Part shown: piece after piece, positions 1-64,000 of the stretch | Layout of the letters: each line of letters opens with the position of its first letter | Position numbering within the stretch: the first letter of the stretch is position 1 | Source: a virus | Lineage: Duplodnaviria; Caudoviricetes | DNA: 64,000 nt | Reading direction: 5' to 3' (one strand) | IMG/VR virus record: IMGVR_UViG_3300008954_002687 | Location: 1-64,000 of that record | Translations under genes and position numbers: made by a program | Notes under the pieces: model-generated | Seen by the model: the letters and a program-made list of their open reading frames with translations, nothing else | Told to the model about the DNA's origin: nothing | Database searches by the model: none

Positions 1-1959
1 ATGGATAAGATAGGGTACACCCTCGGCGGCGCCGGCAAAATAGATGCACCATGGAAAATTAAGAGAAAAATGCTTAAAGTTGCGCTTGATGAAAAAGAAC
101 ATGAAGATTACAACCGAATAAATACTCAAATCGGCTTATATATCCCAAATCCGGGCGTTGCTGGACCCGCTGGTTACGATTTGGAAGAATTAGCCACAAG
201 ATACGGCGAATATTGGAAAAAGAACGCCGGATACATCAAAAAAGAGATAAACAAGCTTGATAATGACAAATATTCCATTATTATCACTCGACACCCCATC
301 GATGTGATGAGAATGAGTGATTTTGAGAAAATTACCTCTTGTCACTCTCCCCCAAGCCGCGGCGGGGGCTCTCAAGAGTATTATAAGTGTGCTGTTGCCG
401 AAGCAATGGGTCATGGAGCTATTGCATACGTTGTGGAGACAGAACACTTGCTTCACGATACAAATACAAGCAATATCGACAGTGCAGAGCAAGAAATTCA
501 AGAAGGCGAACTCTTTCATGATGACGCAAGGAATGCAGTTTCTGGTTATTTAACGCCCGTAAGTCGAACCAGATTGCGCCAAATGCGTTACTATACCGAT
601 CAAGACCTTGCGGGTGGTTCATATTATCCCAAACGCTGGGATGACGGAACAGAGCTAGCAGTACCCGAGAGACGCATCTATGGTGCGGCAATTCCAGGGC
701 TTTATGAACGTGTAGCTGAGTGGGCTCGGGAAAATCAAGAAAAAGCCATTGAAAAAATGCCAATTGACGGAGAAGACGGCGAAGCCATTAATTTAGATCG
801 TTTTTGGATATTTGGTGGTTCGTATGAAGATACCGCCGGCGCCGAGGGAAGAAAAGCGTTACTTTCTCGCCTAATTGGGCGCCCGGAGCTTGATTTTACC
901 GGCAACGTTCACCAAAACCAAGAAACTGAAGATGATTTAGATGCGAACGCTCTCTCTGGGTTCGCAGGACGATGGAGAAATGAAGTCGAAGAGATCATGG
1001 AGGAGTGGAATAACCGTTATGCCAATACGCATGTAGACGCAGAAGTACAGGAAGATTATGAAGGTGGGTTTTACATAAGTGTACGTGCAACGATGCAGTG
1101 GAGTTGGGATTTAGATGAGTTCTCCAAGTTACCCAACTCTTATCCCACCGGAACGTATGTTTTTGATAGTATAAATGATATATGGGGCGATATTTTTGAT
1201 TCAAGTAGTGGATTTATCAACAACTATGACAGAAAAAACGTGAGGATCGGGTGCGCCCTCAATCTAGAACACCCAGAAGTGTATGGAACAGGTGACTATG
1301 TCTATGATCCAGACAACCTTCGAGATCTTTGTGCTGCACTTGATACCAAAATGGATGATAAACGCGATGGTTTCAAGGCGACCATCGAGGAATTTTTAAA
1401 GCGCGAAGGCTGGATGGAAGGTGGAGAATACCTTAAGTTAGCTATGGAAATTGAGGATCGCGATCTCGCATCTTATGAATGGGATCTCGAAACAGACGGC
1501 GAGTATAGTGAGTCATATGAGTCCACCGCAAGATACTCATTTGATTATGACCCCGAAGAGTGGGGAATGGATATCCGTGTATTATTTAAGCTTTTGGATT
1601 CTCGCGATTACAAGATTGCTTTACGCAGAAATTTATTAGAATTACCAAGAAAAGAAGTTGAAACAGAGTATTATCTACAAATGAGCACCCAAACAGTAGA
1701 CTCCGGCGGAGATGCGCGTGTTACCGCTATCTTCTCGATTAATGCGGACGAACCTGATATCATGGCTCAACTTTTTAGAGAGCTTGTAGAGGGTTCTATG
1801 GACGATGAAGACAATCTTACGGTAGTGTTCAATAAGACCTTGGCTACACTCAAAAATAATATGGGTTCGGGAGTGTGGCCGGAAGAAGAGTCCGCAGCTA
1901 CTGCAAACTTGAGTGAGAATCTTGTTAAAACTTGGAAGCAGTTTATAAATTATGGCTAA
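1..1959 (+). CDS. Large acidic phage protein, probably 5'-truncated by the window; possible head-packaged protein
   Basis: 652 aa ORF from base 1. Conserved-looking block IITRHPIDVMRMSDF..SCH..YYKCAVAEA. The C-terminus LSENLVKTWKQFINYG resembles the ENWRKFIN leader of downstream genes. Confidence 0.6.
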   Translation: MDKIGYTLGGAGKIDAPWKIKRKMLKVALDEKEHEDYNRINTQIGLYIPNPGVAGPAGYDLEELATRYGEYWKKNAGYIKKEINKLDNDKYSIIITRHPIDVMRMSDFEKITSCHSPPSRGGGSQEYYKCAVAEAMGHGAIAYVVETEHLLHDTNTSNIDSAEQEIQEGELFHDDARNAVSGYLTPVSRTRLRQMRYYTDQDLAGGSYYPKRWDDGTELAVPERRIYGAAIPGLYERVAEWARENQEKAIEKMPIDGEDGEAINLDRFWIFGGSYEDTAGAEGRKALLSRLIGRPELDFTGNVHQNQETEDDLDANALSGFAGRWRNEVEEIMEEWNNRYANTHVDAEVQEDYEGGFYISVRATMQWSWDLDEFSKLPNSYPTGTYVFDSINDIWGDIFDSSSGFINNYDRKNVRIGCALNLEHPEVYGTGDYVYDPDNLRDLCAALDTKMDDKRDGFKATIEEFLKREGWMEGGEYLKLAMEIEDRDLASYEWDLETDGEYSESYESTARYSFDYDPEEWGMDIRVLFKLLDSRDYKIALRRNLLELPRKEVETEYYLQMSTQTVDSGGDARVTAIFSINADEPDIMAQLFRELVEGSMDDEDNLTVVFNKTLATLKNNMGSGVWPEEESAATANLSENLVKTWKQFINYG

Positions 1960-2191
1960 AAAGAAACTTCTTGAAGACTCGGACTGGCTTTTTACGATGT
2001 TAGCTGCCGTTGTTAAGAGAAGCGGCGGAGAATTGCGTATGCCTGACGAAGACCTTCTCAGTGTATCAAAAAAAGACATTATCGGGCTATTTTACGACAA
2101 AGAGGACAACTGCACTGTGTTGAAACTAGTTAATCCGTCAGAGGTGTTTGGGAAGAGTTTGGCTCTGACAGATAACGATTTGGATAACTAA
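1952..2191 (+). CDS. Hypothetical protein
   Basis: 79 aa ORF overlapping the upstream stop, in a tightly packed + strand run. Confidence 0.6.
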   Translation: MAKKKLLEDSDWLFTMLAAVVKRSGGELRMPDEDLLSVSKKDIIGLFYDKEDNCTVLKLVNPSEVFGKSLALTDNDLDN

Positions 2192-2192
2192 T

Positions 2193-2774
2193 ATGGATGA
2201 TACTTTTAGAAGGCTCAATATCCATTTTGATATTGAGGCACTAAGGAAGGCATATGACCGCGCAGTTAACGAAATTGGGTTTAGCGGCGAATTAGTTAAT
2301 TGTATAAGCTTAACTCACAAAGGCGACTCTCCCGGGGACCCGCGCGGTATTTTCTGGACTAAAAATCTAGATTATGAGGAGATTCAGGTCGAAAAATTTG
2401 TGGATGAGGGGGCATATAAAGTTTTCGAGCCTTTGCTGATGGATTCTTACTTCAAGAACGTCTATGATGTGCTATCGCGACACTTTAGGCTTGGAAGAGT
2501 TAGAATTTTGAAACTAAGCCCTAGGACGTGCCTAAGTTACCATCGCGATCCCGAGAACAGGCTTCATATACCAATTATTACCAACCCGGGCGCCCTAATG
2601 GTGGTTAATAATGAATGCTTTCATATGAAGGCGGAGGGTGATGTATATCATATGAAAACCACTCAGTACCACGCCGCAATGAATGGGGGAGATGTAGAGA
2701 GAATTCATTTAGTTGCAACTATCTTAGACGAAAATCCTGATGATGAACTGTACACTATCTATGGTGGAGACTAG
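2193..2774 (+). CDS. Aspartyl/asparaginyl beta-hydroxylase-like 2OG-Fe(II) oxygenase
   Basis: RVRILKL..LSYHRD..RLHIPIITN..YHAAMNGG..RIHLV fits the HxD...H...R pattern of this family. Confidence 0.8.
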   Translation: MDDTFRRLNIHFDIEALRKAYDRAVNEIGFSGELVNCISLTHKGDSPGDPRGIFWTKNLDYEEIQVEKFVDEGAYKVFEPLLMDSYFKNVYDVLSRHFRLGRVRILKLSPRTCLSYHRDPENRLHIPIITNPGALMVVNNECFHMKAEGDVYHMKTTQYHAAMNGGDVERIHLVATILDENPDDELYTIYGGD

Positions 2775-2801
2775 ATACTAATATAACCATGAAGGAGGGC
2801 T

Positions 2802-3368
2802 TTGTGGGTGCTTGGCGCACGAATTATATTAGTAGCTCAGATGTTGTTATATTCTGGAGTAGAACCACGCACTTCTCCTGAATCGCGGGAAGTAATATTG
2901 GTATCCAACAAGAGTGCCGCGGCAGTACGTCCACCTTTAGAGTGGGCTATCCCGCCTAATATTGTAGTCTGCAGCGGATCTGATGTTGAGATGGACACCG
3001 TACGGCGCGCCACAAAATTCTGGGAGAGACTCGGTTACAAATTTGGCGACATCCGCAAAGCCAAGCGCGACGACTACGCATGCGCAACAGGAATGCCTCC
3101 GCTTAATCAAATTTTAATAGATATCCCAAGTCAAGGGTTTCAGTTTGGAAAACATCTAGGAACCACGCGCACGTGGCATTATACGGAGTCCAATCTCGCC
3201 ATCCGCGCCAAAATAGAAATCGTTAGTGGTTGGGGAAATGCCGCGAGAGTTTTGGAGCACGAGATGGGGCATGCTTTTGGATGGAGAGATAACTCAAAGA
3301 CTGGTCACATTATGAACGGTTCGTGGTCACTAAGTGGATTAAACTCTCAAGGCTTGCGTAAACCGTGA
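2802..3368 (+). CDS. Matrixin/metzincin-like Zn metallopeptidase, probably exported
   Basis: VLEHEMGHAFGWRD (HExxHxxGxx[H/D]) followed by a Met-turn GHIMN; hydrophobic N-terminus; start codon uncertain. Confidence 0.7.
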   Translation: MWVLGARIILVAQMLLYSGVEPRTSPESREVILVSNKSAAAVRPPLEWAIPPNIVVCSGSDVEMDTVRRATKFWERLGYKFGDIRKAKRDDYACATGMPPLNQILIDIPSQGFQFGKHLGTTRTWHYTESNLAIRAKIEIVSGWGNAARVLEHEMGHAFGWRDNSKTGHIMNGSWSLSGLNSQGLRKP

Positions 3369-3709
3369 GATATGAGTATAGAGCAACTCTTATCCGTGTC
3401 ATTGATGGAGACACAATTGACGCTATGATAGATTTGGGTTTCAACACGTGGATTAAAAAAAGAGTGCGTTTGTGGGGCATTAACGCGCCTGAGAGTCGTA
3501 CAAAAAATTTAGAGGAGAAAGCCCTTGGTCTCGCCGCCAAAGAGCGCTTACAGGGGCTTCTAGAGGGCGTAAATGGCGAATTTATATTGATATCTCACGG
3601 AGTAGGCAAGTATGGAAGGTGCCTTGGCACACTACTTATAGGAGAGTATGGAGAAATTCATATTAATAACTTATTGTTGTTTGAAGGATATGCGGAGGAG
3701 TATGAATGA
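3365..3709 (+). CDS. Thermonuclease (SNase-like) family nuclease
   Basis: RVIDGDTID, RVRLWGINAPESRT and GKYGRCLG motifs. Confidence 0.9.
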   Translation: MRYEYRATLIRVIDGDTIDAMIDLGFNTWIKKRVRLWGINAPESRTKNLEEKALGLAAKERLQGLLEGVNGEFILISHGVGKYGRCLGTLLIGEYGEIHINNLLLFEGYAEEYE

Positions 3710-4275
3710 ACAAATTTTTATTTTTAGCGTTGGCGGTTTTGTCTTGTGATCCCACGCCAGTATTAATTACAGAACAAGATACGGCACCAATAGAAGAAGA
3801 CCGAAGCTGGGTCACTTGGGATGAGTGTGGTCACAACATTGATGAAAACCCATGCAACTTTGTTCTTACGGACCAAAATGGCAAAGAAGTGGAACTATAT
3901 GACTTTTATGGTAAAGTTATTGTCGTTGATTTCTCAACGATGTGGTGTGCGGTCTGCGTGAATATCGCGACTGAAGGTGATCAACTTGTAGCCAAGCATG
4001 GCGAAGAAAATGTGGTATGGCTCACAGTGTTAATTGAAAACGAAACCGGGAATCCACCCGATTTAGCTGATCTTCAGCGGTGGGTTGCCACGCATGGCAT
4101 AAAGGTGCCCGTTTTGGGCGCAGATAGGAGCCTTATTGACATGTCTGCTAACACAGGCTATCCTATCGCCGGCTGGCCAACATTGGTAGTGATAGATCGC
4201 AATATGGTTTTAAAACATGGTATTAGCGGCTGGAGCGAACAGGCGATTGATATTTGGGTGAGCGGGTTACTATAA
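3706..4275 (+). CDS. TlpA/redoxin family thiol-disulfide oxidoreductase lipoprotein
   Basis: Lipobox-like LAVLSC; FVLTDQNG..GKVIVVDFSTMWCAVC (CxxC); GWPTLVVID cis-Pro motif. Confidence 0.85.
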   Translation: MNKFLFLALAVLSCDPTPVLITEQDTAPIEEDRSWVTWDECGHNIDENPCNFVLTDQNGKEVELYDFYGKVIVVDFSTMWCAVCVNIATEGDQLVAKHGEENVVWLTVLIENETGNPPDLADLQRWVATHGIKVPVLGADRSLIDMSANTGYPIAGWPTLVVIDRNMVLKHGISGWSEQAIDIWVSGLL

Positions 4276-4280
4276 TTTAT

Positions 4281-4290
4281 ACTACTTATA
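4281..4290 (+). promoter_or_regulatory. Putative phage late promoter (CTANTTA motif)
   Basis: ACTACTTATA 3 nt upstream of the ATG at 4294; related motifs precede several other genes. Confidence 0.45.
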
Positions 4291-4293
4291 AAT

Positions 4294-4392
4294 ATGAATT
4301 ATTTGGATCTAGCACTTAGTAAGCTTGAGGGCGACGAGCTATCGGCATACGAAGAAGAAATCGAGCTTTGGATCACTTACGGAGGCGATTAA
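4294..4392 (+). CDS. 32 aa acidic peptide MNYLDLALSKLEGDELSAYEEEIELWITYGGD (not in ORF track)
   Basis: Manual translation. It fills the gap between TlpA and CglF and shares its C-terminus EL(W/Y)xxYGGD with the 2193 hydroxylase. Confidence 0.55.
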   Translation: MNYLDLALSKLEGDELSAYEEEIELWITYGGD

Positions 4393-4393
4393 A

Positions 4394-4642
4394 ATGAAGT
4401 ATTTATTCTTGTTTTTGCTCTCTGGTATTGCTCTCGCTGATGATACCAAGGAAGAAGAGCCGAAAGTCATTTACAAAGAGCGAACTGAAATCGATTTCGA
4501 AGGCGTTGAAGTTGCCGGCGAACTTGTGCGACCCCAAGGAACGCTCATTTTGGATAGGAAAAGAGCACAATTCAACTCCATGATCAAGCTGCGCACCGAC
4601 TTTGATGATGAAATGGACAAATCAGTAGATGAGATAAAATGA
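4394..4642 (+). CDS. cglF: Adventurous gliding motility protein CglF/GltF homologue
   Basis: GGAGG RBS at 4381 and ATG at 4394. Signal peptide followed by KVIYKERTEIDFEGVEVAGELVRPQG..RKRAQFNSMIKLRTDFDDEMDKS, matching the recalled Myxococcus CglF pattern (IDF...GEL.KP.G...F.SLIK.R..F). Confidence 0.75.
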   Translation: MKYLFLFLLSGIALADDTKEEEPKVIYKERTEIDFEGVEVAGELVRPQGTLILDRKRAQFNSMIKLRTDFDDEMDKSVDEIK

Positions 4643-4670
4643 AACTCCTATTTGAAAACTGGCGCAAGTT
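4639..4670 (+). repeat. Leader repeat copy 1 (MKLLFENWRKF)
   Basis: atgaaactcctatttgaaaactggcgcaagtt; 3 mismatches to copies 2 and 3. Confidence 0.9.
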
Positions 4671-5667
4671 TGTCAAGGAAGAGGCTTCATTCGATCTTAA
4701 GAACGCTGCCACTGCTTTCGATGCTGGGAGCCCAAAAGCTCGTAAAGACGAGTTTATGACGAGGGTCAAAGAGACTGCTAACAAGCTCGGCTTTCACTAT
4801 GTTAAAAAACTTGGCGAAGGTCAAATGGGCGAAGTATTTTTGGTCGAGAACAAAGAAACCGGCGAACGCAATGCGCTGAAGGTTGTAACTGATCGCCTCT
4901 ACGGTGGTCCGGCAACTTCTGAGCAGGAAGCCAGAAACTATCGATTTGCGATGGAAAACAAGGCATCGATGCCTGAAAAATATGCCAAGTATTTGCCCGA
5001 TGTATATGAAGTGGTTAAGGGAGATAAAGACTATTATATCTTTATGGAGGTTCTCCAAGATATCCCAGATAGAGTGAAAACTGACTTATTTCGATTGAAT
5101 GCAAAGGATTTTTCCTTGGATCGATATGAAAAGTATGTTAGAATATTAAAAGACCCCCAAGCTACTTACGACATTATCTTAACTGCCCTCTACGGAGATC
5201 TTATTTTAGCGCAAGGAGATGAGGACGTGAAGGAGAATATTCTGCACAATGTTCCAAATAAAGTTATAAAGAAAATCATGGATGACACAGACACCGACTG
5301 GGGTTGGAAGACTGTTGATGCTCTTGCTGATCTAATTGTTCAAGAATCTATGGAATATCTCCATCAAGGAGATGGGTTCTATGAATCTTTGCCAGTTTCC
5401 TTTAGAGATTCACTTCGACTTTCATTGGACGAAGCTTTTGACAAGCAGATAGTTCCCGTACATCAAGGACACGGCGCCGTTTCACACGCAGGTCGTTCCC
5501 CAGAAAGCATAGAAAAGCTATTCCCCGAGGCGCGGAATCTGATGGCTGCGATGAGATATTTCCATGATGATCAGAAATGGCAACCGAAAGATGTTCACTC
5601 GGGAAATGTGATGGTTCGTCCCGGGACAAAGGACTTCGTGATCACCGATCTCGGACTATTTAGCTAA
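4639..5667 (+). CDS. Protein kinase-like enzyme with shared N-terminal leader
   Basis: LGEGQMGEVF Gly-loop, ALK, helix-C Glu, IFME hinge, KDVHSGNVM catalytic loop; ends TDLGLFS right after the DFG-equivalent. Confidence 0.85.
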   Translation: MKLLFENWRKFVKEEASFDLKNAATAFDAGSPKARKDEFMTRVKETANKLGFHYVKKLGEGQMGEVFLVENKETGERNALKVVTDRLYGGPATSEQEARNYRFAMENKASMPEKYAKYLPDVYEVVKGDKDYYIFMEVLQDIPDRVKTDLFRLNAKDFSLDRYEKYVRILKDPQATYDIILTALYGDLILAQGDEDVKENILHNVPNKVIKKIMDDTDTDWGWKTVDALADLIVQESMEYLHQGDGFYESLPVSFRDSLRLSLDEAFDKQIVPVHQGHGAVSHAGRSPESIEKLFPEARNLMAAMRYFHDDQKWQPKDVHSGNVMVRPGTKDFVITDLGLFS

Positions 5668-5668
5668 T

Positions 5669-5700
5669 ATGAAACTCCTACTTGAAAATTGGCGAAAGTT
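5669..5700 (+). repeat. Leader repeat copy 2 (MKLLLENWRKF)
   Basis: atgaaactcctacttgaaaattggcgaaagtt, identical to 6289-6320. Confidence 0.95.
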
Positions 5701-6292
5701 TTTAAACGAGAAAAAGTGGGAAGATTTCGACATTCCCAAGAATCAATGGTCGGATGTTAGCCCAGAAGACATTAAATCGTCTCAAGATCCTCTAAACGTA
5801 GATCTGTCAGACGAGTTGTACGATCTTATTAACACAGCGTACGCGCCTATAGGGGGACATTTTGATTTTAATAACTCCGGAGATTTGCCGGCGGACCATG
5901 ATGATTGGATAGCAATCGATTGGGACGAAGATCCCGAACCTGACGCGTTAAGAATTGGCAAGAACACACCCGCCGGCATAAAGATGACTGGCGCAGGACA
6001 TGACGGACAACGTCAAAGCAAGCGACACTATATTGAAAAAACACTGGAATTGTTATCAAGTCCCGGCTATTACGCCGAAATGTCTAAGCGCATAGCTGAC
6101 ATCATGATTAATGCCGGTGTGCCGTACGTCGGCGACCCCGAGGTGCTCGCGAGGGTGTTGGGTCCCACTAAAGAATTTGAATGGCTAGGAGATCATCCAG
6201 ATGGTTTGTATCCCGAGTATAAGGGGTGGTATCGTCGCTCAGTCGGTGGAAATCCGGGTGAATTGAAAATTATGTTTGGAGATCCTCGATGA
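5669..6292 (+). CDS. Phage protein of unknown function with shared N-terminal leader
   Basis: 207 aa starting MKLLLENWRKFLNE; blocks AYAPIGGH, GHDG, YAEMS, GWYRR..GG look conserved. Confidence 0.75.
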   Translation: MKLLLENWRKFLNEKKWEDFDIPKNQWSDVSPEDIKSSQDPLNVDLSDELYDLINTAYAPIGGHFDFNNSGDLPADHDDWIAIDWDEDPEPDALRIGKNTPAGIKMTGAGHDGQRQSKRHYIEKTLELLSSPGYYAEMSKRIADIMINAGVPYVGDPEVLARVLGPTKEFEWLGDHPDGLYPEYKGWYRRSVGGNPGELKIMFGDPR

Positions 6293-6320
6293 AACTCCTA
6301 CTTGAAAATTGGCGAAAGTT
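6289..6320 (+). repeat. Leader repeat copy 3 (MKLLLENWRKF)
   Basis: Identical 32 nt to 5669-5700. Confidence 0.95.
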
Positions 6321-6975
6321 CATAAATGAAGAGCATGAGCCCATCACAACCCTTCGTATCTTCGACTTCGATGAAACAATAGCCCACACGAGGTCAGAAA
6401 CACGCGTTAAAGCCCCTGATGGTTCCGAAGCGATTCTAGGCAACCAACAGGAATTTGAGGAGTATATGAATGCCGCAGCGGCAAAAGAGGGCATTGAGGC
6501 ATTTGATGCAGTCGACAAATTGATGGAATTGGGATATGAAATTGATTTAAGTGATTTCTCGATTGTGAAGGACCCCGATGAGATTGTGATAGTCACCGAT
6601 GAGCTTCGTGAGTTCTCCGAGAATTCAAAGACGTACATTATGACTGCTCGACGGGGACAATCTCTTGGTCCTATCTTAGATTATCTAGATGAGATCGGAA
6701 TCGACTCGTCAAGAGTGCGACCGATTGCAACACAGGGAGAATCCAAGGGAGACGTCATCGCTCACATGATTTCACAAAAGATTATGAATAGTGGAAAATC
6801 CAACATCAATCGCATTGAATATTACGAAGATTCGCAAAAGAATATTGATGATGTGTTAAACAAGATATGCAATAATGAACAATTAGCCGAGATTAAACCA
6901 GAAGATTTCGTGCTTATCGACAATAAAGTAATTAAAATTGATGACGGCTATAAATTAGAACAGATCAGTTGTTAA
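6289..6975 (+). CDS. HAD-superfamily phosphatase with shared N-terminal leader
   Basis: Motif I IFDFDETI, motif II IMTAR, Lys in ESKGD, motif IV YYEDSQKN. Confidence 0.8.
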   Translation: MKLLLENWRKFINEEHEPITTLRIFDFDETIAHTRSETRVKAPDGSEAILGNQQEFEEYMNAAAAKEGIEAFDAVDKLMELGYEIDLSDFSIVKDPDEIVIVTDELREFSENSKTYIMTARRGQSLGPILDYLDEIGIDSSRVRPIATQGESKGDVIAHMISQKIMNSGKSNINRIEYYEDSQKNIDDVLNKICNNEQLAEIKPEDFVLIDNKVIKIDDGYKLEQISC

Positions 6976-7008
6976 TTTAAAACTAATTAAAGGCGTAGGA
7001 GGCGCACG

Positions 7009-7335
7009 ATGTCTAACATAAACAATGGATGGGAGACCTATTCAAAATTAGTATTACAACAACTGGAGACACTTGCCGGCGGCATTGAAGGTCTTCGGTC
7101 TGAGCTTCAAGATGTAAAGGGGCAATTGACCGAATTAAAAGCGAGAGAAGATCGCGTGCAAGATCTAAAGGCTTGGAAAGAAAAGGTGGATGAAGTCGCT
7201 TCCCCTACTCAAATGCAAGCTAAGTTTGAAGAGATAGAAGAACTAAAAGAATTTAAAACCAAGGCAGTGACCATATTTATGGTAATCCAAACACTAATGG
7301 GTATCGCGATGGCATGGGGTCTTGATATTTTTTAG
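7009..7335 (+). CDS. Coiled-coil protein with C-terminal transmembrane helix
   Basis: GGAGG RBS; heptad pattern; C-terminal AVTIFMVIQTLMGIAMAWGL; ACTAATTA motif at 6982. Confidence 0.7.
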   Translation: MSNINNGWETYSKLVLQQLETLAGGIEGLRSELQDVKGQLTELKAREDRVQDLKAWKEKVDEVASPTQMQAKFEEIEELKEFKTKAVTIFMVIQTLMGIAMAWGLDIF

Positions 7336-7364
7336 TTGACAGGTGCTCATGAAGCGGTTACATT
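7336..7364 (+). promoter_or_regulatory. Sigma70-type early promoter
   Basis: TTGACA-17 nt-TACATT just before the ATG at 7370. Confidence 0.6.
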
Positions 7365-7369
7365 GTCGT

Positions 7370-7621
7370 ATGTATAATTTTAAAGTTGGTGATTTAATAG
7401 CCAAGAAAAACCCTAATCAAGATTTGATACTCAAAGTGGGAGTGATCTTGCGCTCCGAACAGGATGCTTTTATCGTCAAGTGGACCTCATATAACAAAGA
7501 ATTCTTTATGGAAAAAGAAGATGATATGTTCGGAGAGCTTAACAATATGTACCTTTTATCTCTCCAATCTTTCAACCGGCGCGCCGAAGGAGCTTTTTTG
7601 TGTTTGCTAAATCCTAGTTAA
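7370..7621 (+). CDS. Small SH3/KOW-like barrel protein
   Basis: FKVGDLIAKK...VGVIL...VKW pattern; start placed at the ATG downstream of the promoter. Confidence 0.55.
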   Translation: MYNFKVGDLIAKKNPNQDLILKVGVILRSEQDAFIVKWTSYNKEFFMEKEDDMFGELNNMYLLSLQSFNRRAEGAFLCLLNPS

Positions 7622-7624
7622 AAT

Positions 7625-7915
7625 ATGGGGAATAGCACTGAACTTACAGAAAGAATAAAGAGAGTAATCCGACAAATATCTGGAAAAGTATCCGATACTG
7701 AAATGGAATTGCTCCCAGAATATCGTATAAAAGGGTCTGGTGTTCTCTATTGTCTTTCGGTAGACAATAAAAAATTTATTAAGGTTGCCCGGGGGATCTC
7801 GGCATATGTAATCGAAGAAGATTATGATACACAAATGAGAACTTTGATTTATACTCTTTATGGAGATATAGTTTTAATAGAGCCCGAAGAAATAGAGGAA
7901 ATAGGTTTTGAATAA
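7625..7915 (+). CDS. Hypothetical protein
   Basis: 96 aa ORF abutting both neighbours. Confidence 0.6.
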   Translation: MGNSTELTERIKRVIRQISGKVSDTEMELLPEYRIKGSGVLYCLSVDNKKFIKVARGISAYVIEEDYDTQMRTLIYTLYGDIVLIEPEEIEEIGFE

Positions 7916-8067
7916 TGTTATTTAGATTTAATAAGTTTTGGAAATCATTACTTTTTTTAATCAGCGCATGGGTTTGTTACGGTGCGTGGGGATTTGAGTT
8001 CACAGTCATTACCTTGTTATCTGTTGTTTGCATGCTCCAATTAAGAGACAACAACATTCATTTTTGA
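7915..8067 (+). CDS. 50 aa membrane protein (not in ORF track)
   Basis: TAATG overlap with upstream gene; MLFRFNKFWKSLLFLISAWVCYGAWGFEFTVITLLSVVCMLQLRDNNIHF has two hydrophobic segments. Confidence 0.55.
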   Translation: MLFRFNKFWKSLLFLISAWVCYGAWGFEFTVITLLSVVCMLQLRDNNIHF

Positions 8068-8203
8068 AACATGAAAAAATATAAATTTGAAGTTATAAAT
8101 TTAACCGACAAGAAATGCGAAACCATGGAAGTTTCGAATGAGTTCTCGGTTTACGATAGAAAAACAAAAAGCTACACAGTGATAACTTGCGAATTGTCTA
8201 ATT

Positions 8204-8431
8204 ATGACAGTTCCAATGAATCACGCCAAACGAAATAGGACATTTGTTCGTTCGCATGGGTCAACCCTCACCCGCGCAGGAGAAGAGTTATTCTTAGTGT
8301 ACACCTACGAGGCAAAAACGGAAAAAGTCACATCAGAGGGACCATATACCAATGAAGATGAAGCCTTTGAGTGGATGCGCGATAAACTATCTGAAGGCAC
8401 ATGTGCATGGGTGGTTTCATACGATGGATGA
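8204..8431 (+). CDS. Hypothetical protein
   Basis: 75 aa ORF; start uncertain. Confidence 0.5.
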   Translation: MTVPMNHAKRNRTFVRSHGSTLTRAGEELFLVYTYEAKTEKVTSEGPYTNEDEAFEWMRDKLSEGTCAWVVSYDG

Positions 8432-8693
8432 AAGACCCTCTTTTGGAGAGTTGTCTTCTGAGGCGTTAGAAGTGGGAGACTTGGTTGAATGGTCTACGTG
8501 GAATAGCGATGAGGACTGCTGGCACTACAACTACGGAATTATAACTGAGATTAAAAACGAAATACGCACAAACCGAATGGTCTCAATTTCTAAGGTAATG
8601 CCCATGAATGGTGACCACATCGAATTGGAACACTTTTCACTAAGTCTCCGATTGGTATCCCGCTCACAGGAGAACACATATGATGATAGTTGA
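8424..8693 (+). CDS. Small SH3/KOW-like barrel protein
   Basis: LEVGDLVEW...YGIITEI pattern; ATG at 8424 overlaps the upstream gene end. Confidence 0.55.
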   Translation: MDERPSFGELSSEALEVGDLVEWSTWNSDEDCWHYNYGIITEIKNEIRTNRMVSISKVMPMNGDHIELEHFSLSLRLVSRSQENTYDDS

Positions 8694-9021
8694 TCACATT
8701 GCTATTCGTGTCGATAACCTTGAAGAAGCAGAAGAATGGTATATTGAGCATACGGGCGCCGAAGTAACTTTTCGTGATTCCAAATATATAAGATTAAGGG
8801 TAAAAAACACCAATCTTGCATTAATTGACAAGAAGTTTTACCCATGGGCACACGTGGCAGTCTTAGTGGAATCAAAAGAAGACTTGCCTTTAGATAAAGG
8901 CAAGGTAATCCACCATCGCGATGGAACTATCGGAGTATATGTAAAAGACCCATTTGGGAACTATTTAGAGTATATTTGGTACTCTGACGAACAAAAAGAG
9001 GTTTTCTTAAGCAATGATTGA
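8680..9021 (+). CDS. VOC/glyoxalase family protein
   Basis: VDHIAIRVDNLEEAEEWY, HVAV, YVKDPFGNYLE. Confidence 0.85.
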   Translation: MMIVDHIAIRVDNLEEAEEWYIEHTGAEVTFRDSKYIRLRVKNTNLALIDKKFYPWAHVAVLVESKEDLPLDKGKVIHHRDGTIGVYVKDPFGNYLEYIWYSDEQKEVFLSND

Positions 9022-10072
9022 TGTTATTAGTCCTATGATTAAACAATTTTTACCATTTGCACAGGAAAGAATGGGGTTTGACGATCCTCCTAAATTATTT
9101 TTGAAAGGAGATTCGGCAAACGCAAAAAACCCGCTTGGCAAAACTGCGTACTACGATCCTAGCGAACGCACAATCACCGTCTATATTACCGGACGACATC
9201 CAAAAGATGTCATGCGGTCGATTTCACACGAACTGGTGCACCACAAACAGAACTGTGGTGGTCAATTCGATGAAGTGGGAGAAATGGGGGAAGGGTACGC
9301 ACAAAACGACGAACATTTACGCGAAATGGAGCGTGAAGCATACGAAATGGGAAATATGTGCTTCCGAGATTGGGAAGACAGCATAAAAAGTACTATTTAT
9401 TTTGAACATCTACAAAAAGGAGAAATAAAGATGTCTACTAAAGACTGGAAAAACGGAGAAATCAAAACTCTCCTTACAGAAGCTTGGGGCTTTCAAATGG
9501 ACCTAAGCAAATTAAACGAAGACGTTGGCGGAGCCGCCGGCGAGCTTACCGATAAGGAAGCAAAAGAAGAGGATTATGTCTCTAAGCGAGAGAAGGAAGG
9601 TAACATTTCTGAAGACTCTGGTGAGGAGGAAGGCGAGCATTACAAAGATAATGAGATGCACGACGAAGACCACATTAAAGCTATTGAGCATCACTTGGAC
9701 GCCCTCAAGCATGATAGAGATTATGATGAGGACCACATCGATGAGCAGAGCAAATCGGATTTGAAAGACCGGACTGGTGGTCGTGACACAGCTGGTAGGC
9801 GCCTCGACGAAGAGGGTGACGAGCTAGAAGAGGTTGGCGGTGTGGGCGCTGGTTCCCCAGATCCTCGCAACCGTCGAAAGCCGCATGGTACTGGGCGCCC
9901 TGTCGATGACAAGGCAAAGAAGAAGAAGGATGATGACGAATTAGAAGAAGACTCGTTTCCCGGCAAGCGCGATATGGAGCAGCACAAATCAGATCTCTCA
10001 GAGAGACAAAAGCACATTCGTGCTCTTGTTCAAAAAGCCCTTAAAGAGGCTATTAAGAACCGCAAAGGATAG
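9014..10072 (+). CDS. HExxH Zn-peptidase-like domain fused to an acidic low-complexity head-protein-like region
   Basis: RSISHELVHHKQ...EREAY. The C-terminal part has repeated L/I-x-E sites. Internal RBS and ATG at 9431. Confidence 0.7.
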   Translation: MIDVISPMIKQFLPFAQERMGFDDPPKLFLKGDSANAKNPLGKTAYYDPSERTITVYITGRHPKDVMRSISHELVHHKQNCGGQFDEVGEMGEGYAQNDEHLREMEREAYEMGNMCFRDWEDSIKSTIYFEHLQKGEIKMSTKDWKNGEIKTLLTEAWGFQMDLSKLNEDVGGAAGELTDKEAKEEDYVSKREKEGNISEDSGEEEGEHYKDNEMHDEDHIKAIEHHLDALKHDRDYDEDHIDEQSKSDLKDRTGGRDTAGRRLDEEGDELEEVGGVGAGSPDPRNRRKPHGTGRPVDDKAKKKKDDDELEEDSFPGKRDMEQHKSDLSERQKHIRALVQKALKEAIKNRKG

Positions 10073-10170
10073 ATTTACAATGACAGGTAAAGGTAAAAAT
10101 TGAGCTTAAGAAGCTTCAAAATCGTTTTATTCAAAGCCTGTTATTCACAATAATAACGGAAGGTACAGAT

Positions 10171-10422
10171 ATGTCATTAGATTCAGAATGGAGAAATTTT
10201 CTTGTAAACGAAAGTTTAGATGAAAAAACTATTTTTACTTATATTCAAGGATTACAAGAGATCATCTCTAATTTGAAGCCTCGCACAGTTTCTGAGAAGC
10301 GGCGCATACAATTAGCTAAACAACATTTAAGCGAGGTGCGTCGGTATGCGCGGCGTATGTTAAATGAAAACTTAGATCTTCAAGATAAGCTTAAGATATT
10401 AGAAGAGAACAAGGAGAGCTAA
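10171..10422 (+). CDS. Small coiled-coil protein with leader-like N-terminus
   Basis: MSLDSEWRNFLVNESLDE resembles the ENWRKFLNE leader. Confidence 0.65.
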   Translation: MSLDSEWRNFLVNESLDEKTIFTYIQGLQEIISNLKPRTVSEKRRIQLAKQHLSEVRRYARRMLNENLDLQDKLKILEENKES

Positions 10423-10423
10423 A

Positions 10424-12394
10424 ATGGGTGGTGCTGCAGGACACATGAATCATCCGTTTGATTTAAGCTGGGTTAACACCGGTGATGATCTCATTGATTT
10501 TTTTGAAAGAGCTAAGGCTTTTGTCGAAGATAAGGGAGCGGGAGCGGTCAAGATTGACGGCGTGAACGTTTCCTTTAAAGTAGTAGAGACCGAGCGCGGT
10601 CATGAATTCGCTGTTGATCGTGGATCCCTCAAAAATATTGACATTGAAGGTATCACGATGGACCGTGTTGATGATAGGTTCCCCGAAGGTCACGGCATGC
10701 GCCCGGCAATTCGTTCACTGCTCACAATCCTAAATACCGCTCTACCTTCCATTCAGGATGAACTAATGGATTTAGGAATGTGGGAGAACCCCTCTATGTT
10801 TCTTAACACCGAATATGTAGAAGGTACAACTAACGTCACTGAATACGACGAAAACTTTCTAGCCATCCACGGATTAAATCAGTTTTATGAAAAGACAGCT
10901 AAATCTGGACCCAGCAAGGGCAATATGCGACCCGGCGCCGAGCGACCGGAGGGCGTTAAAGCTCCCAGCCATGAAGTGTCTTATAATCCTGAAACCATGC
11001 AAGAGTTAATTGATAAACTAAATCCTATAGCTAACGAATATGGATTTCAAGTATATGGGTCAGTTCCAACTGAAAGGCTGGATGATGTTGATGTAGATTT
11101 TGCGCCTGCTATGTCAGAGCCGTTCACTGTAAAGTTATCAGAAGACAGAGAAATCACAAAATCGCTAGGGGAGTGGCTATCGGAAGCAACCAACCCCCGC
11201 TACAAAGCGGTAAAATTAAAAAATGGGAAGAAAACACACCCGTTGCACAAAGAGCTTTATAAAGCCATTCTAGACGGCTCAGTTCCTTTAGTGGACATAG
11301 TAGAAGACGCAGATGTTGAGGCAGCTATATATGGTGCTATTATAATGCACGCTACACGCATACTAGGCAACAGCATCCTAAGCGCCCTCACCAGTCCGAT
11401 GGGAGATGTGATTAATCACGAAGGTGTGGTTCTCAGAGATGAGAAGACCTTTGGACCCAACCCTGTAAAAATTACAGGAGACTTTATTCTAGGAGGGATG
11501 AGTTCAAATTTTCAAGCAGCCCAATCGCTCGACGAAGCAGAGGGTGATGAGTTGCCTCCTTGGGATTCAGAAGCGGACGAATGGTATGAATTAAGACACC
11601 AAATGGATCAGGATCAGTGGCTTGACATAGAAATCGAAGACGAAGACGACGATCCCGTAAAGGATTCAGATTTTCCAAAAACAATTGCTGTTGTTCCGGG
11701 TGCATTCAAACCACCTCACAAGGGACACCTTGGCATGGTACGCGCATACGCTGAAGAGGCGGATGAGGTCATAGTAATAATTTCTCGACCTACAAAGTCC
11801 GGGCGCACCCTTCCAAACGGAAAAGAGATCACAGCGGAAGATTCGCTTAAGATTTGGGAATTGTTAGTAGGCGACCTGCCAAACGTAAGCGTCCAGATAT
11901 CCGACCATGCGTCTCCCTTAACGGCAGCATATGAGTATATCGGAAAGGATGGTCCTCTAGAGCCCGACACAGAAGTTATACTGGGTGCTAGCACCAAAGG
12001 CGGTGATTGGAAGCGTTGGCAGGGAGCCGAAAAATATATTAAAGATGGTGTAACGCTGCGTGATCCAAGGTCAACCGCCGTGGCGCCAGTCGCACGTCCC
12101 AGTGGGGAACCATACAGCGCTACCGACATGAGGAGACTTATTGGAGCGGCAGAGGAAGATCCCAATGCTATCGAAGAGTTGGAAGATTTCATCGGCGAGG
12201 AGAATGTGTTTGATTTACTCTCCATTCTCGGCATTGGTGCACCGATGGCTGAAATGTCTGCTGCTGGAGCAGGCGCAATACAAGGCGGAGGTGCACCGGT
12301 AAAGAAAAAGAAGATGGTGAGAAGAGAAAATATTAACATAGATACCGTTGATGAAGTAATGAGACTAATTATGGAAAGAGGCATTTTACAATGA
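10424..12394 (+). CDS. Ligase-like nucleotidyltransferase domain fused to an HIGH-type cytidylyl/adenylyltransferase
   Basis: N-half: GHMNHPFD, VKIDG (KxDG), HEGVVLR, VKITG. C-half: PGAFKPPHKGH and YSATDMR. Acidic linker with SLDEAE. Confidence 0.7.
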   Translation: MGGAAGHMNHPFDLSWVNTGDDLIDFFERAKAFVEDKGAGAVKIDGVNVSFKVVETERGHEFAVDRGSLKNIDIEGITMDRVDDRFPEGHGMRPAIRSLLTILNTALPSIQDELMDLGMWENPSMFLNTEYVEGTTNVTEYDENFLAIHGLNQFYEKTAKSGPSKGNMRPGAERPEGVKAPSHEVSYNPETMQELIDKLNPIANEYGFQVYGSVPTERLDDVDVDFAPAMSEPFTVKLSEDREITKSLGEWLSEATNPRYKAVKLKNGKKTHPLHKELYKAILDGSVPLVDIVEDADVEAAIYGAIIMHATRILGNSILSALTSPMGDVINHEGVVLRDEKTFGPNPVKITGDFILGGMSSNFQAAQSLDEAEGDELPPWDSEADEWYELRHQMDQDQWLDIEIEDEDDDPVKDSDFPKTIAVVPGAFKPPHKGHLGMVRAYAEEADEVIVIISRPTKSGRTLPNGKEITAEDSLKIWELLVGDLPNVSVQISDHASPLTAAYEYIGKDGPLEPDTEVILGASTKGGDWKRWQGAEKYIKDGVTLRDPRSTAVAPVARPSGEPYSATDMRRLIGAAEEDPNAIEELEDFIGEENVFDLLSILGIGAPMAEMSAAGAGAIQGGGAPVKKKKMVRRENINIDTVDEVMRLIMERGILQ

Positions 12395-13197
12395 ACCAGA
12401 ATGAGAAGAATCTAAGACACAATATAAGACGTTTGGTGCGTCATGTCAAGGATAAAAAGCTTAATGAGCAAAAAAAGTTCAAGGACTTAGTTGTTGCCCT
12501 TATGCAACACGAATTCCGAACGATGTTACAAGAGGCGCAGACGCCAGATGTAGACCCAACACCTAACAAGTCCACCGGAATTAATGTTCTGGAAGAACTC
12601 CTTAAGAAGATTGTACCAGTTTTGGAGACAGATTACAAGTCTTTAACAACAAATACTGAACAGAGAGACTCGTTCCGCGGGCATATCGTTAATGCTGTGG
12701 TTAATACATTGACTCCTGCCATGGCAAACAACGAAGCCGGCGATGAAGCCGAGGAATTGCAAGAAATTGATGTCGAGGAAGAAATCGAGATCGAAATTGG
12801 TGATGAAAGCCCATCTGACGATGATAAGTTTATTGACATCCGAACCGATGCTGAAAAATCAGCTGAAGAAGAGGAAGAAGAAGAGGATCCAAGAGATAGC
12901 TTTGGTGCTGGTATCGAAGGTGATGAAACTGGTAGGAACATGGCTTATCAGAGTTTTAAGAAAATTGAAAGCAGTGTTATTGACTCCTACGAGTTACTGT
13001 CGGATCCTGAAGACCAAGAATTATTTTATGACTACCTGATCGCGAACTTGAAGCTATACTTTGACAAATTTGAAGGAGAGCTATCAGGCGATGTTAGTGA
13101 ACCCACCAATCAAGCTTACGATACCGCCAAACAAGACGCCTCAGACGCTGTACCAGCCGATGAAGAGCCAGTTTTAGAAGTTGATTTAGAAATTTAA
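12391..13197 (+). CDS. Acidic prohead core/scaffold-like protein
   Basis: Basic helical N-terminus with KLNE and MLQE sites, poly-Glu stretches. Confidence 0.55.
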   Translation: MNQNEKNLRHNIRRLVRHVKDKKLNEQKKFKDLVVALMQHEFRTMLQEAQTPDVDPTPNKSTGINVLEELLKKIVPVLETDYKSLTTNTEQRDSFRGHIVNAVVNTLTPAMANNEAGDEAEELQEIDVEEEIEIEIGDESPSDDDKFIDIRTDAEKSAEEEEEEEDPRDSFGAGIEGDETGRNMAYQSFKKIESSVIDSYELLSDPEDQELFYDYLIANLKLYFDKFEGELSGDVSEPTNQAYDTAKQDASDAVPADEEPVLEVDLEI

Positions 13198-13210
13198 TTT
13201 AAAAAAGTGC

Positions 13211-13239
13211 TTGACAAAGTCTAAAACCAGCGTTAAACT
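13211..13239 (+). promoter_or_regulatory. Sigma70-type early promoter
   Basis: TTGACA-17 nt-TAAACT with an A/T-rich upstream element. Confidence 0.7.
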
Positions 13240-13278
13240 AAAGTTGTGCTGGCATGTGATAGTTAATAATATTATATT

Positions 13279-13611
13279 ATGAAAGCTAAAACTAATAAAT
13301 CAACTTCTATTAATACTAGTATAATCACAAAGCTTAAAGATCAAAGCTCGCTCACAGATGAAACTTTAGTTGGGATTGGTAATTTATCCCTAGAAGACTT
13401 AATCGCTGTGAAGCTGGAGCTTTCTTGCAATAATATAAATAATAGGCTTTTTGGGTTTGACATTTGGCGCCAAACAGGGTATATTGTAAAAGATGCTCTA
13501 CTAAAATTTGCTATCTCAACCACCAACTCTAAAAAAAGCGCCGCTAGGTTTCTTGGACTAACTTATGATGAATTTAAGAAATCATGTACTAAATACAATA
13601 TTGATATTTGA
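13279..13611 (+). CDS. Fis-like HTH DNA-binding protein
   Basis: C-terminal ALLKFAISTTNSKKSAARFLGLTYDEFKK. Confidence 0.6.
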   Translation: MKAKTNKSTSINTSIITKLKDQSSLTDETLVGIGNLSLEDLIAVKLELSCNNINNRLFGFDIWRQTGYIVKDALLKFAISTTNSKKSAARFLGLTYDEFKKSCTKYNIDI

Positions 13612-13621
13612 AATTCTTAAC

Positions 13622-13743
13622 CCGGTCGGTCCTAGGGTAAAACGCGTGGCACCATGCCTAATTATGTGCCTCCAAAACACAGGGTTTAAACCAACTAAAC
13701 TATGGGATAGCAGGTGGTGAGCAAAAGAAACCACACCGACCGG
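13622..13743 (+). ncRNA. Unidentified 122 nt structured RNA
   Basis: Perfect 9 bp closing stem CCGGTCGGT/ACCGACCGG; internal hairpins GGCAC/GTGCC (13648-13670) and GTGGT/ACCAC (13714-13734); intergenic; strand assumed from context. Confidence 0.55.
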
Positions 13744-13766
13744 TATTTATAAAGGAGCAGCGAGAA

Positions 13767-14021
13767 ATGTGGAAAGTATATAAGTGGGATGGACACTATA
13801 TTATGGGAGAATTCATCAGTAAACACTCTACAGAAGCTGCAGCCTTAAAAGCAGCCAAAAAGAAAATTAATTACGCGAGAACAGAGCGGAGCACACTACC
13901 GTCGTTTAAAGCTAATAATGAAATTGTAATTTGGCTTGATTCCGACAATGGGACACCCATGGGCTTAATTGTTAAAAAAATAAGAAAGAAAAAAGGGGAC
14001 GAAATGGTTTCGACAGGGTAA
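13767..14021 (+). CDS. Small basic hypothetical protein; 3' end overlaps tmRNA
   Basis: AAGGAG RBS and GTATTTATA motif upstream; 84 aa. Confidence 0.6.
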   Translation: MWKVYKWDGHYIMGEFISKHSTEAAALKAAKKKINYARTERSTLPSFKANNEIVIWLDSDNGTPMGLIVKKIRKKKGDEMVSTG

Positions 14022-14373
14022 CAAAGAGGAATAGTGCAAGTAGTCAAACGTACCAGCAGACTTAAAACGCAGATACAAAATATAATTGCTAATAACAATA
14101 ATCACTTCGAATCTGTCCGCTTAGCGGCTTAATCGGGAGGTCGCTCAAAACCTTCTATCCAATTTGAGCAAAACAACAGATAAGTTGCAAAAATCAAAAA
14201 ACCATCTAATGTAAAGGACGATGCCCTTCGGGGTGACATTAGATTAAATCGTTCTGCTTTTGTCAGTTTCGCAGCAGATATTGGTTTGCAAAATATCAAA
14301 ACATGACTAAACTTGTGAATGACTAGAATTAGAGTTATTCTGGACGCGGGTTCGACTCCCGCCGTCTCCACCA
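13995..14373 (+). ncRNA. ssrA: tmRNA; tag peptide ANNNNHFESVRLAA* at 14088-14132
   Basis: 5' GGGGACG..TTCGAC; 3' T-arm GCGGGTTCGACTCCCGC plus CGTCTCCACCA; G3:U70 alanine identity pair; resume codon GCT after ATAATT; tag ends LAA. Confidence 0.95.
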
Positions 14374-14385
14374 CCTATATAATAT

Positions 14386-14652
14386 GTGGATTATGACGTT
14401 GAATACTTCCAATTTGAAATTGGGGACATTGTTAGAGAGAGGCATTGGATCACGGTGTCGCCCGGTCGCCCCATGTATGGGGTCGTTGTGGAGGTTGTGA
14501 GAAATGGTTACAAAGACCTTGAATGGATTGATTCGGGCGATGATAGACTCACAGTATTCTGGTTTAGATATCGCCACACAGAAACATTACCTTCGTGTTT
14601 TGTAGAATTAGTTTCTATGGTGGGAGAATTAATTCTAGAAGATGGAGAATAA
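14386..14652 (+). CDS. Small SH3/KOW-like barrel protein
   Basis: FEIGDIVRE...YGVVVEV...LTVFWF pattern. Confidence 0.6.
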   Translation: MDYDVEYFQFEIGDIVRERHWITVSPGRPMYGVVVEVVRNGYKDLEWIDSGDDRLTVFWFRYRHTETLPSCFVELVSMVGELILEDGE

Positions 14653-14716
14653 AAGAAATAAAACATATACATACTATTGACAGGGAAACCTATAATAGTT
14701 GGGATTATGAGCTGAG

Positions 14717-15193
14717 ATGAAGATAAAAGTTGCTTTTTTTAGAGGCAAAGGAAATTGGAAAAACAAAGTTATTCGTTGGTGGACAAAAAGTCCTTTTAGC
14801 CACGTTGAACTAATACTGCCAGATGAAAAAACGTGGATTAGCATTAGCCCGTTCTTAACCTCAAGAGTTGCTGCTAGAAACAAAGAACACGTAAATCAAG
14901 ATAATTGGGAATTCGTCGAAATTGAGGTAACTGAGCAACAGGTTAATGTCATAAAAGAGTTCTATGACTTTACAGAAGGCTGTCACTACGATTGGATTGG
15001 CATGCTGTTATCACAGTTTCTGCCTTTTCACGTAAAACGCCGAAATAAGTGGTATTGTAGCGAGTGGATTGCATATGCCCTCAGAATTAGCTGTGTAATT
15101 GACTGGAGACTGATTAAGATTTATGACCGTTGTGATTTATCGCCGGCGGTTTTATATAATATCATAACGGCGGCTCCCAATGGCAATTTATAA
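14717..15193 (+). CDS. Permuted papain-like amidase (YaeF/YiiX/NlpC-P60 type)
   Basis: FSHVEL (His), HYDWIG, KWYCSEWIA (Cys), LSPAVLY. Confidence 0.8.
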   Translation: MKIKVAFFRGKGNWKNKVIRWWTKSPFSHVELILPDEKTWISISPFLTSRVAARNKEHVNQDNWEFVEIEVTEQQVNVIKEFYDFTEGCHYDWIGMLLSQFLPFHVKRRNKWYCSEWIAYALRISCVIDWRLIKIYDRCDLSPAVLYNIITAAPNGNL

Positions 15194-15392
15194 AACAGAT
15201 GAATGGGTTCTCTATTGTGCTTTCCCGGATTCAAAAAGTGAGTTTTTATCCGGGGAAAGAAAAAGGGCTGTTATTTTAGAGGTTCTTTCAAAAAAAGACA
15301 TTTATGATTATCGAATCTTTATAGATGGAGAGGGAAAAATAAAAAAAGTTAAGGAATCGCAACTTTTTCCCGTTACCACCCCTACCTACTAA
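15180..15392 (+). CDS. Small SH3-like barrel protein
   Basis: 70 aa; AVILEV..YRIFID..KVKESQL. Confidence 0.55.
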   Translation: MAIYKTDEWVLYCAFPDSKSEFLSGERKRAVILEVLSKKDIYDYRIFIDGEGKIKKVKESQLFPVTTPTY

Positions 15393-15397
15393 TAGGG

Positions 15398-16441
15398 ATG
15401 GCACTCAAATCGATCAAAAAACTGCTTTTGGTCGCAGTCAGCATGATCGCGGGCTGCCAGTCGCCAGATTACGCGATTGTAACTGGTACCGACGGAGAGA
15501 CAGTGTACGTCGAAGTAGAAGTAGAGGTACCGGGACCCACTGAGTATGTTGAGGTTCCTATTTATATAGAAGTTGAAGTACCGGTAGAACATGGGGAGAT
15601 TTGGGTTGATTCATTCACCCAATCACAAGCAACGGACGGCGTTGACATTCTTTGGATTATCGATACTTCTGGTTCGATGTTTAGATACGATCCTCAATTG
15701 CTGTCTGGGATCGAAGCCATGCTAAATGCATTACCAGCATCAGGCTGGCGCCTGAATATGATCTCCAACCACCCTTCATGTGCGGCTGGAGAAGCTAATT
15801 TTCCATTGGTACCCGGCGACGATATTGACGACGCCACGGACATGTACAACATGATGTGCAGGGGAGGCTGGGAACACGGCTTCGATTCTGCGTACGAATA
15901 TATTGTTAATAATCCATACTCACATACATGGATGCGCCCGGGAACCGCGGCATTACTAATTGTGTTTGTTTCGGATGAAGAGGAACAAAGCAACAATTAC
16001 TTCCCATATGTCAGCGATTTTACATGGTGGTATTCTAACCTAAGAAGTCCCGGTTCCACATATATTGCTAGTGTTATTAATAAAGACCCGGCTGAATCTT
16101 TGTGTGATTCGCCCCCTAGTATTATCGATGTTGGCGACAGATACATGGAAGCAACCAACTACTTCGGCGGCACAATTGTAGATATTTGCGATGAAGATTG
16201 GTCTGCCGGCGTAACCGACGCCTCTAACAGCATCGAACCCAAAGAATCTATTGAGCTTACGCACACGCCAGATCCTGCGTCATCGATTAGGGTGTTTATA
16301 AATGGCTCTTTAAATCACGATTGGTATTACGATTCTTCGGACAACACTATTTATTTCACTGTGATCCCCTCCGGAGGCGATTTAGTAGAAGTTGGATACT
16401 TGTACTTTGAAGAGCCAGAAGACACTGGAGACACTGGATAG
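15398..16441 (+). CDS. vWA-domain lipoprotein
   Basis: Lipobox IAGC; MIDAS DILWIIDTSGSM; LLIVFVSDEEEQS; EVEVP repeats; C-terminal EDTGDTG. Confidence 0.8.
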   Translation: MALKSIKKLLLVAVSMIAGCQSPDYAIVTGTDGETVYVEVEVEVPGPTEYVEVPIYIEVEVPVEHGEIWVDSFTQSQATDGVDILWIIDTSGSMFRYDPQLLSGIEAMLNALPASGWRLNMISNHPSCAAGEANFPLVPGDDIDDATDMYNMMCRGGWEHGFDSAYEYIVNNPYSHTWMRPGTAALLIVFVSDEEEQSNNYFPYVSDFTWWYSNLRSPGSTYIASVINKDPAESLCDSPPSIIDVGDRYMEATNYFGGTIVDICDEDWSAGVTDASNSIEPKESIELTHTPDPASSIRVFINGSLNHDWYYDSSDNTIYFTVIPSGGDLVEVGYLYFEEPEDTGDTG

Positions 16442-16464
16442 CAGTATAATTGAGGGCACAATGA

Positions 16465-16731
16465 ATGTTTTTTATGCTATCGGTAGCATTGGGTATCTGC
16501 TTGGGTGTTATCGGATGCTTTATTGCTGAATTTTTAGAATTTAGGCGAAGAGAAAATTTTAGAACACAAATAATTAATAATAGAATACAATCGATAATAG
16601 ACGCAAAACAGCCGATCCCGGTGATCGACACAATAACCCCGCGCCAGTATGCCATTAATCAGCTTTCGAGAAGAAAGCTCGTGTGGGATGAAAGCACGGG
16701 AACATACATTATCAGAAACCAAATTAATTAA
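16465..16731 (+). CDS. Small membrane-anchored protein
   Basis: N-terminal hydrophobic helix. Confidence 0.55.
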   Translation: MFFMLSVALGICLGVIGCFIAEFLEFRRRENFRTQIINNRIQSIIDAKQPIPVIDTITPRQYAINQLSRRKLVWDESTGTYIIRNQIN

Positions 16732-16740
16732 GGAAATAAT

Positions 16741-17205
16741 ATGAGTAGCGATAAACCAACAGTAATAGTCTCTGGTGGCTTCGACCCCGTACATGCCGGT
16801 CACATCCGCATGATCCGGGCTGCAGCCCAATATGGCGACGTTATTGTGATAGCTAATTCGGATGAGTGGCTCTATAGAAAGAAGGGATTCATATTCATGG
16901 AATTCGAACGTAGAATCGAGATTCTTAATGCGATTAAAGGCGTTATATTAGTAGACTCGGTTGATGATACCGATGGGACGGTGTGCGAAGCTATCCGGCG
17001 CCTTAAACCTACCTATTTTGCCAACGGCGGAGATCGTGGAAAATCAAACACTCCAGAGCAAGATGTTTGTGAAGAGCTTGGTGTAAAATTATTATGGGGT
17101 ATCGGCGGAGAAGAGAAACTAGAGAGTTCGCTGAACTTAACCCGAAAAGTTAGAGATTTTGAGATGCCTCCCAAGAGAACTAAAGGGAAGACCTCCGATA
17201 GGTAA
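16741..17205 (+). CDS. Cytidylyltransferase (TagD/RfaE-II-like)
   Basis: SGGFDPVHAGH, NSDEWLYRKKG, FANGGDR, PE, ESS motifs. Confidence 0.9.
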   Translation: MSSDKPTVIVSGGFDPVHAGHIRMIRAAAQYGDVIVIANSDEWLYRKKGFIFMEFERRIEILNAIKGVILVDSVDDTDGTVCEAIRRLKPTYFANGGDRGKSNTPEQDVCEELGVKLLWGIGGEEKLESSLNLTRKVRDFEMPPKRTKGKTSDR

Positions 17206-17273
17206 TTCTAGAAGAGCAATAGCACTGTATGAGTTTTAACTATAAATTGTATACGGAATTAGTAATTTTGTCC

Positions 17274-17302
17274 TTGACAGGATACTTTCTGTGTGATATA
17301 TT
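17274..17302 (+). promoter_or_regulatory. Sigma70-type early promoter with extended -10
   Basis: TTGACA-17 nt-TATATT preceded by TGn. Confidence 0.7.
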
Positions 17303-17365
17303 ATCAAAAGTAATATAACTGCTTCCCATCTGGGAGCTAATAACTATTTTCTAAAGGAGAAAAAT

Positions 17366-17563
17366 ATGCCCACAAGCAAAGAAACCCAAGACTTGATTAA
17401 TCAAGTTAAAACCATGAAGAATGAAGTCGGTACACTAAAGTCAAGGATTAACCGCCTTGTAGACGAGTTGCACGTAACTAAGACTGAACTTAATGTTTTT
17501 AAGTCGAACGTTGCCAAGGATGTAACATATCTGACCGAGCGCATCGATGGAGGACACTTCTAG
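17366..17563 (+). CDS. Small coiled-coil protein
   Basis: AAGGAG RBS; heptad repeats. Confidence 0.65.
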   Translation: MPTSKETQDLINQVKTMKNEVGTLKSRINRLVDELHVTKTELNVFKSNVAKDVTYLTERIDGGHF

Positions 17564-18040
17564 ATGTCGCTTTCTAAGAAACTTAAAAGCCTCAAACTCA
17601 AAGACGATGCTATGGTGACCCTGAGTTATCGCAGCGGAACAGACGTCTTTGTGCACAATGAAACTGAAATCGAGACGGCAATAGCGGAAACCGATGTTGT
17701 AAGTACGTTCGCAGAGCTTATTGCCATCCCCGGCTTAAATGTGTCGACACGCTGGAACGGGAATGTTTTGCAATCTCTTCGCGATGATGGATATTTAGAT
17801 GATTATGAGCGCGGCAGTTTTGCGTTTGAAGAATATATTGCCGACACTCTCGCCGAGAATTTCTACGATCAAGAATTCATTGAATATTCTACTGAGAAAT
17901 ATGATCATAAGCGTGGATTCTGTACACTAAGTGCAGAAGTGCAAATTCCAGCAGGTGATATCATTACCGAGTCACCATATCTCAGCAACTGGGAAGTATC
18001 GGTACAAACAATTGATGGCGTTTTAACTCTGAACTCGTGA
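17564..18040 (+). CDS. Hypothetical phage protein
   Basis: 158 aa abutting the upstream stop, GGAGG RBS. Confidence 0.7.
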   Translation: MSLSKKLKSLKLKDDAMVTLSYRSGTDVFVHNETEIETAIAETDVVSTFAELIAIPGLNVSTRWNGNVLQSLRDDGYLDDYERGSFAFEEYIADTLAENFYDQEFIEYSTEKYDHKRGFCTLSAEVQIPAGDIITESPYLSNWEVSVQTIDGVLTLNS

Positions 18041-18045
18041 GACAG

Positions 18046-18140
18046 CGCTGTTCTGCTCGCTTTATAAGCAGGACGCGGTCGCCGGTGGTCACGCAGGCGA
18101 AGGTTGGCGACTTACCTAGTCATATGCAGAAAAGTCGTTA
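18046..18140 (+). ncRNA. Unidentified three-hairpin RNA directly 5' of tRNA-Asn
   Basis: Stems GTTCTGCT/AGCAGGAC, TCGCC/GGCGA and TGGCGACTT/AAGTCGTTA; GC-rich intergenic stretch. Confidence 0.45.
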
Positions 18141-18141
18141 T

Positions 18142-18218
18142 TGGGGTGAGGTCCTACAGGCAAGGACACCCGGTTGTTACCCGGGAGGTTACTGGTTCGA
18201 GTCCAGTCGCCCCAGCCA
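18142..18218 (+). tRNA. tRNA-Asn(GTT)
   Basis: Acceptor TGGGGTG/CGCCCCA, discriminator G, CCA encoded; anticodon arm CCCGG-TTGTTAC-CCGGG; T-arm ACTGG-TTCGAGT-CCAGT. Confidence 0.9.
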
Positions 18219-18222
18219 CTTC

Positions 18223-18298
<76 letters not shown>

Positions 18299-18301
18299 TT
18301 T

Positions 18302-18342
18302 AAAATCTTCGCCCTATCTATTATATGGGCGATAGGATTTTT
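18302..18342 (+). terminator. Hairpin after tRNA-Gly, possible terminator or processing signal
   Basis: AAAATC..CGCCC/GGGCG..GATTTT inverted repeat ending in a T-run. Confidence 0.45.
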
Positions 18343-18492
18343 CAAGCAATTTTATCAATGCTTTGCGCAGCACTGATGTACTTGTATCTTCTAAAAGTGT
18401 TTATCATTCCGCATAACACATCAGTATTTGAAATCGGAAAAAACATCGGCACTACTCATGAGTATGAAGATGTGACTGTTGTGCCACCTTAG
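18325..18492 (+). CDS. 55 aa membrane peptide (not in ORF track)
   Basis: MGDRIFQAILSMLCAALMYLYLLKVFIIPH...; stop lies inside the 5' end of tRNA-Thr. Confidence 0.4.
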   Translation: MGDRIFQAILSMLCAALMYLYLLKVFIIPHNTSVFEIGKNIGTTHEYEDVTVVPP

Positions 18493-18555
18493 CTCAGTTG
18501 GCAGAGCAACGGTTTTGTAAACCGTAGGTCGTCAGTTCAAGTCTGACAGGTGGCT
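18483..18555 (+). tRNA. tRNA-Thr(TGT), CCA not encoded
   Basis: GCCACCT/AGGTGGC acceptor, ACGGT-TTTGTAA-ACCGT anticodon arm, GTCAG-TTCAAGT-CTGAC T-arm. Confidence 0.92.
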
Positions 18556-18569
18556 CCCCCCTTATAGAT

Positions 18570-18875
18570 ATGTATAAAAAAAATGATATTGTCTTGATTA
18601 AATCTAGACACACTTTGGATATGCCCCCCATACATGTAAAATTAATAAAGAAGCATGTAGTCAAGCCTCGCAAGGGGAACTCTATGGACTGGCCAGGTTA
18701 TGTGGGGTGGGATGCCTGCTTGACAAAACCAGAAGAAGCTGCTATGCTAAGAAAGAATTGGTCGATACCGTATGAATTTCCAGACGATATCCAAACATTC
18801 GTCTTTGAAGACGAAATAATAAAGAAGGTGAAAAATGCCCGACCGAGAAAAAACAAGAAGAGAAAGATACAATGA
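18570..18875 (+). CDS. Small basic SH3-like hypothetical protein
   Basis: YKKNDIVLIK N-terminus; 101 aa. Confidence 0.6.
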   Translation: MYKKNDIVLIKSRHTLDMPPIHVKLIKKHVVKPRKGNSMDWPGYVGWDACLTKPEEAAMLRKNWSIPYEFPDDIQTFVFEDEIIKKVKNARPRKNKKRKIQ

Positions 18876-19404
18876 CAAAGAAAACAAAGCGAAGACTTAT
18901 CCTATTAGCCTTGTGTGTGTTAATTTCCAGCACGACGGTAACCTTGGGTTTCTTATACGAAGCGCTGCGTGCTTTGGCGCTAGCGCCGTCCACGTCATAG
19001 GATCAGTACCTGAACGTAAAATCTTAAACGCCCTATCCGGAACACTTTATGACTACATCAAAATTATACAGCATACTACACCGTCAGAGTTCTTGGCTTA
19101 TACACAAGATCACGAGCTTAAACTCGTTTCTGCAGAGATACACGAAGCTTCAACATCCATTGTTGATTATAGTTTCGATTTTTCTAGCACCGTGGCACTG
19201 GTGGTGGGTAACGAGCAGTCAGGTGTACCCGTAGAAATTTTAAATCGCAGCGATATCATTAACATACCAATGCCCGGCGTGGGATTTTGTTTGAACACTG
19301 CACAGACCGCCAACATCGTTCTATATGAAGCAGTAAAGAGATATGAGGCGCAACAACGATTTTATGAGCAGTGGATCGATGAAGTATCGATACATTTGCC
19401 ATAA
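18835..19404 (+). CDS. SpoU/TrmH family RNA 2'-O-methyltransferase
   Basis: GNLGFLIRSAACFG, VVGNEQSGV, INIPMPG..CLNTAQTANIVLYE (SPOUT motifs 1-3). Confidence 0.9.
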   Translation: MPDREKTRRERYNDKENKAKTYPISLVCVNFQHDGNLGFLIRSAACFGASAVHVIGSVPERKILNALSGTLYDYIKIIQHTTPSEFLAYTQDHELKLVSAEIHEASTSIVDYSFDFSSTVALVVGNEQSGVPVEILNRSDIINIPMPGVGFCLNTAQTANIVLYEAVKRYEAQQRFYEQWIDEVSIHLP

Positions 19405-19436
19405 TGCTCTATTTAATATAGCAAGAGCGGGTTTAC

Positions 19437-20771
19437 ATGGCTAAGCGAAATTATGTGCTTGATACTAGCGTTTGTTTAACGGACGCAAACGCAATTTTTA
19501 AATTTGGCAATCACGATATCTTTATCCCCCTCAAGGTGCTGGAAGAAGTCGATAGTCACAAAAAACGACAAGACTCAGTAGGCTCAAACGCCCGACAATT
19601 CATCAGATTCTTAGATGAATTTCGAGTTAAGGGTTCTTTAGAAAAAGGTGTTCGGATAGAGAAAGGCAAAGGCATTCTTAAGGTAGTATCCTATTCTATC
19701 CTTAAAGATGTTATATTCCCACCTGACTTAGATATTCGGCTGCCTGATCACACGATCATTGCAACAGCCAAAGCAATTCAAGCCGATTGTGAAAACCGAA
19801 AAACCACTGTAGTAAGTCGCGATATCAATATGCGCGTGATCTGCGATTCAATTGGCATCCAAGCCGAAGAATACATTTCTGAGAACGCCGTAACTTCATC
19901 TGAAGAATTATATAACGGCTTTATCGTTGAAACGTTTGATGATGAGATTATTGATCGCTATTATGACGGCGAAGATATCACGATAAGCGAAGATGAAATT
20001 GGTTCTCGATGGCATCCAAATCAATATATCTTAATGATTTCCAATGCCAATGAGAAGAAGTCCGCCTTAGCGCGCTTTGTGAACCATCACACGCCCTTGA
20101 AAAACATTCTTCACAAGAACATAGTAGACTGGAAAATTGACGCAAGGAACAAGGAGCAGGCGTTTGCAATCGACATGCTAATGGATCCCGATATTAAGAT
20201 TGTGTCACTGGTTGGGCGAGCAGGTTCTGGTAAAACCCTGTTAGCAATTGCAGCGGGGTTGCAACAGACAATTGGACTTCGCGCTGAAAACAATCATTAT
20301 TCCCGCTTGATTGTCTCGCGCCCAGTGCAGCCCCTCGGTAAAGATATTGGCTTTCTCCCGGGTTCAATGGAAGAGAAAATGATGCCATGGCTTATGCCAA
20401 TTCAAGATAATCTAAAATTTCTAATGGGGGACAGGTCCTCGTTAGAAATGTATATTGAAAAAGGTAAAATTGAAGTCGAGGCTCTCACTTATATTCGCGG
20501 TCGTTCAATATCAAATGCTTTCATTGTGATTGATGAAGCACAGAATTTAACAAAACACGAAATTAAGACTATAATTACTCGTATCGGGGAAGGAACGAAA
20601 ATTGTTTTAACGGGCGATATCGAACAGATTGACAATGTATATGTCAATGAGACATCGAATGGTCTCGCGCATGCAATCGAAAAATTTAAAGAGTTCCCAA
20701 TTGCTGGGCACATGACCTTTAAAAAAGGCGAACGCTCTGAATTGGCAACGATTGCATCAAAAGTACTATAA
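19437..20771 (+). CDS. phoH: PIN-PhoH (PhoH2/YlaK-like) protein
   Basis: PIN YVLDTSV..EEVD..SRDINMR; Walker A GRAGSGKT; IGFLPG, YIRGRS, DEAQN, TRIG, GDIEQID. Confidence 0.92.
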   Translation: MAKRNYVLDTSVCLTDANAIFKFGNHDIFIPLKVLEEVDSHKKRQDSVGSNARQFIRFLDEFRVKGSLEKGVRIEKGKGILKVVSYSILKDVIFPPDLDIRLPDHTIIATAKAIQADCENRKTTVVSRDINMRVICDSIGIQAEEYISENAVTSSEELYNGFIVETFDDEIIDRYYDGEDITISEDEIGSRWHPNQYILMISNANEKKSALARFVNHHTPLKNILHKNIVDWKIDARNKEQAFAIDMLMDPDIKIVSLVGRAGSGKTLLAIAAGLQQTIGLRAENNHYSRLIVSRPVQPLGKDIGFLPGSMEEKMMPWLMPIQDNLKFLMGDRSSLEMYIEKGKIEVEALTYIRGRSISNAFIVIDEAQNLTKHEIKTIITRIGEGTKIVLTGDIEQIDNVYVNETSNGLAHAIEKFKEFPIAGHMTFKKGERSELATIASKVL

Positions 20772-20812
20772 TTAATAATTAAATCATGTTATAAATAACT
20801 AAAGGAGATGAT

Positions 20813-21118
20813 ATGAATCAAGAAACAGAAAAAGTCATTACAGAAGAGGAAGTACACGAAAATCCCATGCTGGCAATGACATTTGGACCCAACGAAGAAT
20901 CGGAATTAAAAACATTTATGGTAAACTATGCCGGCTCTAAAATGGAACAAGAAGAAGTCACAGTCAGTATGATTGCTGAAGTTCTGGCAGCAGAATTTCC
21001 TGAGTTTGTGTTTGCAGTGGCAGAAGAGAATTTTCTCAGAGGATATCAATTAGGATTAGATGATGCATATAAAACTATTGCAGGAAAACCAGAAGAAACT
21101 ACAGCAGCCAAACTCTGA
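20813..21118 (+). CDS. Hypothetical phage protein
   Basis: AAGGAG RBS; LAAEFPEF..AEENFLRGY. Confidence 0.7.
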   Translation: MNQETEKVITEEEVHENPMLAMTFGPNEESELKTFMVNYAGSKMEQEEVTVSMIAEVLAAEFPEFVFAVAEENFLRGYQLGLDDAYKTIAGKPEETTAAKL

Positions 21119-21767
21119 TTTTTACACATCCAGTGGGCTTCATGTTTATATTAAAGATCCCCTTATTGACGCGTCAATAAATATCGAAAGAGTAGTTAAT
21201 AAAGTAGAGAACACACTTCCGCATGCGATGCTTTCTGAAGTAGAGATGGTGATTGTGGGTGATTTCGATGATTTCGAAGATCGCAATATTAACGCTGCTT
21301 ACAAAGACGGCGCCCTATACATTTCGAATGTTCAAACAGACGAAGAAGATATGATTGATGATATAATCCACGAAGTGGCTCACTCGCTGGAGGGTCCATA
21401 TGGGTACGAAATCTATGGAGATCAAAAAATTAAGGCAGAGTTTCTACAAAAACGCGCCCGCCTTCACGACATATTGTGGGCTGAAGGCTTTAAAGCGCCA
21501 AAATCTTTCTTTAAAGACGTAGAATACGATAAAAAGTTCGACGATTTCTTATTGAAAAAGGTGGGCTATGATAAGTTAAGACAATACTGCCTTGGGTTGT
21601 TCATCAATGCATACGCCCCGACGTCGCTACGAGAGTATTTCGCGACGGCGTTCACAGATTTCTATATTGAACCTAACGGGCATGCATATCTGAAGAAGAT
21701 CAGCCCAGAAGCATATAAAAAAATATTTGAACTTTATGAGCAAGAAAAACTTGACACCCCGTACTGA
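21060..21767 (+). CDS. Zn-dependent peptidase-like protein (HExxH...EYFA)
   Basis: IIHEVAHSLE and SLREYFA, a lethal-factor/MtfA-like pattern. Confidence 0.65.
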   Translation: MMHIKLLQENQKKLQQPNSDFYTSSGLHVYIKDPLIDASINIERVVNKVENTLPHAMLSEVEMVIVGDFDDFEDRNINAAYKDGALYISNVQTDEEDMIDDIIHEVAHSLEGPYGYEIYGDQKIKAEFLQKRARLHDILWAEGFKAPKSFFKDVEYDKKFDDFLLKKVGYDKLRQYCLGLFINAYAPTSLREYFATAFTDFYIEPNGHAYLKKISPEAYKKIFELYEQEKLDTPY

Positions 21768-21779
21768 AGGGGTTATAAT
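21751..21779 (+). promoter_or_regulatory. Consensus sigma70 promoter
   Basis: TTGACA-17 nt-TATAAT, then AGGAGG RBS before 21808. Confidence 0.85.
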
Positions 21780-21807
21780 ATAAAGTGAACTATGTTAAGG
21801 AGGGCAC

Positions 21808-22578
21808 ATGCCTCATATTTCTTACTCTGAACTTAAGGACTGGGTGCATTGCGCATTCTACCACAAACTAACTCGTATCGATGGAATCGATGGATTTAAA
21901 GGCAACGCATACACCGCATTTGGAACCGCCATGCATTCTGTATGCGAAAAGAAGTTGCTTCAAGAAGAAGTGGACGATGATTTTTTCATTCAAGAATTCG
22001 AAGATTGTTTAGAAAAACTAGACGATGACGTCAAAATTGATAACAATCTTGTCGAACAAATGCGGTCGCAAGGAAAACAGATTATTCCTGAAATTGAAGA
22101 AGCTTTAAACGAATATTTTGAAGAATATGAAGTGTTGGCGGTGGAGATGCCGCTTTATGAACCAATTGAAGGCGAAGAAGAATACAAGTTTAAGGGATAT
22201 ATCGATGCAATCGTCGCGACCCCCGATGGGAAGGTCCACATTTTTGATTGGAAAACCTGCTCTTGGGGTTGGGATTCTCGCAAGAAAAGCGACAAGATGG
22301 TGACATATCAGCTTACGCTGTACAAACACTTCTTTTGCCAGAAAATGGGTGTAGATCCAAAGAATGTAGAAACACATTTCGCACTACTTAAAAGAACAGC
22401 AAAGAAAAATCGTGTTGAGTTCTTCCGTGTTACATCTGGAGAACAAAAAACAATGAATGCTTTAAAAACTTTAAATATGGCGCTATACAATATTAAGAAA
22501 AAGCGGTATATTAAGAACAAGTTATCCTGCACAGCGGGATACGGGTGTAAATTTTATAGGACAGAACACTGTCCGTGA
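21808..22578 (+). CDS. PD-(D/E)XK (Cas4/RecB-like) exonuclease
   Basis: ISYS, C, FGTAMH, E, GYID, IFDWKT, QLTLY and a C-terminal Cys cluster. Confidence 0.88.
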   Translation: MPHISYSELKDWVHCAFYHKLTRIDGIDGFKGNAYTAFGTAMHSVCEKKLLQEEVDDDFFIQEFEDCLEKLDDDVKIDNNLVEQMRSQGKQIIPEIEEALNEYFEEYEVLAVEMPLYEPIEGEEEYKFKGYIDAIVATPDGKVHIFDWKTCSWGWDSRKKSDKMVTYQLTLYKHFFCQKMGVDPKNVETHFALLKRTAKKNRVEFFRVTSGEQKTMNALKTLNMALYNIKKKRYIKNKLSCTAGYGCKFYRTEHCP

Positions 22579-22585
22579 GGAATAA

Positions 22586-23863
22586 ATGACAAAAAAGAAG
22601 ATTTTGGTCCTTTCTGACCATCCGCTTTCGCCCTCGGGCGTCGGCACTCAAACCAAGTATTTTATTGAGACAATGCTAAAAACCGGCAGATACAAGTTTG
22701 TTTGTTTGGGCGGCGCAATGAAACACGATAATTATGAGCCCACTTCTGTTGAGCCATATGGCACCGACTGGGTGATCTATCCCGTCGACGGCTATGGGAC
22801 CGAAGAAGCAATCCGCTCAGTGTTGCAGCAAGAGAAGCCAGATCTTCTGTGGTTTATGACCGATCCGCGTTTTTATGGTTGGCTGTGGGAAATGGAAAAC
22901 GAAGTACGTGCCGTATGTCCCATGGTCTATTACCATGTCTGGGATAATCATCCAGCGCCGATGTTCAATGGTGATTTCTATAGGTCTACCGACGAAGTAG
23001 TCTGTATCTCAAAGGTTACCCATGATATAGTTCAGAAGGTTGCGCCGACAGTATCCTCTCGCTATCTTCCCCATGCTGTGAATTCAGACATATTCAAAAA
23101 ACTTAAAGACCCTGAAAGCATGCAAAAAATAGCAGATGTTCGCAAACAAGTTCTTGGAGAAGGAAAGACAACTCAAGATAAGACATTGTTTTTTTGGAAC
23201 AACCGAAATGCTCGCCGAAAGCAGAGCGGCACTATTATTTGGTGGTTCAAGGAATTTTTAGACGAGGTGGGGCACGACAAAGCAACGTTGCTCATGCACA
23301 CAGACGCTAGGGATCCCCATGGGCAAGATCTCCCTCACCTAATCGATCATTTAGGTATTAATGAGGGTCAAGTGCTTTTGTCCACACAGAAAGTAGCACC
23401 AGAAGAGTTAGCAGTGTTTTACAATGTAGCAGATTATACCATCAACATCGCGGATGCGGAGGGGTTTGGTCTAGCTACTCTTGAGTCTCTTTCCTGCGGT
23501 ACGCCAATCATTGTTAATATGACAGGCGGCTTGCAAGAACAGGTTACAAACGGGAAAGACTGGTTTGGCTGGGGGATCCAGCCCTCAAGTAAAGCAATTA
23601 TTGGTTCCCTACAGGTACCCTATATCTATGAAGACCGCATGAATCAGGGAGAATTTACAGACACCCTAAAGAAAGCTTTAAATGCTAGCAAAAAAGCATA
23701 TAAGAAAATGTCTATTCAAGGAATGGCGCACGTGAGAGAAAACTATAGTTTTGAAAGCTTCCAAAAAAATTGGATTGAAACAATTGATGAAGTAATTGAG
23801 AAGCACGGCTCATGGGACACTCGCAAAAATCATAAAACATGGCAACTGTTGGAGGTGGCATAA
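22586..23863 (+). CDS. GT-B (GT4-like) glycosyltransferase
   Basis: SGVGTQ, NRNARRKQ, AEGFGLATLESLSCGTPII..TGGLQEQ. Confidence 0.9.
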   Translation: MTKKKILVLSDHPLSPSGVGTQTKYFIETMLKTGRYKFVCLGGAMKHDNYEPTSVEPYGTDWVIYPVDGYGTEEAIRSVLQQEKPDLLWFMTDPRFYGWLWEMENEVRAVCPMVYYHVWDNHPAPMFNGDFYRSTDEVVCISKVTHDIVQKVAPTVSSRYLPHAVNSDIFKKLKDPESMQKIADVRKQVLGEGKTTQDKTLFFWNNRNARRKQSGTIIWWFKEFLDEVGHDKATLLMHTDARDPHGQDLPHLIDHLGINEGQVLLSTQKVAPEELAVFYNVADYTINIADAEGFGLATLESLSCGTPIIVNMTGGLQEQVTNGKDWFGWGIQPSSKAIIGSLQVPYIYEDRMNQGEFTDTLKKALNASKKAYKKMSIQGMAHVRENYSFESFQKNWIETIDEVIEKHGSWDTRKNHKTWQLLEVA

Positions 23864-25128
23864 TGAAGAAGAAAATTTTACTAAAAGGACCGCTATTAAC
23901 GCGTTCTGGCTACGGCGAGCAAGCTCGCTTTGCTCTACGGTCTTTAAGATCTAGAGAAGATCTGTTTGATATTTTTATCGAGCCTTTGAACTGGGGTAAA
24001 ACCTCATGGATTAGTGAAGCCAGCGAAGAAAGGAAATGGATTGACACGACCGTCCATAAAACGATAGCTCACCTCCAAAGCGGCGCCCAATTTGACATGT
24101 CCCTGCAAGTTACTATCCCCAATGAATGGGAGAAATTAGCACCTGTTAACATTGGTTACACTGCCGGTATTGAAACAAATCGGATTGCTCCCTTATGGGC
24201 TGATAAAGCCAACATAATGGATAGAGTAATTGTGGTTTCGGAGCACTCGAAAACTGGATTCAAGGAAACCGTACACCACGGCACGGACACTCGTACTGGA
24301 CAGCCTGCAATGCTACAGGTCTCCCCCGATAAGGAAATAGAGGTTGTTAATTATCCGGTTAAAAAGTACAAAAAGCTACCTAAACTAGATTTAGAGTTAA
24401 CAACCAAGTTTAATTTTCTGTGTGTCGCCCAATTTGGTCCAAGAAAAAACTTAGAAAACACACTTAAATGGTTTTTAGAAGAATTTCATGATGATGAAGA
24501 TGTAGGGTTTGTCCTTAAAACAAATATCGCTCGCAATTGTTTAATAGATCGTAACCGATTGTATCGAGACTTGCAAGCAACCATGCGCAATAGCTTTCCT
24601 GATCGAAAGTGTAAGATATACCTATTACACGGAGATATGACCGATCAAGAGATGCATGCCCTCTACAAGCACCCCGACATGAGCGCATTTGTGCTCCTCA
24701 CTCACGGCGAAGGCTTTGGTCTTCCGCTCTTCGAAGCAGCCTATAGTGGGCTTCCAGTGGTTACAGTTGGTTGGTCTGGACAAATGGATTTCCTTTGCGA
24801 CGAAAACGATAAAGAACATTTCTATAATGTAGGATATGACGTTCAACCAGTACCTCAAGAAGTGGTGTGGGACGGGGTGATCATCGCCGAGTCTATGTGG
24901 GCGAATGCTCGCGAGAAGTCCGCTAAAAAGAAAATGAGGCTTTGTTATAATGATTTCACTGGCGAAGACAGCAAGAAACACAAAGCAGCATGTACCAAAT
25001 ATGCCAAACAACTAGAAAAGAGATTTGCTGCAGAAAAACTTTATGAGCAGTTTGTATCAAACGTATATCAACCTGATGAAGAAGTCGAAGAATGGCTATC
25101 TGAGTTAGAAGAAATGGTTAATGTCTAA
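23863..25128 (+). CDS. GT-B (GT4-like) glycosyltransferase
   Basis: RSGYGEQAR, PRKN, HGEGFGLPLFEAAYSGLPVV; ATG overlaps the upstream stop. Confidence 0.9.
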   Translation: MKKKILLKGPLLTRSGYGEQARFALRSLRSREDLFDIFIEPLNWGKTSWISEASEERKWIDTTVHKTIAHLQSGAQFDMSLQVTIPNEWEKLAPVNIGYTAGIETNRIAPLWADKANIMDRVIVVSEHSKTGFKETVHHGTDTRTGQPAMLQVSPDKEIEVVNYPVKKYKKLPKLDLELTTKFNFLCVAQFGPRKNLENTLKWFLEEFHDDEDVGFVLKTNIARNCLIDRNRLYRDLQATMRNSFPDRKCKIYLLHGDMTDQEMHALYKHPDMSAFVLLTHGEGFGLPLFEAAYSGLPVVTVGWSGQMDFLCDENDKEHFYNVGYDVQPVPQEVVWDGVIIAESMWANAREKSAKKKMRLCYNDFTGEDSKKHKAACTKYAKQLEKRFAAEKLYEQFVSNVYQPDEEVEEWLSELEEMVNV

Positions 25129-25975
25129 TAAGTTCTATTTGGTTGCTGATTTTTTCTATAAAGACTTTACCGGAGGAGCAGAACTCAATGATTTCTCGCT
25201 CCTCCAGCAGTTTAAGGAAAGAGATATCTCAGTTGAAGAGATGTATTGCCGCGACGTAACTCCCGAGTTTCTGAGTGAGAACTCAGATGCTAATTTTATA
25301 GTGGCAAACTTTGTCGCATTATCACCGCAGAGCAAGCAGCATATGATGGAAAATAATCGGTATGTGATATACGAACATGATCACAAGTATTTGCAGAAGC
25401 GTAACCCGATATTCTATAAGAATTTTACAGCGCCTAAAAGTGAATTGGCAAATATAGAGTTTTTCGCCAAAGCCCGCGCCACCATCTGCCTCACTCAGTT
25501 GGCTCTAGACGTTTTTAAAAAGAACACTGGCTTAGAGAATGTAGACAAAATTGGTGCTAGCGTTTGGCGAGACGAAGACCTTGATTACCTTGTAGAATTG
25601 AATACTCAACCAGAGAAGAATGGACTAGCGGCGATTATGGATTCGTCTAATCCCATCAAGAAGAAGTTCCAATGCGTGGAATTTTGTGAGAAAAAAGAAA
25701 TCCCATATGAGCTAATATCTGACCGCGACCACCGCAACTTTCTAAAGAAGCTCTCAGCTTATGAGAAACTTGTCTTTATGACAGGACACTTAGAAACCTG
25801 TTGCAGAATCATCGTTGAAGCAAAAATGCTTAACTGCGAAGTGTTGACACAAAAGGCACTTATTGGCGCATGTTCGGAAGACTGGTTTAAATTAAATGGA
25901 TTACAATTGATAGAAGAGATTAGAAAAGTGTCTAAAAACTCAGTCGATGTCTTTTTGAGGTATTTTGATGAATAA
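25121..25975 (+). CDS. Divergent glycosyltransferase
   Basis: GGAEL N-terminal motif; ETCCRIIVEAKMLNC (EX7E-like). Confidence 0.7.
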   Translation: MSNKFYLVADFFYKDFTGGAELNDFSLLQQFKERDISVEEMYCRDVTPEFLSENSDANFIVANFVALSPQSKQHMMENNRYVIYEHDHKYLQKRNPIFYKNFTAPKSELANIEFFAKARATICLTQLALDVFKKNTGLENVDKIGASVWRDEDLDYLVELNTQPEKNGLAAIMDSSNPIKKKFQCVEFCEKKEIPYELISDRDHRNFLKKLSAYEKLVFMTGHLETCCRIIVEAKMLNCEVLTQKALIGACSEDWFKLNGLQLIEEIRKVSKNSVDVFLRYFDE

Positions 25976-26735
25976 AGTATTATTTGTGGTAGCTCACCCA
26001 GACGACGAAAGCCTGTGGGCTGGTGGCACTCTTTCGGGACTGTCACAATTTGAAAATATCGAAACCTATGTTATGTGTATCACAGGTCGCGACGATGAGC
26101 ATCGTTGTGATGAATTTAAAAAGGCGATGGAAATCGCAAAACCAACAGCACATGCCATCATGGGACATGATTTGCCCAAAAAGGGCGGTATCGCATTAGA
26201 AGAGATTCCTCAATTTTTCAACGACGGACTGAAAGAGCTTGGTCTTGAAATTGGTGAGATAGATTTGGTGATTACACACCCTCACTATGGCGACGAGCAT
26301 ACGCACATGAACCACATGCAATTATTCTACACCATGCGAGAGATCACAGCACAGCACCAAGTCCCTTTTGCATGCTTTTCGTTTATGCCGATCCCGTATG
26401 TGAAGCTTTGCCCCATACTGCCAGATGCACGCCGAGACAAAGGGCTTCATTTAATATCGATAGCAAAATGCGAGCTTGAGGCTCACAAGCTAACTGAGAG
26501 ATTATCTCAAACACCGCCGCGCTTCTTTGTTCAACTTAAAGTTGACGAAGCCACTAAGAAAGAAATGCTGAATTGTTATCAGTCTATCAATACTGAACAA
26601 CACCAGAAGGGATACAGCGCATGGGACAGCTACATTGAAAACTTTTATATTTTTGATGAGAAGGGTCTCAAGCCTTTTATCGATGTGTATAGCGCCATGA
26701 ATCGCCCGTATGCCAACGGCGCGTGTATTTTTTAG
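25965..26735 (+). CDS. PIG-L/LmbE family N-deacetylase
   Basis: VAHPDDE, ITHPHYGDE, HMNH. Confidence 0.85.
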   Translation: MMNKVLFVVAHPDDESLWAGGTLSGLSQFENIETYVMCITGRDDEHRCDEFKKAMEIAKPTAHAIMGHDLPKKGGIALEEIPQFFNDGLKELGLEIGEIDLVITHPHYGDEHTHMNHMQLFYTMREITAQHQVPFACFSFMPIPYVKLCPILPDARRDKGLHLISIAKCELEAHKLTERLSQTPPRFFVQLKVDEATKKEMLNCYQSINTEQHQKGYSAWDSYIENFYIFDEKGLKPFIDVYSAMNRPYANGACIF

Positions 26736-26743
26736 GAAAAACA

Positions 26744-27403
26744 ATGTCAATTGAAATAGCAGACTTTGAGTTAATAAATCATATTCGTGATTTTGATCCT
26801 GCCGGCAATTCATGCGCAATATTGGGAGACTGCAAACACCACTATCCTCCAAGCCGCGAAGCTTTTGCAACAGCCGCAAAATTCGAAACCATTGAAACAT
26901 TTGATATTAATGGAGATCCGACACATTTGATTGACTTAAACAACGATGTACCGGAAGAGTTTCACAACAAATACGATTGGGTAATTGATTCTGGTACGCT
27001 ATACTGTTGCTTTGACGTTGCAACCGTCTTTAAAAACATTATGAAAATGGTTAAGGTCGGTGGCTATGTGTTACACACAGGAAATTTGACCGGCTTCTAC
27101 GGTCGTGGATATTATTCACTTAGTCCAGCACTTTACTCAGAGATTTATCCGATTAATGGATTTGAAGTAAAGCTGATTGGGACACACACAAAGAAAAATA
27201 GAAACAGGTGGCAAATCATGCGCCCCGGGAACACATACTTGCAAGCTGCCGATGAAAATGAATTAATCTTTACATCCGAAAGCTCCCCATTCGTCCCAAT
27301 GATCCCCAACGATTCCATGATTTGCTGTCTCGCTAAAAAACTTGAAGAAAAAGAATTCACAAAGCCTGTGCCCGAACACTTTATTAAAACGGATGGCAGG
27401 TGA
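26744..27403 (+). CDS. SAM-dependent methyltransferase-like protein
   Basis: IDLN...YDWVIDSGTLYCCFD...KMVKVGG...GYYSLSP. Confidence 0.7.
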   Translation: MSIEIADFELINHIRDFDPAGNSCAILGDCKHHYPPSREAFATAAKFETIETFDINGDPTHLIDLNNDVPEEFHNKYDWVIDSGTLYCCFDVATVFKNIMKMVKVGGYVLHTGNLTGFYGRGYYSLSPALYSEIYPINGFEVKLIGTHTKKNRNRWQIMRPGNTYLQAADENELIFTSESSPFVPMIPNDSMICCLAKKLEEKEFTKPVPEHFIKTDGR

Positions 27404-28455
27404 TGGCACACATCTTTAAAAAGTACAACAAAGAAACAAAGCAAAAAGGTATCTTTGTGATCACCCACAAAGAAATGGATATTTTTAATTATATCCCTGA
27501 AAAACTGCGCGATTTATACTACATCGGCGTTCATTACGGTTCTGCGGCTAATTTACGCGGTGCTCACAAGCAGGAATATCAAGATTTTTGCATGGGAGCA
27601 GAAAGTACGGTATCGTTCCACGGAGCTACACCGTATCGAATTCCCTACAATAGTCGAGCATTTACACCGAGCTACTTTACTGAAGATAAATCAATCCCTA
27701 AATACTGGGATATTATCAACATTTCCAGAAATGCGAATGTGAAAAGGCTTGATCAGTTTCTGATCGCCATTAGAAAGCTTTATGATATGGGGCACATGCT
27801 TAAGGTCCTATTGGTGGTGCCCGGGTGTCACAATGAAAAACGAGAGACTCATTTTGTAGATATTGTAAAAGCATACGAACAATTGTTTAACCGCAAGGAG
27901 AGGGAATCATTTACGCTAATGCGCCTCAGCCCCGAGTTGGGATTTTTGGGTATCTCCCCTTCAACTATTGCTCACTTTTATAAGTCGTCGAAAGCCTTCT
28001 GTTTGCTCTCTTCAGCAGAGGGAGAATCTAGAGTAATTCACGAAGCCCTTCTCTGTGGACTCCCAGTTGTTTGTTATGCAGGACTATTAGGCGGTGGAAG
28101 AGATCACCTAAATGACACCAACTCAGCCCAATTTACTGATTATGAAAACATCCATCTTAGTTTGATTAAAGCAGCCGAGAACGCAGGCAGCCAACTCATA
28201 GTAGACACTGAGAGTCTTTCCGCGGAACTAAGTGAAATAAAAACTATCCCAAAGCTTAAACAATTGTTTGAAGAGATGTATAATAAAGATGGAAACGAGT
28301 TCGACGGCGAGTTGATCAACACTGACGAGCTAAACCTTAGATTGCCGGCACACTATTTAGAAGTCCCGTGGAATGTAGAATCAGGTAATGGGGTTACTGC
28401 TGATATCGTCAGCAAAGAACAAATGACAATATTTATAAAGGAATTAATGAAATGA
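27400..28455 (+). CDS. GT-B glycosyltransferase
   Basis: ISRNANVKR; SSAEGESRVIHEALLCGLPVV. Confidence 0.8.
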   Translation: MMAHIFKKYNKETKQKGIFVITHKEMDIFNYIPEKLRDLYYIGVHYGSAANLRGAHKQEYQDFCMGAESTVSFHGATPYRIPYNSRAFTPSYFTEDKSIPKYWDIINISRNANVKRLDQFLIAIRKLYDMGHMLKVLLVVPGCHNEKRETHFVDIVKAYEQLFNRKERESFTLMRLSPELGFLGISPSTIAHFYKSSKAFCLLSSAEGESRVIHEALLCGLPVVCYAGLLGGGRDHLNDTNSAQFTDYENIHLSLIKAAENAGSQLIVDTESLSAELSEIKTIPKLKQLFEEMYNKDGNEFDGELINTDELNLRLPAHYLEVPWNVESGNGVTADIVSKEQMTIFIKELMK

Positions 28456-29132
28456 GTATATTCACAGAAGAAGACTTTAACCACATTTGGAGTGTCATAG
28501 GACCCCAGCAGAATAGAACTAAATGTCCTGAATGGCGCGCCCGCAATGCGTTCGATAAAGCCAAAGAAATTATCGAAGCAGGAATCGAGGGTGATTTTGT
28601 AGAAGCCGGCTGCTGGAAAGGCGGCATCAGCGCCCTCTTTGGTTATATGTGCGAGAAAGAAGGAAAAGGCAGAAAAGCTTGGGTGTTTGACTCATTTGAA
28701 GGAATGTCAGAAGCGATAGAAAAGATCGACGGCACCGCCGCAATGGCAGAGGACGTCCAACTACGCAATTTTAATCTTGACGACTTCAATGAGACGTGTT
28801 ATGATTTAATGAAACTAAAAGAAGATACATTTCAAGTGTATCCCGGCTGGGTAGATGAGACAATGCTAACAGGCGGTGAAGAATTAGGAGAAATTGCAAT
28901 TTTAAGAGTTGATGTAGATTGGTATGAGCCTACGAAAGTGGTGATTGAGGCACTTTACCCAAAGCTTATTCAAGGCGGTTATTTTATCTGTGATGATTAT
29001 GGTTATTGGAGAGGTGCACGCAAGGCATGCGACGACTATCGAATTGAACACGATCTAATGGACAAGATTCACCAAACGTATAAGGGAACAGCGCTGTACA
29101 TTGGCACCGAGCATTGGTGGCAGAAGTCGTAG
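28452..29132 (+). CDS. TylF/MycF/NovP-family sugar O-methyltransferase
   Basis: IEGDFVEAGCWKGG, FDSFEGM, LRVDVDWYE, DDYGYWRG. Confidence 0.9.
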   Translation: MSIFTEEDFNHIWSVIGPQQNRTKCPEWRARNAFDKAKEIIEAGIEGDFVEAGCWKGGISALFGYMCEKEGKGRKAWVFDSFEGMSEAIEKIDGTAAMAEDVQLRNFNLDDFNETCYDLMKLKEDTFQVYPGWVDETMLTGGEELGEIAILRVDVDWYEPTKVVIEALYPKLIQGGYFICDDYGYWRGARKACDDYRIEHDLMDKIHQTYKGTALYIGTEHWWQKS

Positions 29133-29135
29133 GGT

Positions 29136-29429
29136 ATGATTATTTACATTGACATCGATGAAACCATCGCACAGCCTTCGGAATCTCGTGATTATGCTGA
29201 GAGCACACCAATTGTGGAAAACATCAAGAAAGCAAATAAGCTTTATGATGACGGACACACAATTGTTTATTGGACAGCACGGGGAACAACCACCGGAATC
29301 GACTGGACTGATACCACACGAAATCAGTTAGATGACTGGGGTGTCAAATACCACGATCTTAAGCTTGGAAAGCCCCAGTATGACCTGTTCATCGACGATA
29401 AAGCTTTAAACACTAACGATTGGAAATAA
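29136..29429 (+). CDS. Small HAD phosphatase (capsule-biosynthesis type)
   Basis: YIDIDETI, YWTARG, GKP..DLFIDDKA. Confidence 0.85.
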   Translation: MIIYIDIDETIAQPSESRDYAESTPIVENIKKANKLYDDGHTIVYWTARGTTTGIDWTDTTRNQLDDWGVKYHDLKLGKPQYDLFIDDKALNTNDWK

Positions 29430-29430
29430 A

Positions 29431-30237
29431 ATGATTTTTTCTTTAGAAGGCAAGACCGCTGTTATAACCGGCGCCGCTGGCTATTTCGGAGACTCCTTTT
29501 GCAAGGCGCTCTTGGATTTTGGTTGCAACATTATCCTGCTAGGTCGCGGCAACAAGATCTTAAACAAGACCACAAAATACGAAACTGAATATGGCGATGG
29601 TCGCGCTTGTTACAAACTCGTCGACTTTTATGATGACAAAAAGTTCCAAACAACACTTGAAGAAATAGTGGCAGAGCACGATGTGGATATCCTCGTTAAT
29701 AATGCCTACGAGTTCGGACCCAACACCGGCTTCGGACAAGATGGTCGTTTGGACACCATCCCTAAAGAAAAGTTTATGCGTTCACTAGAATCCGGAGTAT
29801 GGTGGCCAATGCTCGCCACTCAAGTTATCGGAGAACACATGAAAGAGCGCAAGACTGGCTCTATCATTAACATTAGCTCCATGTACGGCATCGTATCGCC
29901 GAGCCCGCATCTCTACGAAGGCACCACATCGTTTAATCCTGCGTCCTACGGCGCGGCAAAAGCGGCGCTGGTGCATCTTACCAAATACACCGCAACGTGG
30001 CTTGGAGAGCACGGTGTGCGCTGCAATGCCATCGCCCCCGGCGCGTTCCCCAATCTCGATAGTGCTACGAATGCACCAGATCCTAAGATCTTAGAAAGGC
30101 TCAATAAGAGCACGGTCCTCGGCAGAACTGGACACGCCGGCGAGCTACAAGGAATTTTAGTTTTCCTTGCGTCCGAGGCGGCTAGCTATGTCACAGGAGA
30201 AACTATCTCTGTTGACGGCGGCTGGATTGCAACATGA
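29431..30237 (+). CDS. SDR oxidoreductase (PtmA-like)
   Basis: TGAAGYFG, NNA, ISSMYG, YGAAK, VDGGW. Confidence 0.9.
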   Translation: MIFSLEGKTAVITGAAGYFGDSFCKALLDFGCNIILLGRGNKILNKTTKYETEYGDGRACYKLVDFYDDKKFQTTLEEIVAEHDVDILVNNAYEFGPNTGFGQDGRLDTIPKEKFMRSLESGVWWPMLATQVIGEHMKERKTGSIINISSMYGIVSPSPHLYEGTTSFNPASYGAAKAALVHLTKYTATWLGEHGVRCNAIAPGAFPNLDSATNAPDPKILERLNKSTVLGRTGHAGELQGILVFLASEAASYVTGETISVDGGWIAT

Positions 30238-30968
30238 AAATTGAGATCGGTGGACAACGCGAAATGGACGGCTGGACGAACCTTGATTTAAGAGAGGGTT
30301 TCAATCTTATTTTAGATGAGTTGCCGGTAGAAGATGATAGCGTAGAATATCTATACATGTCTCACGTCATAGAACATATTCCCTTTGTATATGCGCCACA
30401 AGTTTTACATAAGCTTTATAAGAAAACGAAACCCGGAGGAAAAATTAGAGTTTTGTGCCCCGATATGGATGTCATTGTTAATAAATTGTTTCACGAGAAG
30501 ACTCGCGAGCCGTGGATGAAGCCCGCTGACTGGAAAATAGGGACAGTTCCGTTTACGTACGCAATATTTGGCATCGACGCTATCGCTAATGCTGCGTTTG
30601 TGACATCTCACCCTATGAGAAATTTCGACAATACTTCGACAGATTGTGATCTATATCTTGCTACCCCGGATGGGCGCGTGATAGGAGGGATAACTCACTG
30701 TACATGTTGGAGCGCACAAATGCTGGGAAAAATGCTCCACATTGCAGGATTTAGAAATATTACAAGAACCGGTTTTGAAGAAATAGATACCGGACAAGAA
30801 CGCCTTGGTCAATTGTGTATGAATGGGTATAAATTAGAGGACCCGGAACACACCGGAGGGCTTGGTGAGTTTATACGTTCCCAAGGTCTTTCAGTGACCG
30901 ATATAGCAAACGGGCATTATCCTATTATACCGGATTGGGACGGATGGAGCGGGAAAGTACAAAAATGA
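30234..30968 (+). CDS. SAM-dependent methyltransferase-like protein
   Basis: IEIGG..GWTNLD, SHVIEH, KPGGKIRVLCPD. Confidence 0.8.
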   Translation: MKIEIGGQREMDGWTNLDLREGFNLILDELPVEDDSVEYLYMSHVIEHIPFVYAPQVLHKLYKKTKPGGKIRVLCPDMDVIVNKLFHEKTREPWMKPADWKIGTVPFTYAIFGIDAIANAAFVTSHPMRNFDNTSTDCDLYLATPDGRVIGGITHCTCWSAQMLGKMLHIAGFRNITRTGFEEIDTGQERLGQLCMNGYKLEDPEHTGGLGEFIRSQGLSVTDIANGHYPIIPDWDGWSGKVQK

Positions 30969-31729
30969 ATATTGGTATTATTCAAGGGCGCTTATCTCCA
31001 CCTATTGAGGGTTTCCAAGAATGCCCAGTTGATTGGAAAAGAGAATTTACTCTTCTGCCCGTTGCTGGTTTAACACACATAGAGTGGATTGTGACACACA
31101 AATCTTTTTACAACAATCCTTTTTTTGATACTGATTTAACAAAGTATGCAATTAGTTCTGTTTGCGCCGACAACCTTGTGGATAACAGGATAGCAGACGC
31201 TCAATTTCTGAAAGATAGTCTTCTTCCAATCTGTGACGCAGCTTTAAAAAATAACGTCAAAAACGTAACAATTCCAATTCTAGAAGATTCAGACTTGACA
31301 GACACTAAAAAACGGGATATATTCTGTAGCGAGATAACTGAAATAGGAAAGATATATTCATCACTTAATTTTTCATTCGAGATAGAAAACATCGCTCACG
31401 TGATAGCAGATATCGTTTATCTGCGTGACAACTTTTATTTAACATACGACACTGGGAATATGACTTCGATGCAAGTTAATCATGAGCGGTATTTGCGGAT
31501 GTTTTTTAATAAAATAAATAATGTGCACCTAAAAGATAGAGATGTCGACAACAACACCGTCACACCGGGCACCGGATCCACGGATTTCAATAAAATATTT
31601 GCTTTCTTGAGGAAAAGCGGTTATAATGAGAATTATACCCTTCAAACTGCCCGCGAAGGCGGCGATGAGTTTGAAACAATTTTAAGACACAAAAAGACTT
31701 TAGAGAAGATATATGAAAAATCTATTTGA
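30965..31729 (+). CDS. Sugar-phosphate isomerase/epimerase (xylose isomerase-like TIM barrel)
   Basis: IGIIQGRLS, IEW, YDTGN, VHLKDR, GTGSTDF, LQTAR. Confidence 0.85.
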   Translation: MNIGIIQGRLSPPIEGFQECPVDWKREFTLLPVAGLTHIEWIVTHKSFYNNPFFDTDLTKYAISSVCADNLVDNRIADAQFLKDSLLPICDAALKNNVKNVTIPILEDSDLTDTKKRDIFCSEITEIGKIYSSLNFSFEIENIAHVIADIVYLRDNFYLTYDTGNMTSMQVNHERYLRMFFNKINNVHLKDRDVDNNTVTPGTGSTDFNKIFAFLRKSGYNENYTLQTAREGGDEFETILRHKKTLEKIYEKSI

Positions 31730-32528
31730 CTTAACTGGGAAAACTGCGCTTATAACTGGCGCCGCCGGACTGCTTGGTCCCAAACATGCGGAAGCGATTA
31801 TGGAACAAAACGGAAATGTCATTATTTCTGATCGCGACTATGAGAGAGCCCAAGCAACCTCCACACGACTAAATCAAAAATATGACTGCATGAGAGCACT
31901 TCCAACATATATGGATGTGACAGATAAGGAATCAATTGACGCAGTAATCCAATCGCATCAGCGCATCGATATTCTTATTAATAACGCCGCGAAAGATCCG
32001 AAAGTAAAGAAAGATGCCGGACTCACACCCGAATCTCGCTTTGAAGTCATGACAGAAGAATATTGGAAAGAGGGAATCGACGCCATCATTAACGGCACAT
32101 TTCTGTGCTCGCAGGCTGCAGCCAACAAGATGCTCACACATGGCGGCGGAGTTATATTGAATATTTCGTCCGACTTGGGCGTCATAGCACCTGACCAAAG
32201 GCTTTATCGCCAAGAGGGTTTGGCAGAAGACCAGCAGAACGTAAAACCAATTACATATTCCGCAGCCAAATGGGCAGTAATCGGCATGACGAAGTATCTT
32301 GCAACCTATTACGCTAGCCGCGGCATCCGCGTCAACGCCCTAAGCCCTTCAGGGGTATATAACGACCATCCAGAAGCGTTCAACAAAAAGCTTTCAAGCA
32401 TCATCCCCATGGGTCGAATGTCTCACATTGATGAATACAAGGGCGCGATAATGTTTATGTGCTCAGATGCCAGTTCATATATGACCGGCGAAAATATCAT
32501 TATTGATGGAGGCAAAACTGTATGGTAG
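31713..32528 (+). CDS. SDR oxidoreductase (PtmA-like)
   Basis: TGAAGLLG, NNAA, ISSDLGVIAPD, YSAAK, RVNALSP.G, IDGG. Confidence 0.9.
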   Translation: MKNLFDLTGKTALITGAAGLLGPKHAEAIMEQNGNVIISDRDYERAQATSTRLNQKYDCMRALPTYMDVTDKESIDAVIQSHQRIDILINNAAKDPKVKKDAGLTPESRFEVMTEEYWKEGIDAIINGTFLCSQAAANKMLTHGGGVILNISSDLGVIAPDQRLYRQEGLAEDQQNVKPITYSAAKWAVIGMTKYLATYYASRGIRVNALSPSGVYNDHPEAFNKKLSSIIPMGRMSHIDEYKGAIMFMCSDASSYMTGENIIIDGGKTVW

Positions 32529-33157
32529 TGTCTGTTATACTAGCTCGCGGCGGCTCCAAGGGCATCTATCGCAAGAATGTTGTTGACGTCAATGGAAAGC
32601 CATTATTGCATTACACGATTAAGGCATCGCTTGAATCTGAGGTTGACGAAACATGGGTCAGCACAGATGATGATGAGATAGCCCAAATCGCCGCCCTAAA
32701 CGGCGCTAAAGTATTGCGACGACCACCAGAGTTGTCGGCAGACGTCAGTACATCTGAGTCCGCGCTCATTCACTTCGCTAATTCGGTAGAGTTTGAACAA
32801 CTAGTTTTTATCCAGCCCACATCGCCGCTCCTAAAAGCGAAATATATCAACGAGGGACTATCTATGATGGCTGAATACGACTCGGTCTTTAGTGCATATA
32901 TTCAACATTGGATTCCAAGATGGACCAAATCACTACCATCGGAGCCAATCGGGTGGGACCCTCATAAGCGACCCCGCCGCCAAGACGCCCCCGAAGTGTA
33001 TATTGAAAATGGTTCTTTTTATATAACCACCAAAAGACACCTCATCGATAGCGGACTCAGGTTCTCAGGCAAGATTGGGGTGGTTGAAATGCCTTTAGGC
33101 GAAAGCTACCAAATAGACACTTATGATGATCTAGAGTTTATAAAGAGAGTTATATAA
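32522..33157 (+). CDS. neuA: CMP-nonulosonate synthetase (acylneuraminate cytidylyltransferase)
   Basis: ILARGGSKGIYRKN, VSTDD, QPTSPL, RRQD, ENGSFY, IDTYDD. Confidence 0.93.
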   Translation: MVVSVILARGGSKGIYRKNVVDVNGKPLLHYTIKASLESEVDETWVSTDDDEIAQIAALNGAKVLRRPPELSADVSTSESALIHFANSVEFEQLVFIQPTSPLLKAKYINEGLSMMAEYDSVFSAYIQHWIPRWTKSLPSEPIGWDPHKRPRRQDAPEVYIENGSFYITTKRHLIDSGLRFSGKIGVVEMPLGESYQIDTYDDLEFIKRVI

Positions 33158-33205
33158 AACACAACTTATGTATGTTAAAATTAATAAATATTTCAAGGAG
33201 ACAAT

Positions 33206-34465
33206 ATGAAACACACATTTATAATTGCTGAGGCGGGCATCAACCATAATGGTTCGCTCGACCTTGCGAAGAAGCTAATTGACACAGCGGTGATTGCCGG
33301 CGCCGATGCAGTTAAATTTCAAAAACGGGATATTCATGAGGTGTATGATCCTGACACCTTATCCAAGACCCGTGAGAGCCCATGGGGTACAACGTACCTC
33401 CAGCAAAAAGAGGGAATTGAGTTTTCTGAGGAAGACTTTGATTATATTAATGATTATTGTCGCAAGAACGGCATCGAATGGTTTGTGTCGTGTTGGGATC
33501 TCAATAGTCAAAAGTTTATGAGACGATACGATCTTAAATATAACAAGGTCGCGTCGCCGATGCTTACTGTGACACAGCTGTTAGAAGAGATCGCCAGCGA
33601 AGGCAAACACACATTTATCTCTACTGGGATGAGCACACTTGAAGAGATTGATGCCGCAGTGGAGATTTTCAAGAAGCACGATTGCCCCTTTGAGTTAATG
33701 CATTGCGTGTCGGCTTATCCTCTCGATAATAGCACCGCTAATTTGAATATGATCCACACGCTGCGCCGGCGCTATGCAAAGAACGTTGGCTATAGCGGTC
33801 ACGAGAAAGGACTGCAGATCTCGTTAGCTGCTGTTGCAATGGGCGCCACTTCTGTTGAGCGCCACATCACTCTGGACCGGTCCATGTATGGGTCCGACCA
33901 AGCCGCATCTATTGAGCCTGATGGTCTCATAAGGCTCGTCAGAGACATTAGAATTATTGATGCAGCCATGGGTACCGGCGAAAAAATTCTAAACGATTTC
34001 GAGCAAGTACACCGCGATAAACTGGCTACTCCGTATTGGGTTACCAAGATTGGGTTACCAAGTAAGATGGGAGATGAGTCTAAGGACATCGTCTGTGGCG
34101 CTTGCAATAGACACGAACTTCCTATGAAGCACGTCGACAAAGGCTGGGGTTGGGAACGCTGGATTGTGAACAATGAAGAGTATTGCGGAAAGCTGCTATT
34201 CTTCAATGCCGGCAAGCGGTGTTCTTGGCACTACCACAAGCTCAAAGACGAAGTGTTTTATTTGCAGACAGGAAAGATGATGATTTATTATTCTAAGGAA
34301 GATGATCTTGGTAACGCCAAACAATTAATCTTAAATGCCGGCGACAACTTTCATGTGTATCGTGGACTTAGACACCAAATGGTGGCTCTTGAAGACTCGG
34401 AATTGTTTGAGTTTTCCACAACACATTATGATACAGATAGCTATAGAATCGTTAAGGGGGACTAA
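33206..34465 (+). CDS. neuB: Nonulosonate (NeuB-family) synthase fused to a C-terminal cupin
   Basis: IAEAGINHNG, VKFQKR, STGM, HCVSAYP, GYSGHE, ERHITLDR..GSDQ; cupin KGWG.E...CSWHYHKLKDE...H. Confidence 0.92.
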   Translation: MKHTFIIAEAGINHNGSLDLAKKLIDTAVIAGADAVKFQKRDIHEVYDPDTLSKTRESPWGTTYLQQKEGIEFSEEDFDYINDYCRKNGIEWFVSCWDLNSQKFMRRYDLKYNKVASPMLTVTQLLEEIASEGKHTFISTGMSTLEEIDAAVEIFKKHDCPFELMHCVSAYPLDNSTANLNMIHTLRRRYAKNVGYSGHEKGLQISLAAVAMGATSVERHITLDRSMYGSDQAASIEPDGLIRLVRDIRIIDAAMGTGEKILNDFEQVHRDKLATPYWVTKIGLPSKMGDESKDIVCGACNRHELPMKHVDKGWGWERWIVNNEEYCGKLLFFNAGKRCSWHYHKLKDEVFYLQTGKMMIYYSKEDDLGNAKQLILNAGDNFHVYRGLRHQMVALEDSELFEFSTTHYDTDSYRIVKGD

Positions 34466-35223
34466 TGGAGTTTCAGATCACTAAAGAAGAGTTTGTTGGT
34501 AATTTTGAAAACGCTTGTGAACTTTATGAGCAGCATGGCGTCCTCAAGGTACTCGGCTATTTTGATGCCGAGAGCGTTAACAGTGTGCGCGTTGAGCTAT
34601 CTGCAGTATATGATAAAATCCCAGACTTCACAAACGTCGAATTCGGTTATGGCGGTATCCGGAAGCACAATGTCCACGAAACCGGCAAATCGATGCGGAT
34701 TATAAACCCTAAATACTATAAAACATTTCCTCGAATGGTTTCTTTGATTGCAGCCGATCAGCACCTAGACAGGTTTCTTAATCATTTCTATCCGCCGCCC
34801 AACAGAAAGCTCATGCAAATTTTCACCACTCACGAGTCACACGCTGTCGACGCCGACGAAGTGCCCCGCAACTCATGGCTACACTTCGATCCCTACCCTG
34901 CTCTCAAATACGCCGTGATGTTACAGGAGACCGATGAGGATAATGGAGCATTATTTGTTATACCAGGCTCACACCCAGAGGGGAAAGAGGTTCGAGAGAC
35001 GTTGTTAGAGCACAAAAGCAGTTTTAAGAAAGGCTTTTCTCATAGATTTATTGATTACGAAGATATATACGAATCAAAATACTCAGAAGATGACAAAATT
35101 TATATTAACGCATCGGTCGGAGACTTGCTGATCTTAAACACCGACGCATGGCACGGTGGTGGCGTTCTCAAGTCGCAAACTCGCGATAGGATGGCGATTT
35201 ATTACCACAACAGACAACAATGA
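34465..35223 (+). CDS. PhyH-like 2OG-Fe(II) dioxygenase
   Basis: LHFD, NGALFVIPGSH, GDLLI...WHGG...R. Confidence 0.85.
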   Translation: MEFQITKEEFVGNFENACELYEQHGVLKVLGYFDAESVNSVRVELSAVYDKIPDFTNVEFGYGGIRKHNVHETGKSMRIINPKYYKTFPRMVSLIAADQHLDRFLNHFYPPPNRKLMQIFTTHESHAVDADEVPRNSWLHFDPYPALKYAVMLQETDEDNGALFVIPGSHPEGKEVRETLLEHKSSFKKGFSHRFIDYEDIYESKYSEDDKIYINASVGDLLILNTDAWHGGGVLKSQTRDRMAIYYHNRQQ

Positions 35224-35894
35224 AACTATTGAATAAGATAAAAGAAACTCCATTTGTAATGGAAGAGCAACAGTTCACACCCGGCAACGGGTGTTCTGTC
35301 GTTGGGAGTTCTGGCAATTTATTAGATAATGAATATGGTACAGCTATTGACGCTAGCGACGATGTGATTAGATTTAATGGCGCCAAAACCACATCGTTTG
35401 AGAAACATTGTGGTTCGCGCACAACTTTCCGCCTCATGAACTGCCACAGTATCCTTAATATTGAGAATAGTGCCTACTTTGCGCAGCAAAAAGAGAGACA
35501 TCCGCAGCTTGATAGGGAGCTTTTGTACAAAATAGAGGGCGAAATCATCGTTTTTAAGACCGATCCTACATGGGAATTGTGGCGAAAAACCCACATTTTA
35601 GACAAAGTAAGACAAAAAAATGAGGTTTATTTCATTCATGAAGACTTTTATAAGCTAGGAAACAAGCTAAATGGGGGCAAAGAGGCTACAAACGGCTTTA
35701 TAGGGCTACTGATGGCGCTCCGCTTTTACACTCAGATTGATTGTTACGGGTTTTCGTTTTACGATCCGCACGTAAAGAAGCACTATTTCGACGAAATTAA
35801 CAATTATAACATGACAGCGGGTCATGATTTCGATAACGAAAAGAAAATCTTTTCACTTTTCGAAAAGAGTGGTATAATAAACATACATGTATAA
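35220..35894 (+). CDS. GT29-family (animal-type) sialyltransferase
   Basis: Sialylmotif L CSVVGSSGNL....GTAIDASDDVIRFNGA......GSRTT; S ATNGFIGLLMAL.....CYGF; III HYFD; VS HDFDNE. Confidence 0.88.
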   Translation: MKLLNKIKETPFVMEEQQFTPGNGCSVVGSSGNLLDNEYGTAIDASDDVIRFNGAKTTSFEKHCGSRTTFRLMNCHSILNIENSAYFAQQKERHPQLDRELLYKIEGEIIVFKTDPTWELWRKTHILDKVRQKNEVYFIHEDFYKLGNKLNGGKEATNGFIGLLMALRFYTQIDCYGFSFYDPHVKKHYFDEINNYNMTAGHDFDNEKKIFSLFEKSGIINIHV

Positions 35895-35903
35895 GGTAAT
35901 ATC

Positions 35904-36737
35904 ATGAAATTAGGACTAATAGGACGAGGATTCGTTGGAAACGCAATCTACGAAAACATGAAAGATGTGTATCCAATCGCCGTATATGACAAAAACGATG
36001 ACTTAGCGACTTGCGGCAGTGTACGAGATGTCTGTCACAACTCTGATATTATTTATGTGGCGCTCCCAACCCCCATGAAAAGTACTGGTCAGTGCGATTT
36101 GTCGATTATTTATAATGTAGTGGCGCAAATTTCTTATTGGTATAACGATAATATCGTCATAATCAAGTCCACAATACCTCCCGGCACCTGCGAAAACCTC
36201 ACAAAAGCCAACCCGGAGCTAAAGATTGTATTCAGTCCTGAATTTTTAACCGAAAGGAACTCTGTTGAAGACTTTAAGACATGTAATCGGGTTATTTTTG
36301 GTGGAGAGACAGAGCACACCGACGCTTGTGTCGAAATGATGCAAAAGGCATTTCCCGATAAGCAGTATGAACAGACGGATTGGAAGACTGCCGAAATGGT
36401 TAAATACTTTATAAATACTTTTCTCGCATGCAAGGTGTCTTTTGCTAACGAGATAAAACAAATTTGCGACATAATTGACACAGATTACAATAAAGTTAGG
36501 GATTTAGCCCTCTTAGATCAAAGAATTGGAAATAGTCACTTAAAAGTTCCGGGACCTGATGGTATACTAGGTTTCGGTGGTACGTGCTTTCCTAAAGATT
36601 TAAACTGTTTAATATACTTTGCAAAGAAAAACGGTATCACCCCAAGCGTATTAGAAAGCGCGTGGAACAAGAATTTACAAATTAGAGAAGAAAAGGACTG
36701 GCTCTCCATGTTCGGAAGAGCTATTTCAGAAAAATAA
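35904..36737 (+). CDS. ugd: UDP-glucose/GDP-mannose 6-dehydrogenase family (short phage form)
   Basis: GRGFVG, LPTP, IKSTIPPG, PEFL.E, AEMVKY..N, GFGGTCFPKD. Confidence 0.9.
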   Translation: MKLGLIGRGFVGNAIYENMKDVYPIAVYDKNDDLATCGSVRDVCHNSDIIYVALPTPMKSTGQCDLSIIYNVVAQISYWYNDNIVIIKSTIPPGTCENLTKANPELKIVFSPEFLTERNSVEDFKTCNRVIFGGETEHTDACVEMMQKAFPDKQYEQTDWKTAEMVKYFINTFLACKVSFANEIKQICDIIDTDYNKVRDLALLDQRIGNSHLKVPGPDGILGFGGTCFPKDLNCLIYFAKKNGITPSVLESAWNKNLQIREEKDWLSMFGRAISEK

Positions 36738-36749
36738 AAAGGAAAAACA

Positions 36750-36971
36750 ATGAACAACACTACAAAATATAAACTATCCAACCAAGCCTTGGGCGCTGTA
36801 ATGATGGCGCTCCAAGAATCCTTGCTTAATGAATTGGACATCGTTCCGATTCTTAAGGGATTTGAATTGGAGGAAGGAAACGAAGGCTTAGTTGTGACTA
36901 ACCCGCCCACAGTACGGTTTAGCGACGACAGCACTGTTACCAGCGACGATCTTGAAAAGATAGTCACATAA
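36750..36971 (+). CDS. Hypothetical phage protein
   Basis: 73 aa, AAGGA RBS. Confidence 0.65.
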   Translation: MNNTTKYKLSNQALGAVMMALQESLLNELDIVPILKGFELEEGNEGLVVTNPPTVRFSDDSTVTSDDLEKIVT

Positions 36972-37244
36972 ATGCCGCGCTACTTATACGAGTGCGAAAA
37001 CTGTGGAGAAACAGAAACTGTTCTTCACGGAATAAAAGAAGTACATAGCGAGTGCTCTGCCTGTCAGTCTATTGACTGCATGCAAAAGCTATTTACGAAT
37101 TCATTTGCTATTAAAAAAGCCAACAAAACTCTTCGAGACAAGTCAGCAGTGGGAGAACTCACCAAGAAATACATCGAAGAAAACAGAGATATCTTAAAAG
37201 AAGAGCAACAGAAGGCTCTGAAGGAGACCCATGAGCCGTCTTGA
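36972..37244 (+). CDS. FmdB-like zinc-ribbon protein
   Basis: MPRYLYECENCG...CSAC. Confidence 0.8.
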   Translation: MPRYLYECENCGETETVLHGIKEVHSECSACQSIDCMQKLFTNSFAIKKANKTLRDKSAVGELTKKYIEENRDILKEEQQKALKETHEPS

Positions 37245-37590
37245 AATAATTTTATCAGCGTCCCTATTCGTGTCAATTGTTCTAAACATTGGCTTGATGG
37301 TGTACGCCAGAGCAGCGATTGTCAGACTTCTTTCTGTATCAGAAGAGTTGGGAGATCTCTCAGAGATGATCAACTCCTTTACTCGTCACTTAGACGACAT
37401 TTACAGCTTAGAGATGTTTTATGGCGACGATGTTATACAGTCCCTCTTGGAACACGCAACCTCTTTCAATGAGCAAATGGAAACCTTTGAGTACATTTAC
37501 ACACTAACAGAAGCTGACAGACCTGAGTCTGAAGACGCTGACGCTGATGAAGAGGAATTAGATGACGACACCAACCCCGAAACCCCGTAG
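37231..37590 (+). CDS. Membrane-anchored protein with acidic tail
   Basis: N-terminal TM helix, helical middle. Confidence 0.65.
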   Translation: MSRLEIILSASLFVSIVLNIGLMVYARAAIVRLLSVSEELGDLSEMINSFTRHLDDIYSLEMFYGDDVIQSLLEHATSFNEQMETFEYIYTLTEADRPESEDADADEEELDDDTNPETP

Positions 37591-38281
37591 GCGCCGGAAA
37601 AAGAGAGGAAGTAACAAAAACCACTACTTCACTCAAGAGCATGAAGACGCAATAATAAGATATGCTCAAACTAAATGTTCACGAGAGCGAACAGAACTAT
37701 ACATCAAATGGATCCAGCCTGCCTTTGATCAGATGGTAGACAAGATTGTCTTTACTTATAAGTTTACCAATTTGCCCAATTGCGATTCTCTAAGAGATGA
37801 ATGCAAAATTTGGCTGATGACGATTTTAGACAAATATGATCAAAGCAAGGGCTCGAAAGCTTTTTCATATTTTAGTGTTATTACAAAAAATTGGTTTATC
37901 CACAAGGTTAAGCGCCAACAAAAGCGCAATAAGCGCGAAGTAGATTATGACAACATCTCTAAAGCTTATGAAGAAGAATATTTATCTACCAGTGAATCAT
38001 ATGTAACCATGCGCGAGGAGAATGAATTCTGGACATCATTCTACACGGAGCTTAAATCGTGGGATGTTGCGCAAATGAAAGAAAACGACCTTAAAGTTTA
38101 TCAGGCCATTTTAATTCTCTTTGAGTCAAAAGAAGACATCGAAATTTTCAACAAAAAAGCTATTTATTTATACCTGCGAGAGATCACAGGGCTAAACACT
38201 AAACAAATTGTAAACTCGCTAAAGAAATTTCGAAAGAAATATGAATACTTTAGAGGAGATTGGGAATCAGGAACATTATGA
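37562..38281 (+). CDS. Phage sigma factor, T4 gp55-like (late transcription)
   Basis: NHYF..., region-2-like LDKYDQSKGSKAFSYFSVITKNWF; lies just before the structural module. Confidence 0.7.
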   Translation: MTTPTPKPRRRRKKRGSNKNHYFTQEHEDAIIRYAQTKCSRERTELYIKWIQPAFDQMVDKIVFTYKFTNLPNCDSLRDECKIWLMTILDKYDQSKGSKAFSYFSVITKNWFIHKVKRQQKRNKREVDYDNISKAYEEEYLSTSESYVTMREENEFWTSFYTELKSWDVAQMKENDLKVYQAILILFESKEDIEIFNKKAIYLYLREITGLNTKQIVNSLKKFRKKYEYFRGDWESGTL

Positions 38282-38583
38282 GCAACAAGGACTTAGATTT
38301 ATTGATTGACGAAGCATTAACAAACATTCGCAATGATCGCAAAGTAGCGAGAGAATTTTTGAACGAGATCGCAACTCAAATTTCAATTGATGCCGAGAAG
38401 AACAGATATCTTAGTCCCGTCGCTGCTCAACACGTCCAGTCACTCCAGCGCTCCAACGAACAACTTGTAAAATTAATAGGTCTTAGACAGAAAGGTTCTG
38501 CCACTTCTCCTATCTTGACTGACGAAGACAAGAACAGTCTGTTTGATTTAATTCAAGGGGACGCCTCGCCAAATGTCGACTAA
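38278..38583 (+). CDS. Coiled-coil hypothetical protein
   Basis: ATGA overlap with the sigma gene; LQRSNEQLVKL. Confidence 0.65.
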   Translation: MSNKDLDLLIDEALTNIRNDRKVAREFLNEIATQISIDAEKNRYLSPVAAQHVQSLQRSNEQLVKLIGLRQKGSATSPILTDEDKNSLFDLIQGDASPNVD

Positions 38584-40069
38584 GGTTCCTCGTGCATGGG
38601 AAAGGTCTGAATTTTCGACCCCCCACGAGGCTAGCCAAGTGGATAATGAGCTTCTGCGCCAAGCAGATCGATATGATATCTATGGCGAGAGAGAAGTGTT
38701 TATTGTCCGCGTGCTCACGCGACCTGTTCCCCTAAGTGCTGATGATTTTAAAGCAGTAATGGGCGCTAGCGGCGACGACGCCGTACTTCTGGAGGGTTCC
38801 TCCGCCGCTAAAATTGTTTTTGTGGGGCGAATTGAGCCCGACGACGCCCCATCACCACACGCGACGATTCCGGATCCATGCAGCAGTGCGGTAGGAACAA
38901 ACCCCGGCTGTGCAGCAAAAATAGTATCTTGGCATACTAAGTTTTTTTCAAGATCAGATTACGAAGGAAAGGTACCTGAGATCGGCGACCTTGTAAAGGT
39001 TAAAATTTCCCCGGGCACTTTTAAGTATAACCTACAATATGCGTATTTTGACACACTGGAGGCGGCAGGTGACGCTGTACCGCCCGCCGCTAACTGCTCT
39101 CACCTCGACGCCTTGTTCAAGGGGTTCGATCACAAAAACTTGGGCACGATTATTCCTCCGGAGGATCTTAACCCAGAAACCGGTAAAAGCGATGATAAAT
39201 GCAAAGCTGAAACCCCAATTAGTCAAATAGATTGGAGTTCAATTCGCTCAAAAGCCATGAAGACCTGTAAGAGCACCACAAAGGGATGCTCGATGTGCGC
39301 CTGCAAGATCCCAGATAGCGTAGGTAGTAACTGGAGAAGTCCACAACCTACGCTCGGGAACTTACTGTGGATGAAGAAAACCAATAAAATCAAGCGCATT
39401 TTAAAATATAACGGTAATGACGAGATTGGTTACGATCCACACACAAAAACCATATCAGGCACCAAGGGAGTTTGTGTGGGCGGCGACGTCGAGAAAGAAT
39501 ATGCAAAAAGATTAGGTATGGAATATCAGCGCACCAGCGCGCATAAAGGCGGGCAGATGGGGTACGGCTACAAGAAGTCTGTAGATCATGCAAATAAAGT
39601 GCTTAAACAAGGAAACACATTGGTTCATTGTACACACGGAGCCGACCGTACTGGTATGATAGTTGGCGCGTGGATAAAGTCCAAAGAAGGCGGAAAGAAG
39701 ATAACTGGCTGTTATGCCCTTTGGAAGTATGCAACATCTTTCAACAGTTGGAAAGGCTATATTTGCAGAAGCGCAAATCTAGGTTTCGCCGCATATTTCG
39801 ATGCACTGTGTCCTATGACGACATTTTGTAATGGAGATATGTATGAGAAGTGCGCCGCATGCAAAAAGGCAGGCGTGAAACACGGTACTTTCGGCGGTCC
39901 ACTAATACCCGCAGGCTGGAAACCATCGGGAGTTAACCCGAAAGACCCGCCAAACAAATGCAAAAAATACCCGGGAACTACGTATTTTAAAGGAACTGCG
40001 AAGTATCAAGAGGGTTGTTGGTCTGGAAGTGATTCTGAGGGCTGGAAGAAGGTAGGAAACGCGGAGTAA
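38573..40069 (+). CDS. Baseplate-associated protein: shared N-terminal domain plus C-terminal Cys-based (PTP/DSP) phosphatase
   Basis: First ~190 aa paralogous to 40072; TLVHCTHGADRTG is the HCxxGxxR(T/S) signature. Confidence 0.75.
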   Translation: MSTKVPRAWERSEFSTPHEASQVDNELLRQADRYDIYGEREVFIVRVLTRPVPLSADDFKAVMGASGDDAVLLEGSSAAKIVFVGRIEPDDAPSPHATIPDPCSSAVGTNPGCAAKIVSWHTKFFSRSDYEGKVPEIGDLVKVKISPGTFKYNLQYAYFDTLEAAGDAVPPAANCSHLDALFKGFDHKNLGTIIPPEDLNPETGKSDDKCKAETPISQIDWSSIRSKAMKTCKSTTKGCSMCACKIPDSVGSNWRSPQPTLGNLLWMKKTNKIKRILKYNGNDEIGYDPHTKTISGTKGVCVGGDVEKEYAKRLGMEYQRTSAHKGGQMGYGYKKSVDHANKVLKQGNTLVHCTHGADRTGMIVGAWIKSKEGGKKITGCYALWKYATSFNSWKGYICRSANLGFAAYFDALCPMTTFCNGDMYEKCAACKKAGVKHGTFGGPLIPAGWKPSGVNPKDPPNKCKKYPGTTYFKGTAKYQEGCWSGSDSEGWKKVGNAE

Positions 40070-40071
40070 TT

Positions 40072-41325
40072 ATGAGCAAAAGAAAACATGACAAATCGAA
40101 TGTGTCCACTCCGGCTGGCGCCAGTCAGTTTAAGGCGCATGCCACGCGCCAAACTCTAGCATATGATGCTTATGGCGCCCGCACGACGTTCATCGTGAGG
40201 GTTCTAACTCGCCCTATTCCAATGAGTGCAGACGATTTTAAAACAGTAATGGCTGCTTCGGATGCCGATTCTGCAATATGGGAAGTCGACGCCACCGCAG
40301 CAACCCGAATTGTCTTTATGGGAAGAATATTGCAGGACGAGATGGATGCCCCATCACCCCATTCAACCCTTCCAGATCCATGTCAGGATTGGACCATTAA
40401 AACAAAAGGCGGCGTACAGCCGGGCTGCGCAGCAAAAATAGTATCGTGGCACACCCGCTTTTTCTCAAGATCAGATTATAACGGGAAGGTCCCGGGAATA
40501 GGAGATAAAGTAAGGGTGACTTTATCCACCGGAGATTTCAAATATAATTTGCAAAATGCATATTTTGAAACCCTAGAGTCGGTTGAACTGGCTGACTCCG
40601 ACGAAAGTTGCCAATCAAGCTTAGAGGCTTTGTTCAAAGGGTTTGATCATACACAATTAGGAGAGGTGTATGATATTTCATCCGAAGTCGCCAAAAGGAG
40701 CAAGAAAAAGGGAGACTGCCACAAGCCCGGACCGCCGTACACGTCAGCGGTCGCCGCCAGCCCAACAGCCAATCACAGTACCGCTGCCCATGTTAGTTTT
40801 TTCAAGAAAATGCGCGCCGCCCTTCCTACGAGCAAATTTAGTGATGAATTTATATACGGTATGATGGGAAATGTTGCACACGAGAGCAACTTCAAGCCCA
40901 CGATATCTGGGGATCCAGAGTGCAAAGAGCCCGCCCGTATGATGAAAGGATGGGGCTATTCCGGCGGCAAGAAGGGTGAACGCACAACCCTCTACGCAGC
41001 CCATGGCTTCTTCCAAATGAATACATGCCGCGCCGGCGCGATGGGCAGACAGATGTTAGCCTACCACGGCATCACTACAATGCCGGAACAAGCATCGGAC
41101 AAAGCGTATAAAATACTTACTAGCGGTGACAATCAAATAAAGTTCATGGCGTGGCGCCTGCAGAAGTATGGAGGCTCTTTCACCGACACCGGCACCGCTG
41201 CCATCGCCAAATATACGGATTGGTTCTTGCTAAAAGTTGAAAACCCCGGCTGCCCCGCGGGCTCTCGTAAGTCACGCACTGATCACGCATTAGGATATGC
41301 AGCCAGCATTCCTCCAAAGTTGTGA
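40072..41325 (+). CDS. Baseplate-associated protein: shared N-terminal domain plus phage tail lysozyme domain
   Basis: GMMGNVAHESNFKP, AHGFFQM, QIKFM, FLLKVENP..R match the tail-lysozyme pattern. Confidence 0.75.
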   Translation: MSKRKHDKSNVSTPAGASQFKAHATRQTLAYDAYGARTTFIVRVLTRPIPMSADDFKTVMAASDADSAIWEVDATAATRIVFMGRILQDEMDAPSPHSTLPDPCQDWTIKTKGGVQPGCAAKIVSWHTRFFSRSDYNGKVPGIGDKVRVTLSTGDFKYNLQNAYFETLESVELADSDESCQSSLEALFKGFDHTQLGEVYDISSEVAKRSKKKGDCHKPGPPYTSAVAASPTANHSTAAHVSFFKKMRAALPTSKFSDEFIYGMMGNVAHESNFKPTISGDPECKEPARMMKGWGYSGGKKGERTTLYAAHGFFQMNTCRAGAMGRQMLAYHGITTMPEQASDKAYKILTSGDNQIKFMAWRLQKYGGSFTDTGTAAIAKYTDWFLLKVENPGCPAGSRKSRTDHALGYAASIPPKL

Positions 41326-41350
41326 AAGTAAACCAATTTTTGTACAAAAA

Positions 41351-41358
41351 ACTATTTA
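41351..41358 (+). promoter_or_regulatory. Putative late promoter
   Basis: Intergenic ACTATTTA upstream of GAGG and ATG 41379. Confidence 0.55.
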
Positions 41359-41378
41359 TTCGAGGTAGAATATAAAAC

Positions 41379-42413
41379 ATGTCAAGTAAAAAACCCATTT
41401 ATGATCCGAAGCTATTAGCCGGACAACGAAAAGAGGCTGCAGCGCGCACGCTTGAAAATCTGCTAAACATGGCAGATCAAAAAACTGTGAGTGCTTTAAC
41501 GGGAGATGCAAAAGCTTCTTTCATCCCGCAAGGCGCAGGCATTAGCCACACACCTGTTCTTAAGCCTACGATTAACTTTAATGCAGCACCAGATGAAATG
41601 CAAGTTGGTCCCGGCGGCAATACGGCAATTGTTTTTGGACGAGACAGACCCGCCTCTGAAGCCAGTGGCTGGGGCGCAAAAGGTTCCAATACTTGCGACA
41701 CCATCGACATTGTAGCAGGTCGAAGCTCGGCTGCACGCGGTGGAAAGGGTCCCACCCCGGGCTCCGTCGTTGAGCCGAATCTCACAAACGACGCCGCCCG
41801 CATATATATTAGTCAACTTACGGACGTTGACCTTAACTTTGGCATCGCCGGCGGGAAACAAGGTCTTATGAAAGAGCGCTCCGCAATCGCCATGAAAGCT
41901 GATGGGATTCGTGTCATCGGCAAAGAGGGCGTGAAGATTGTGACCGGTCGCTCATTTGCCTTTAAAGCTGGACCCAGCGGAGAGAAAAACACGCTTGGCG
42001 GCACTAATAAAAAGCCGGCACCCAAGATTGAACTCCTCGCAGGAAACCATGATGGAGAACAAGTCATAAAAGCCACCAAGTGGCTTCCCAAACAAAATAT
42101 TAAAAATTTGCAAGGAGTAGCCCGCGGCGAAAATACCAGAGACGCCCTCCGAGGTTTGGGTGAAATTGTTGAACAACTTATAGGCACTGTGAATCAAATG
42201 GCAGACATCCAACTTAAGACCAACAGTTTATTTGGGGCGAATATATGGCACTCCCACTACCAACCAGCAGCACTAGATGCTGGGTTGAAATATCTTCTGT
42301 TTGTTCAGAGTTCTCTATGGCACACGCGCATTAACAAAATCATTTGGGAACTTAATTATACGTATCCTTTTGGATACAAGTACGTCCTGAGTAGAAACGT
42401 ATATTCCACATAA
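41379..42413 (+). CDS. Putative baseplate hub/spike protein
   Basis: IVFGRDR, IDIVAGR, DAARIYISQ.TDVD, KADGIRVIGKEGVKIVT beta-repeats; position in the baseplate module. Confidence 0.55.
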   Translation: MSSKKPIYDPKLLAGQRKEAAARTLENLLNMADQKTVSALTGDAKASFIPQGAGISHTPVLKPTINFNAAPDEMQVGPGGNTAIVFGRDRPASEASGWGAKGSNTCDTIDIVAGRSSAARGGKGPTPGSVVEPNLTNDAARIYISQLTDVDLNFGIAGGKQGLMKERSAIAMKADGIRVIGKEGVKIVTGRSFAFKAGPSGEKNTLGGTNKKPAPKIELLAGNHDGEQVIKATKWLPKQNIKNLQGVARGENTRDALRGLGEIVEQLIGTVNQMADIQLKTNSLFGANIWHSHYQPAALDAGLKYLLFVQSSLWHTRINKIIWELNYTYPFGYKYVLSRNVYST

Positions 42414-42425
42414 AAAGAAAACAAA

Positions 42426-45400
42426 ATGGCAAAATCTGAATTTTTAAAATGGCAGGATAGGAACAACAATCTCATTCATGACGCTTGTCCCGAAGACGAC
42501 GAGTTCAAGGAGGTAAAAAATTGTCCCGACTGTAAACCAAACCCTAACGCTGTTCTTCCAAACTGGAAGAAAAGAAAGCGCGATGAGCCGTGGTTTAACG
42601 ATAAATACTGCACGTTTCAAGTAACAGTTCCTACGCATTACGCTTCTCTTATAAGCGATTCTGCGACGGACGCTGATTATGTAAAGTCGATGTTTCAAGA
42701 ATATGAGTTATCGGCGATCAAGTCACTACTAAACAACTTTAACAAGAAGAATGACGAATACACTCAAGAACTCTTGTCTGAGGTAATTCAATATACAAAA
42801 TATGACCTCGCGCCAAACGCGGCATCGCGTGTAAAACTGTTGTATACGATCCCTTACGAGCATTTTGCTCCACTGGAGGACTCGATAAATGATGATGAGG
42901 ACGAAGAAGAAGAAGCCGGTCCTAGGACGGTCACCTATGTTGCACATGAAATTGCACCCAAGCTAAATGTTTTCCGGCGCGCCATGCACCTATACGGTCG
43001 CTACTATAGAGTTTTTAGTGCCGTCGAATCGGGCACCTTTGTGTTTGATCAGGCTCCACTCACAGGAAAAGTTTTTACGACCGGTCACTTTGATAGCTAT
43101 GGAGATGGATTGGGGGATCGCGGCAGTACTATGTGGGGCTTACTCAATTCTTTGGATGAATGGTTGAATCAAAAAGACTATAATATTTTTGGCGTTGGTG
43201 ATATTTCGTTTTTTAAGACCCGGGTAGACAAATTAGAATTTACATTTAGTGAAGAATATAAGCTTGTAAAATTGCGCGCATACGCACAGGGTTGCCCCGA
43301 AGCGCCCATTACATGGAAGATGGACCCTGAAGACATGGATGGACCACTGGCGACACTCTCAAACAATGAGCACTGGAAAGATCCCACAGCCTGTGCATAC
43401 TTCTCACGTCTCGAAGAACTGGAAGCATCGATCACATCCCGCGTAGAAACGCCGTGGACCGAGATTATTGAGAAATATACGTATCCAAAGGTAATTGCCA
43501 AGTTTAACTATCCTCGCGAAGAGGTAGACGATCCCTCTCTTACAACCGCCAGTTGTGTGGTCGAGGCTCTAGACAACGAATTTAAACAGCTTGGTCAAGA
43601 CATTTTAGATGATGTGTTTAGTATTGGAGATGCTTTAGCCTATGCCTTCAATAAAAACATGTGCAAAAAGGATCTAAACGAAGCCCTCGACGCAAAAAAT
43701 CACCTCGGCATATTATATGATCCGACAAAGCCGCAAGACAAAAAAAATAAAAAAAGCATGTGGGCGATGGCACAAGAGCAAGCCTACAAAAAGCTCAATA
43801 AAGACGATCAAGTTTTTGCGAGATTCTGCCAATCAATGGGTACCGCCAAAGTTTCCTCATCTAGCTTTTTTGTCAAAATGTTTGGAAGTTCAGATTCTAA
43901 AGTGTTAGACGAATTTTATTCGATGTCCGAAGGCGGGCTCGATATAGTCATGTCGTGCGGCTTGTTTGACATGATGTTGGATGCAATCAAATGTTTGTTT
44001 AAGGGCTTGACTCTGGAACAAGCATTAGCTAGTGTAGCAAAGGCAGCGCTGGAATCAATGAACATAACCAACTTTGGAGATTTGTTCGTTGGTTTACCTC
44101 CTGACAAACAAGCCAAACTGCACGAAATGGTGAAGAAGAAGCTTGAATCAGGTGACTTCTTTAAAGCAGGCTCCGGCGGTGAAGACGCGAGTAAGCGCAT
44201 TGAGAACAAAGACAGCACCACTGCCCCAGAGAACACCCCTTTCTTTGGAGAAGTAAAGTTTATAGTACCATGGAAAGACAAAGAAGCCATTGATGCTGAG
44301 AAAAAAGCACAAGAGCGCCCCGCTTCATCATCCCGTCGAACACTGGCGCAACAATATCAGCAAGCTGACGACGCCCGCGGCGCCCAAACAAACGTTGTTA
44401 TGCAGGCATATGTAGCTGCGTTGTTGGATGAGTATATGGATGACCTACTTGGTCTCGTGGATATGCTAAATAAATACCCCGGCGCTCAAATGATCGCCAA
44501 CATCATTGCCTTGATTGATTGCCCGGGTCCACCGATGCTTGAGCCAAGCGTTATGGATTTCATCAAAAGCATCGAGTTGCCATTCTGCCGCGATATTAAT
44601 GGAATCGTCGTTCCGGGATTTAACAACCCCTTTGGTTGGATCCCAGACTGGGCAGACCTGAAGAAGAAAATATTTGAAATTTTCAAAATGGTTATTCAAC
44701 AAATTGTAATGAGCATAATGATCAAAATCATTGTCAAGCTATGTCAAATGTTAGGAGATGCGATCTGTAAAGCCTTAGAAGTCGTAGGCGACGTAGCAAC
44801 CGCGTTGCCCGGCATGATGACCGGCAGAACACAACTCGCGGACGTTATCCGCGACGCACTCTGCGGAGAAGATGCATCCCAGCAGCAAGTTGAAGACACC
44901 GTAGCAGACATGTTTGCCAAATTGGGTGTCGGCGGCGCAGCGTTGGCTGACAAAAATGCAGTTATGAATTTCGCCGGTGACCTATCGTCGGCGGTCACCA
45001 CGCAAGAACTGAATGATGCCCTCACAGGGAATGCCTCGGACGAGTTCTTGGAAGTCGCCGACGGACTGGTCGAATATGAATACCCTCAGTTTCGTAATGG
45101 TCTGCGCAACAAAAGAGCTTTTGCGGACTTTTTCGGTGCCATGGGCAACTTAATGCCGGCAAGCGTCAAAGCCGCCATGGAAGATATGCTAGAAGCAATG
45201 CCAGAGACAGGAGCATTGCCAGCAAACCCGTCATTGTGTGCTTCTGAAGAAGATTTAGATAATTTCCAAGAATTGCGCTGTACCTTATTAGAGGGTCGTG
45301 CAACCCCAACACAATGTCGGGAAATGTTCGACAACATGCAAAACGAAAAATTAGAAGACCTTGAAGACCTTGCCAATGTTTTGCAGAAGGGTATTGGAGA

Positions 45401-48400
45401 AGCTATCGCCGACCAAATGCCCCCTCTGGTATCTTCTCCCGGTTGCGATGATGGATTGATTCCGTTTGAAGCAGAGGAAACTGTTAAGGGCGCCGGCGCT
45501 CTTTTCGATGCCACCTTGAAGCAAGTAAAAGTTGATTTCTCACAAGATATGCTTGGAAATGGAGGGCTGTTTGCCGGCGACGATGACTGGGGATTCATTA
45601 ATATGATTTTGTCAGATACGAACGGTATGCCCTTAACTGCTCATCATCGCTTAACATATAGAGACCGCGACCGCGTCGACTTTGTTGTGGCTCAGGGTGC
45701 CGAGGACAACGGAGACTGGTGGGCTTCCCTCTTCCCAGACCCACCGGCGAAGAAAAAACAAGAAGGTCAGTACCCCGGCTTGGTCGCCGGCTGGCTCCGC
45801 AAATCGATGAGCGAGATGAATACGAACTTTGATTCCAACAACGACTGGCAGGATGCCGAAGTATTCTACAGGAGCTTCGAAGACTTAGGATTCGATGGTA
45901 TGTGGGGAAGCCGCCCGGATATTAACCTCATCTCAATGCCTGATTATGGATACAATGTAAAGTTCGGAGTTCAATATCAAAACGAACAGCTTAAAATAAC
46001 ACGCGCTGGCAGAAAAGATCATACCGACATCCAACTACAGTTTAGAGATAATAACATGGGCGCCGCATCTGCCGAGAAAAACCAAACGTATTTCTCGTAC
46101 GGGTTTAATGTAAACATGTACTTGTCAGATCTAGAGGAAACCAATGGCGTCATCCACAATATAGAATCTGACAACGTAAGAATGAGTATCGTAAGTGTAA
46201 CAAACCCGCTGTCCGCTCCGATCAACAAACATGGAAAGACCGAGGAGGAGATTGAAGAGGAAGAAGAAGCCCGCGCCCAAATTCTCGTGGATCTGATCAC
46301 CGAGGGAGGGACCATAGAAGACATTCTCATTAAAGATCGAGTATATGAATTTGTCTCGCACGAATCAACTCTCCAAGACCTAGATCTGTCAGAGTATCCA
46401 AAGTTTGCGTCAGCATTCAGTACGAAACAAAGGTATATACCCCAAGTGCTCCTTTTGCAAGAGATGTGCTCGGACAATCCGGCTGATCAACCGGATATTG
46501 CAGACGTGAAAACGTTTTACGATTCGTTTATTACAGAGATAGTAGCCAAATTAACTGGAGATGTGGTGGGCAACCTTCCCTCTTGGAGTTATGGCGCCAA
46601 ATATGACGATTTGACCGTAGAGGATACCGAATATGTTCTTAAGAGAGGGCAAGCATACCTCAAAGATGGGAGCGCGGCTGTGGGTGGCACTCCCTATGGC
46701 GACGGGTATCTTCCAAACGCTGATGGAAAACTGAAAAAGATCACAAGCGACGATAGCATCTTAGGATACAGCAGGATGGAGCACAAGGAGCTTCGTGGCA
46801 CTAGCACCCGCGAGAACCGTGTCTTTTACCTAGATCCAGCCACCTACGGCGGCTCATACGCCAATCCTCCCTTTTATATTAAACCGCTAAAGAGCGACGG
46901 CTGGCTCGGAATGGTGGAAGTATTGTTCCCGGAGTTAAGTCCGTGTAAGCCACAGCTAACCGATCTCATAGACTTCGCCGATATCGAGGAGGAAATAACC
47001 AAAGCATACTCCTTAATGCCAGAAGACGAAAGAATCAAGAACGACCCTGATTGTGTGATGGAGCTTCCTTACAATAGAATTTTGATGCGCCCGAACCGGG
47101 CAGGCATCGAGGGAATTATTTTAGCCACCTGCCGGATATTTGCCAGCACTCACTTGCTTAAGAGTTTAGCAACGACCACGACGTTTTACCCAACCTTCCC
47201 TAGCACGTTTGGTTCGATTTATGCAGCATATGTAGTAGAGTCTATGGAAGCGTCACTTAGAGATGCCCAGAGTGCCGGCTGGGAATTCTGGAACTCCTTT
47301 AAGGACGACGAATTTTGGTATGCGTTTCTAGAGCAATCCGTGCAGATGTATAGCCGCAGAATCGATGCGGATCCTCCAACGATTGAGGACCCACCTGCGC
47401 ATGTTATCGATGCATTGAACCGAATCAATGACATGAAAGAGCGTTACACTTATCCATGGTCAGATGATTTGGACGCTGCTCGCGATGCCGGAGAAGCCCA
47501 AGCATGGCCATGGGACACTCTCGATAGTTGGAGAACCGAAAAGAATTTTGAAGCAATCCAAGCCACGGAAGAGGATGCCAAAATTGTATTGAAAGAACTC
47601 GTGATGACTGAGTTGAATGTAATGGGCAAAAAGTTTGTTGATAATTTGAAAGCTGTCGGAATGGTGCCAAAGTATAAAGATATGGACTATTACTTTATGC
47701 AACGTTTCTGCACCGGGGGTGAGGGACTTGATATAGATAAGGAAATCATTCCAGAAATCCAAAAACTCCCGACACCAGAGAATCCGGATCCAAACGAAGA
47801 CGGCTCCAAGTTCCCCGGTCCATATTATACCGATGGCGGAGAACTCTCCACGCAACCCGAGGGACATGACTATGTTGGATACTATCATGTATCCGAAGAT
47901 GAAATGGGCAATGTAATCTACATGCAGGGCGAAGCCCACTCGGACACTCCTCACGGAGAATTGACAGTATACGCGGACAATATTATCATACCGATTGGGG
48001 ACGTTGCCGATTATCGCGCCTCGGGAACCACAACCGCCGGCGCCCCCTTTAAGCTTGAAAAGTTCATTGAGATCAATGGTGAAAGGTACATGGTAGAAAC
48101 CGCCTACAATAAAATTACTTCCAACGATCCTGAAGCCAATTTGCACGATATCTATCCCGGCACACTTAAGACAGTTACTTCAACGGTAACTGATCCCACC
48201 ACTAACGAGAAATATGAAAAAGTAGTAGGAATAGAGGGGCACATGGGAGTGCGATATGGACTACAACTTGGATTAGTGATCGAAGGCAAAACATATGGCA
48301 TGACAACAGTTAAAATGGACGCTTTGGATCTTCCTGTCAAATCGTTTAAAAAGTTCACTGGCGACAGCAATATCCTCTATTGCTTAATAAAAATGCTCAA

Positions 48401-48929
48401 AGAGGATCCTGCGTTCTTAGCACTGTCGCGATACGTAATCAGCACTAGTAAATTTACGTCGCTTCTCGCGATTTATAACGATATGGGTCTGCTGCCCTCT
48501 ATCGGAGAATTAACCACCGCGAAGGGCGCGAATAAAGAAGACTCCGGCAAACCCGGCATGATGTTTAACGCTGTGCCAAACGCCATGACAGGAGAGCCCG
48601 CCGGGCTTTCTTATAATGAAGGTTGGGAATTCGGAAATGACCGAAAACCTTCAAATTGGACATGGGGGATCCGAGAGTGGGACGATTGGGATAAGGTTTT
48701 GTTAAGAAAATCTAAATCCCGCATTAAGAAAGTTTTTAAAGCATTTTATAATATTAGAGATTTCAACTCTGAAGGAGATGGCGAGGGTCTTGATTTTACT
48801 AGAGTTTGGATCAATAATCTCAAAACCGCTATGTTACCGCCCGCCGGCATGAACCTTTTCAGTGGATGGGCTAAATGGCGCCGCCGGACTAATCCTTTCA
48901 ATGCCGACGGTAAATTATGCAAAAAGTGA
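42426..48929 (+). CDS. Very large (2167 aa) virion/baseplate protein
   Basis: Lies between the spike-like gene and gp25; Cys-containing helical core, hydrophobic segment, YVGYYH..GEAH motif. Confidence 0.7.
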   Translation: MAKSEFLKWQDRNNNLIHDACPEDDEFKEVKNCPDCKPNPNAVLPNWKKRKRDEPWFNDKYCTFQVTVPTHYASLISDSATDADYVKSMFQEYELSAIKSLLNNFNKKNDEYTQELLSEVIQYTKYDLAPNAASRVKLLYTIPYEHFAPLEDSINDDEDEEEEAGPRTVTYVAHEIAPKLNVFRRAMHLYGRYYRVFSAVESGTFVFDQAPLTGKVFTTGHFDSYGDGLGDRGSTMWGLLNSLDEWLNQKDYNIFGVGDISFFKTRVDKLEFTFSEEYKLVKLRAYAQGCPEAPITWKMDPEDMDGPLATLSNNEHWKDPTACAYFSRLEELEASITSRVETPWTEIIEKYTYPKVIAKFNYPREEVDDPSLTTASCVVEALDNEFKQLGQDILDDVFSIGDALAYAFNKNMCKKDLNEALDAKNHLGILYDPTKPQDKKNKKSMWAMAQEQAYKKLNKDDQVFARFCQSMGTAKVSSSSFFVKMFGSSDSKVLDEFYSMSEGGLDIVMSCGLFDMMLDAIKCLFKGLTLEQALASVAKAALESMNITNFGDLFVGLPPDKQAKLHEMVKKKLESGDFFKAGSGGEDASKRIENKDSTTAPENTPFFGEVKFIVPWKDKEAIDAEKKAQERPASSSRRTLAQQYQQADDARGAQTNVVMQAYVAALLDEYMDDLLGLVDMLNKYPGAQMIANIIALIDCPGPPMLEPSVMDFIKSIELPFCRDINGIVVPGFNNPFGWIPDWADLKKKIFEIFKMVIQQIVMSIMIKIIVKLCQMLGDAICKALEVVGDVATALPGMMTGRTQLADVIRDALCGEDASQQQVEDTVADMFAKLGVGGAALADKNAVMNFAGDLSSAVTTQELNDALTGNASDEFLEVADGLVEYEYPQFRNGLRNKRAFADFFGAMGNLMPASVKAAMEDMLEAMPETGALPANPSLCASEEDLDNFQELRCTLLEGRATPTQCREMFDNMQNEKLEDLEDLANVLQKGIGEAIADQMPPLVSSPGCDDGLIPFEAEETVKGAGALFDATLKQVKVDFSQDMLGNGGLFAGDDDWGFINMILSDTNGMPLTAHHRLTYRDRDRVDFVVAQGAEDNGDWWASLFPDPPAKKKQEGQYPGLVAGWLRKSMSEMNTNFDSNNDWQDAEVFYRSFEDLGFDGMWGSRPDINLISMPDYGYNVKFGVQYQNEQLKITRAGRKDHTDIQLQFRDNNMGAASAEKNQTYFSYGFNVNMYLSDLEETNGVIHNIESDNVRMSIVSVTNPLSAPINKHGKTEEEIEEEEEARAQILVDLITEGGTIEDILIKDRVYEFVSHESTLQDLDLSEYPKFASAFSTKQRYIPQVLLLQEMCSDNPADQPDIADVKTFYDSFITEIVAKLTGDVVGNLPSWSYGAKYDDLTVEDTEYVLKRGQAYLKDGSAAVGGTPYGDGYLPNADGKLKKITSDDSILGYSRMEHKELRGTSTRENRVFYLDPATYGGSYANPPFYIKPLKSDGWLGMVEVLFPELSPCKPQLTDLIDFADIEEEITKAYSLMPEDERIKNDPDCVMELPYNRILMRPNRAGIEGIILATCRIFASTHLLKSLATTTTFYPTFPSTFGSIYAAYVVESMEASLRDAQSAGWEFWNSFKDDEFWYAFLEQSVQMYSRRIDADPPTIEDPPAHVIDALNRINDMKERYTYPWSDDLDAARDAGEAQAWPWDTLDSWRTEKNFEAIQATEEDAKIVLKELVMTELNVMGKKFVDNLKAVGMVPKYKDMDYYFMQRFCTGGEGLDIDKEIIPEIQKLPTPENPDPNEDGSKFPGPYYTDGGELSTQPEGHDYVGYYHVSEDEMGNVIYMQGEAHSDTPHGELTVYADNIIIPIGDVADYRASGTTTAGAPFKLEKFIEINGERYMVETAYNKITSNDPEANLHDIYPGTLKTVTSTVTDPTTNEKYEKVVGIEGHMGVRYGLQLGLVIEGKTYGMTTVKMDALDLPVKSFKKFTGDSNILYCLIKMLKEDPAFLALSRYVISTSKFTSLLAIYNDMGLLPSIGELTTAKGANKEDSGKPGMMFNAVPNAMTGEPAGLSYNEGWEFGNDRKPSNWTWGIREWDDWDKVLLRKSKSRIKKVFKAFYNIRDFNSEGDGEGLDFTRVWINNLKTAMLPPAGMNLFSGWAKWRRRTNPFNADGKLCKK

Positions 48930-48955
48930 GTATTTATGATAAGAGGGACTAAAAC

Positions 48956-49321
48956 ATGGCTTCAATAGGAGTTAGCCTGCCGCTGACAAAAGACTCAGCC
49001 GACGGGTTTACTATGCTTAAAACTCTGGCAACAACAATTAAGCAAAATTTTAAGATGTTGATACTCACAGATCCTGGAGAGCGCGTGATGACTCCAAATT
49101 ACGGAGTAGGACTTAGAACGTATTTGTTTTTAAACTATAGCGAGGATGCGCATGAAAAAATTAGGAGCAAGATCTTACAACAAACCTCTCTCTATATGCC
49201 GTCTGTTTCTATTCAGGCAATTGATTTTGGTATGGAGCCAGACTTAAATAAGCTGTCTGTTCATATTCGATATGCAATACCCAATATAGGAATAGAGGAT
49301 TTATTAGAGTTTACTATTTAA
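48956..49321 (+). CDS. Baseplate wedge protein, gp25/GPW-like
   Basis: KQNFKMLILTDPGERVMTPNYGVGLRTYLF...YMPSV. Confidence 0.88.
   Translation: MASIGVSLPLTKDSADGFTMLKTLATTIKQNFKMLILTDPGERVMTPNYGVGLRTYLFLNYSEDAHEKIRSKILQQTSLYMPSVSIQAIDFGMEPDLNKLSVHIRYAIPNIGIEDLLEFTI
49313..49320 (+). promoter_or_regulatory. Putative late promoter
   Basis: ACTATTTA upstream of GAGG and the gp6 start; the related GTATTTAT at 48930 precedes gp25. Confidence 0.5.
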
Positions 49322-49334
49322 TAGTGAGGTTTTT

Positions 49335-51134
49335 TTGATGGCTGACGAACAGAAGAAAATTTTACCGATTAACTATACTCACAGAGAGTATCAGGGCATC
49401 CGGCAAGACCTGCTGCAACTGGCAGAAAGATACTACCCAGAAAATTTTCAAGATTTTAGCGAAGCTTCATTTGGAGCCCTGATGCTTGATGCGGTTGCGT
49501 ATGTCGGTGATCAACTATCATTATATCTAGATTACAACGTAAACGAGTCGTTTCTAGACACAGCATACCAGCTTAATAATGTTGTGCGCCATGGTCGCGT
49601 TCTCGGATATAAAAATCCCGGTCGACCCTCGACCCATGGCACAGCAGCTGTATACATTCAGGTACCGGCTACCACAACTGGAATGGGACCCGACACTCGC
49701 TATATTCCCACCATGCTGCGCGGGAGTTCGTTTACGTCTGATAACGGGCTGTCCTTTGTTTTAACAGAGAATATATCGTTTTCCGAACCAGTTAACCAAG
49801 TGGTTGTATCGCAGGTGGATAGCATCTCCGGCGCCCCCACTTACTATGCCATCAAAGCTTACGGAAACGTAGTCTCCGGTCGATTCTCACAGGAACAAGT
49901 TGTGGTGGGAGCTTTTGAGAGGTTTAAGCGTATCCGAGTGGCATCCCCAGATATTTCAGAGATCATCTCAGTGTTCGATTCCGAAGGAAATCAATATTTT
50001 GAAGTAGAGTATCTTGCTCAAGATATGGTATTCAAAGAGCTTGCTAACCAGAACTACAAGAGCGACAACGTCCCATCCATTTTAAAGCCAATGCTGGTAT
50101 CTAGAAAATTCACCGTAGAACGGGACATAGCAGACACATACCTGCAGTTTGGGAGCGGCAATGAGGCAGAATCGAATGTCGTCGCCAACCCACAACAAGT
50201 GGCAATTGACGTATTTGGAAAAAGCTATGTTACGGATACCACATTCGATCCAACGAGATTGTCTAAAAACAAGAATTATGGAATTTGCCCAGCAAACACA
50301 ACTTTAACCATTACCTATCGCACTACAAATCCGACCAACTCAAATGTTGCAGTGGGGTCACTAAATAGCGTAAGCACCGTGTTATTTGACTTTGAAGATC
50401 GGAGCAGCTTAAGCGGGCTCAATGTTCAAGCGGTCATCGACTCCGCGGAAGTCTCTAACGAGACGCCCATAGTCGGCAGCGTCGCCGAACCGTCAACATC
50501 GGAAATCAAGCGAAGAATCTTTGATACGTTTCCGACTCAAAATCGAGCAGTCACTCAAAGCGATTATGAAAATTTAGCCTACCGCATGCCGGGGAAGTAC
50601 GGTTCTCTCAAGAGAGTTTGCATTCAGAAAGACCAAGATTCCCTTAAAAGAAATTTAAATATGTATGTTATTTCGGAGGATAGCTTTGGAATGCTTACAA
50701 AAACTAACGCAACCATAAAAAATAATTTAAAAACTTGGCTTGAACAGTATAGAATGATTAATGACACTGTGGACATTCTCGATCCACATATTATCGATAT
50801 AGGAATTGATTTCGTTATCAAAACTGCACCCGGCGCAAACCGCACCGATACGTTAAACGCCGGTATCTTAGCCTTGACAGCAAAATACGAAGAGTCGTTC
50901 TTCATTGCCGAGTCTATGTCAATTAGCAGTATTTATAGTACACTCAGCCAAGTTGAGGGTGTCTTAGACGTTGTTACGGTAAAACTACACAATAAACTCG
51001 GAGGAAGTTATTCTTCAGTTGCATTTAATGTTCAAAAGAACCTATCGCCAGATGGTTCATCGCTAGTTGCACCGGCAAACGCCATATTTCAGATTAAGTA
51101 CCCTTCTGTAGATATCAGAGGAAAGGTCAGGTAG
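49335..51134 (+). CDS. Baseplate wedge protein, T4 gp6/baseplate J-like
   Basis: INYTHREY..., DFSEASFG, AYVGDQLS.YLD..NESFL.TA, LQFGSG, QNRAVTQSDY. Confidence 0.88.
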   Translation: MMADEQKKILPINYTHREYQGIRQDLLQLAERYYPENFQDFSEASFGALMLDAVAYVGDQLSLYLDYNVNESFLDTAYQLNNVVRHGRVLGYKNPGRPSTHGTAAVYIQVPATTTGMGPDTRYIPTMLRGSSFTSDNGLSFVLTENISFSEPVNQVVVSQVDSISGAPTYYAIKAYGNVVSGRFSQEQVVVGAFERFKRIRVASPDISEIISVFDSEGNQYFEVEYLAQDMVFKELANQNYKSDNVPSILKPMLVSRKFTVERDIADTYLQFGSGNEAESNVVANPQQVAIDVFGKSYVTDTTFDPTRLSKNKNYGICPANTTLTITYRTTNPTNSNVAVGSLNSVSTVLFDFEDRSSLSGLNVQAVIDSAEVSNETPIVGSVAEPSTSEIKRRIFDTFPTQNRAVTQSDYENLAYRMPGKYGSLKRVCIQKDQDSLKRNLNMYVISEDSFGMLTKTNATIKNNLKTWLEQYRMINDTVDILDPHIIDIGIDFVIKTAPGANRTDTLNAGILALTAKYEESFFIAESMSISSIYSTLSQVEGVLDVVTVKLHNKLGGSYSSVAFNVQKNLSPDGSSLVAPANAIFQIKYPSVDIRGKVR

Positions 51135-51141
51135 AAAACAC

Positions 51142-53070
51142 ATGATTAGAAAATATACAGCATCTGCTGATACCACCATTGTTAACGCCTATCAGCCCAA
51201 TTTATCGACTCGTGGAACTGGTTCCAATATGGGGATGGCAGATGTTATGGAGGTTTTCTCCGTTTACGGAAGGCAGACACCCAGTAGCTCTGCCGCACAA
51301 GGATCTCAAGAATTATCGCGATTGCTAATCAAATTTCCTACTGCAGGAATTTCAGCCGACAGAACAAGTGGATTGGTGCCTGCCAGTGGCAGTGTAAGGT
51401 TCTATCTTAGTTTATATAATGCTCAGATTTCCAAGACAACACCGCGCGATTATAAGCTTGTAGTTCATGCTGTTTCACAGTCATGGGAAGAGGGCGTCGG
51501 ATTAGATTTAGAAGGCTACAAAGATTACACGAAGGGCAACACCGGCGCCAACTGGATTGACAGAATTAGTAAGGACGTCCCCGAGATCACCAAGTTTGTG
51601 TTTGGCTCTGGTGATCCGACAAAATACGCCGCCGGCGCCGGCGCAAACTATGTAAAGCTTTATAACACGTCTACTCGGTACAATTTTTGGTTTAAAAATA
51701 CCGGCGCCGACTCACTCCCAGACGCAGACGGAACGGAGATCCGAGTCGACATCAACGGCTTAGGATCAGCAGCCGCCATCGCCGGCGCATTTCAAACCAC
51801 AGCTTCTGCTCAGAGTGGCTTCTCAGCTAATATCGATGGCGCCACAGTCTATGTTACAGCTAGCAATTCTGGCTCCTCAACGGATACTAGTGTTTACGGG
51901 ACTTTGAGTTATTTGACCGTCTCTGTTCCTCAAGCCGGCGGCAATGCTTCTCGCTGGCAAAGTGTTGGTGGAAGCTATTTGACAGGCGGCTCTTATCCGT
52001 TCTTTGAGCAGTCGTTTGAAACCGGATTAGAAGATCTAGAAGTAGATATTACCGGCTTGGTCGAAAGTTGGATTGCCGGCACCTATGAAAACTACGGAGT
52101 GGGCGTACACCTATCCCGCTCATATGAAGCGTATTTCTCGGGTTCCGATGGTGAGAACAGCGGCAGCGTCCTTAACAATACCGATGGCGCCACCAAATCT
52201 TATTATACAAAGCGCTTCTTTGCGCGAGGATCACAGTATTGGTTTAAGCGCCCACGCATTGAAGCGAGATGGGACGACACCAAGCAGGACCAACGCGGAG
52301 ACTTTCATTATAGTTCATCGTTAGCGCCTGCCGCCGACAACTTAAACACCATTTTTCTTTACAATTACGTCCGCGGTCGCTTGGTAAACATTCCGAACAT
52401 CGGAACTGGCAATCCTTATGTGAGCCTTTACTCAGGCTCCTCAGACAATTCTGCCCCAACCGGCTCCAAGTTGTCGTCCATTGCCGCCAGCACTCCTATC
52501 GGCGCCGGCGTCAAGAACATAACCGGCGCATATGTCTCGACCGGCATCTACTCCTGCGACATAGGGATCGCCTCTTCATCAATCACACACTTGTTCGATG
52601 TTTGGCACGACGGCACCACCGAATACTTTACCGGTTCAATCCAGCCGATACTTCAAGATGGCGAAATGACGCGTCGAACACCGATTCACTACCTCAACAT
52701 CACCAATCTTCAGAACGAATATAGGGCTGATGAGACCGCACGCATGTACCTTTATGTAAGAGATAAGAACTGGAGCCCAACAGTTTACACACAAGCCAAT
52801 ACTAACGTGGCAACGACTGCTATTCAAAGCGCATCTTATCGGGTATATCGAGTGCTGGACGGATACCCAGCGATCAGACACAACACTGGATCAAATTATG
52901 CAACTGGGCTATCCTACGATGTGTCTGGAAATTACTTTGACTTGAACATGAAACTACTGGAACCCGGATATGAATACGCGGTCAAGTTTGCGTTCTATAA
53001 CAGCGAACTCAGCACGTGGAATGAACAAGACGACACATTTAAGTTCCGAGTAGAAGACTATGAGTATTAA
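51142..53070 (+). CDS. Baseplate/structural protein, Ser/Gly-rich beta protein
   Basis: ADTTI, SRLLIKF, SWEEGVG, VDIT..V..W, RPRIEARWDD, SYDVSGNYFDLNM; many SGS/TGS/SAS motifs. Confidence 0.7.
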   Translation: MIRKYTASADTTIVNAYQPNLSTRGTGSNMGMADVMEVFSVYGRQTPSSSAAQGSQELSRLLIKFPTAGISADRTSGLVPASGSVRFYLSLYNAQISKTTPRDYKLVVHAVSQSWEEGVGLDLEGYKDYTKGNTGANWIDRISKDVPEITKFVFGSGDPTKYAAGAGANYVKLYNTSTRYNFWFKNTGADSLPDADGTEIRVDINGLGSAAAIAGAFQTTASAQSGFSANIDGATVYVTASNSGSSTDTSVYGTLSYLTVSVPQAGGNASRWQSVGGSYLTGGSYPFFEQSFETGLEDLEVDITGLVESWIAGTYENYGVGVHLSRSYEAYFSGSDGENSGSVLNNTDGATKSYYTKRFFARGSQYWFKRPRIEARWDDTKQDQRGDFHYSSSLAPAADNLNTIFLYNYVRGRLVNIPNIGTGNPYVSLYSGSSDNSAPTGSKLSSIAASTPIGAGVKNITGAYVSTGIYSCDIGIASSSITHLFDVWHDGTTEYFTGSIQPILQDGEMTRRTPIHYLNITNLQNEYRADETARMYLYVRDKNWSPTVYTQANTNVATTAIQSASYRVYRVLDGYPAIRHNTGSNYATGLSYDVSGNYFDLNMKLLEPGYEYAVKFAFYNSELSTWNEQDDTFKFRVEDYEY

Positions 53071-56000
53071 GAAACTCTTTGGCGAGACCGTAGGAGACCT
53101 ACAGTCAGCCGATTATAAAAACCAGAAAGAAACTTTCGAACCAATAGAGTCAGCGCGAAATGCGGAAGCTATTGAATTGAAACAAAATACGTTTGTACCG
53201 CAAGTGGACTTTGCGGAACCAGAAAACTTCGCTAAGTATGGCTCGGCTTATCTTTATTATAGCGGCGCGATGAACAGGATCTTGGATTTCTATCCTTACG
53301 ATGGCTCAAAAGCTGAAAAGAACGAGTTTTACAATGGATTGATGGGGGTCGAGAAATATGTTTTCGACAATCTTTATCCGAAGTCTACTGGTTATGCGGT
53401 TTTAAGTCCCGCCGGCTATACCCGTGTTGGCGACATGACTTCGGATGGCTACGGTACTCCAAGCTCATACGAATACATCACGTTCAAGGGTGGACCCGGA
53501 ACAGGCTCTGCCGGCAGCACATTGGTGTCGAAATCGCCAAACGCTTACTCGAACAAGTTTAACTACAGTAACATATATGACACGGACATTTATACTACGG
53601 AGAACCTGCCAACTGATTATGGTAAAGGCACTCGACAATCGAACTTAAAGGCTAATTTTGATACCGGCGTAACCGTTGAATTTTGGCTGAAGAAAGAGGC
53701 TTTCGATGTTACTGCAACCCAGCAAGAAGTTGTTTTCGATCTTTGGAACAGCGCAAGCGTTGGAAACACAGACTACGGGCGATTGACGATTACGATTCAA
53801 GGTTCTTCGGGCTCGGCAACGCCATTCCTATTAACAGCGCAATCCGGCACTGTATCAGCTTCCTTTGTTACTCAGTCGATAGGAAGCGGTCTTACGCCTA
53901 GTTCTCTAACGTCTTGGGGACACTATGCTTTCGTCTTCCAAAATTCTGGCTCGATGCTCAAGACCCAACTGTATGTTAATGGCTATATTAACGACGTCAC
54001 ATCTTCCTTCTCAACTCCCGGTACAACAAACGGAAGCTTGGGAGAGATCACCGGAAGTATGATCGGTCGCATCGGCGCACTTATAACTAATCCGATGACC
54101 AACCGAGTCTCTGCAAGCTCTGCGCGCAATGGCGATGGCAGGCTATCAGCGTCTCTTGACGAATTCCGTTATTGGAAAGTTGCACGAAATGCGCAGCAAA
54201 TTGGAGAGAGCTTCTTCGTGCCCGTAGGCGGCGGCGTAAACACAGATATTTCTAACACGACCTTGGGTGTCTATTATAAATTTAACGAGGGCATAACCAC
54301 TGTAGCCGCCACGGATAGCATTGTTTTGGACTATGCTGGGCGCGTAACTAACGGCGCTTGGACTGGATACACAAGTACCTCTCGAAACACCGGTTCTGCG
54401 ATTGTATCTGCGTCAGCCGCTTCTCGGGAAGATCCAGATCCGATTATGCGCTCGCAGCATACAGATGTATCAACATTACAAACTAATTTGTTGGAATCGG
54501 GTTCGTTCTATGATTCAAATAACAATTCTTCGTTTATTAATTATGCGCCGGCGTGGGTTATTGAAGAGCACGAAAATGAAGGCAATGATAACTTAAAGAT
54601 TATTTCGCACATCATGGGTGCTTACTTCGACAAAATGTATTTGCTGACCAGTCAGATGCCAGCGCTGCGTCAGACAACTTATACAACAGCGTCTCATCGA
54701 CCCTACCCCTTTGCGCACCATTTGCCACAGTCGCTTGGCTTATATTCGCCAGAAATATTTGTGGATTCTACGATTTTAGAGAAATTTGAGAGTCGAACAG
54801 AGAAAGAACTTTTTGAAAGCAAGCTGGTCGACGCCAAGAATCTCATTTACCTCAATCTTTATAATAACTTAACAAACATATACAAATCTAAGGGCACCGA
54901 AAAATCAATTCGAAATGTCATGAGATGTTTCAACCTCGATGACTCGCTCCTTAAACTAAAAGTTTATAATCGGGACAACACATATCAACTAAAGAACAAT
55001 CTGCAACAATCAATGTTGGATCGTTCATCGCTAGACTTTAACCAGTCGGGCAATATTCATGCGGTTGTTTATCAGGCGCTAACAGGAACAGCCACGCCGG
55101 TTTCTAGAGGCGGTCAGGCTCTTGGATATATAAGTGCATCACGCGGCACCGCCGGCGCCTATAACGCAGAAGCACGCTACGGCGCCACTATCGAGGCATC
55201 GCTGACGCTGCCAAAATTCTTTTCCACTAACGACAAGTTTAATAGAACGTGGATCTCCTCATCGCTGTTTGGATTATACCAAGTTACAACGGGTAGTATC
55301 ACAAACGAGAGTGGTTCAGCAACCACACTGAGAGCCTCCGACGAGACAAACTTCCAAATCTTTGCAGTCCGCGACGCAGAATATTCTAAGAATGTAAGAT
55401 TCTTATTAACTTCTTCAATCTCCCCTCATCCGATACCAACGTTGAGCAGTTCGACTTTCCCCGGCGCCTATGATGATTCGCAATGGAACTTATCCGTAAG
55501 AATTAAGCCGAGAGGCTATCCGCTCGATGGAATGGTGACTGGATCAACTACAAACTATCCATATGATGTTATATTCCGAGGCGTCAACACTATCCTTGGC
55601 ACAGTTCGAAATTCATTCGAAGTTACCGGTGTGATGGGCGCCCCAACTCATTACCCAGCCGGCTATAGCGCAGCTAACTCATACTTAAGCGGCACAAATT
55701 TCCTGCATAGCGCGAAGAGAGTTTATGCCGGCGCACGCAGAACAAACCTTACGGGAACAGTTTTAAACCCGTCTGACGTGAGATTCAGCAGCATAAAGTA
55801 CTGGACTAAAGTATTAGACAACCTTTCCCTAGATCAGCATGTTTACGACTTAGAAAACGCAGGAATTTCCGGATCTTATCGGGAGATCGCGCCACGAGAT
55901 ACAAACAATGCCGGCTTAGACTTAACAAACGCCAACACTATCGCATTAAATTGGAGATTTGACAACTTAACTAGCTCCAACGCCGGCGGATACTTTAATG

Positions 56001-59000
56001 TGACAGACTATAGCTCTGGCTCTGCGCTATTGAGAGACAACTACGGCTGGCTCGGAGAGGTGGTGGGCTATCAACACGGTGGTTATGGCTGGGGATTCCC
56101 GCCTTTAGAGAAAGCAGTTGTCCAAAAGCAACTTACAAACGTGTTCAAGTTCATTGATCCGGAGCAAGCTGTTTCGTCTGACATGATCCAAATTTTAGAC
56201 AAGGATGACGAGGTGTTCGGCGTGGTTGAAACAGTACCCGACTTCATCTATACTTTGGAGAAGAGCCAACAGCAAGCAGTTTCTGACGAGATGCTTGACT
56301 TTTTTGCCGGCGTAATCGACTTTAATAACTTAATCGGCGCTCCCATCAATCGATATCGAGATCGATACAAAAATCTGGAGAAATTAAGAGAGGCATTTTA
56401 TAGAAGAGTAACAGCCGTCACCGATGTTGAGAAATTTGTAGGCTACTATAAGTGGTTTGATGATGCCATCACAGAGATTGTATCTCAGCTTGTTCCAGCA
56501 TCTTCCAACTTAGTAGAAGGAGTGCTAAACACAATCGAACCAACCGTGCTAGATCGCTCGAAATACGAAACCAAATATCCCACTCTCGATGCTCAAGTGC
56601 CCGATCTTGTGGGAGTTGTGGGGGGCGAAGCGGAATCCGCGTGGGACGCAAAATTAGAGCGCACGACTGTTCCTCGATCACCTCGCGACACAACTCGCCA
56701 CGTTCCTTTCTGGAAGACTCGCGCAATTCGCTCCGCCGATGAGATCTCTGCCGCACGCTTTGTAGGCGCCGCAGCGGCAGCAATCATTGATGCCCAACGC
56801 GAAACGTTTAGAAAAGTTATTGTCTCTGCACCTCACATGAGTCGATCTGCACCGACTTTCTACGACCACAAAACGAACAACACATACACCGGCAACGCGT
56901 TTAAGATCAACACCCTTTCGAAGTTATTCAAAGTCACAGCAGACAAAAAATACGACACCCGCGGAAGTATCAAGGGAGGAGTAAATTTTGATGCTAACAA
57001 AAATATACACTTTACATACGCTGCCCTACATCCAGCGGGTCCAGTAGACCAGTCCGGCGGGCGATTTGTCCCTCAAAATGTTTTAATAGCCTTTATGAAG
57101 GATTTGGTTGCGCTCCCATACGATAACGATCCAAAACTGCCGATAGAAAAGATAAAGAGGTACATTACTGTAAATCATGGTCGCGCCAAAGTCGGAGAAA
57201 GCGATGAACATCTCAAATCATCATTGGTGTTCCCCTTCAATCTCATCAGTTCGTCGGTCAAGACCGGATACCAGAAAGAAGTTTATGACAGATTAACAGC
57301 AAGCTTTGAAATAACTAACCTCCATAACGACGTTTATGGACCAGATATGGAAAAGCCGTTGCAGGGACCATTTACTGAGCATGTGGTTGGCGGACACCAG
57401 TCGAGACACGTTCGTGTAAACTATAGTAGTTCTACGCACCCATTAGATACATGGAGAACGCGCCCCGAAGCATGGAAGATCTTGCTCGGAACTTGCGATG
57501 CCACATTCACAGGCGCCATCGGAATGGTCGGCGCCGATTACCCATGGCCAGAGTGGAACGGATATCCCGACGTTCCCGGGAATTACCCAGCGTATCCGAT
57601 GACTGCAGCTTTGAAGGCGGTTTATTATCGTGATGTTGTGGCAAAGCGCCCGGTCAACATCAAGAATATCAAACTCACGACCGGCTCAACCATCCTAGGA
57701 AATTACAGACACACATATGATTTTGTGAACACCGTCGGGACCTTTAACAACCCCCGCGGCTTCATAGAGAACCAGCCGACATTTCCCGCAAACGTGTTCC
57801 AAACACATACAACAGGCGCCACATCAACCAATACCATCTTGGACATGCCGCGACTCTTACGCCCGGGAACCGTCCCTGCCGCAATTCAAGACAGTCACTT
57901 TACCTTTGTTGGCGATTACTCCACATCTTATTTGACAAGCGCGATTAACAAGTCAGTTATTGTGGGGAGATTCTCAAACCATGGCGGACCAGAAGTACAG
58001 TCGAGAGGACACCAAGATTTCAGATCCTCCGAGTATTCAGTCTACAATGCTCTTAACTTTAAGAATTTAACGGTTATCAAGCCCTCACAAGGACCCAGCG
58101 GCACAATTTCGGAAACTGAGGGCATCCGCGTATCGGATATTCACGGATTCGACTATGGATTGCGCTCACAGCTTTCGCGACACACGGCGCGATTTGGTCG
58201 CGACTCATTGTTTGTGACAAGTACAGCTGTTCCTTATGGTAATGCCGCACCCGGAGGTACCTACAATCAATTGCCCGGCTTCCACAAAGTCCACCGTAAT
58301 AATGTGGGGCGCCCTAAGTGTCTTGATACAATTACTTATGGATACAATAAAGCGCTTACAAACAGTTCCGGTTATGATTTCGGCGCTGCCAATTATTTAT
58401 CGACGCTCATTTTGACTGGCGCAGACAACAACGATGCGACCAATACCATCATGCCTTTAATCGGCGCTGTTACATCAAGCGGTCTCTCATGGACCGGCTG
58501 GATCAACTTTGGAGATCAGGGATCCGCCGTGACCCAGAGCGTCACAGCTCTTGGTTTACGCCATACTGACAAAACCTTTTTCGAAATTCAGAAAACACAC
58601 GGTTCAGGCGAGTACAAATTTCAAGTATACTTACGTCTTCAAAATACCGCCGGCGGATGGAGAACCGGCGGCGGAGCGGGCGACTATAATTTATGGGAGT
58701 TCACTTCCACTGATAATTGGTCTTCGGGATGGAACCACTTTTCGGTTGTGTGGGATGCCAGCGCCGTCTCCAATGGCTCTCTGGCTTCAGTTGCTGACAA
58801 ATACATGAAGATTTACTATAATGGAGTCGATACAGAAGCCTCGCGGGTAGATAGCAACACAACTAAAAACTATTATAGCACATGGGATGCAACCAAATCT
58901 GGAGCATTTGGGTTTTCTACTCCTCCCAACAACATTGTCGTAACCTATAACGGCGCATTTTCGATTGGCGGAGACTTCACCGGTCTTCGCCCCATGTCAG

Positions 59001-62000
59001 GCGCCATTGACGAATATACTTATTGGACTCGCCCGCTCACCCCGCTTGAAGTCCGCAGCATATATAATAGTGGAACACCCTGTGATATTACCCAATCAAC
59101 TGCATATACTTCAGATGTTTCGAAGCTGTGGGATTGGATCAGATTCGGTACCGGCAGCACCAACGAGAAGACCGACATCCGAACAGCTAATGCCGGTACA
59201 TATGGTATAGGCAACCGCGTCGTCGGTTTCACGGGTACCAAAACATATTTGCCGTTGGCAGTTAACGGTGGCACTAACCCCGCATTTGAATTAACAGGCG
59301 GCGCTGGTCATGCGTCAGTATTGGCAGGCTGCGCCTCGGTGATAACCGGAGCCACCACAACCACCACCTGCACCGACAGGACCATCTATGACAATTTCTA
59401 CGTTAAGCATCCGATCCCCCGGTCATCGAAACAGTACACATGGGTAACCCGTTCATTAGCCAGCACTAACGGTGTGTTTGGATACGCACCAGCAACATTC
59501 AGGATATCCTCCAGCACCGGCGGCACAAAGAACGCATATAATTTTGTGAGTCAAAGTGACTTCGGTAGATACTATCAAACCTCCGCCGGCTCAAACCGAA
59601 GCCGATTTGGTGGGACGTCGGCTAGCGTCGCTGCGGGAATAAATGTCAATAAGTTTATTCCAGTCGACTTTGTGGGAATGAATACGATCATCGTAGATCA
59701 ACTGAATACATCGATCAACACTATGGGACGAACAGGCTCAAACCCGCGGATTGGACTGCCGGCAGAAGACTATATCAATTATGATATAATTAACCAAGTA
59801 CAAAACGCAGAGTCATCTGCCAGCATTCTAAACGCCCTCACACTAAACCGACAGGGCATTTATGGATATCCCATATGGCGACAAGTTAGAACTGGAGACA
59901 ACCCCATCACGCGCTGGGAACGAAAGAATAACGTTGTTTCTATGATGAGCCTCACCGGCGCCCGCAACGCAATCGCACGTTATAACGTTCCGCCGGTATC
60001 GATGGAAGGGCGCCCAGTGACAGTAAACTTAACAGCGAACGGTATGAGCTTCGGCTTGGACGTCACTCACAACAATGAATCGGTTTATTACCCTTCAGTA
60101 GCTATGGAAAATCAATTAGATATCCAATATGATTTATACGATACCCCGTTTGAACAGCTTATCAAATCAGTGAAGCAGCCGGCATCCCCCACACAGTTGA
60201 ACTGGGTCCTCTACACTCAAAAGCTTTTCCCATCATCACGAAACGAATTTACATCTGGATCAAACGAGCGAATAAAATACGACAACAGGTTCTGGACAAG
60301 CAACCGCGAAGCTAGAAATTCGAAGGGAGCATACACATACCAGACCACGTCGCCTGCCGCCGTTGAATTTGGAAACAACGATATTTCGTACAATAGTCTG
60401 GGAATTATCGTAAAACAAAGCTCTTGGCCATTAGACGCCCCCGACGACTTTATGACAAGAACACGCCCGATGTTTTGGAAGTACTCATCGGTCACGCTGC
60501 CCTATTTGTATCGGGGAGGCACTGGATCTGCCGGCGAGCTACAAAATGCATACACTAATTACTTTACAGCCTCTTTCAAGACCTTCTATCCATGGTCCGG
60601 ACAAAATCCATGGACAAGGTCATCGCGTCCGAGATCATATGACCATTGGATGCTCGCAGTTGTAGGTTGCGGAGCTTTGTATTCGCGAAAGCACCTCTTG
60701 TCGATTTCGGCGTCGGTGGTGGGACCAAGCGGAATGAAGATCCCGGAAACAAGCTCACGCGCCGGTCATGCATGGTCAAACGCTGCACAAATCTGGCCAA
60801 TCGGCGGCGGAGAAGCCTTATGGGAGGCAGGCACCCAAGCTGGCGTTGTGACTGCTGACTACGGTGGTTCCGCAGAGAACGCTAAACTGGGTATCAAAGG
60901 TTCTGACACTTCGTGGGGATTTAATCTATCTCAATCCGCGCCATGGAAATTTGATACTTACGAAGATTATCGTTACGAGCTTAAATTATTGGCGAAAGAT
61001 TATGGGATTGTACCTGAATACAGAATTAGCGAGCATGTGAATGAATACCTGCAAAAAGATCCGCTCGAAACACGTCAGACAACGGTTGATACATCTCCAG
61101 ACGGCGATTTACCGTACAAGGGAACATATGAGATCGTGGGCACCAACAAGGTTCCCGATGACGGGTTCGCGACCTTCAACGTCGATGTAGATGTTTCAGC
61201 TTCGTATAATAGCTTGAACACTCAGAATTTCTTCATAGACTACTCAAATACAGAATTTTTACAAGACTTCTTAAAAATTAAGCGCGAAACATTGCTCGGC
61301 GCAACACAGATTAAAATGGTTTGTTCTGCCGCCTTAAGATTTAACCCGTATAAGGGATTTTATCCAGCAGAACGGACGATTGACTTGGTATCTCAGTTTA
61401 GAAAGTCTTATCAAAAGTCGCTATTTTCCATCACCGGTCGGGAACCCGATTCTGATGATATCTTCCCGGGCGGAGGCAACCGCGACGAGATATTTTACAG
61501 AAAAGCCGGCAGCCATACTCGCCCAGTCTCGGCGCGCCCACTTTTGAGCGCGATCTGTTCTCCCGGCATATTGTATAATTCTATAAAATCCGGCTTAGCG
61601 GTGGATTATCCACTCGTACTGAATGGCAACAGAATGATGCGCCAATATTATGGTGCACTTGGATCAGGGTCGATTAGCAGCACCACATTTAATGCTCTGG
61701 ACCTACACCAGTATGGTGCTCAAGATAACTATGCTTTGACATTTAATCCGAACCAATACACAAATAGTGATATATCAGCTGCCGACAGTTCCCACAGCAA
61801 AAAAGTTTTTTGGGATAAGCGCCTGCCATTCGAGACCATGTTAACGCCAGCTAAGTATCTTAACGGATTATCAGTACCAGATCAAGAAGCACACCCATCA
61901 GCATCTCTATGGAATGTTACCTGCTCTTTTGCTGGAGACGAGGAAGATGACGCATATACTTTAATGGCTAGCAACTTCTTTGGGGAAACAGCAGCGTTCT

Positions 62001-64000
62001 TCTTGCAAGATGCCGATTATACTTCATTGAAGTCCGGCGTTTTGCGCGAAAACTTGCGGTTTGTTTCCGGCTCCACATACATGGCACGTGTTAAAATTAA
62101 TCGCTCAATGACAGGATCTAGATCCTATCTAAATGAAAAGGGAGGCATTCATGTCACTAATTCCGCCGGCGCATCAAGTACTTACGCCTACGGATATGGG
62201 GTCCTAGGAGCGAGAGCGTTCAACCACCTACAAGGAGTTCGCTCATTCATAACAGGCGGCAGCGTTGCCGGCGCATCAGCAGAATACCCTCTGCCACAAG
62301 ATCCATATCATATGCCCGGATATCGCGAATCGTTCACGATGTACAGCCGACCGACTGCCTTTGGACCGGAATTATCCGGACGAATGCCGTGGTCTCAAGC
62401 GAGTGGGTCCGACACTGTGTATAATAAAAATACATATCATTATCCGCTTGATTCATTTAATGGATTTAACTGGTCGTTTACTCCACCTTATTACCACGGC
62501 GAAGCTTGGGCAGATTTGATCTTCCGACCAAATCACACCAAGTCTTACGATATTCAACAAATAATGGCAGAAACAATTACTCAATACTGGCGTTGTGACG
62601 CCGGACCCGCAGAGTTTTTGAACCAAACTAGCAAAACGCAAACACTACTTATTAGCAGTTCGTTTAGAAGTCCAAGTGTTTCGGGTAACTTGGCTGTAGA
62701 AGCCGGCTCTAAGTACCCCTCTGCTGGTATCGCGATTAATCAAAACGCAATGCAGTTAAGCGCTAGCTTCAATCTGTTTGGAATTGAAGAAGTACCGTTC
62801 CAAGAAACTGACGCTTTCGGAAACCTGACCACCACGCGAAATGATTCCGTTGGGCAGCGCTGGGTCATCAAGCCCAAATACGAAACTCCGATGTTAAATT
62901 TCACCGATACGGGACCACACCCGATCAAATCTGGTTCCTTAAGGGACGACGACGGTATCAAGCGGTGGGAAGACGGCGCAGGAGAACCCGGGTACTTAAG
63001 TTCACCCCCCAACCTATCAGCCTCAGTTCCCCGCGGAATGTGGCATCAGTTTGGTATAATCGAGCCGGATCCCGATAAAGGCATTTTCATGCAAATCGGA
63101 GATATCCCAGAAGCTTGGCTCAAATACCATTGGACAATGCTTAATACGGGGAGCGTTTATAACAAGTACACCCCTCAACTGACATCGATCGGTCACGGCA
63201 TCCCCGGCGAAGCCGGCATGATGAATGATTACACAAAGATCAAATCATTGACAAGTCTTGTCGGATTTGACAAAGGTAAGCCTCGCAAGAGATTAGGGCA
63301 GCTAGCAAAAAGCAGAACGATAAGAGAAGCTATTGTGGCGGTGCCTTATATCACAGAGACGGTAGACGCGCAAGATATCGGCGCCACAACCGCAGCAACA
63401 GCAAATCGTAAAAAATTCATTGAGATAAGTCCCGAGAGACTGAGGGCAGCGAAAGACGATAGGATCGGATCTGCCGAGGGAGATTCCTTGATAACTGCTG
63501 GAGAATCGATTAGGAAGCAATTGCAAAAGATGAAGCGCTATGTACTGCCGCCTGAGATGGACTTTCTGAACAACGAATCACTACCAGCGATTGCCATGTA
63601 TATCTTCGAATTTGAATACACTTTTGACAAAGACGATCTCAACTATATGTGGCAGAACCTAGCGCCGCGAGATTCCCAAAAGATCTCCTTTCAATCGCAG
63701 TCTGTAGCTCACGAACTCATCAACACAGAACTCTTAAGCGAAACAGAGTTGGCAGAAAACCAGAACCTTCGTTGGATGGTGTTTAAGGTCAAACAAAAGG
63801 CTCAAGCAGATTACTATGACTTGACTTTGCCGCAAGTTGGTGAAGCTCAAATATTAGGAGTCGGCGGAACAACGGTCCCAACAGGAAACAAAGGACAGAT
63901 TAAAACTAAGAGCGGAAGCGTCGTTAAATATAACTGGCCATATGATTATGTCTCACTTATCGAATTAATTAAGATTGATGCGCAGATCCTTTATTCTGAA
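53060..64000 (+). CDS. Giant (at least 3647 aa) baseplate/tail protein with LamG domains; 3'-truncated by the window, absent from ORF track
   Basis: ATG 53060 gives MSIKKLFG..VDFAEPENFAKYGSA..YPYDGS. The same frame reads LamG motifs (TVEFW..WGHYAF..LYVNG..LDEFRYW; WTGWI..WNHFSVVW..GAIDEYTYW) and NWPYDYVSLIELIKID at the window end. Any in-frame stop would have produced a listed ORF. Confidence 0.88.
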   Translation, partial: MSIKKLFGETVGDLQSADYKNQKETFEPIESARNAEAIELKQNTFVPQVDFAEPENFAKYGSAYLYYSGAMNRILDFYPYDGSKAEKNEFYNGLMGVEKYVFDNLYPKSTGYAVLSPAGYTRVGDMTSDGYGTPSSYEYITFKGGPGTGSAGSTLVSKSPNAYSNKFNYSNIYDTDIYTTENLPTDYGKGTRQSNLKANFDTGVTVEFWLKKEAFDVTATQQEVVFDLWNSASVGNTDYGRLTITIQGSSGSATPFLLTAQSGTVSASFVTQSIGSGLTPSSLTSWGHYAFVFQNSGSMLKTQLYVNGYINDVTSSFSTPGTTNGSLGEITGSMIGRIGALITNPMTNRVSASSARNGDGRLSASLDEFRYWKVARNAQQIGESFFVPVGGGVNTDISNTTLGVYYKFNEGITTVAATDSIVLDYAGRVTNGAWTGYTSTSRNTGSAIVSASAASREDPDPIMRSQHTDVSTLQTNLLESGSFYDSNNNSSFINYAPAWVIEEHENEGNDNLKIISHIMGAYFDKMYLLTSQMPALRQTTYTTASHRPYPFAHHLPQSLGLYSPEIFVDSTILEKFESRTEKELFESKLVDAKNLIYLNLYNNLTNIYKSKGTEKSIRNVMRCFNLDDSLLKLKVYNRDNTYQLKNNLQQSMLDRSSLDFNQSGNIHAVVYQALTGTATPVSRGGQALGYISASRGTAGAYNAEARYGATIEASLTLPKFFSTNDKFNRTWISSSLFGLYQVTTGSITNESGSATTLRASDETNFQIFAVRDAEYSKNVRFLLTSSISPHPIPTLSSSTFPGAYDDSQWNLSVRIKPRGYPLDGMVTGSTTNYPYDVIFRGVNTILGTVRNSFEVTGVMGAPTHYPAGYSAANSYLSGTNFLHSAKRVYAGARRTNLTGTVLNPSDVRFSSIKYWTKVLDNLSLDQHVYDLENAGISGSYREIAPRDTNNAGLDLTNANTIALNWRFDNLTSSNAGGYFNVTDYSSGSALLRDNYGWLGEVVGYQHGGYGWGFPPLEKAVVQKQLTNVFKFIDPEQAVSSDMIQILDKDDEVFGVVETVPDFIYTLEKSQQQAVSDEMLDFFAGVIDFNNLIGAPINRYRDRYKNLEKLREAFYRRVTAVTDVEKFVGYYKWFDDAITEIVSQLVPASSNLVEGVLNTIEPTVLDRSKYETKYPTLDAQVPDLVGVVGGEAESAWDAKLERTTVPRSPRDTTRHVPFWKTRAIRSADEISAARFVGAAAAAIIDAQRETFRKVIVSAPHMSRSAPTFYDHKTNNTYTGNAFKINTLSKLFKVTADKKYDTRGSIKGGVNFDANKNIHFTYAALHPAGPVDQSGGRFVPQNVLIAFMKDLVALPYDNDPKLPIEKIKRYITVNHGRAKVGESDEHLKSSLVFPFNLISSSVKTGYQKEVYDRLTASFEITNLHNDVYGPDMEKPLQGPFTEHVVGGHQSRHVRVNYSSSTHPLDTWRTRPEAWKILLGTCDATFTGAIGMVGADYPWPEWNGYPDVPGNYPAYPMTAALKAVYYRDVVAKRPVNIKNIKLTTGSTILGNYRHTYDFVNTVGTFNNPRGFIENQPTFPANVFQTHTTGATSTNTILDMPRLLRPGTVPAAIQDSHFTFVGDYSTSYLTSAINKSVIVGRFSNHGGPEVQSRGHQDFRSSEYSVYNALNFKNLTVIKPSQGPSGTISETEGIRVSDIHGFDYGLRSQLSRHTARFGRDSLFVTSTAVPYGNAAPGGTYNQLPGFHKVHRNNVGRPKCLDTITYGYNKALTNSSGYDFGAANYLSTLILTGADNNDATNTIMPLIGAVTSSGLSWTGWINFGDQGSAVTQSVTALGLRHTDKTFFEIQKTHGSGEYKFQVYLRLQNTAGGWRTGGGAGDYNLWEFTSTDNWSSGWNHFSVVWDASAVSNGSLASVADKYMKIYYNGVDTEASRVDSNTTKNYYSTWDATKSGAFGFSTPPNNIVVTYNGAFSIGGDFTGLRPMSGAIDEYTYWTRPLTPLEVRSIYNSGTPCDITQSTAYTSDVSKLWDWIRFGTGSTNEKTDIRTANAGTYGIGNRVVGFTGTKTYLPLAVNGGTNPAFELTGGAGHASVLAGCASVITGATTTTTCTDRTIYDNFYVKHPIPRSSKQYTWVTRSLASTNGVFGYAPATFRISSSTGGTKNAYNFVSQSDFGRYYQTSAGSNRSRFGGTSASVAAGINVNKFIPVDFVGMNTIIVDQLNTSINTMGRTGSNPRIGLPAEDYINYDIINQVQNAESSASILNALTLNRQGIYGYPIWRQVRTGDNPITRWERKNNVVSMMSLTGARNAIARYNVPPVSMEGRPVTVNLTANGMSFGLDVTHNNESVYYPSVAMENQLDIQYDLYDTPFEQLIKSVKQPASPTQLNWVLYTQKLFPSSRNEFTSGSNERIKYDNRFWTSNREARNSKGAYTYQTTSPAAVEFGNNDISYNSLGIIVKQSSWPLDAPDDFMTRTRPMFWKYSSVTLPYLYRGGTGSAGELQNAYTNYFTASFKTFYPWSGQNPWTRSSRPRSYDHWMLAVVGCGALYSRKHLLSISASVVGPSGMKIPETSSRAGHAWSNAAQIWPIGGGEALWEAGTQAGVVTADYGGSAENAKLGIKGSDTSWGFNLSQSAPWKFDTYEDYRYELKLLAKDYGIVPEYRISEHVNEYLQKDPLETRQTTVDTSPDGDLPYKGTYEIVGTNKVPDDGFATFNVDVDVSASYNSLNTQNFFIDYSNTEFLQDFLKIKRETLLGATQIKMVCSAALRFNPYKGFYPAERTIDLVSQFRKSYQKSLFSITGREPDSDDIFPGGGNRDEIFYRKAGSHTRPVSARPLLSAICSPGILYNSIKSGLAVDYPLVLNGNRMMRQYYGALGSGSISSTTFNALDLHQYGAQDNYALTFNPNQYTNSDISAADSSHSKKVFWDKRLPFETMLTPAKYLNGLSVPDQEAHPSASLWNVTCSFAGDEEDDAYTLMASNFFGETAAFFLQDADYTSLKSGVLRENLRFVSGSTYMARVKINRSMTGSRSYLNEKGGIHVTNSAGASSTYAYGYGVLGARAFNHLQGVRSFITGGSVAGASAEYPLPQDPYHMPGYRESFTMYSRPTAFGPELSGRMPWSQASGSDTVYNKNTYHYPLDSFNGFNWSFTPPYYHGEAWADLIFRPNHTKSYDIQQIMAETITQYWRCDAGPAEFLNQTSKTQTLLISSSFRSPSVSGNLAVEAGSKYPSAGIAINQNAMQLSASFNLFGIEEVPFQETDAFGNLTTTRNDSVGQRWVIKPKYETPMLNFTDTGPHPIKSGSLRDDDGIKRWEDGAGEPGYLSSPPNLSASVPRGMWHQFGIIEPDPDKGIFMQIGDIPEAWLKYHWTMLNTGSVYNKYTPQLTSIGHGIPGEAGMMNDYTKIKSLTSLVGFDKGKPRKRLGQLAKSRTIREAIVAVPYITETVDAQDIGATTAATANRKKFIEISPERLRAAKDDRIGSAEGDSLITAGESIRKQLQKMKRYVLPPEMDFLNNESLPAIAMYIFEFEYTFDKDDLNYMWQNLAPRDSQKISFQSQSVAHELINTELLSETELAENQNLRWMVFKVKQKAQADYYDLTLPQVGEAQILGVGGTTVPTGNKGQIKTKSGSVVKYNWPYDYVSLIELIKIDAQILYSE

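Follow-up and report, generated by a model that had tools for sequence, protein, structure and literature searches.

A GltF-like gene carried by marine T4-like phages and its possible role in a host Glt-type envelope machine

Phages are known to carry host-derived auxiliary genes such as cyanophage psbA/D1, which resupplies a labile subunit, and they also encode small exported proteins that block a receptor or pilus machine, among them T5 Llp, Cor and the Pseudomonas phage proteins Tip and Aqs1. The gene that I discuss here resembles a part of the Agl-Glt gliding machine, in which GltF is the least understood periplasmic component, with contacts that are predicted only. In its passages on this subunit, PMC3169522 describes gltF (MXAN_4868) as encoding a protein of 89 residues with a signal peptide, places it among seven genes confined to Myxococcales and Bdellovibrionales, and reports that gliding requires gltF, that GltF-mCherry is found at focal adhesion clusters and that the clusters of GltD depend on GltF; the same protein is named CglF in PMC4488436, which equates the two in the part concerned. 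The AlphaFold models presented in the relevant section of PMC11761067 give a largely disordered GltF, with its C-terminal helix predicted in a crevice of GltC and one beta-strand predicted to be paired with the TonB-like C-terminal domain of GltG, and on these two predictions GltF would bridge the adaptor of the outer-membrane platform and the inner-membrane part of the machine.

A phage-borne glt or cgl gene was sought in the published literature and none was found, in keeping with the initial annotation of this DNA, which knew of no described phage-borne gliding gene; in a preprint on myxobacterial viruses (10.64898/2026.09.14.751636) 'glt' is absent from the text, and its supplements could list such genes. 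A tblastn search of 50,697 GenBank phage records gave no match to the phage GltF at E <= 1, so no deposited phage of that collection carries the gene. The window considered here is a stretch of 64,000 nucleotides, positions 1 to 64,000 of the linear IMG/VR virus record IMGVR_UViG_3300008954_002687 (G000; 101,443 bases, estimated to be 52% complete), and, as far as searched, its gltF-like gene is the first on a phage to encode a structural subunit of a machine of the Agl-Glt (bacterial focal adhesion) type.

The gene, its product and its family

The gene and its immediate surroundings comprise the following features.

3706..4275, directly upstream of gltF: AhpC/TSA-redoxin family protein, 189 residues, with a lipoprotein-like N-terminus (LAVLSC) and a WCAVC motif
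4247..4276, plus strand: promoter-like TTGATA-18-TATAAT, 11 of 12 consensus positions matched, spanning the stop codon of the preceding gene and the beginning of the 118-nt gap that separates it from gltF
4381..4385, plus strand: putative ribosome-binding site GGAGG, read from the sequence, 8 nt 5' of the gltF ATG
4394..4642, plus strand: gltF/cglF-like gene matching NF033764, 82 codons and a TGA stop (ATG 4394; TGA 4640-4642), product P0001
4394..4438, plus strand: signal peptide MKYLFLFLLSGIALA, residues 1-15, with cleavage predicted after A-L-A by inspection
4478..4531, plus strand: conserved strand-forming core ERTEIDFEGVEVAGELVR, residues 29-46, defined by row conservation
4595..4639, plus strand: C-terminal helix TDFDDEMDKSVDEIK, residues 68-82, with an AlphaFold2 helix at 71-81 and the motif DFDDEMDKSVDE
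4639..5667, plus strand: protein-kinase-like gene, 342 residues, its ATG overlapping the gltF stop (ATGA); Pfam Pkinase E 1.2e-07, 31.9 bits against a cut-off of 31.7

The 82-residue gene first proposed for this locus is real, being an open reading frame with a ribosome site and a profile match (NF033764, E 4.2e-15, 55.5 bits, residues 7-81 against profile positions 9-88 of 88) and being conserved in 43 viral contigs; the residue pattern quoted for it held in part, IDF, GEL, RP, SMIKLR and F occurring in that order in EIDFEGVEVAGELVRPQGTLILDRKRAQFNSMIKLRTDF, and its dot spacing was wrong. A 105-residue frame with a TTG start (4325-4642) was ruled out, and ATG 4394 is preferred because the signal peptide, the GGAGG and the point at which the relatives begin all agree on it. 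By inspection MKYLFLFLLSGIALA, followed by DDTKEEE, offers a basic residue, a hydrophobic core and an A-x-A end, with no lipobox and no cysteine, and this N-terminus reads as a type I Sec signal peptide; the AlphaFold2 model places a signal-peptide helix at residues 4-11, and the relatives in the alignment all begin with a hydrophobic stretch and an A-x-A end followed by an acidic stretch. The idea that the phage copy might reach neighbouring cells by outer-membrane exchange finds no support, as transfer from cell to cell requires a type II (lipoprotein) signal sequence, according to the part of PMC4488436 that deals with it, and the phage protein is without one. Beyond the signal peptide, the AlphaFold2 monomer is extended (pTM 0.20, mean pLDDT 73.8), with helices only at 4-11 and 71-81.

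The promoter-like site is the best of 12 such sites within 3300-7400, where shuffled sequences hold 8.4 on average, and is a consensus match only. The kinase-like gene downstream is probably co-transcribed with gltF. Upstream, the redoxin-like protein (3706-4275) would by its N-terminus be a second envelope-targeted phage protein, and its gene adjoins gltF in three of the 43 related loci (L019, L026 and L027). A leader of the form (M/V)KLL(F/L/M)ENWRKF(V/L/I) is nearly identical on four otherwise unrelated reading frames of 342, 207, 228 and 341 residues, the first of which is the kinase-like gene, and begins at the following positions.

4639-4680, 5669-5710 and 6289-6330: starts of three shared-leader reading frames
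About 86398 of the record (G000:C1; L132:4398): start of the fourth

T4 internal proteins carry an N-terminal capsid-targeting sequence, and by analogy the four shared-leader proteins, the kinase-like one included, could be taken into the capsid and injected.

With respect to family, the initial annotation named CglF/GltF, and this assignment stands on a significant NF033764 match in a contig that is neither cellular nor chimeric. The profile (NCBIfam, 'adventurous gliding motility protein CglF') has an equivalog cut-off of 90 bits, of which the phage GltF falls short; that cut-off is narrow, considering that 109 of 151 sampled genomes of one phylum (that of the marine genome G003, discussed below) hold a match at E <= 1e-5 and only 3 of the 151 hold one of at least 90 bits, and that none of 65 relatives scanned with the profile reaches it, the highest scoring 72.1 bits. 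At E <= 0.001 the relatives of P0001 amount to 687 cluster representatives. When phage, marine and Myxococcus-type sequences are aligned in 14 rows, six of them at or near the NF033764 cut-off, the invariant residues Y27, T31, D34, F35, G42, P47, G49, R55, I64, R67, F70 and S77 are all kept in the phage, and across 29 phage and 79 cellular rows T31-E36, G42 and L44 are invariant or nearly so. The phage protein also has the GltF/CglF layout, being small (the family measures about 80-100 residues), with an N-terminal Sec signal by inspection and without a lipobox. Since its score lies below the cut-off and identity over the mature chain is 35-41% to Myxococcus-type CglF rows that score at that level or close to it, the phage protein is, judged by its sequence, a member of the wider GltF family nearest to the marine clade and not an equivalog of M. 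xanthus CglF. Pfam has no family for P0001 at E <= 10, PHROGs gives nothing significant (best E 0.14), and P0001 is the only NF033764 match in the 101-kb record.

Ownership, ancestry and host of the phage gene

The record belongs to a tailed phage. Its long reading frames lie on one strand throughout, hallmark genes included, and encode gp25-like and wedge baseplate proteins, a tail lysozyme domain, PhoH, an exonuclease, the large terminase, portal, prohead protease, primase, and RuvC-like and SbcC-like proteins, to which the record adds three tRNAs and one tmRNA. The terminase is T4-type and matches 2,599 phage records, and a phage genome near 200 kb fits related contigs of 195,690 and 203,368 bases. 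Giant reading frames flank the baseplate genes (42426-48929, 2,167 residues; 53060-64000, more than 3,646 residues and open at the end of the window), the second with a laminin-G/concanavalin-like domain, and both are probably tail fibre or host-recognition proteins. A region of about 14 kb (22586-36737) holds three glycosyltransferase-like genes, two FabG-like reductases, a UDP-glucose dehydrogenase-like and a phosphoheptose-isomerase-like gene, a methyltransferase and a cysteine-dioxygenase-like domain, a content that suggests phage-directed modification of surface or DNA glycans.

A scan of IMG/VR returned the 43 contigs with a relative (50-83% identity), and 34 of these also hold one or both of the phage genes that flank gltF in the window (orf1_652, of 652 residues, upstream; o228, of 228 residues, downstream), between which a nuclease, the redoxin lipoprotein, a hydroxylase and the kinase vary among relatives while gltF stays. 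The base composition of gltF agrees with the phage and not with cells, three phage copies having a third-position GC (GC3) of 0.38-0.48 and the four cellular copies closest to the phage one of 0.64-0.84. Of the 406 pairs of phage copies, 274 are saturated at synonymous sites; in the remaining 132, dN/dS has a median of 0.076 and reaches 0.235 at most; phage gltF is under strong purifying selection. The shared neighbourhood, the phage-like GC3 and the saturation with low dN/dS together make gltF an old, selected phage gene, neither a chimera nor a recent capture. Although the record is a metagenomic assembly, estimated at about half complete, and the closest relatives of the gene are cellular, it is hardly credible that mis-assembly joined a cellular fragment to a viral contig or that a cellular contig was miscalled viral: the same phage neighbourhood recurs in those 34 contigs from many samples, both GC and GC3 of the gene are phage-like and unlike those of cells, the 80 cellular loci introduced below have no further gene in common with the phage at E <= 1e-6, and phage hallmark genes on a single strand run through the record. 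The concern, raised at the outset, that the contig might prove cellular or chimeric is therefore answered by the hallmark genes, the 43 viral contigs, the GC3 and the comparison with cellular loci, all of which identify it as phage.

The gene is found in at least three distinct phage genome contexts, since in L029 the GltF homologue lies beside DNA polymerase, thymidylate-synthase-like and nucleotide genes, and in L036, a contig of 316,664 bases, it lies about 1 kb upstream of a terminase and portal from other PHROG families. In marine sequencing data, four runs of one study hold at least half of the words from window positions 3300-7000, and none of the runs listed is RNA.

Cellular counterparts were collected with a pattern derived from a 9-row alignment, which was run over 185,579 species genomes; 141 loci were confirmed and 80 of them retained. 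The retained loci have a GC content of 48-72% and come from metagenome-assembled genomes (MAGs) titled Myxococcota, Deltaproteobacteria or Oligoflexia, or bearing placeholder names (Enterobacterales, Klebsiella). GltG follows the homologue in 61 of the 80. Three loci (L048, L052 and L096) have the order outer-membrane protein (OMP_myx_plus barrel), GltC, TPR protein, GltE, CglF and GltG, with a TPR protein of 1,040-1,080 residues at the GltD position; in L048 and L052 CglE and then a choice-of-anchor-D protein come after GltG, and L047 reads CglF-GltG-CglE-anchor D. This position within a glt cluster argues that the nearest homologues are genuine gltF genes. The place between gltE and gltG is absent for the phage gene and present for its nearest cellular relatives, and homologues of the outer-membrane protein, GltC, GltD, GltE, GltG, CglE and the anchor-D protein were found neither in the phage record nor in the 43 viral loci.

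In its mature part the phage protein shares 53 of 65 residues (82%) with the proteins of L046 and L047, DFDDEMDKSVDE included, and over the mature region it is 78-82% identical to the four marine loci L045-L048, with DFDDEMDKSVDE identical in L046-L048. A tree of 118 distinct rows (12 others dropped, 11 as duplicates and 1 as truncated), built on 84 columns and with many forks unresolved, unites 29 viral rows, that of the window among them, in one clade (SH-aLRT 92), which sits within a set with the cellular L045-L048 (SH-aLRT 96). The viral rows L041 and L042-L044 fall elsewhere among cellular rows, so that the viral label requires three changes on the tree, and their nesting with other cellular rows suggests separate acquisitions. 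The only phage-specific positions, when the 29 phage rows are compared with the 79 cellular ones, are A50S, L63M and N71D, and D71 is also found in L045-L048. As the tree places it, phage gltF is host-derived, with an origin beside one marine cellular clade.

A second line of evidence on the host comes from the following feature.

13995..14373: phage tmRNA, Rfam 131.8 bits, tag ANNNNHFESVRLAA

When a tmRNA was sought in the four genomes behind L045-L048 (G001-G004, 3.9-4.2 Mb), it was found above the family cut-off in three, with the tags ANNNNHFAAAAVA (G002), ANNNNHFAATAVA (G004) and ANNNDNFAAAAVA (G003). The rare tag start ANNNNHF is common to the phage, G002 and G004, that is, to two of the three genomes in which a tmRNA was found, and was absent from the tags of 30 further genomes from the same phylum, where the nearest is ANNNNAFAIAA; the tag ends differ, with RLAA in the phage versus AVA in G002 and G004. 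The tmRNA as a whole is 41-50% identical to all 33 cellular tmRNAs, the phage sitting on a long branch in an uninformative tree. The tag match would lend moderate, independent support to a host in the lineage of G001-G004, and phage GltF likewise points to marine Myxococcota-like hosts with genomes of about 4 Mb, a lineage that I name after the record titles; the link is built on one short gene and seven tag residues. The suggestion in the initial annotation that the gene indicates the host lineage is thus strengthened by both the GltF tree and the tmRNA tag.

At the DNA level, window positions 1-20000 match G001-G004 only in gltF (68-75% identity) and three tRNAs (74-89%), and a DNA search of the same positions against these genomes gave no spacer-like match. 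The tRNA matches were considered as a host marker and do not discriminate, nor does the redoxin-like lipoprotein, which is 36-42% identical to its counterparts in G001-G004 and 39% to that in G005. A search for GltJ (NF033761) in G001-G004, all of them incomplete, gave no match at E <= 1e-10, and no control genome was matched either. The closest cultured phage by terminase (48% identity) infects Flavobacterium, and I count this against the best reading.

Docking and possible function of the phage GltF

The strand-forming core and the C-terminal helix are the best conserved parts of phage GltF, and residues 29-46, mapped by numbering offset, would correspond to the GltG-pairing strand in the models described in PMC11761067. 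Three cellular proteins of 636-766 residues (P0144, P0248 and P0264), which also carry a VWA or 'marine proteobacterial sortase target'-like region, have a CglF-like segment immediately followed by a C-terminal, TonB-like AgmX/PglI domain; the arrangement resembles the GltF-GltG contact in fused form and would provide Rosetta-stone type support for the link. Complex prediction of phage GltF residues 16-82 with the C-terminal domain of the L047 GltG scored 0.38 versus 0.00 for the best control, a weak pass of a kind that, on the method's own account, misleads more often than not where the pairing was not already likely. Agreement between the runs extends to at least 85% of contacts, with a partner pLDDT of at least 48. 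Of 157 solved complexes 116 attain the mark applied, as do 2 of 215 mismatched pairs, and those at the mark with scores of 0.60 or less comprise only 18 of the 157 solved complexes together with both passing mismatches; as the alignments were self-built, these benchmark counts hold only roughly. I infer from the above that the phage protein is exported to the periplasm and docks on the GltG and GltC of the host.

What might the phage gain from this? The initial annotation suggested a change in motility, the masking of a receptor (superinfection exclusion) or an effect on neighbouring cells. The reading that I favour, at a probability of roughly one half, is that a host-derived GltF resupplies the linker and so keeps a Glt-type complex of the host coupled during infection. 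An ancestor of this marine T4-like phage clade would have acquired gltF in the remote past, with marine Myxococcota-like bacteria as the donors; during infection, translation of the phage GltF would start from a ribosome site of its own, and export by Sec with cleavage after residue 15 would leave a mature chain of about 67 residues without a fold of its own. Its conserved strand (TEIDFEGVEV..GEL) would pair with the TonB-like C-terminal domain of the inner-membrane GltG while its C-terminal helix would bind the periplasmic adaptor GltC. The predicted disorder suggests that the protein may be unstable, and a small, unstructured and probably short-lived subunit would in this way be resupplied once host gene expression fails in a long infection. 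That the effect would be to sustain rather than to block is favoured because conservation in the phage copy is at host level for both interfaces and every invariant residue.

Blocking is nevertheless a serious rival, since a surplus of a two-sided linker could separate its partners as readily as connect them: phage GltF, in excess or binding more tightly, could saturate GltG and GltC separately and cut the outer-membrane platform off from the inner-membrane motor, which would exclude superinfecting phages if the Glt platform or the TonB-like coupling serves adsorption or DNA entry, or would arrest an energy-consuming machine. The same docking evidence serves this reading as serves the sustaining one, the phage has the linker only and no other glt gene, three otherwise conserved positions are altered in the phage clade (with D71 shared by the marine cellular copies), the occurrence in at least three phage contexts is what exclusion or entry-blocking genes often display, and small exported proteins by which phages obstruct a receptor or pilus machine form an established class. 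I regard it as possible, on the doubtful side, because a pure blocker needs one interface, whereas both predicted interfaces and all family-invariant residues remain at host level in the phage copy.

It is improbable, in turn, that the protein is a re-used scaffold, a GltF descendant with a periplasmic role unrelated to Glt, for example in binding another TonB- or Tol-like domain or in acting with the neighbouring thioredoxin-like lipoprotein. Such a change of role could be argued from the missing companion glt genes, the score under the equivalog cut-off, the redoxin-family neighbour (adjacent in three of 43 loci) and the CglF-like segments in large VWA-domain proteins, but the mature protein is 82% identical to a cluster-encoded GltF with identical C-terminal motifs, dN/dS is about 0.08, and neighbours differ among related phages while gltF stays; that identity and that dN/dS are the pattern expected with unchanged partners. 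Turning back to a role for GltF within the Glt machine, a wider and rather unlikely reading would join entry with control: cosmopolitan marine phages would enter through the Glt machine of the host (outer-membrane platform, GltF, TonB-like GltG and Tol-like motor), the phage GltF would then control this gate, shutting out rivals or re-tuning attachment or movement on marine particles, and several unrelated lineages infecting the same bacteria would have taken up the linker for that purpose.

Significance and comparison with known systems

The immediate value of these observations is a testable host assignment for a widespread, uncultured clade of T4-like marine phages of about 200 kb, with the GltF phylogeny and the tmRNA tag as markers, and the presence of gltF in at least three phage contexts argues that the Glt machine matters during infection. 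A minimised and strongly conserved viral GltF also marks the residues that are needed, and offers a small tool for probing or disturbing the GltC-GltG link. With this example, the notion of host-derived auxiliary phage genes would reach beyond metabolism to take in a structural linker that is exported and belongs to an envelope machine.

Compared with GltF/CglF of M. xanthus (MXAN_4868), the phage copy is alike in size, signal peptide and C-terminal helix, and the two have a common core of the form Y-K-x-x-T-x-x-D-F...G...P-x-G...R...I-x-x-R-x-x-F...S; unlike it, the phage copy stands without other glt genes and scores 55.5 bits against the 90 of the equivalog cut-off. The GltF of the marine MAGs (L045-L048) is closer, like the phage copy in its mature region and its sister in the tree, with the tmRNA tag start common to two of the genomes, and differs in its GC3 of 0.64-0.84, in its place within a glt cluster and in having A50 and L63 where the phage has S50 and M63. 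T5 Llp, Cor and Tip/Aqs1 are likewise small, exported or envelope-targeted proteins acting on an envelope machine of the host; they are not homologues of the subunit that they block, whereas phage GltF is a near copy of a subunit. A parallel to the favoured reading is cyanophage psbA/D1, which like phage gltF is a single subunit of a host machine carried on marine T4-like phages, host-like in sequence and under purifying selection, with the difference that GltF belongs to neither metabolism nor photosynthesis, being a structural linker that is exported.
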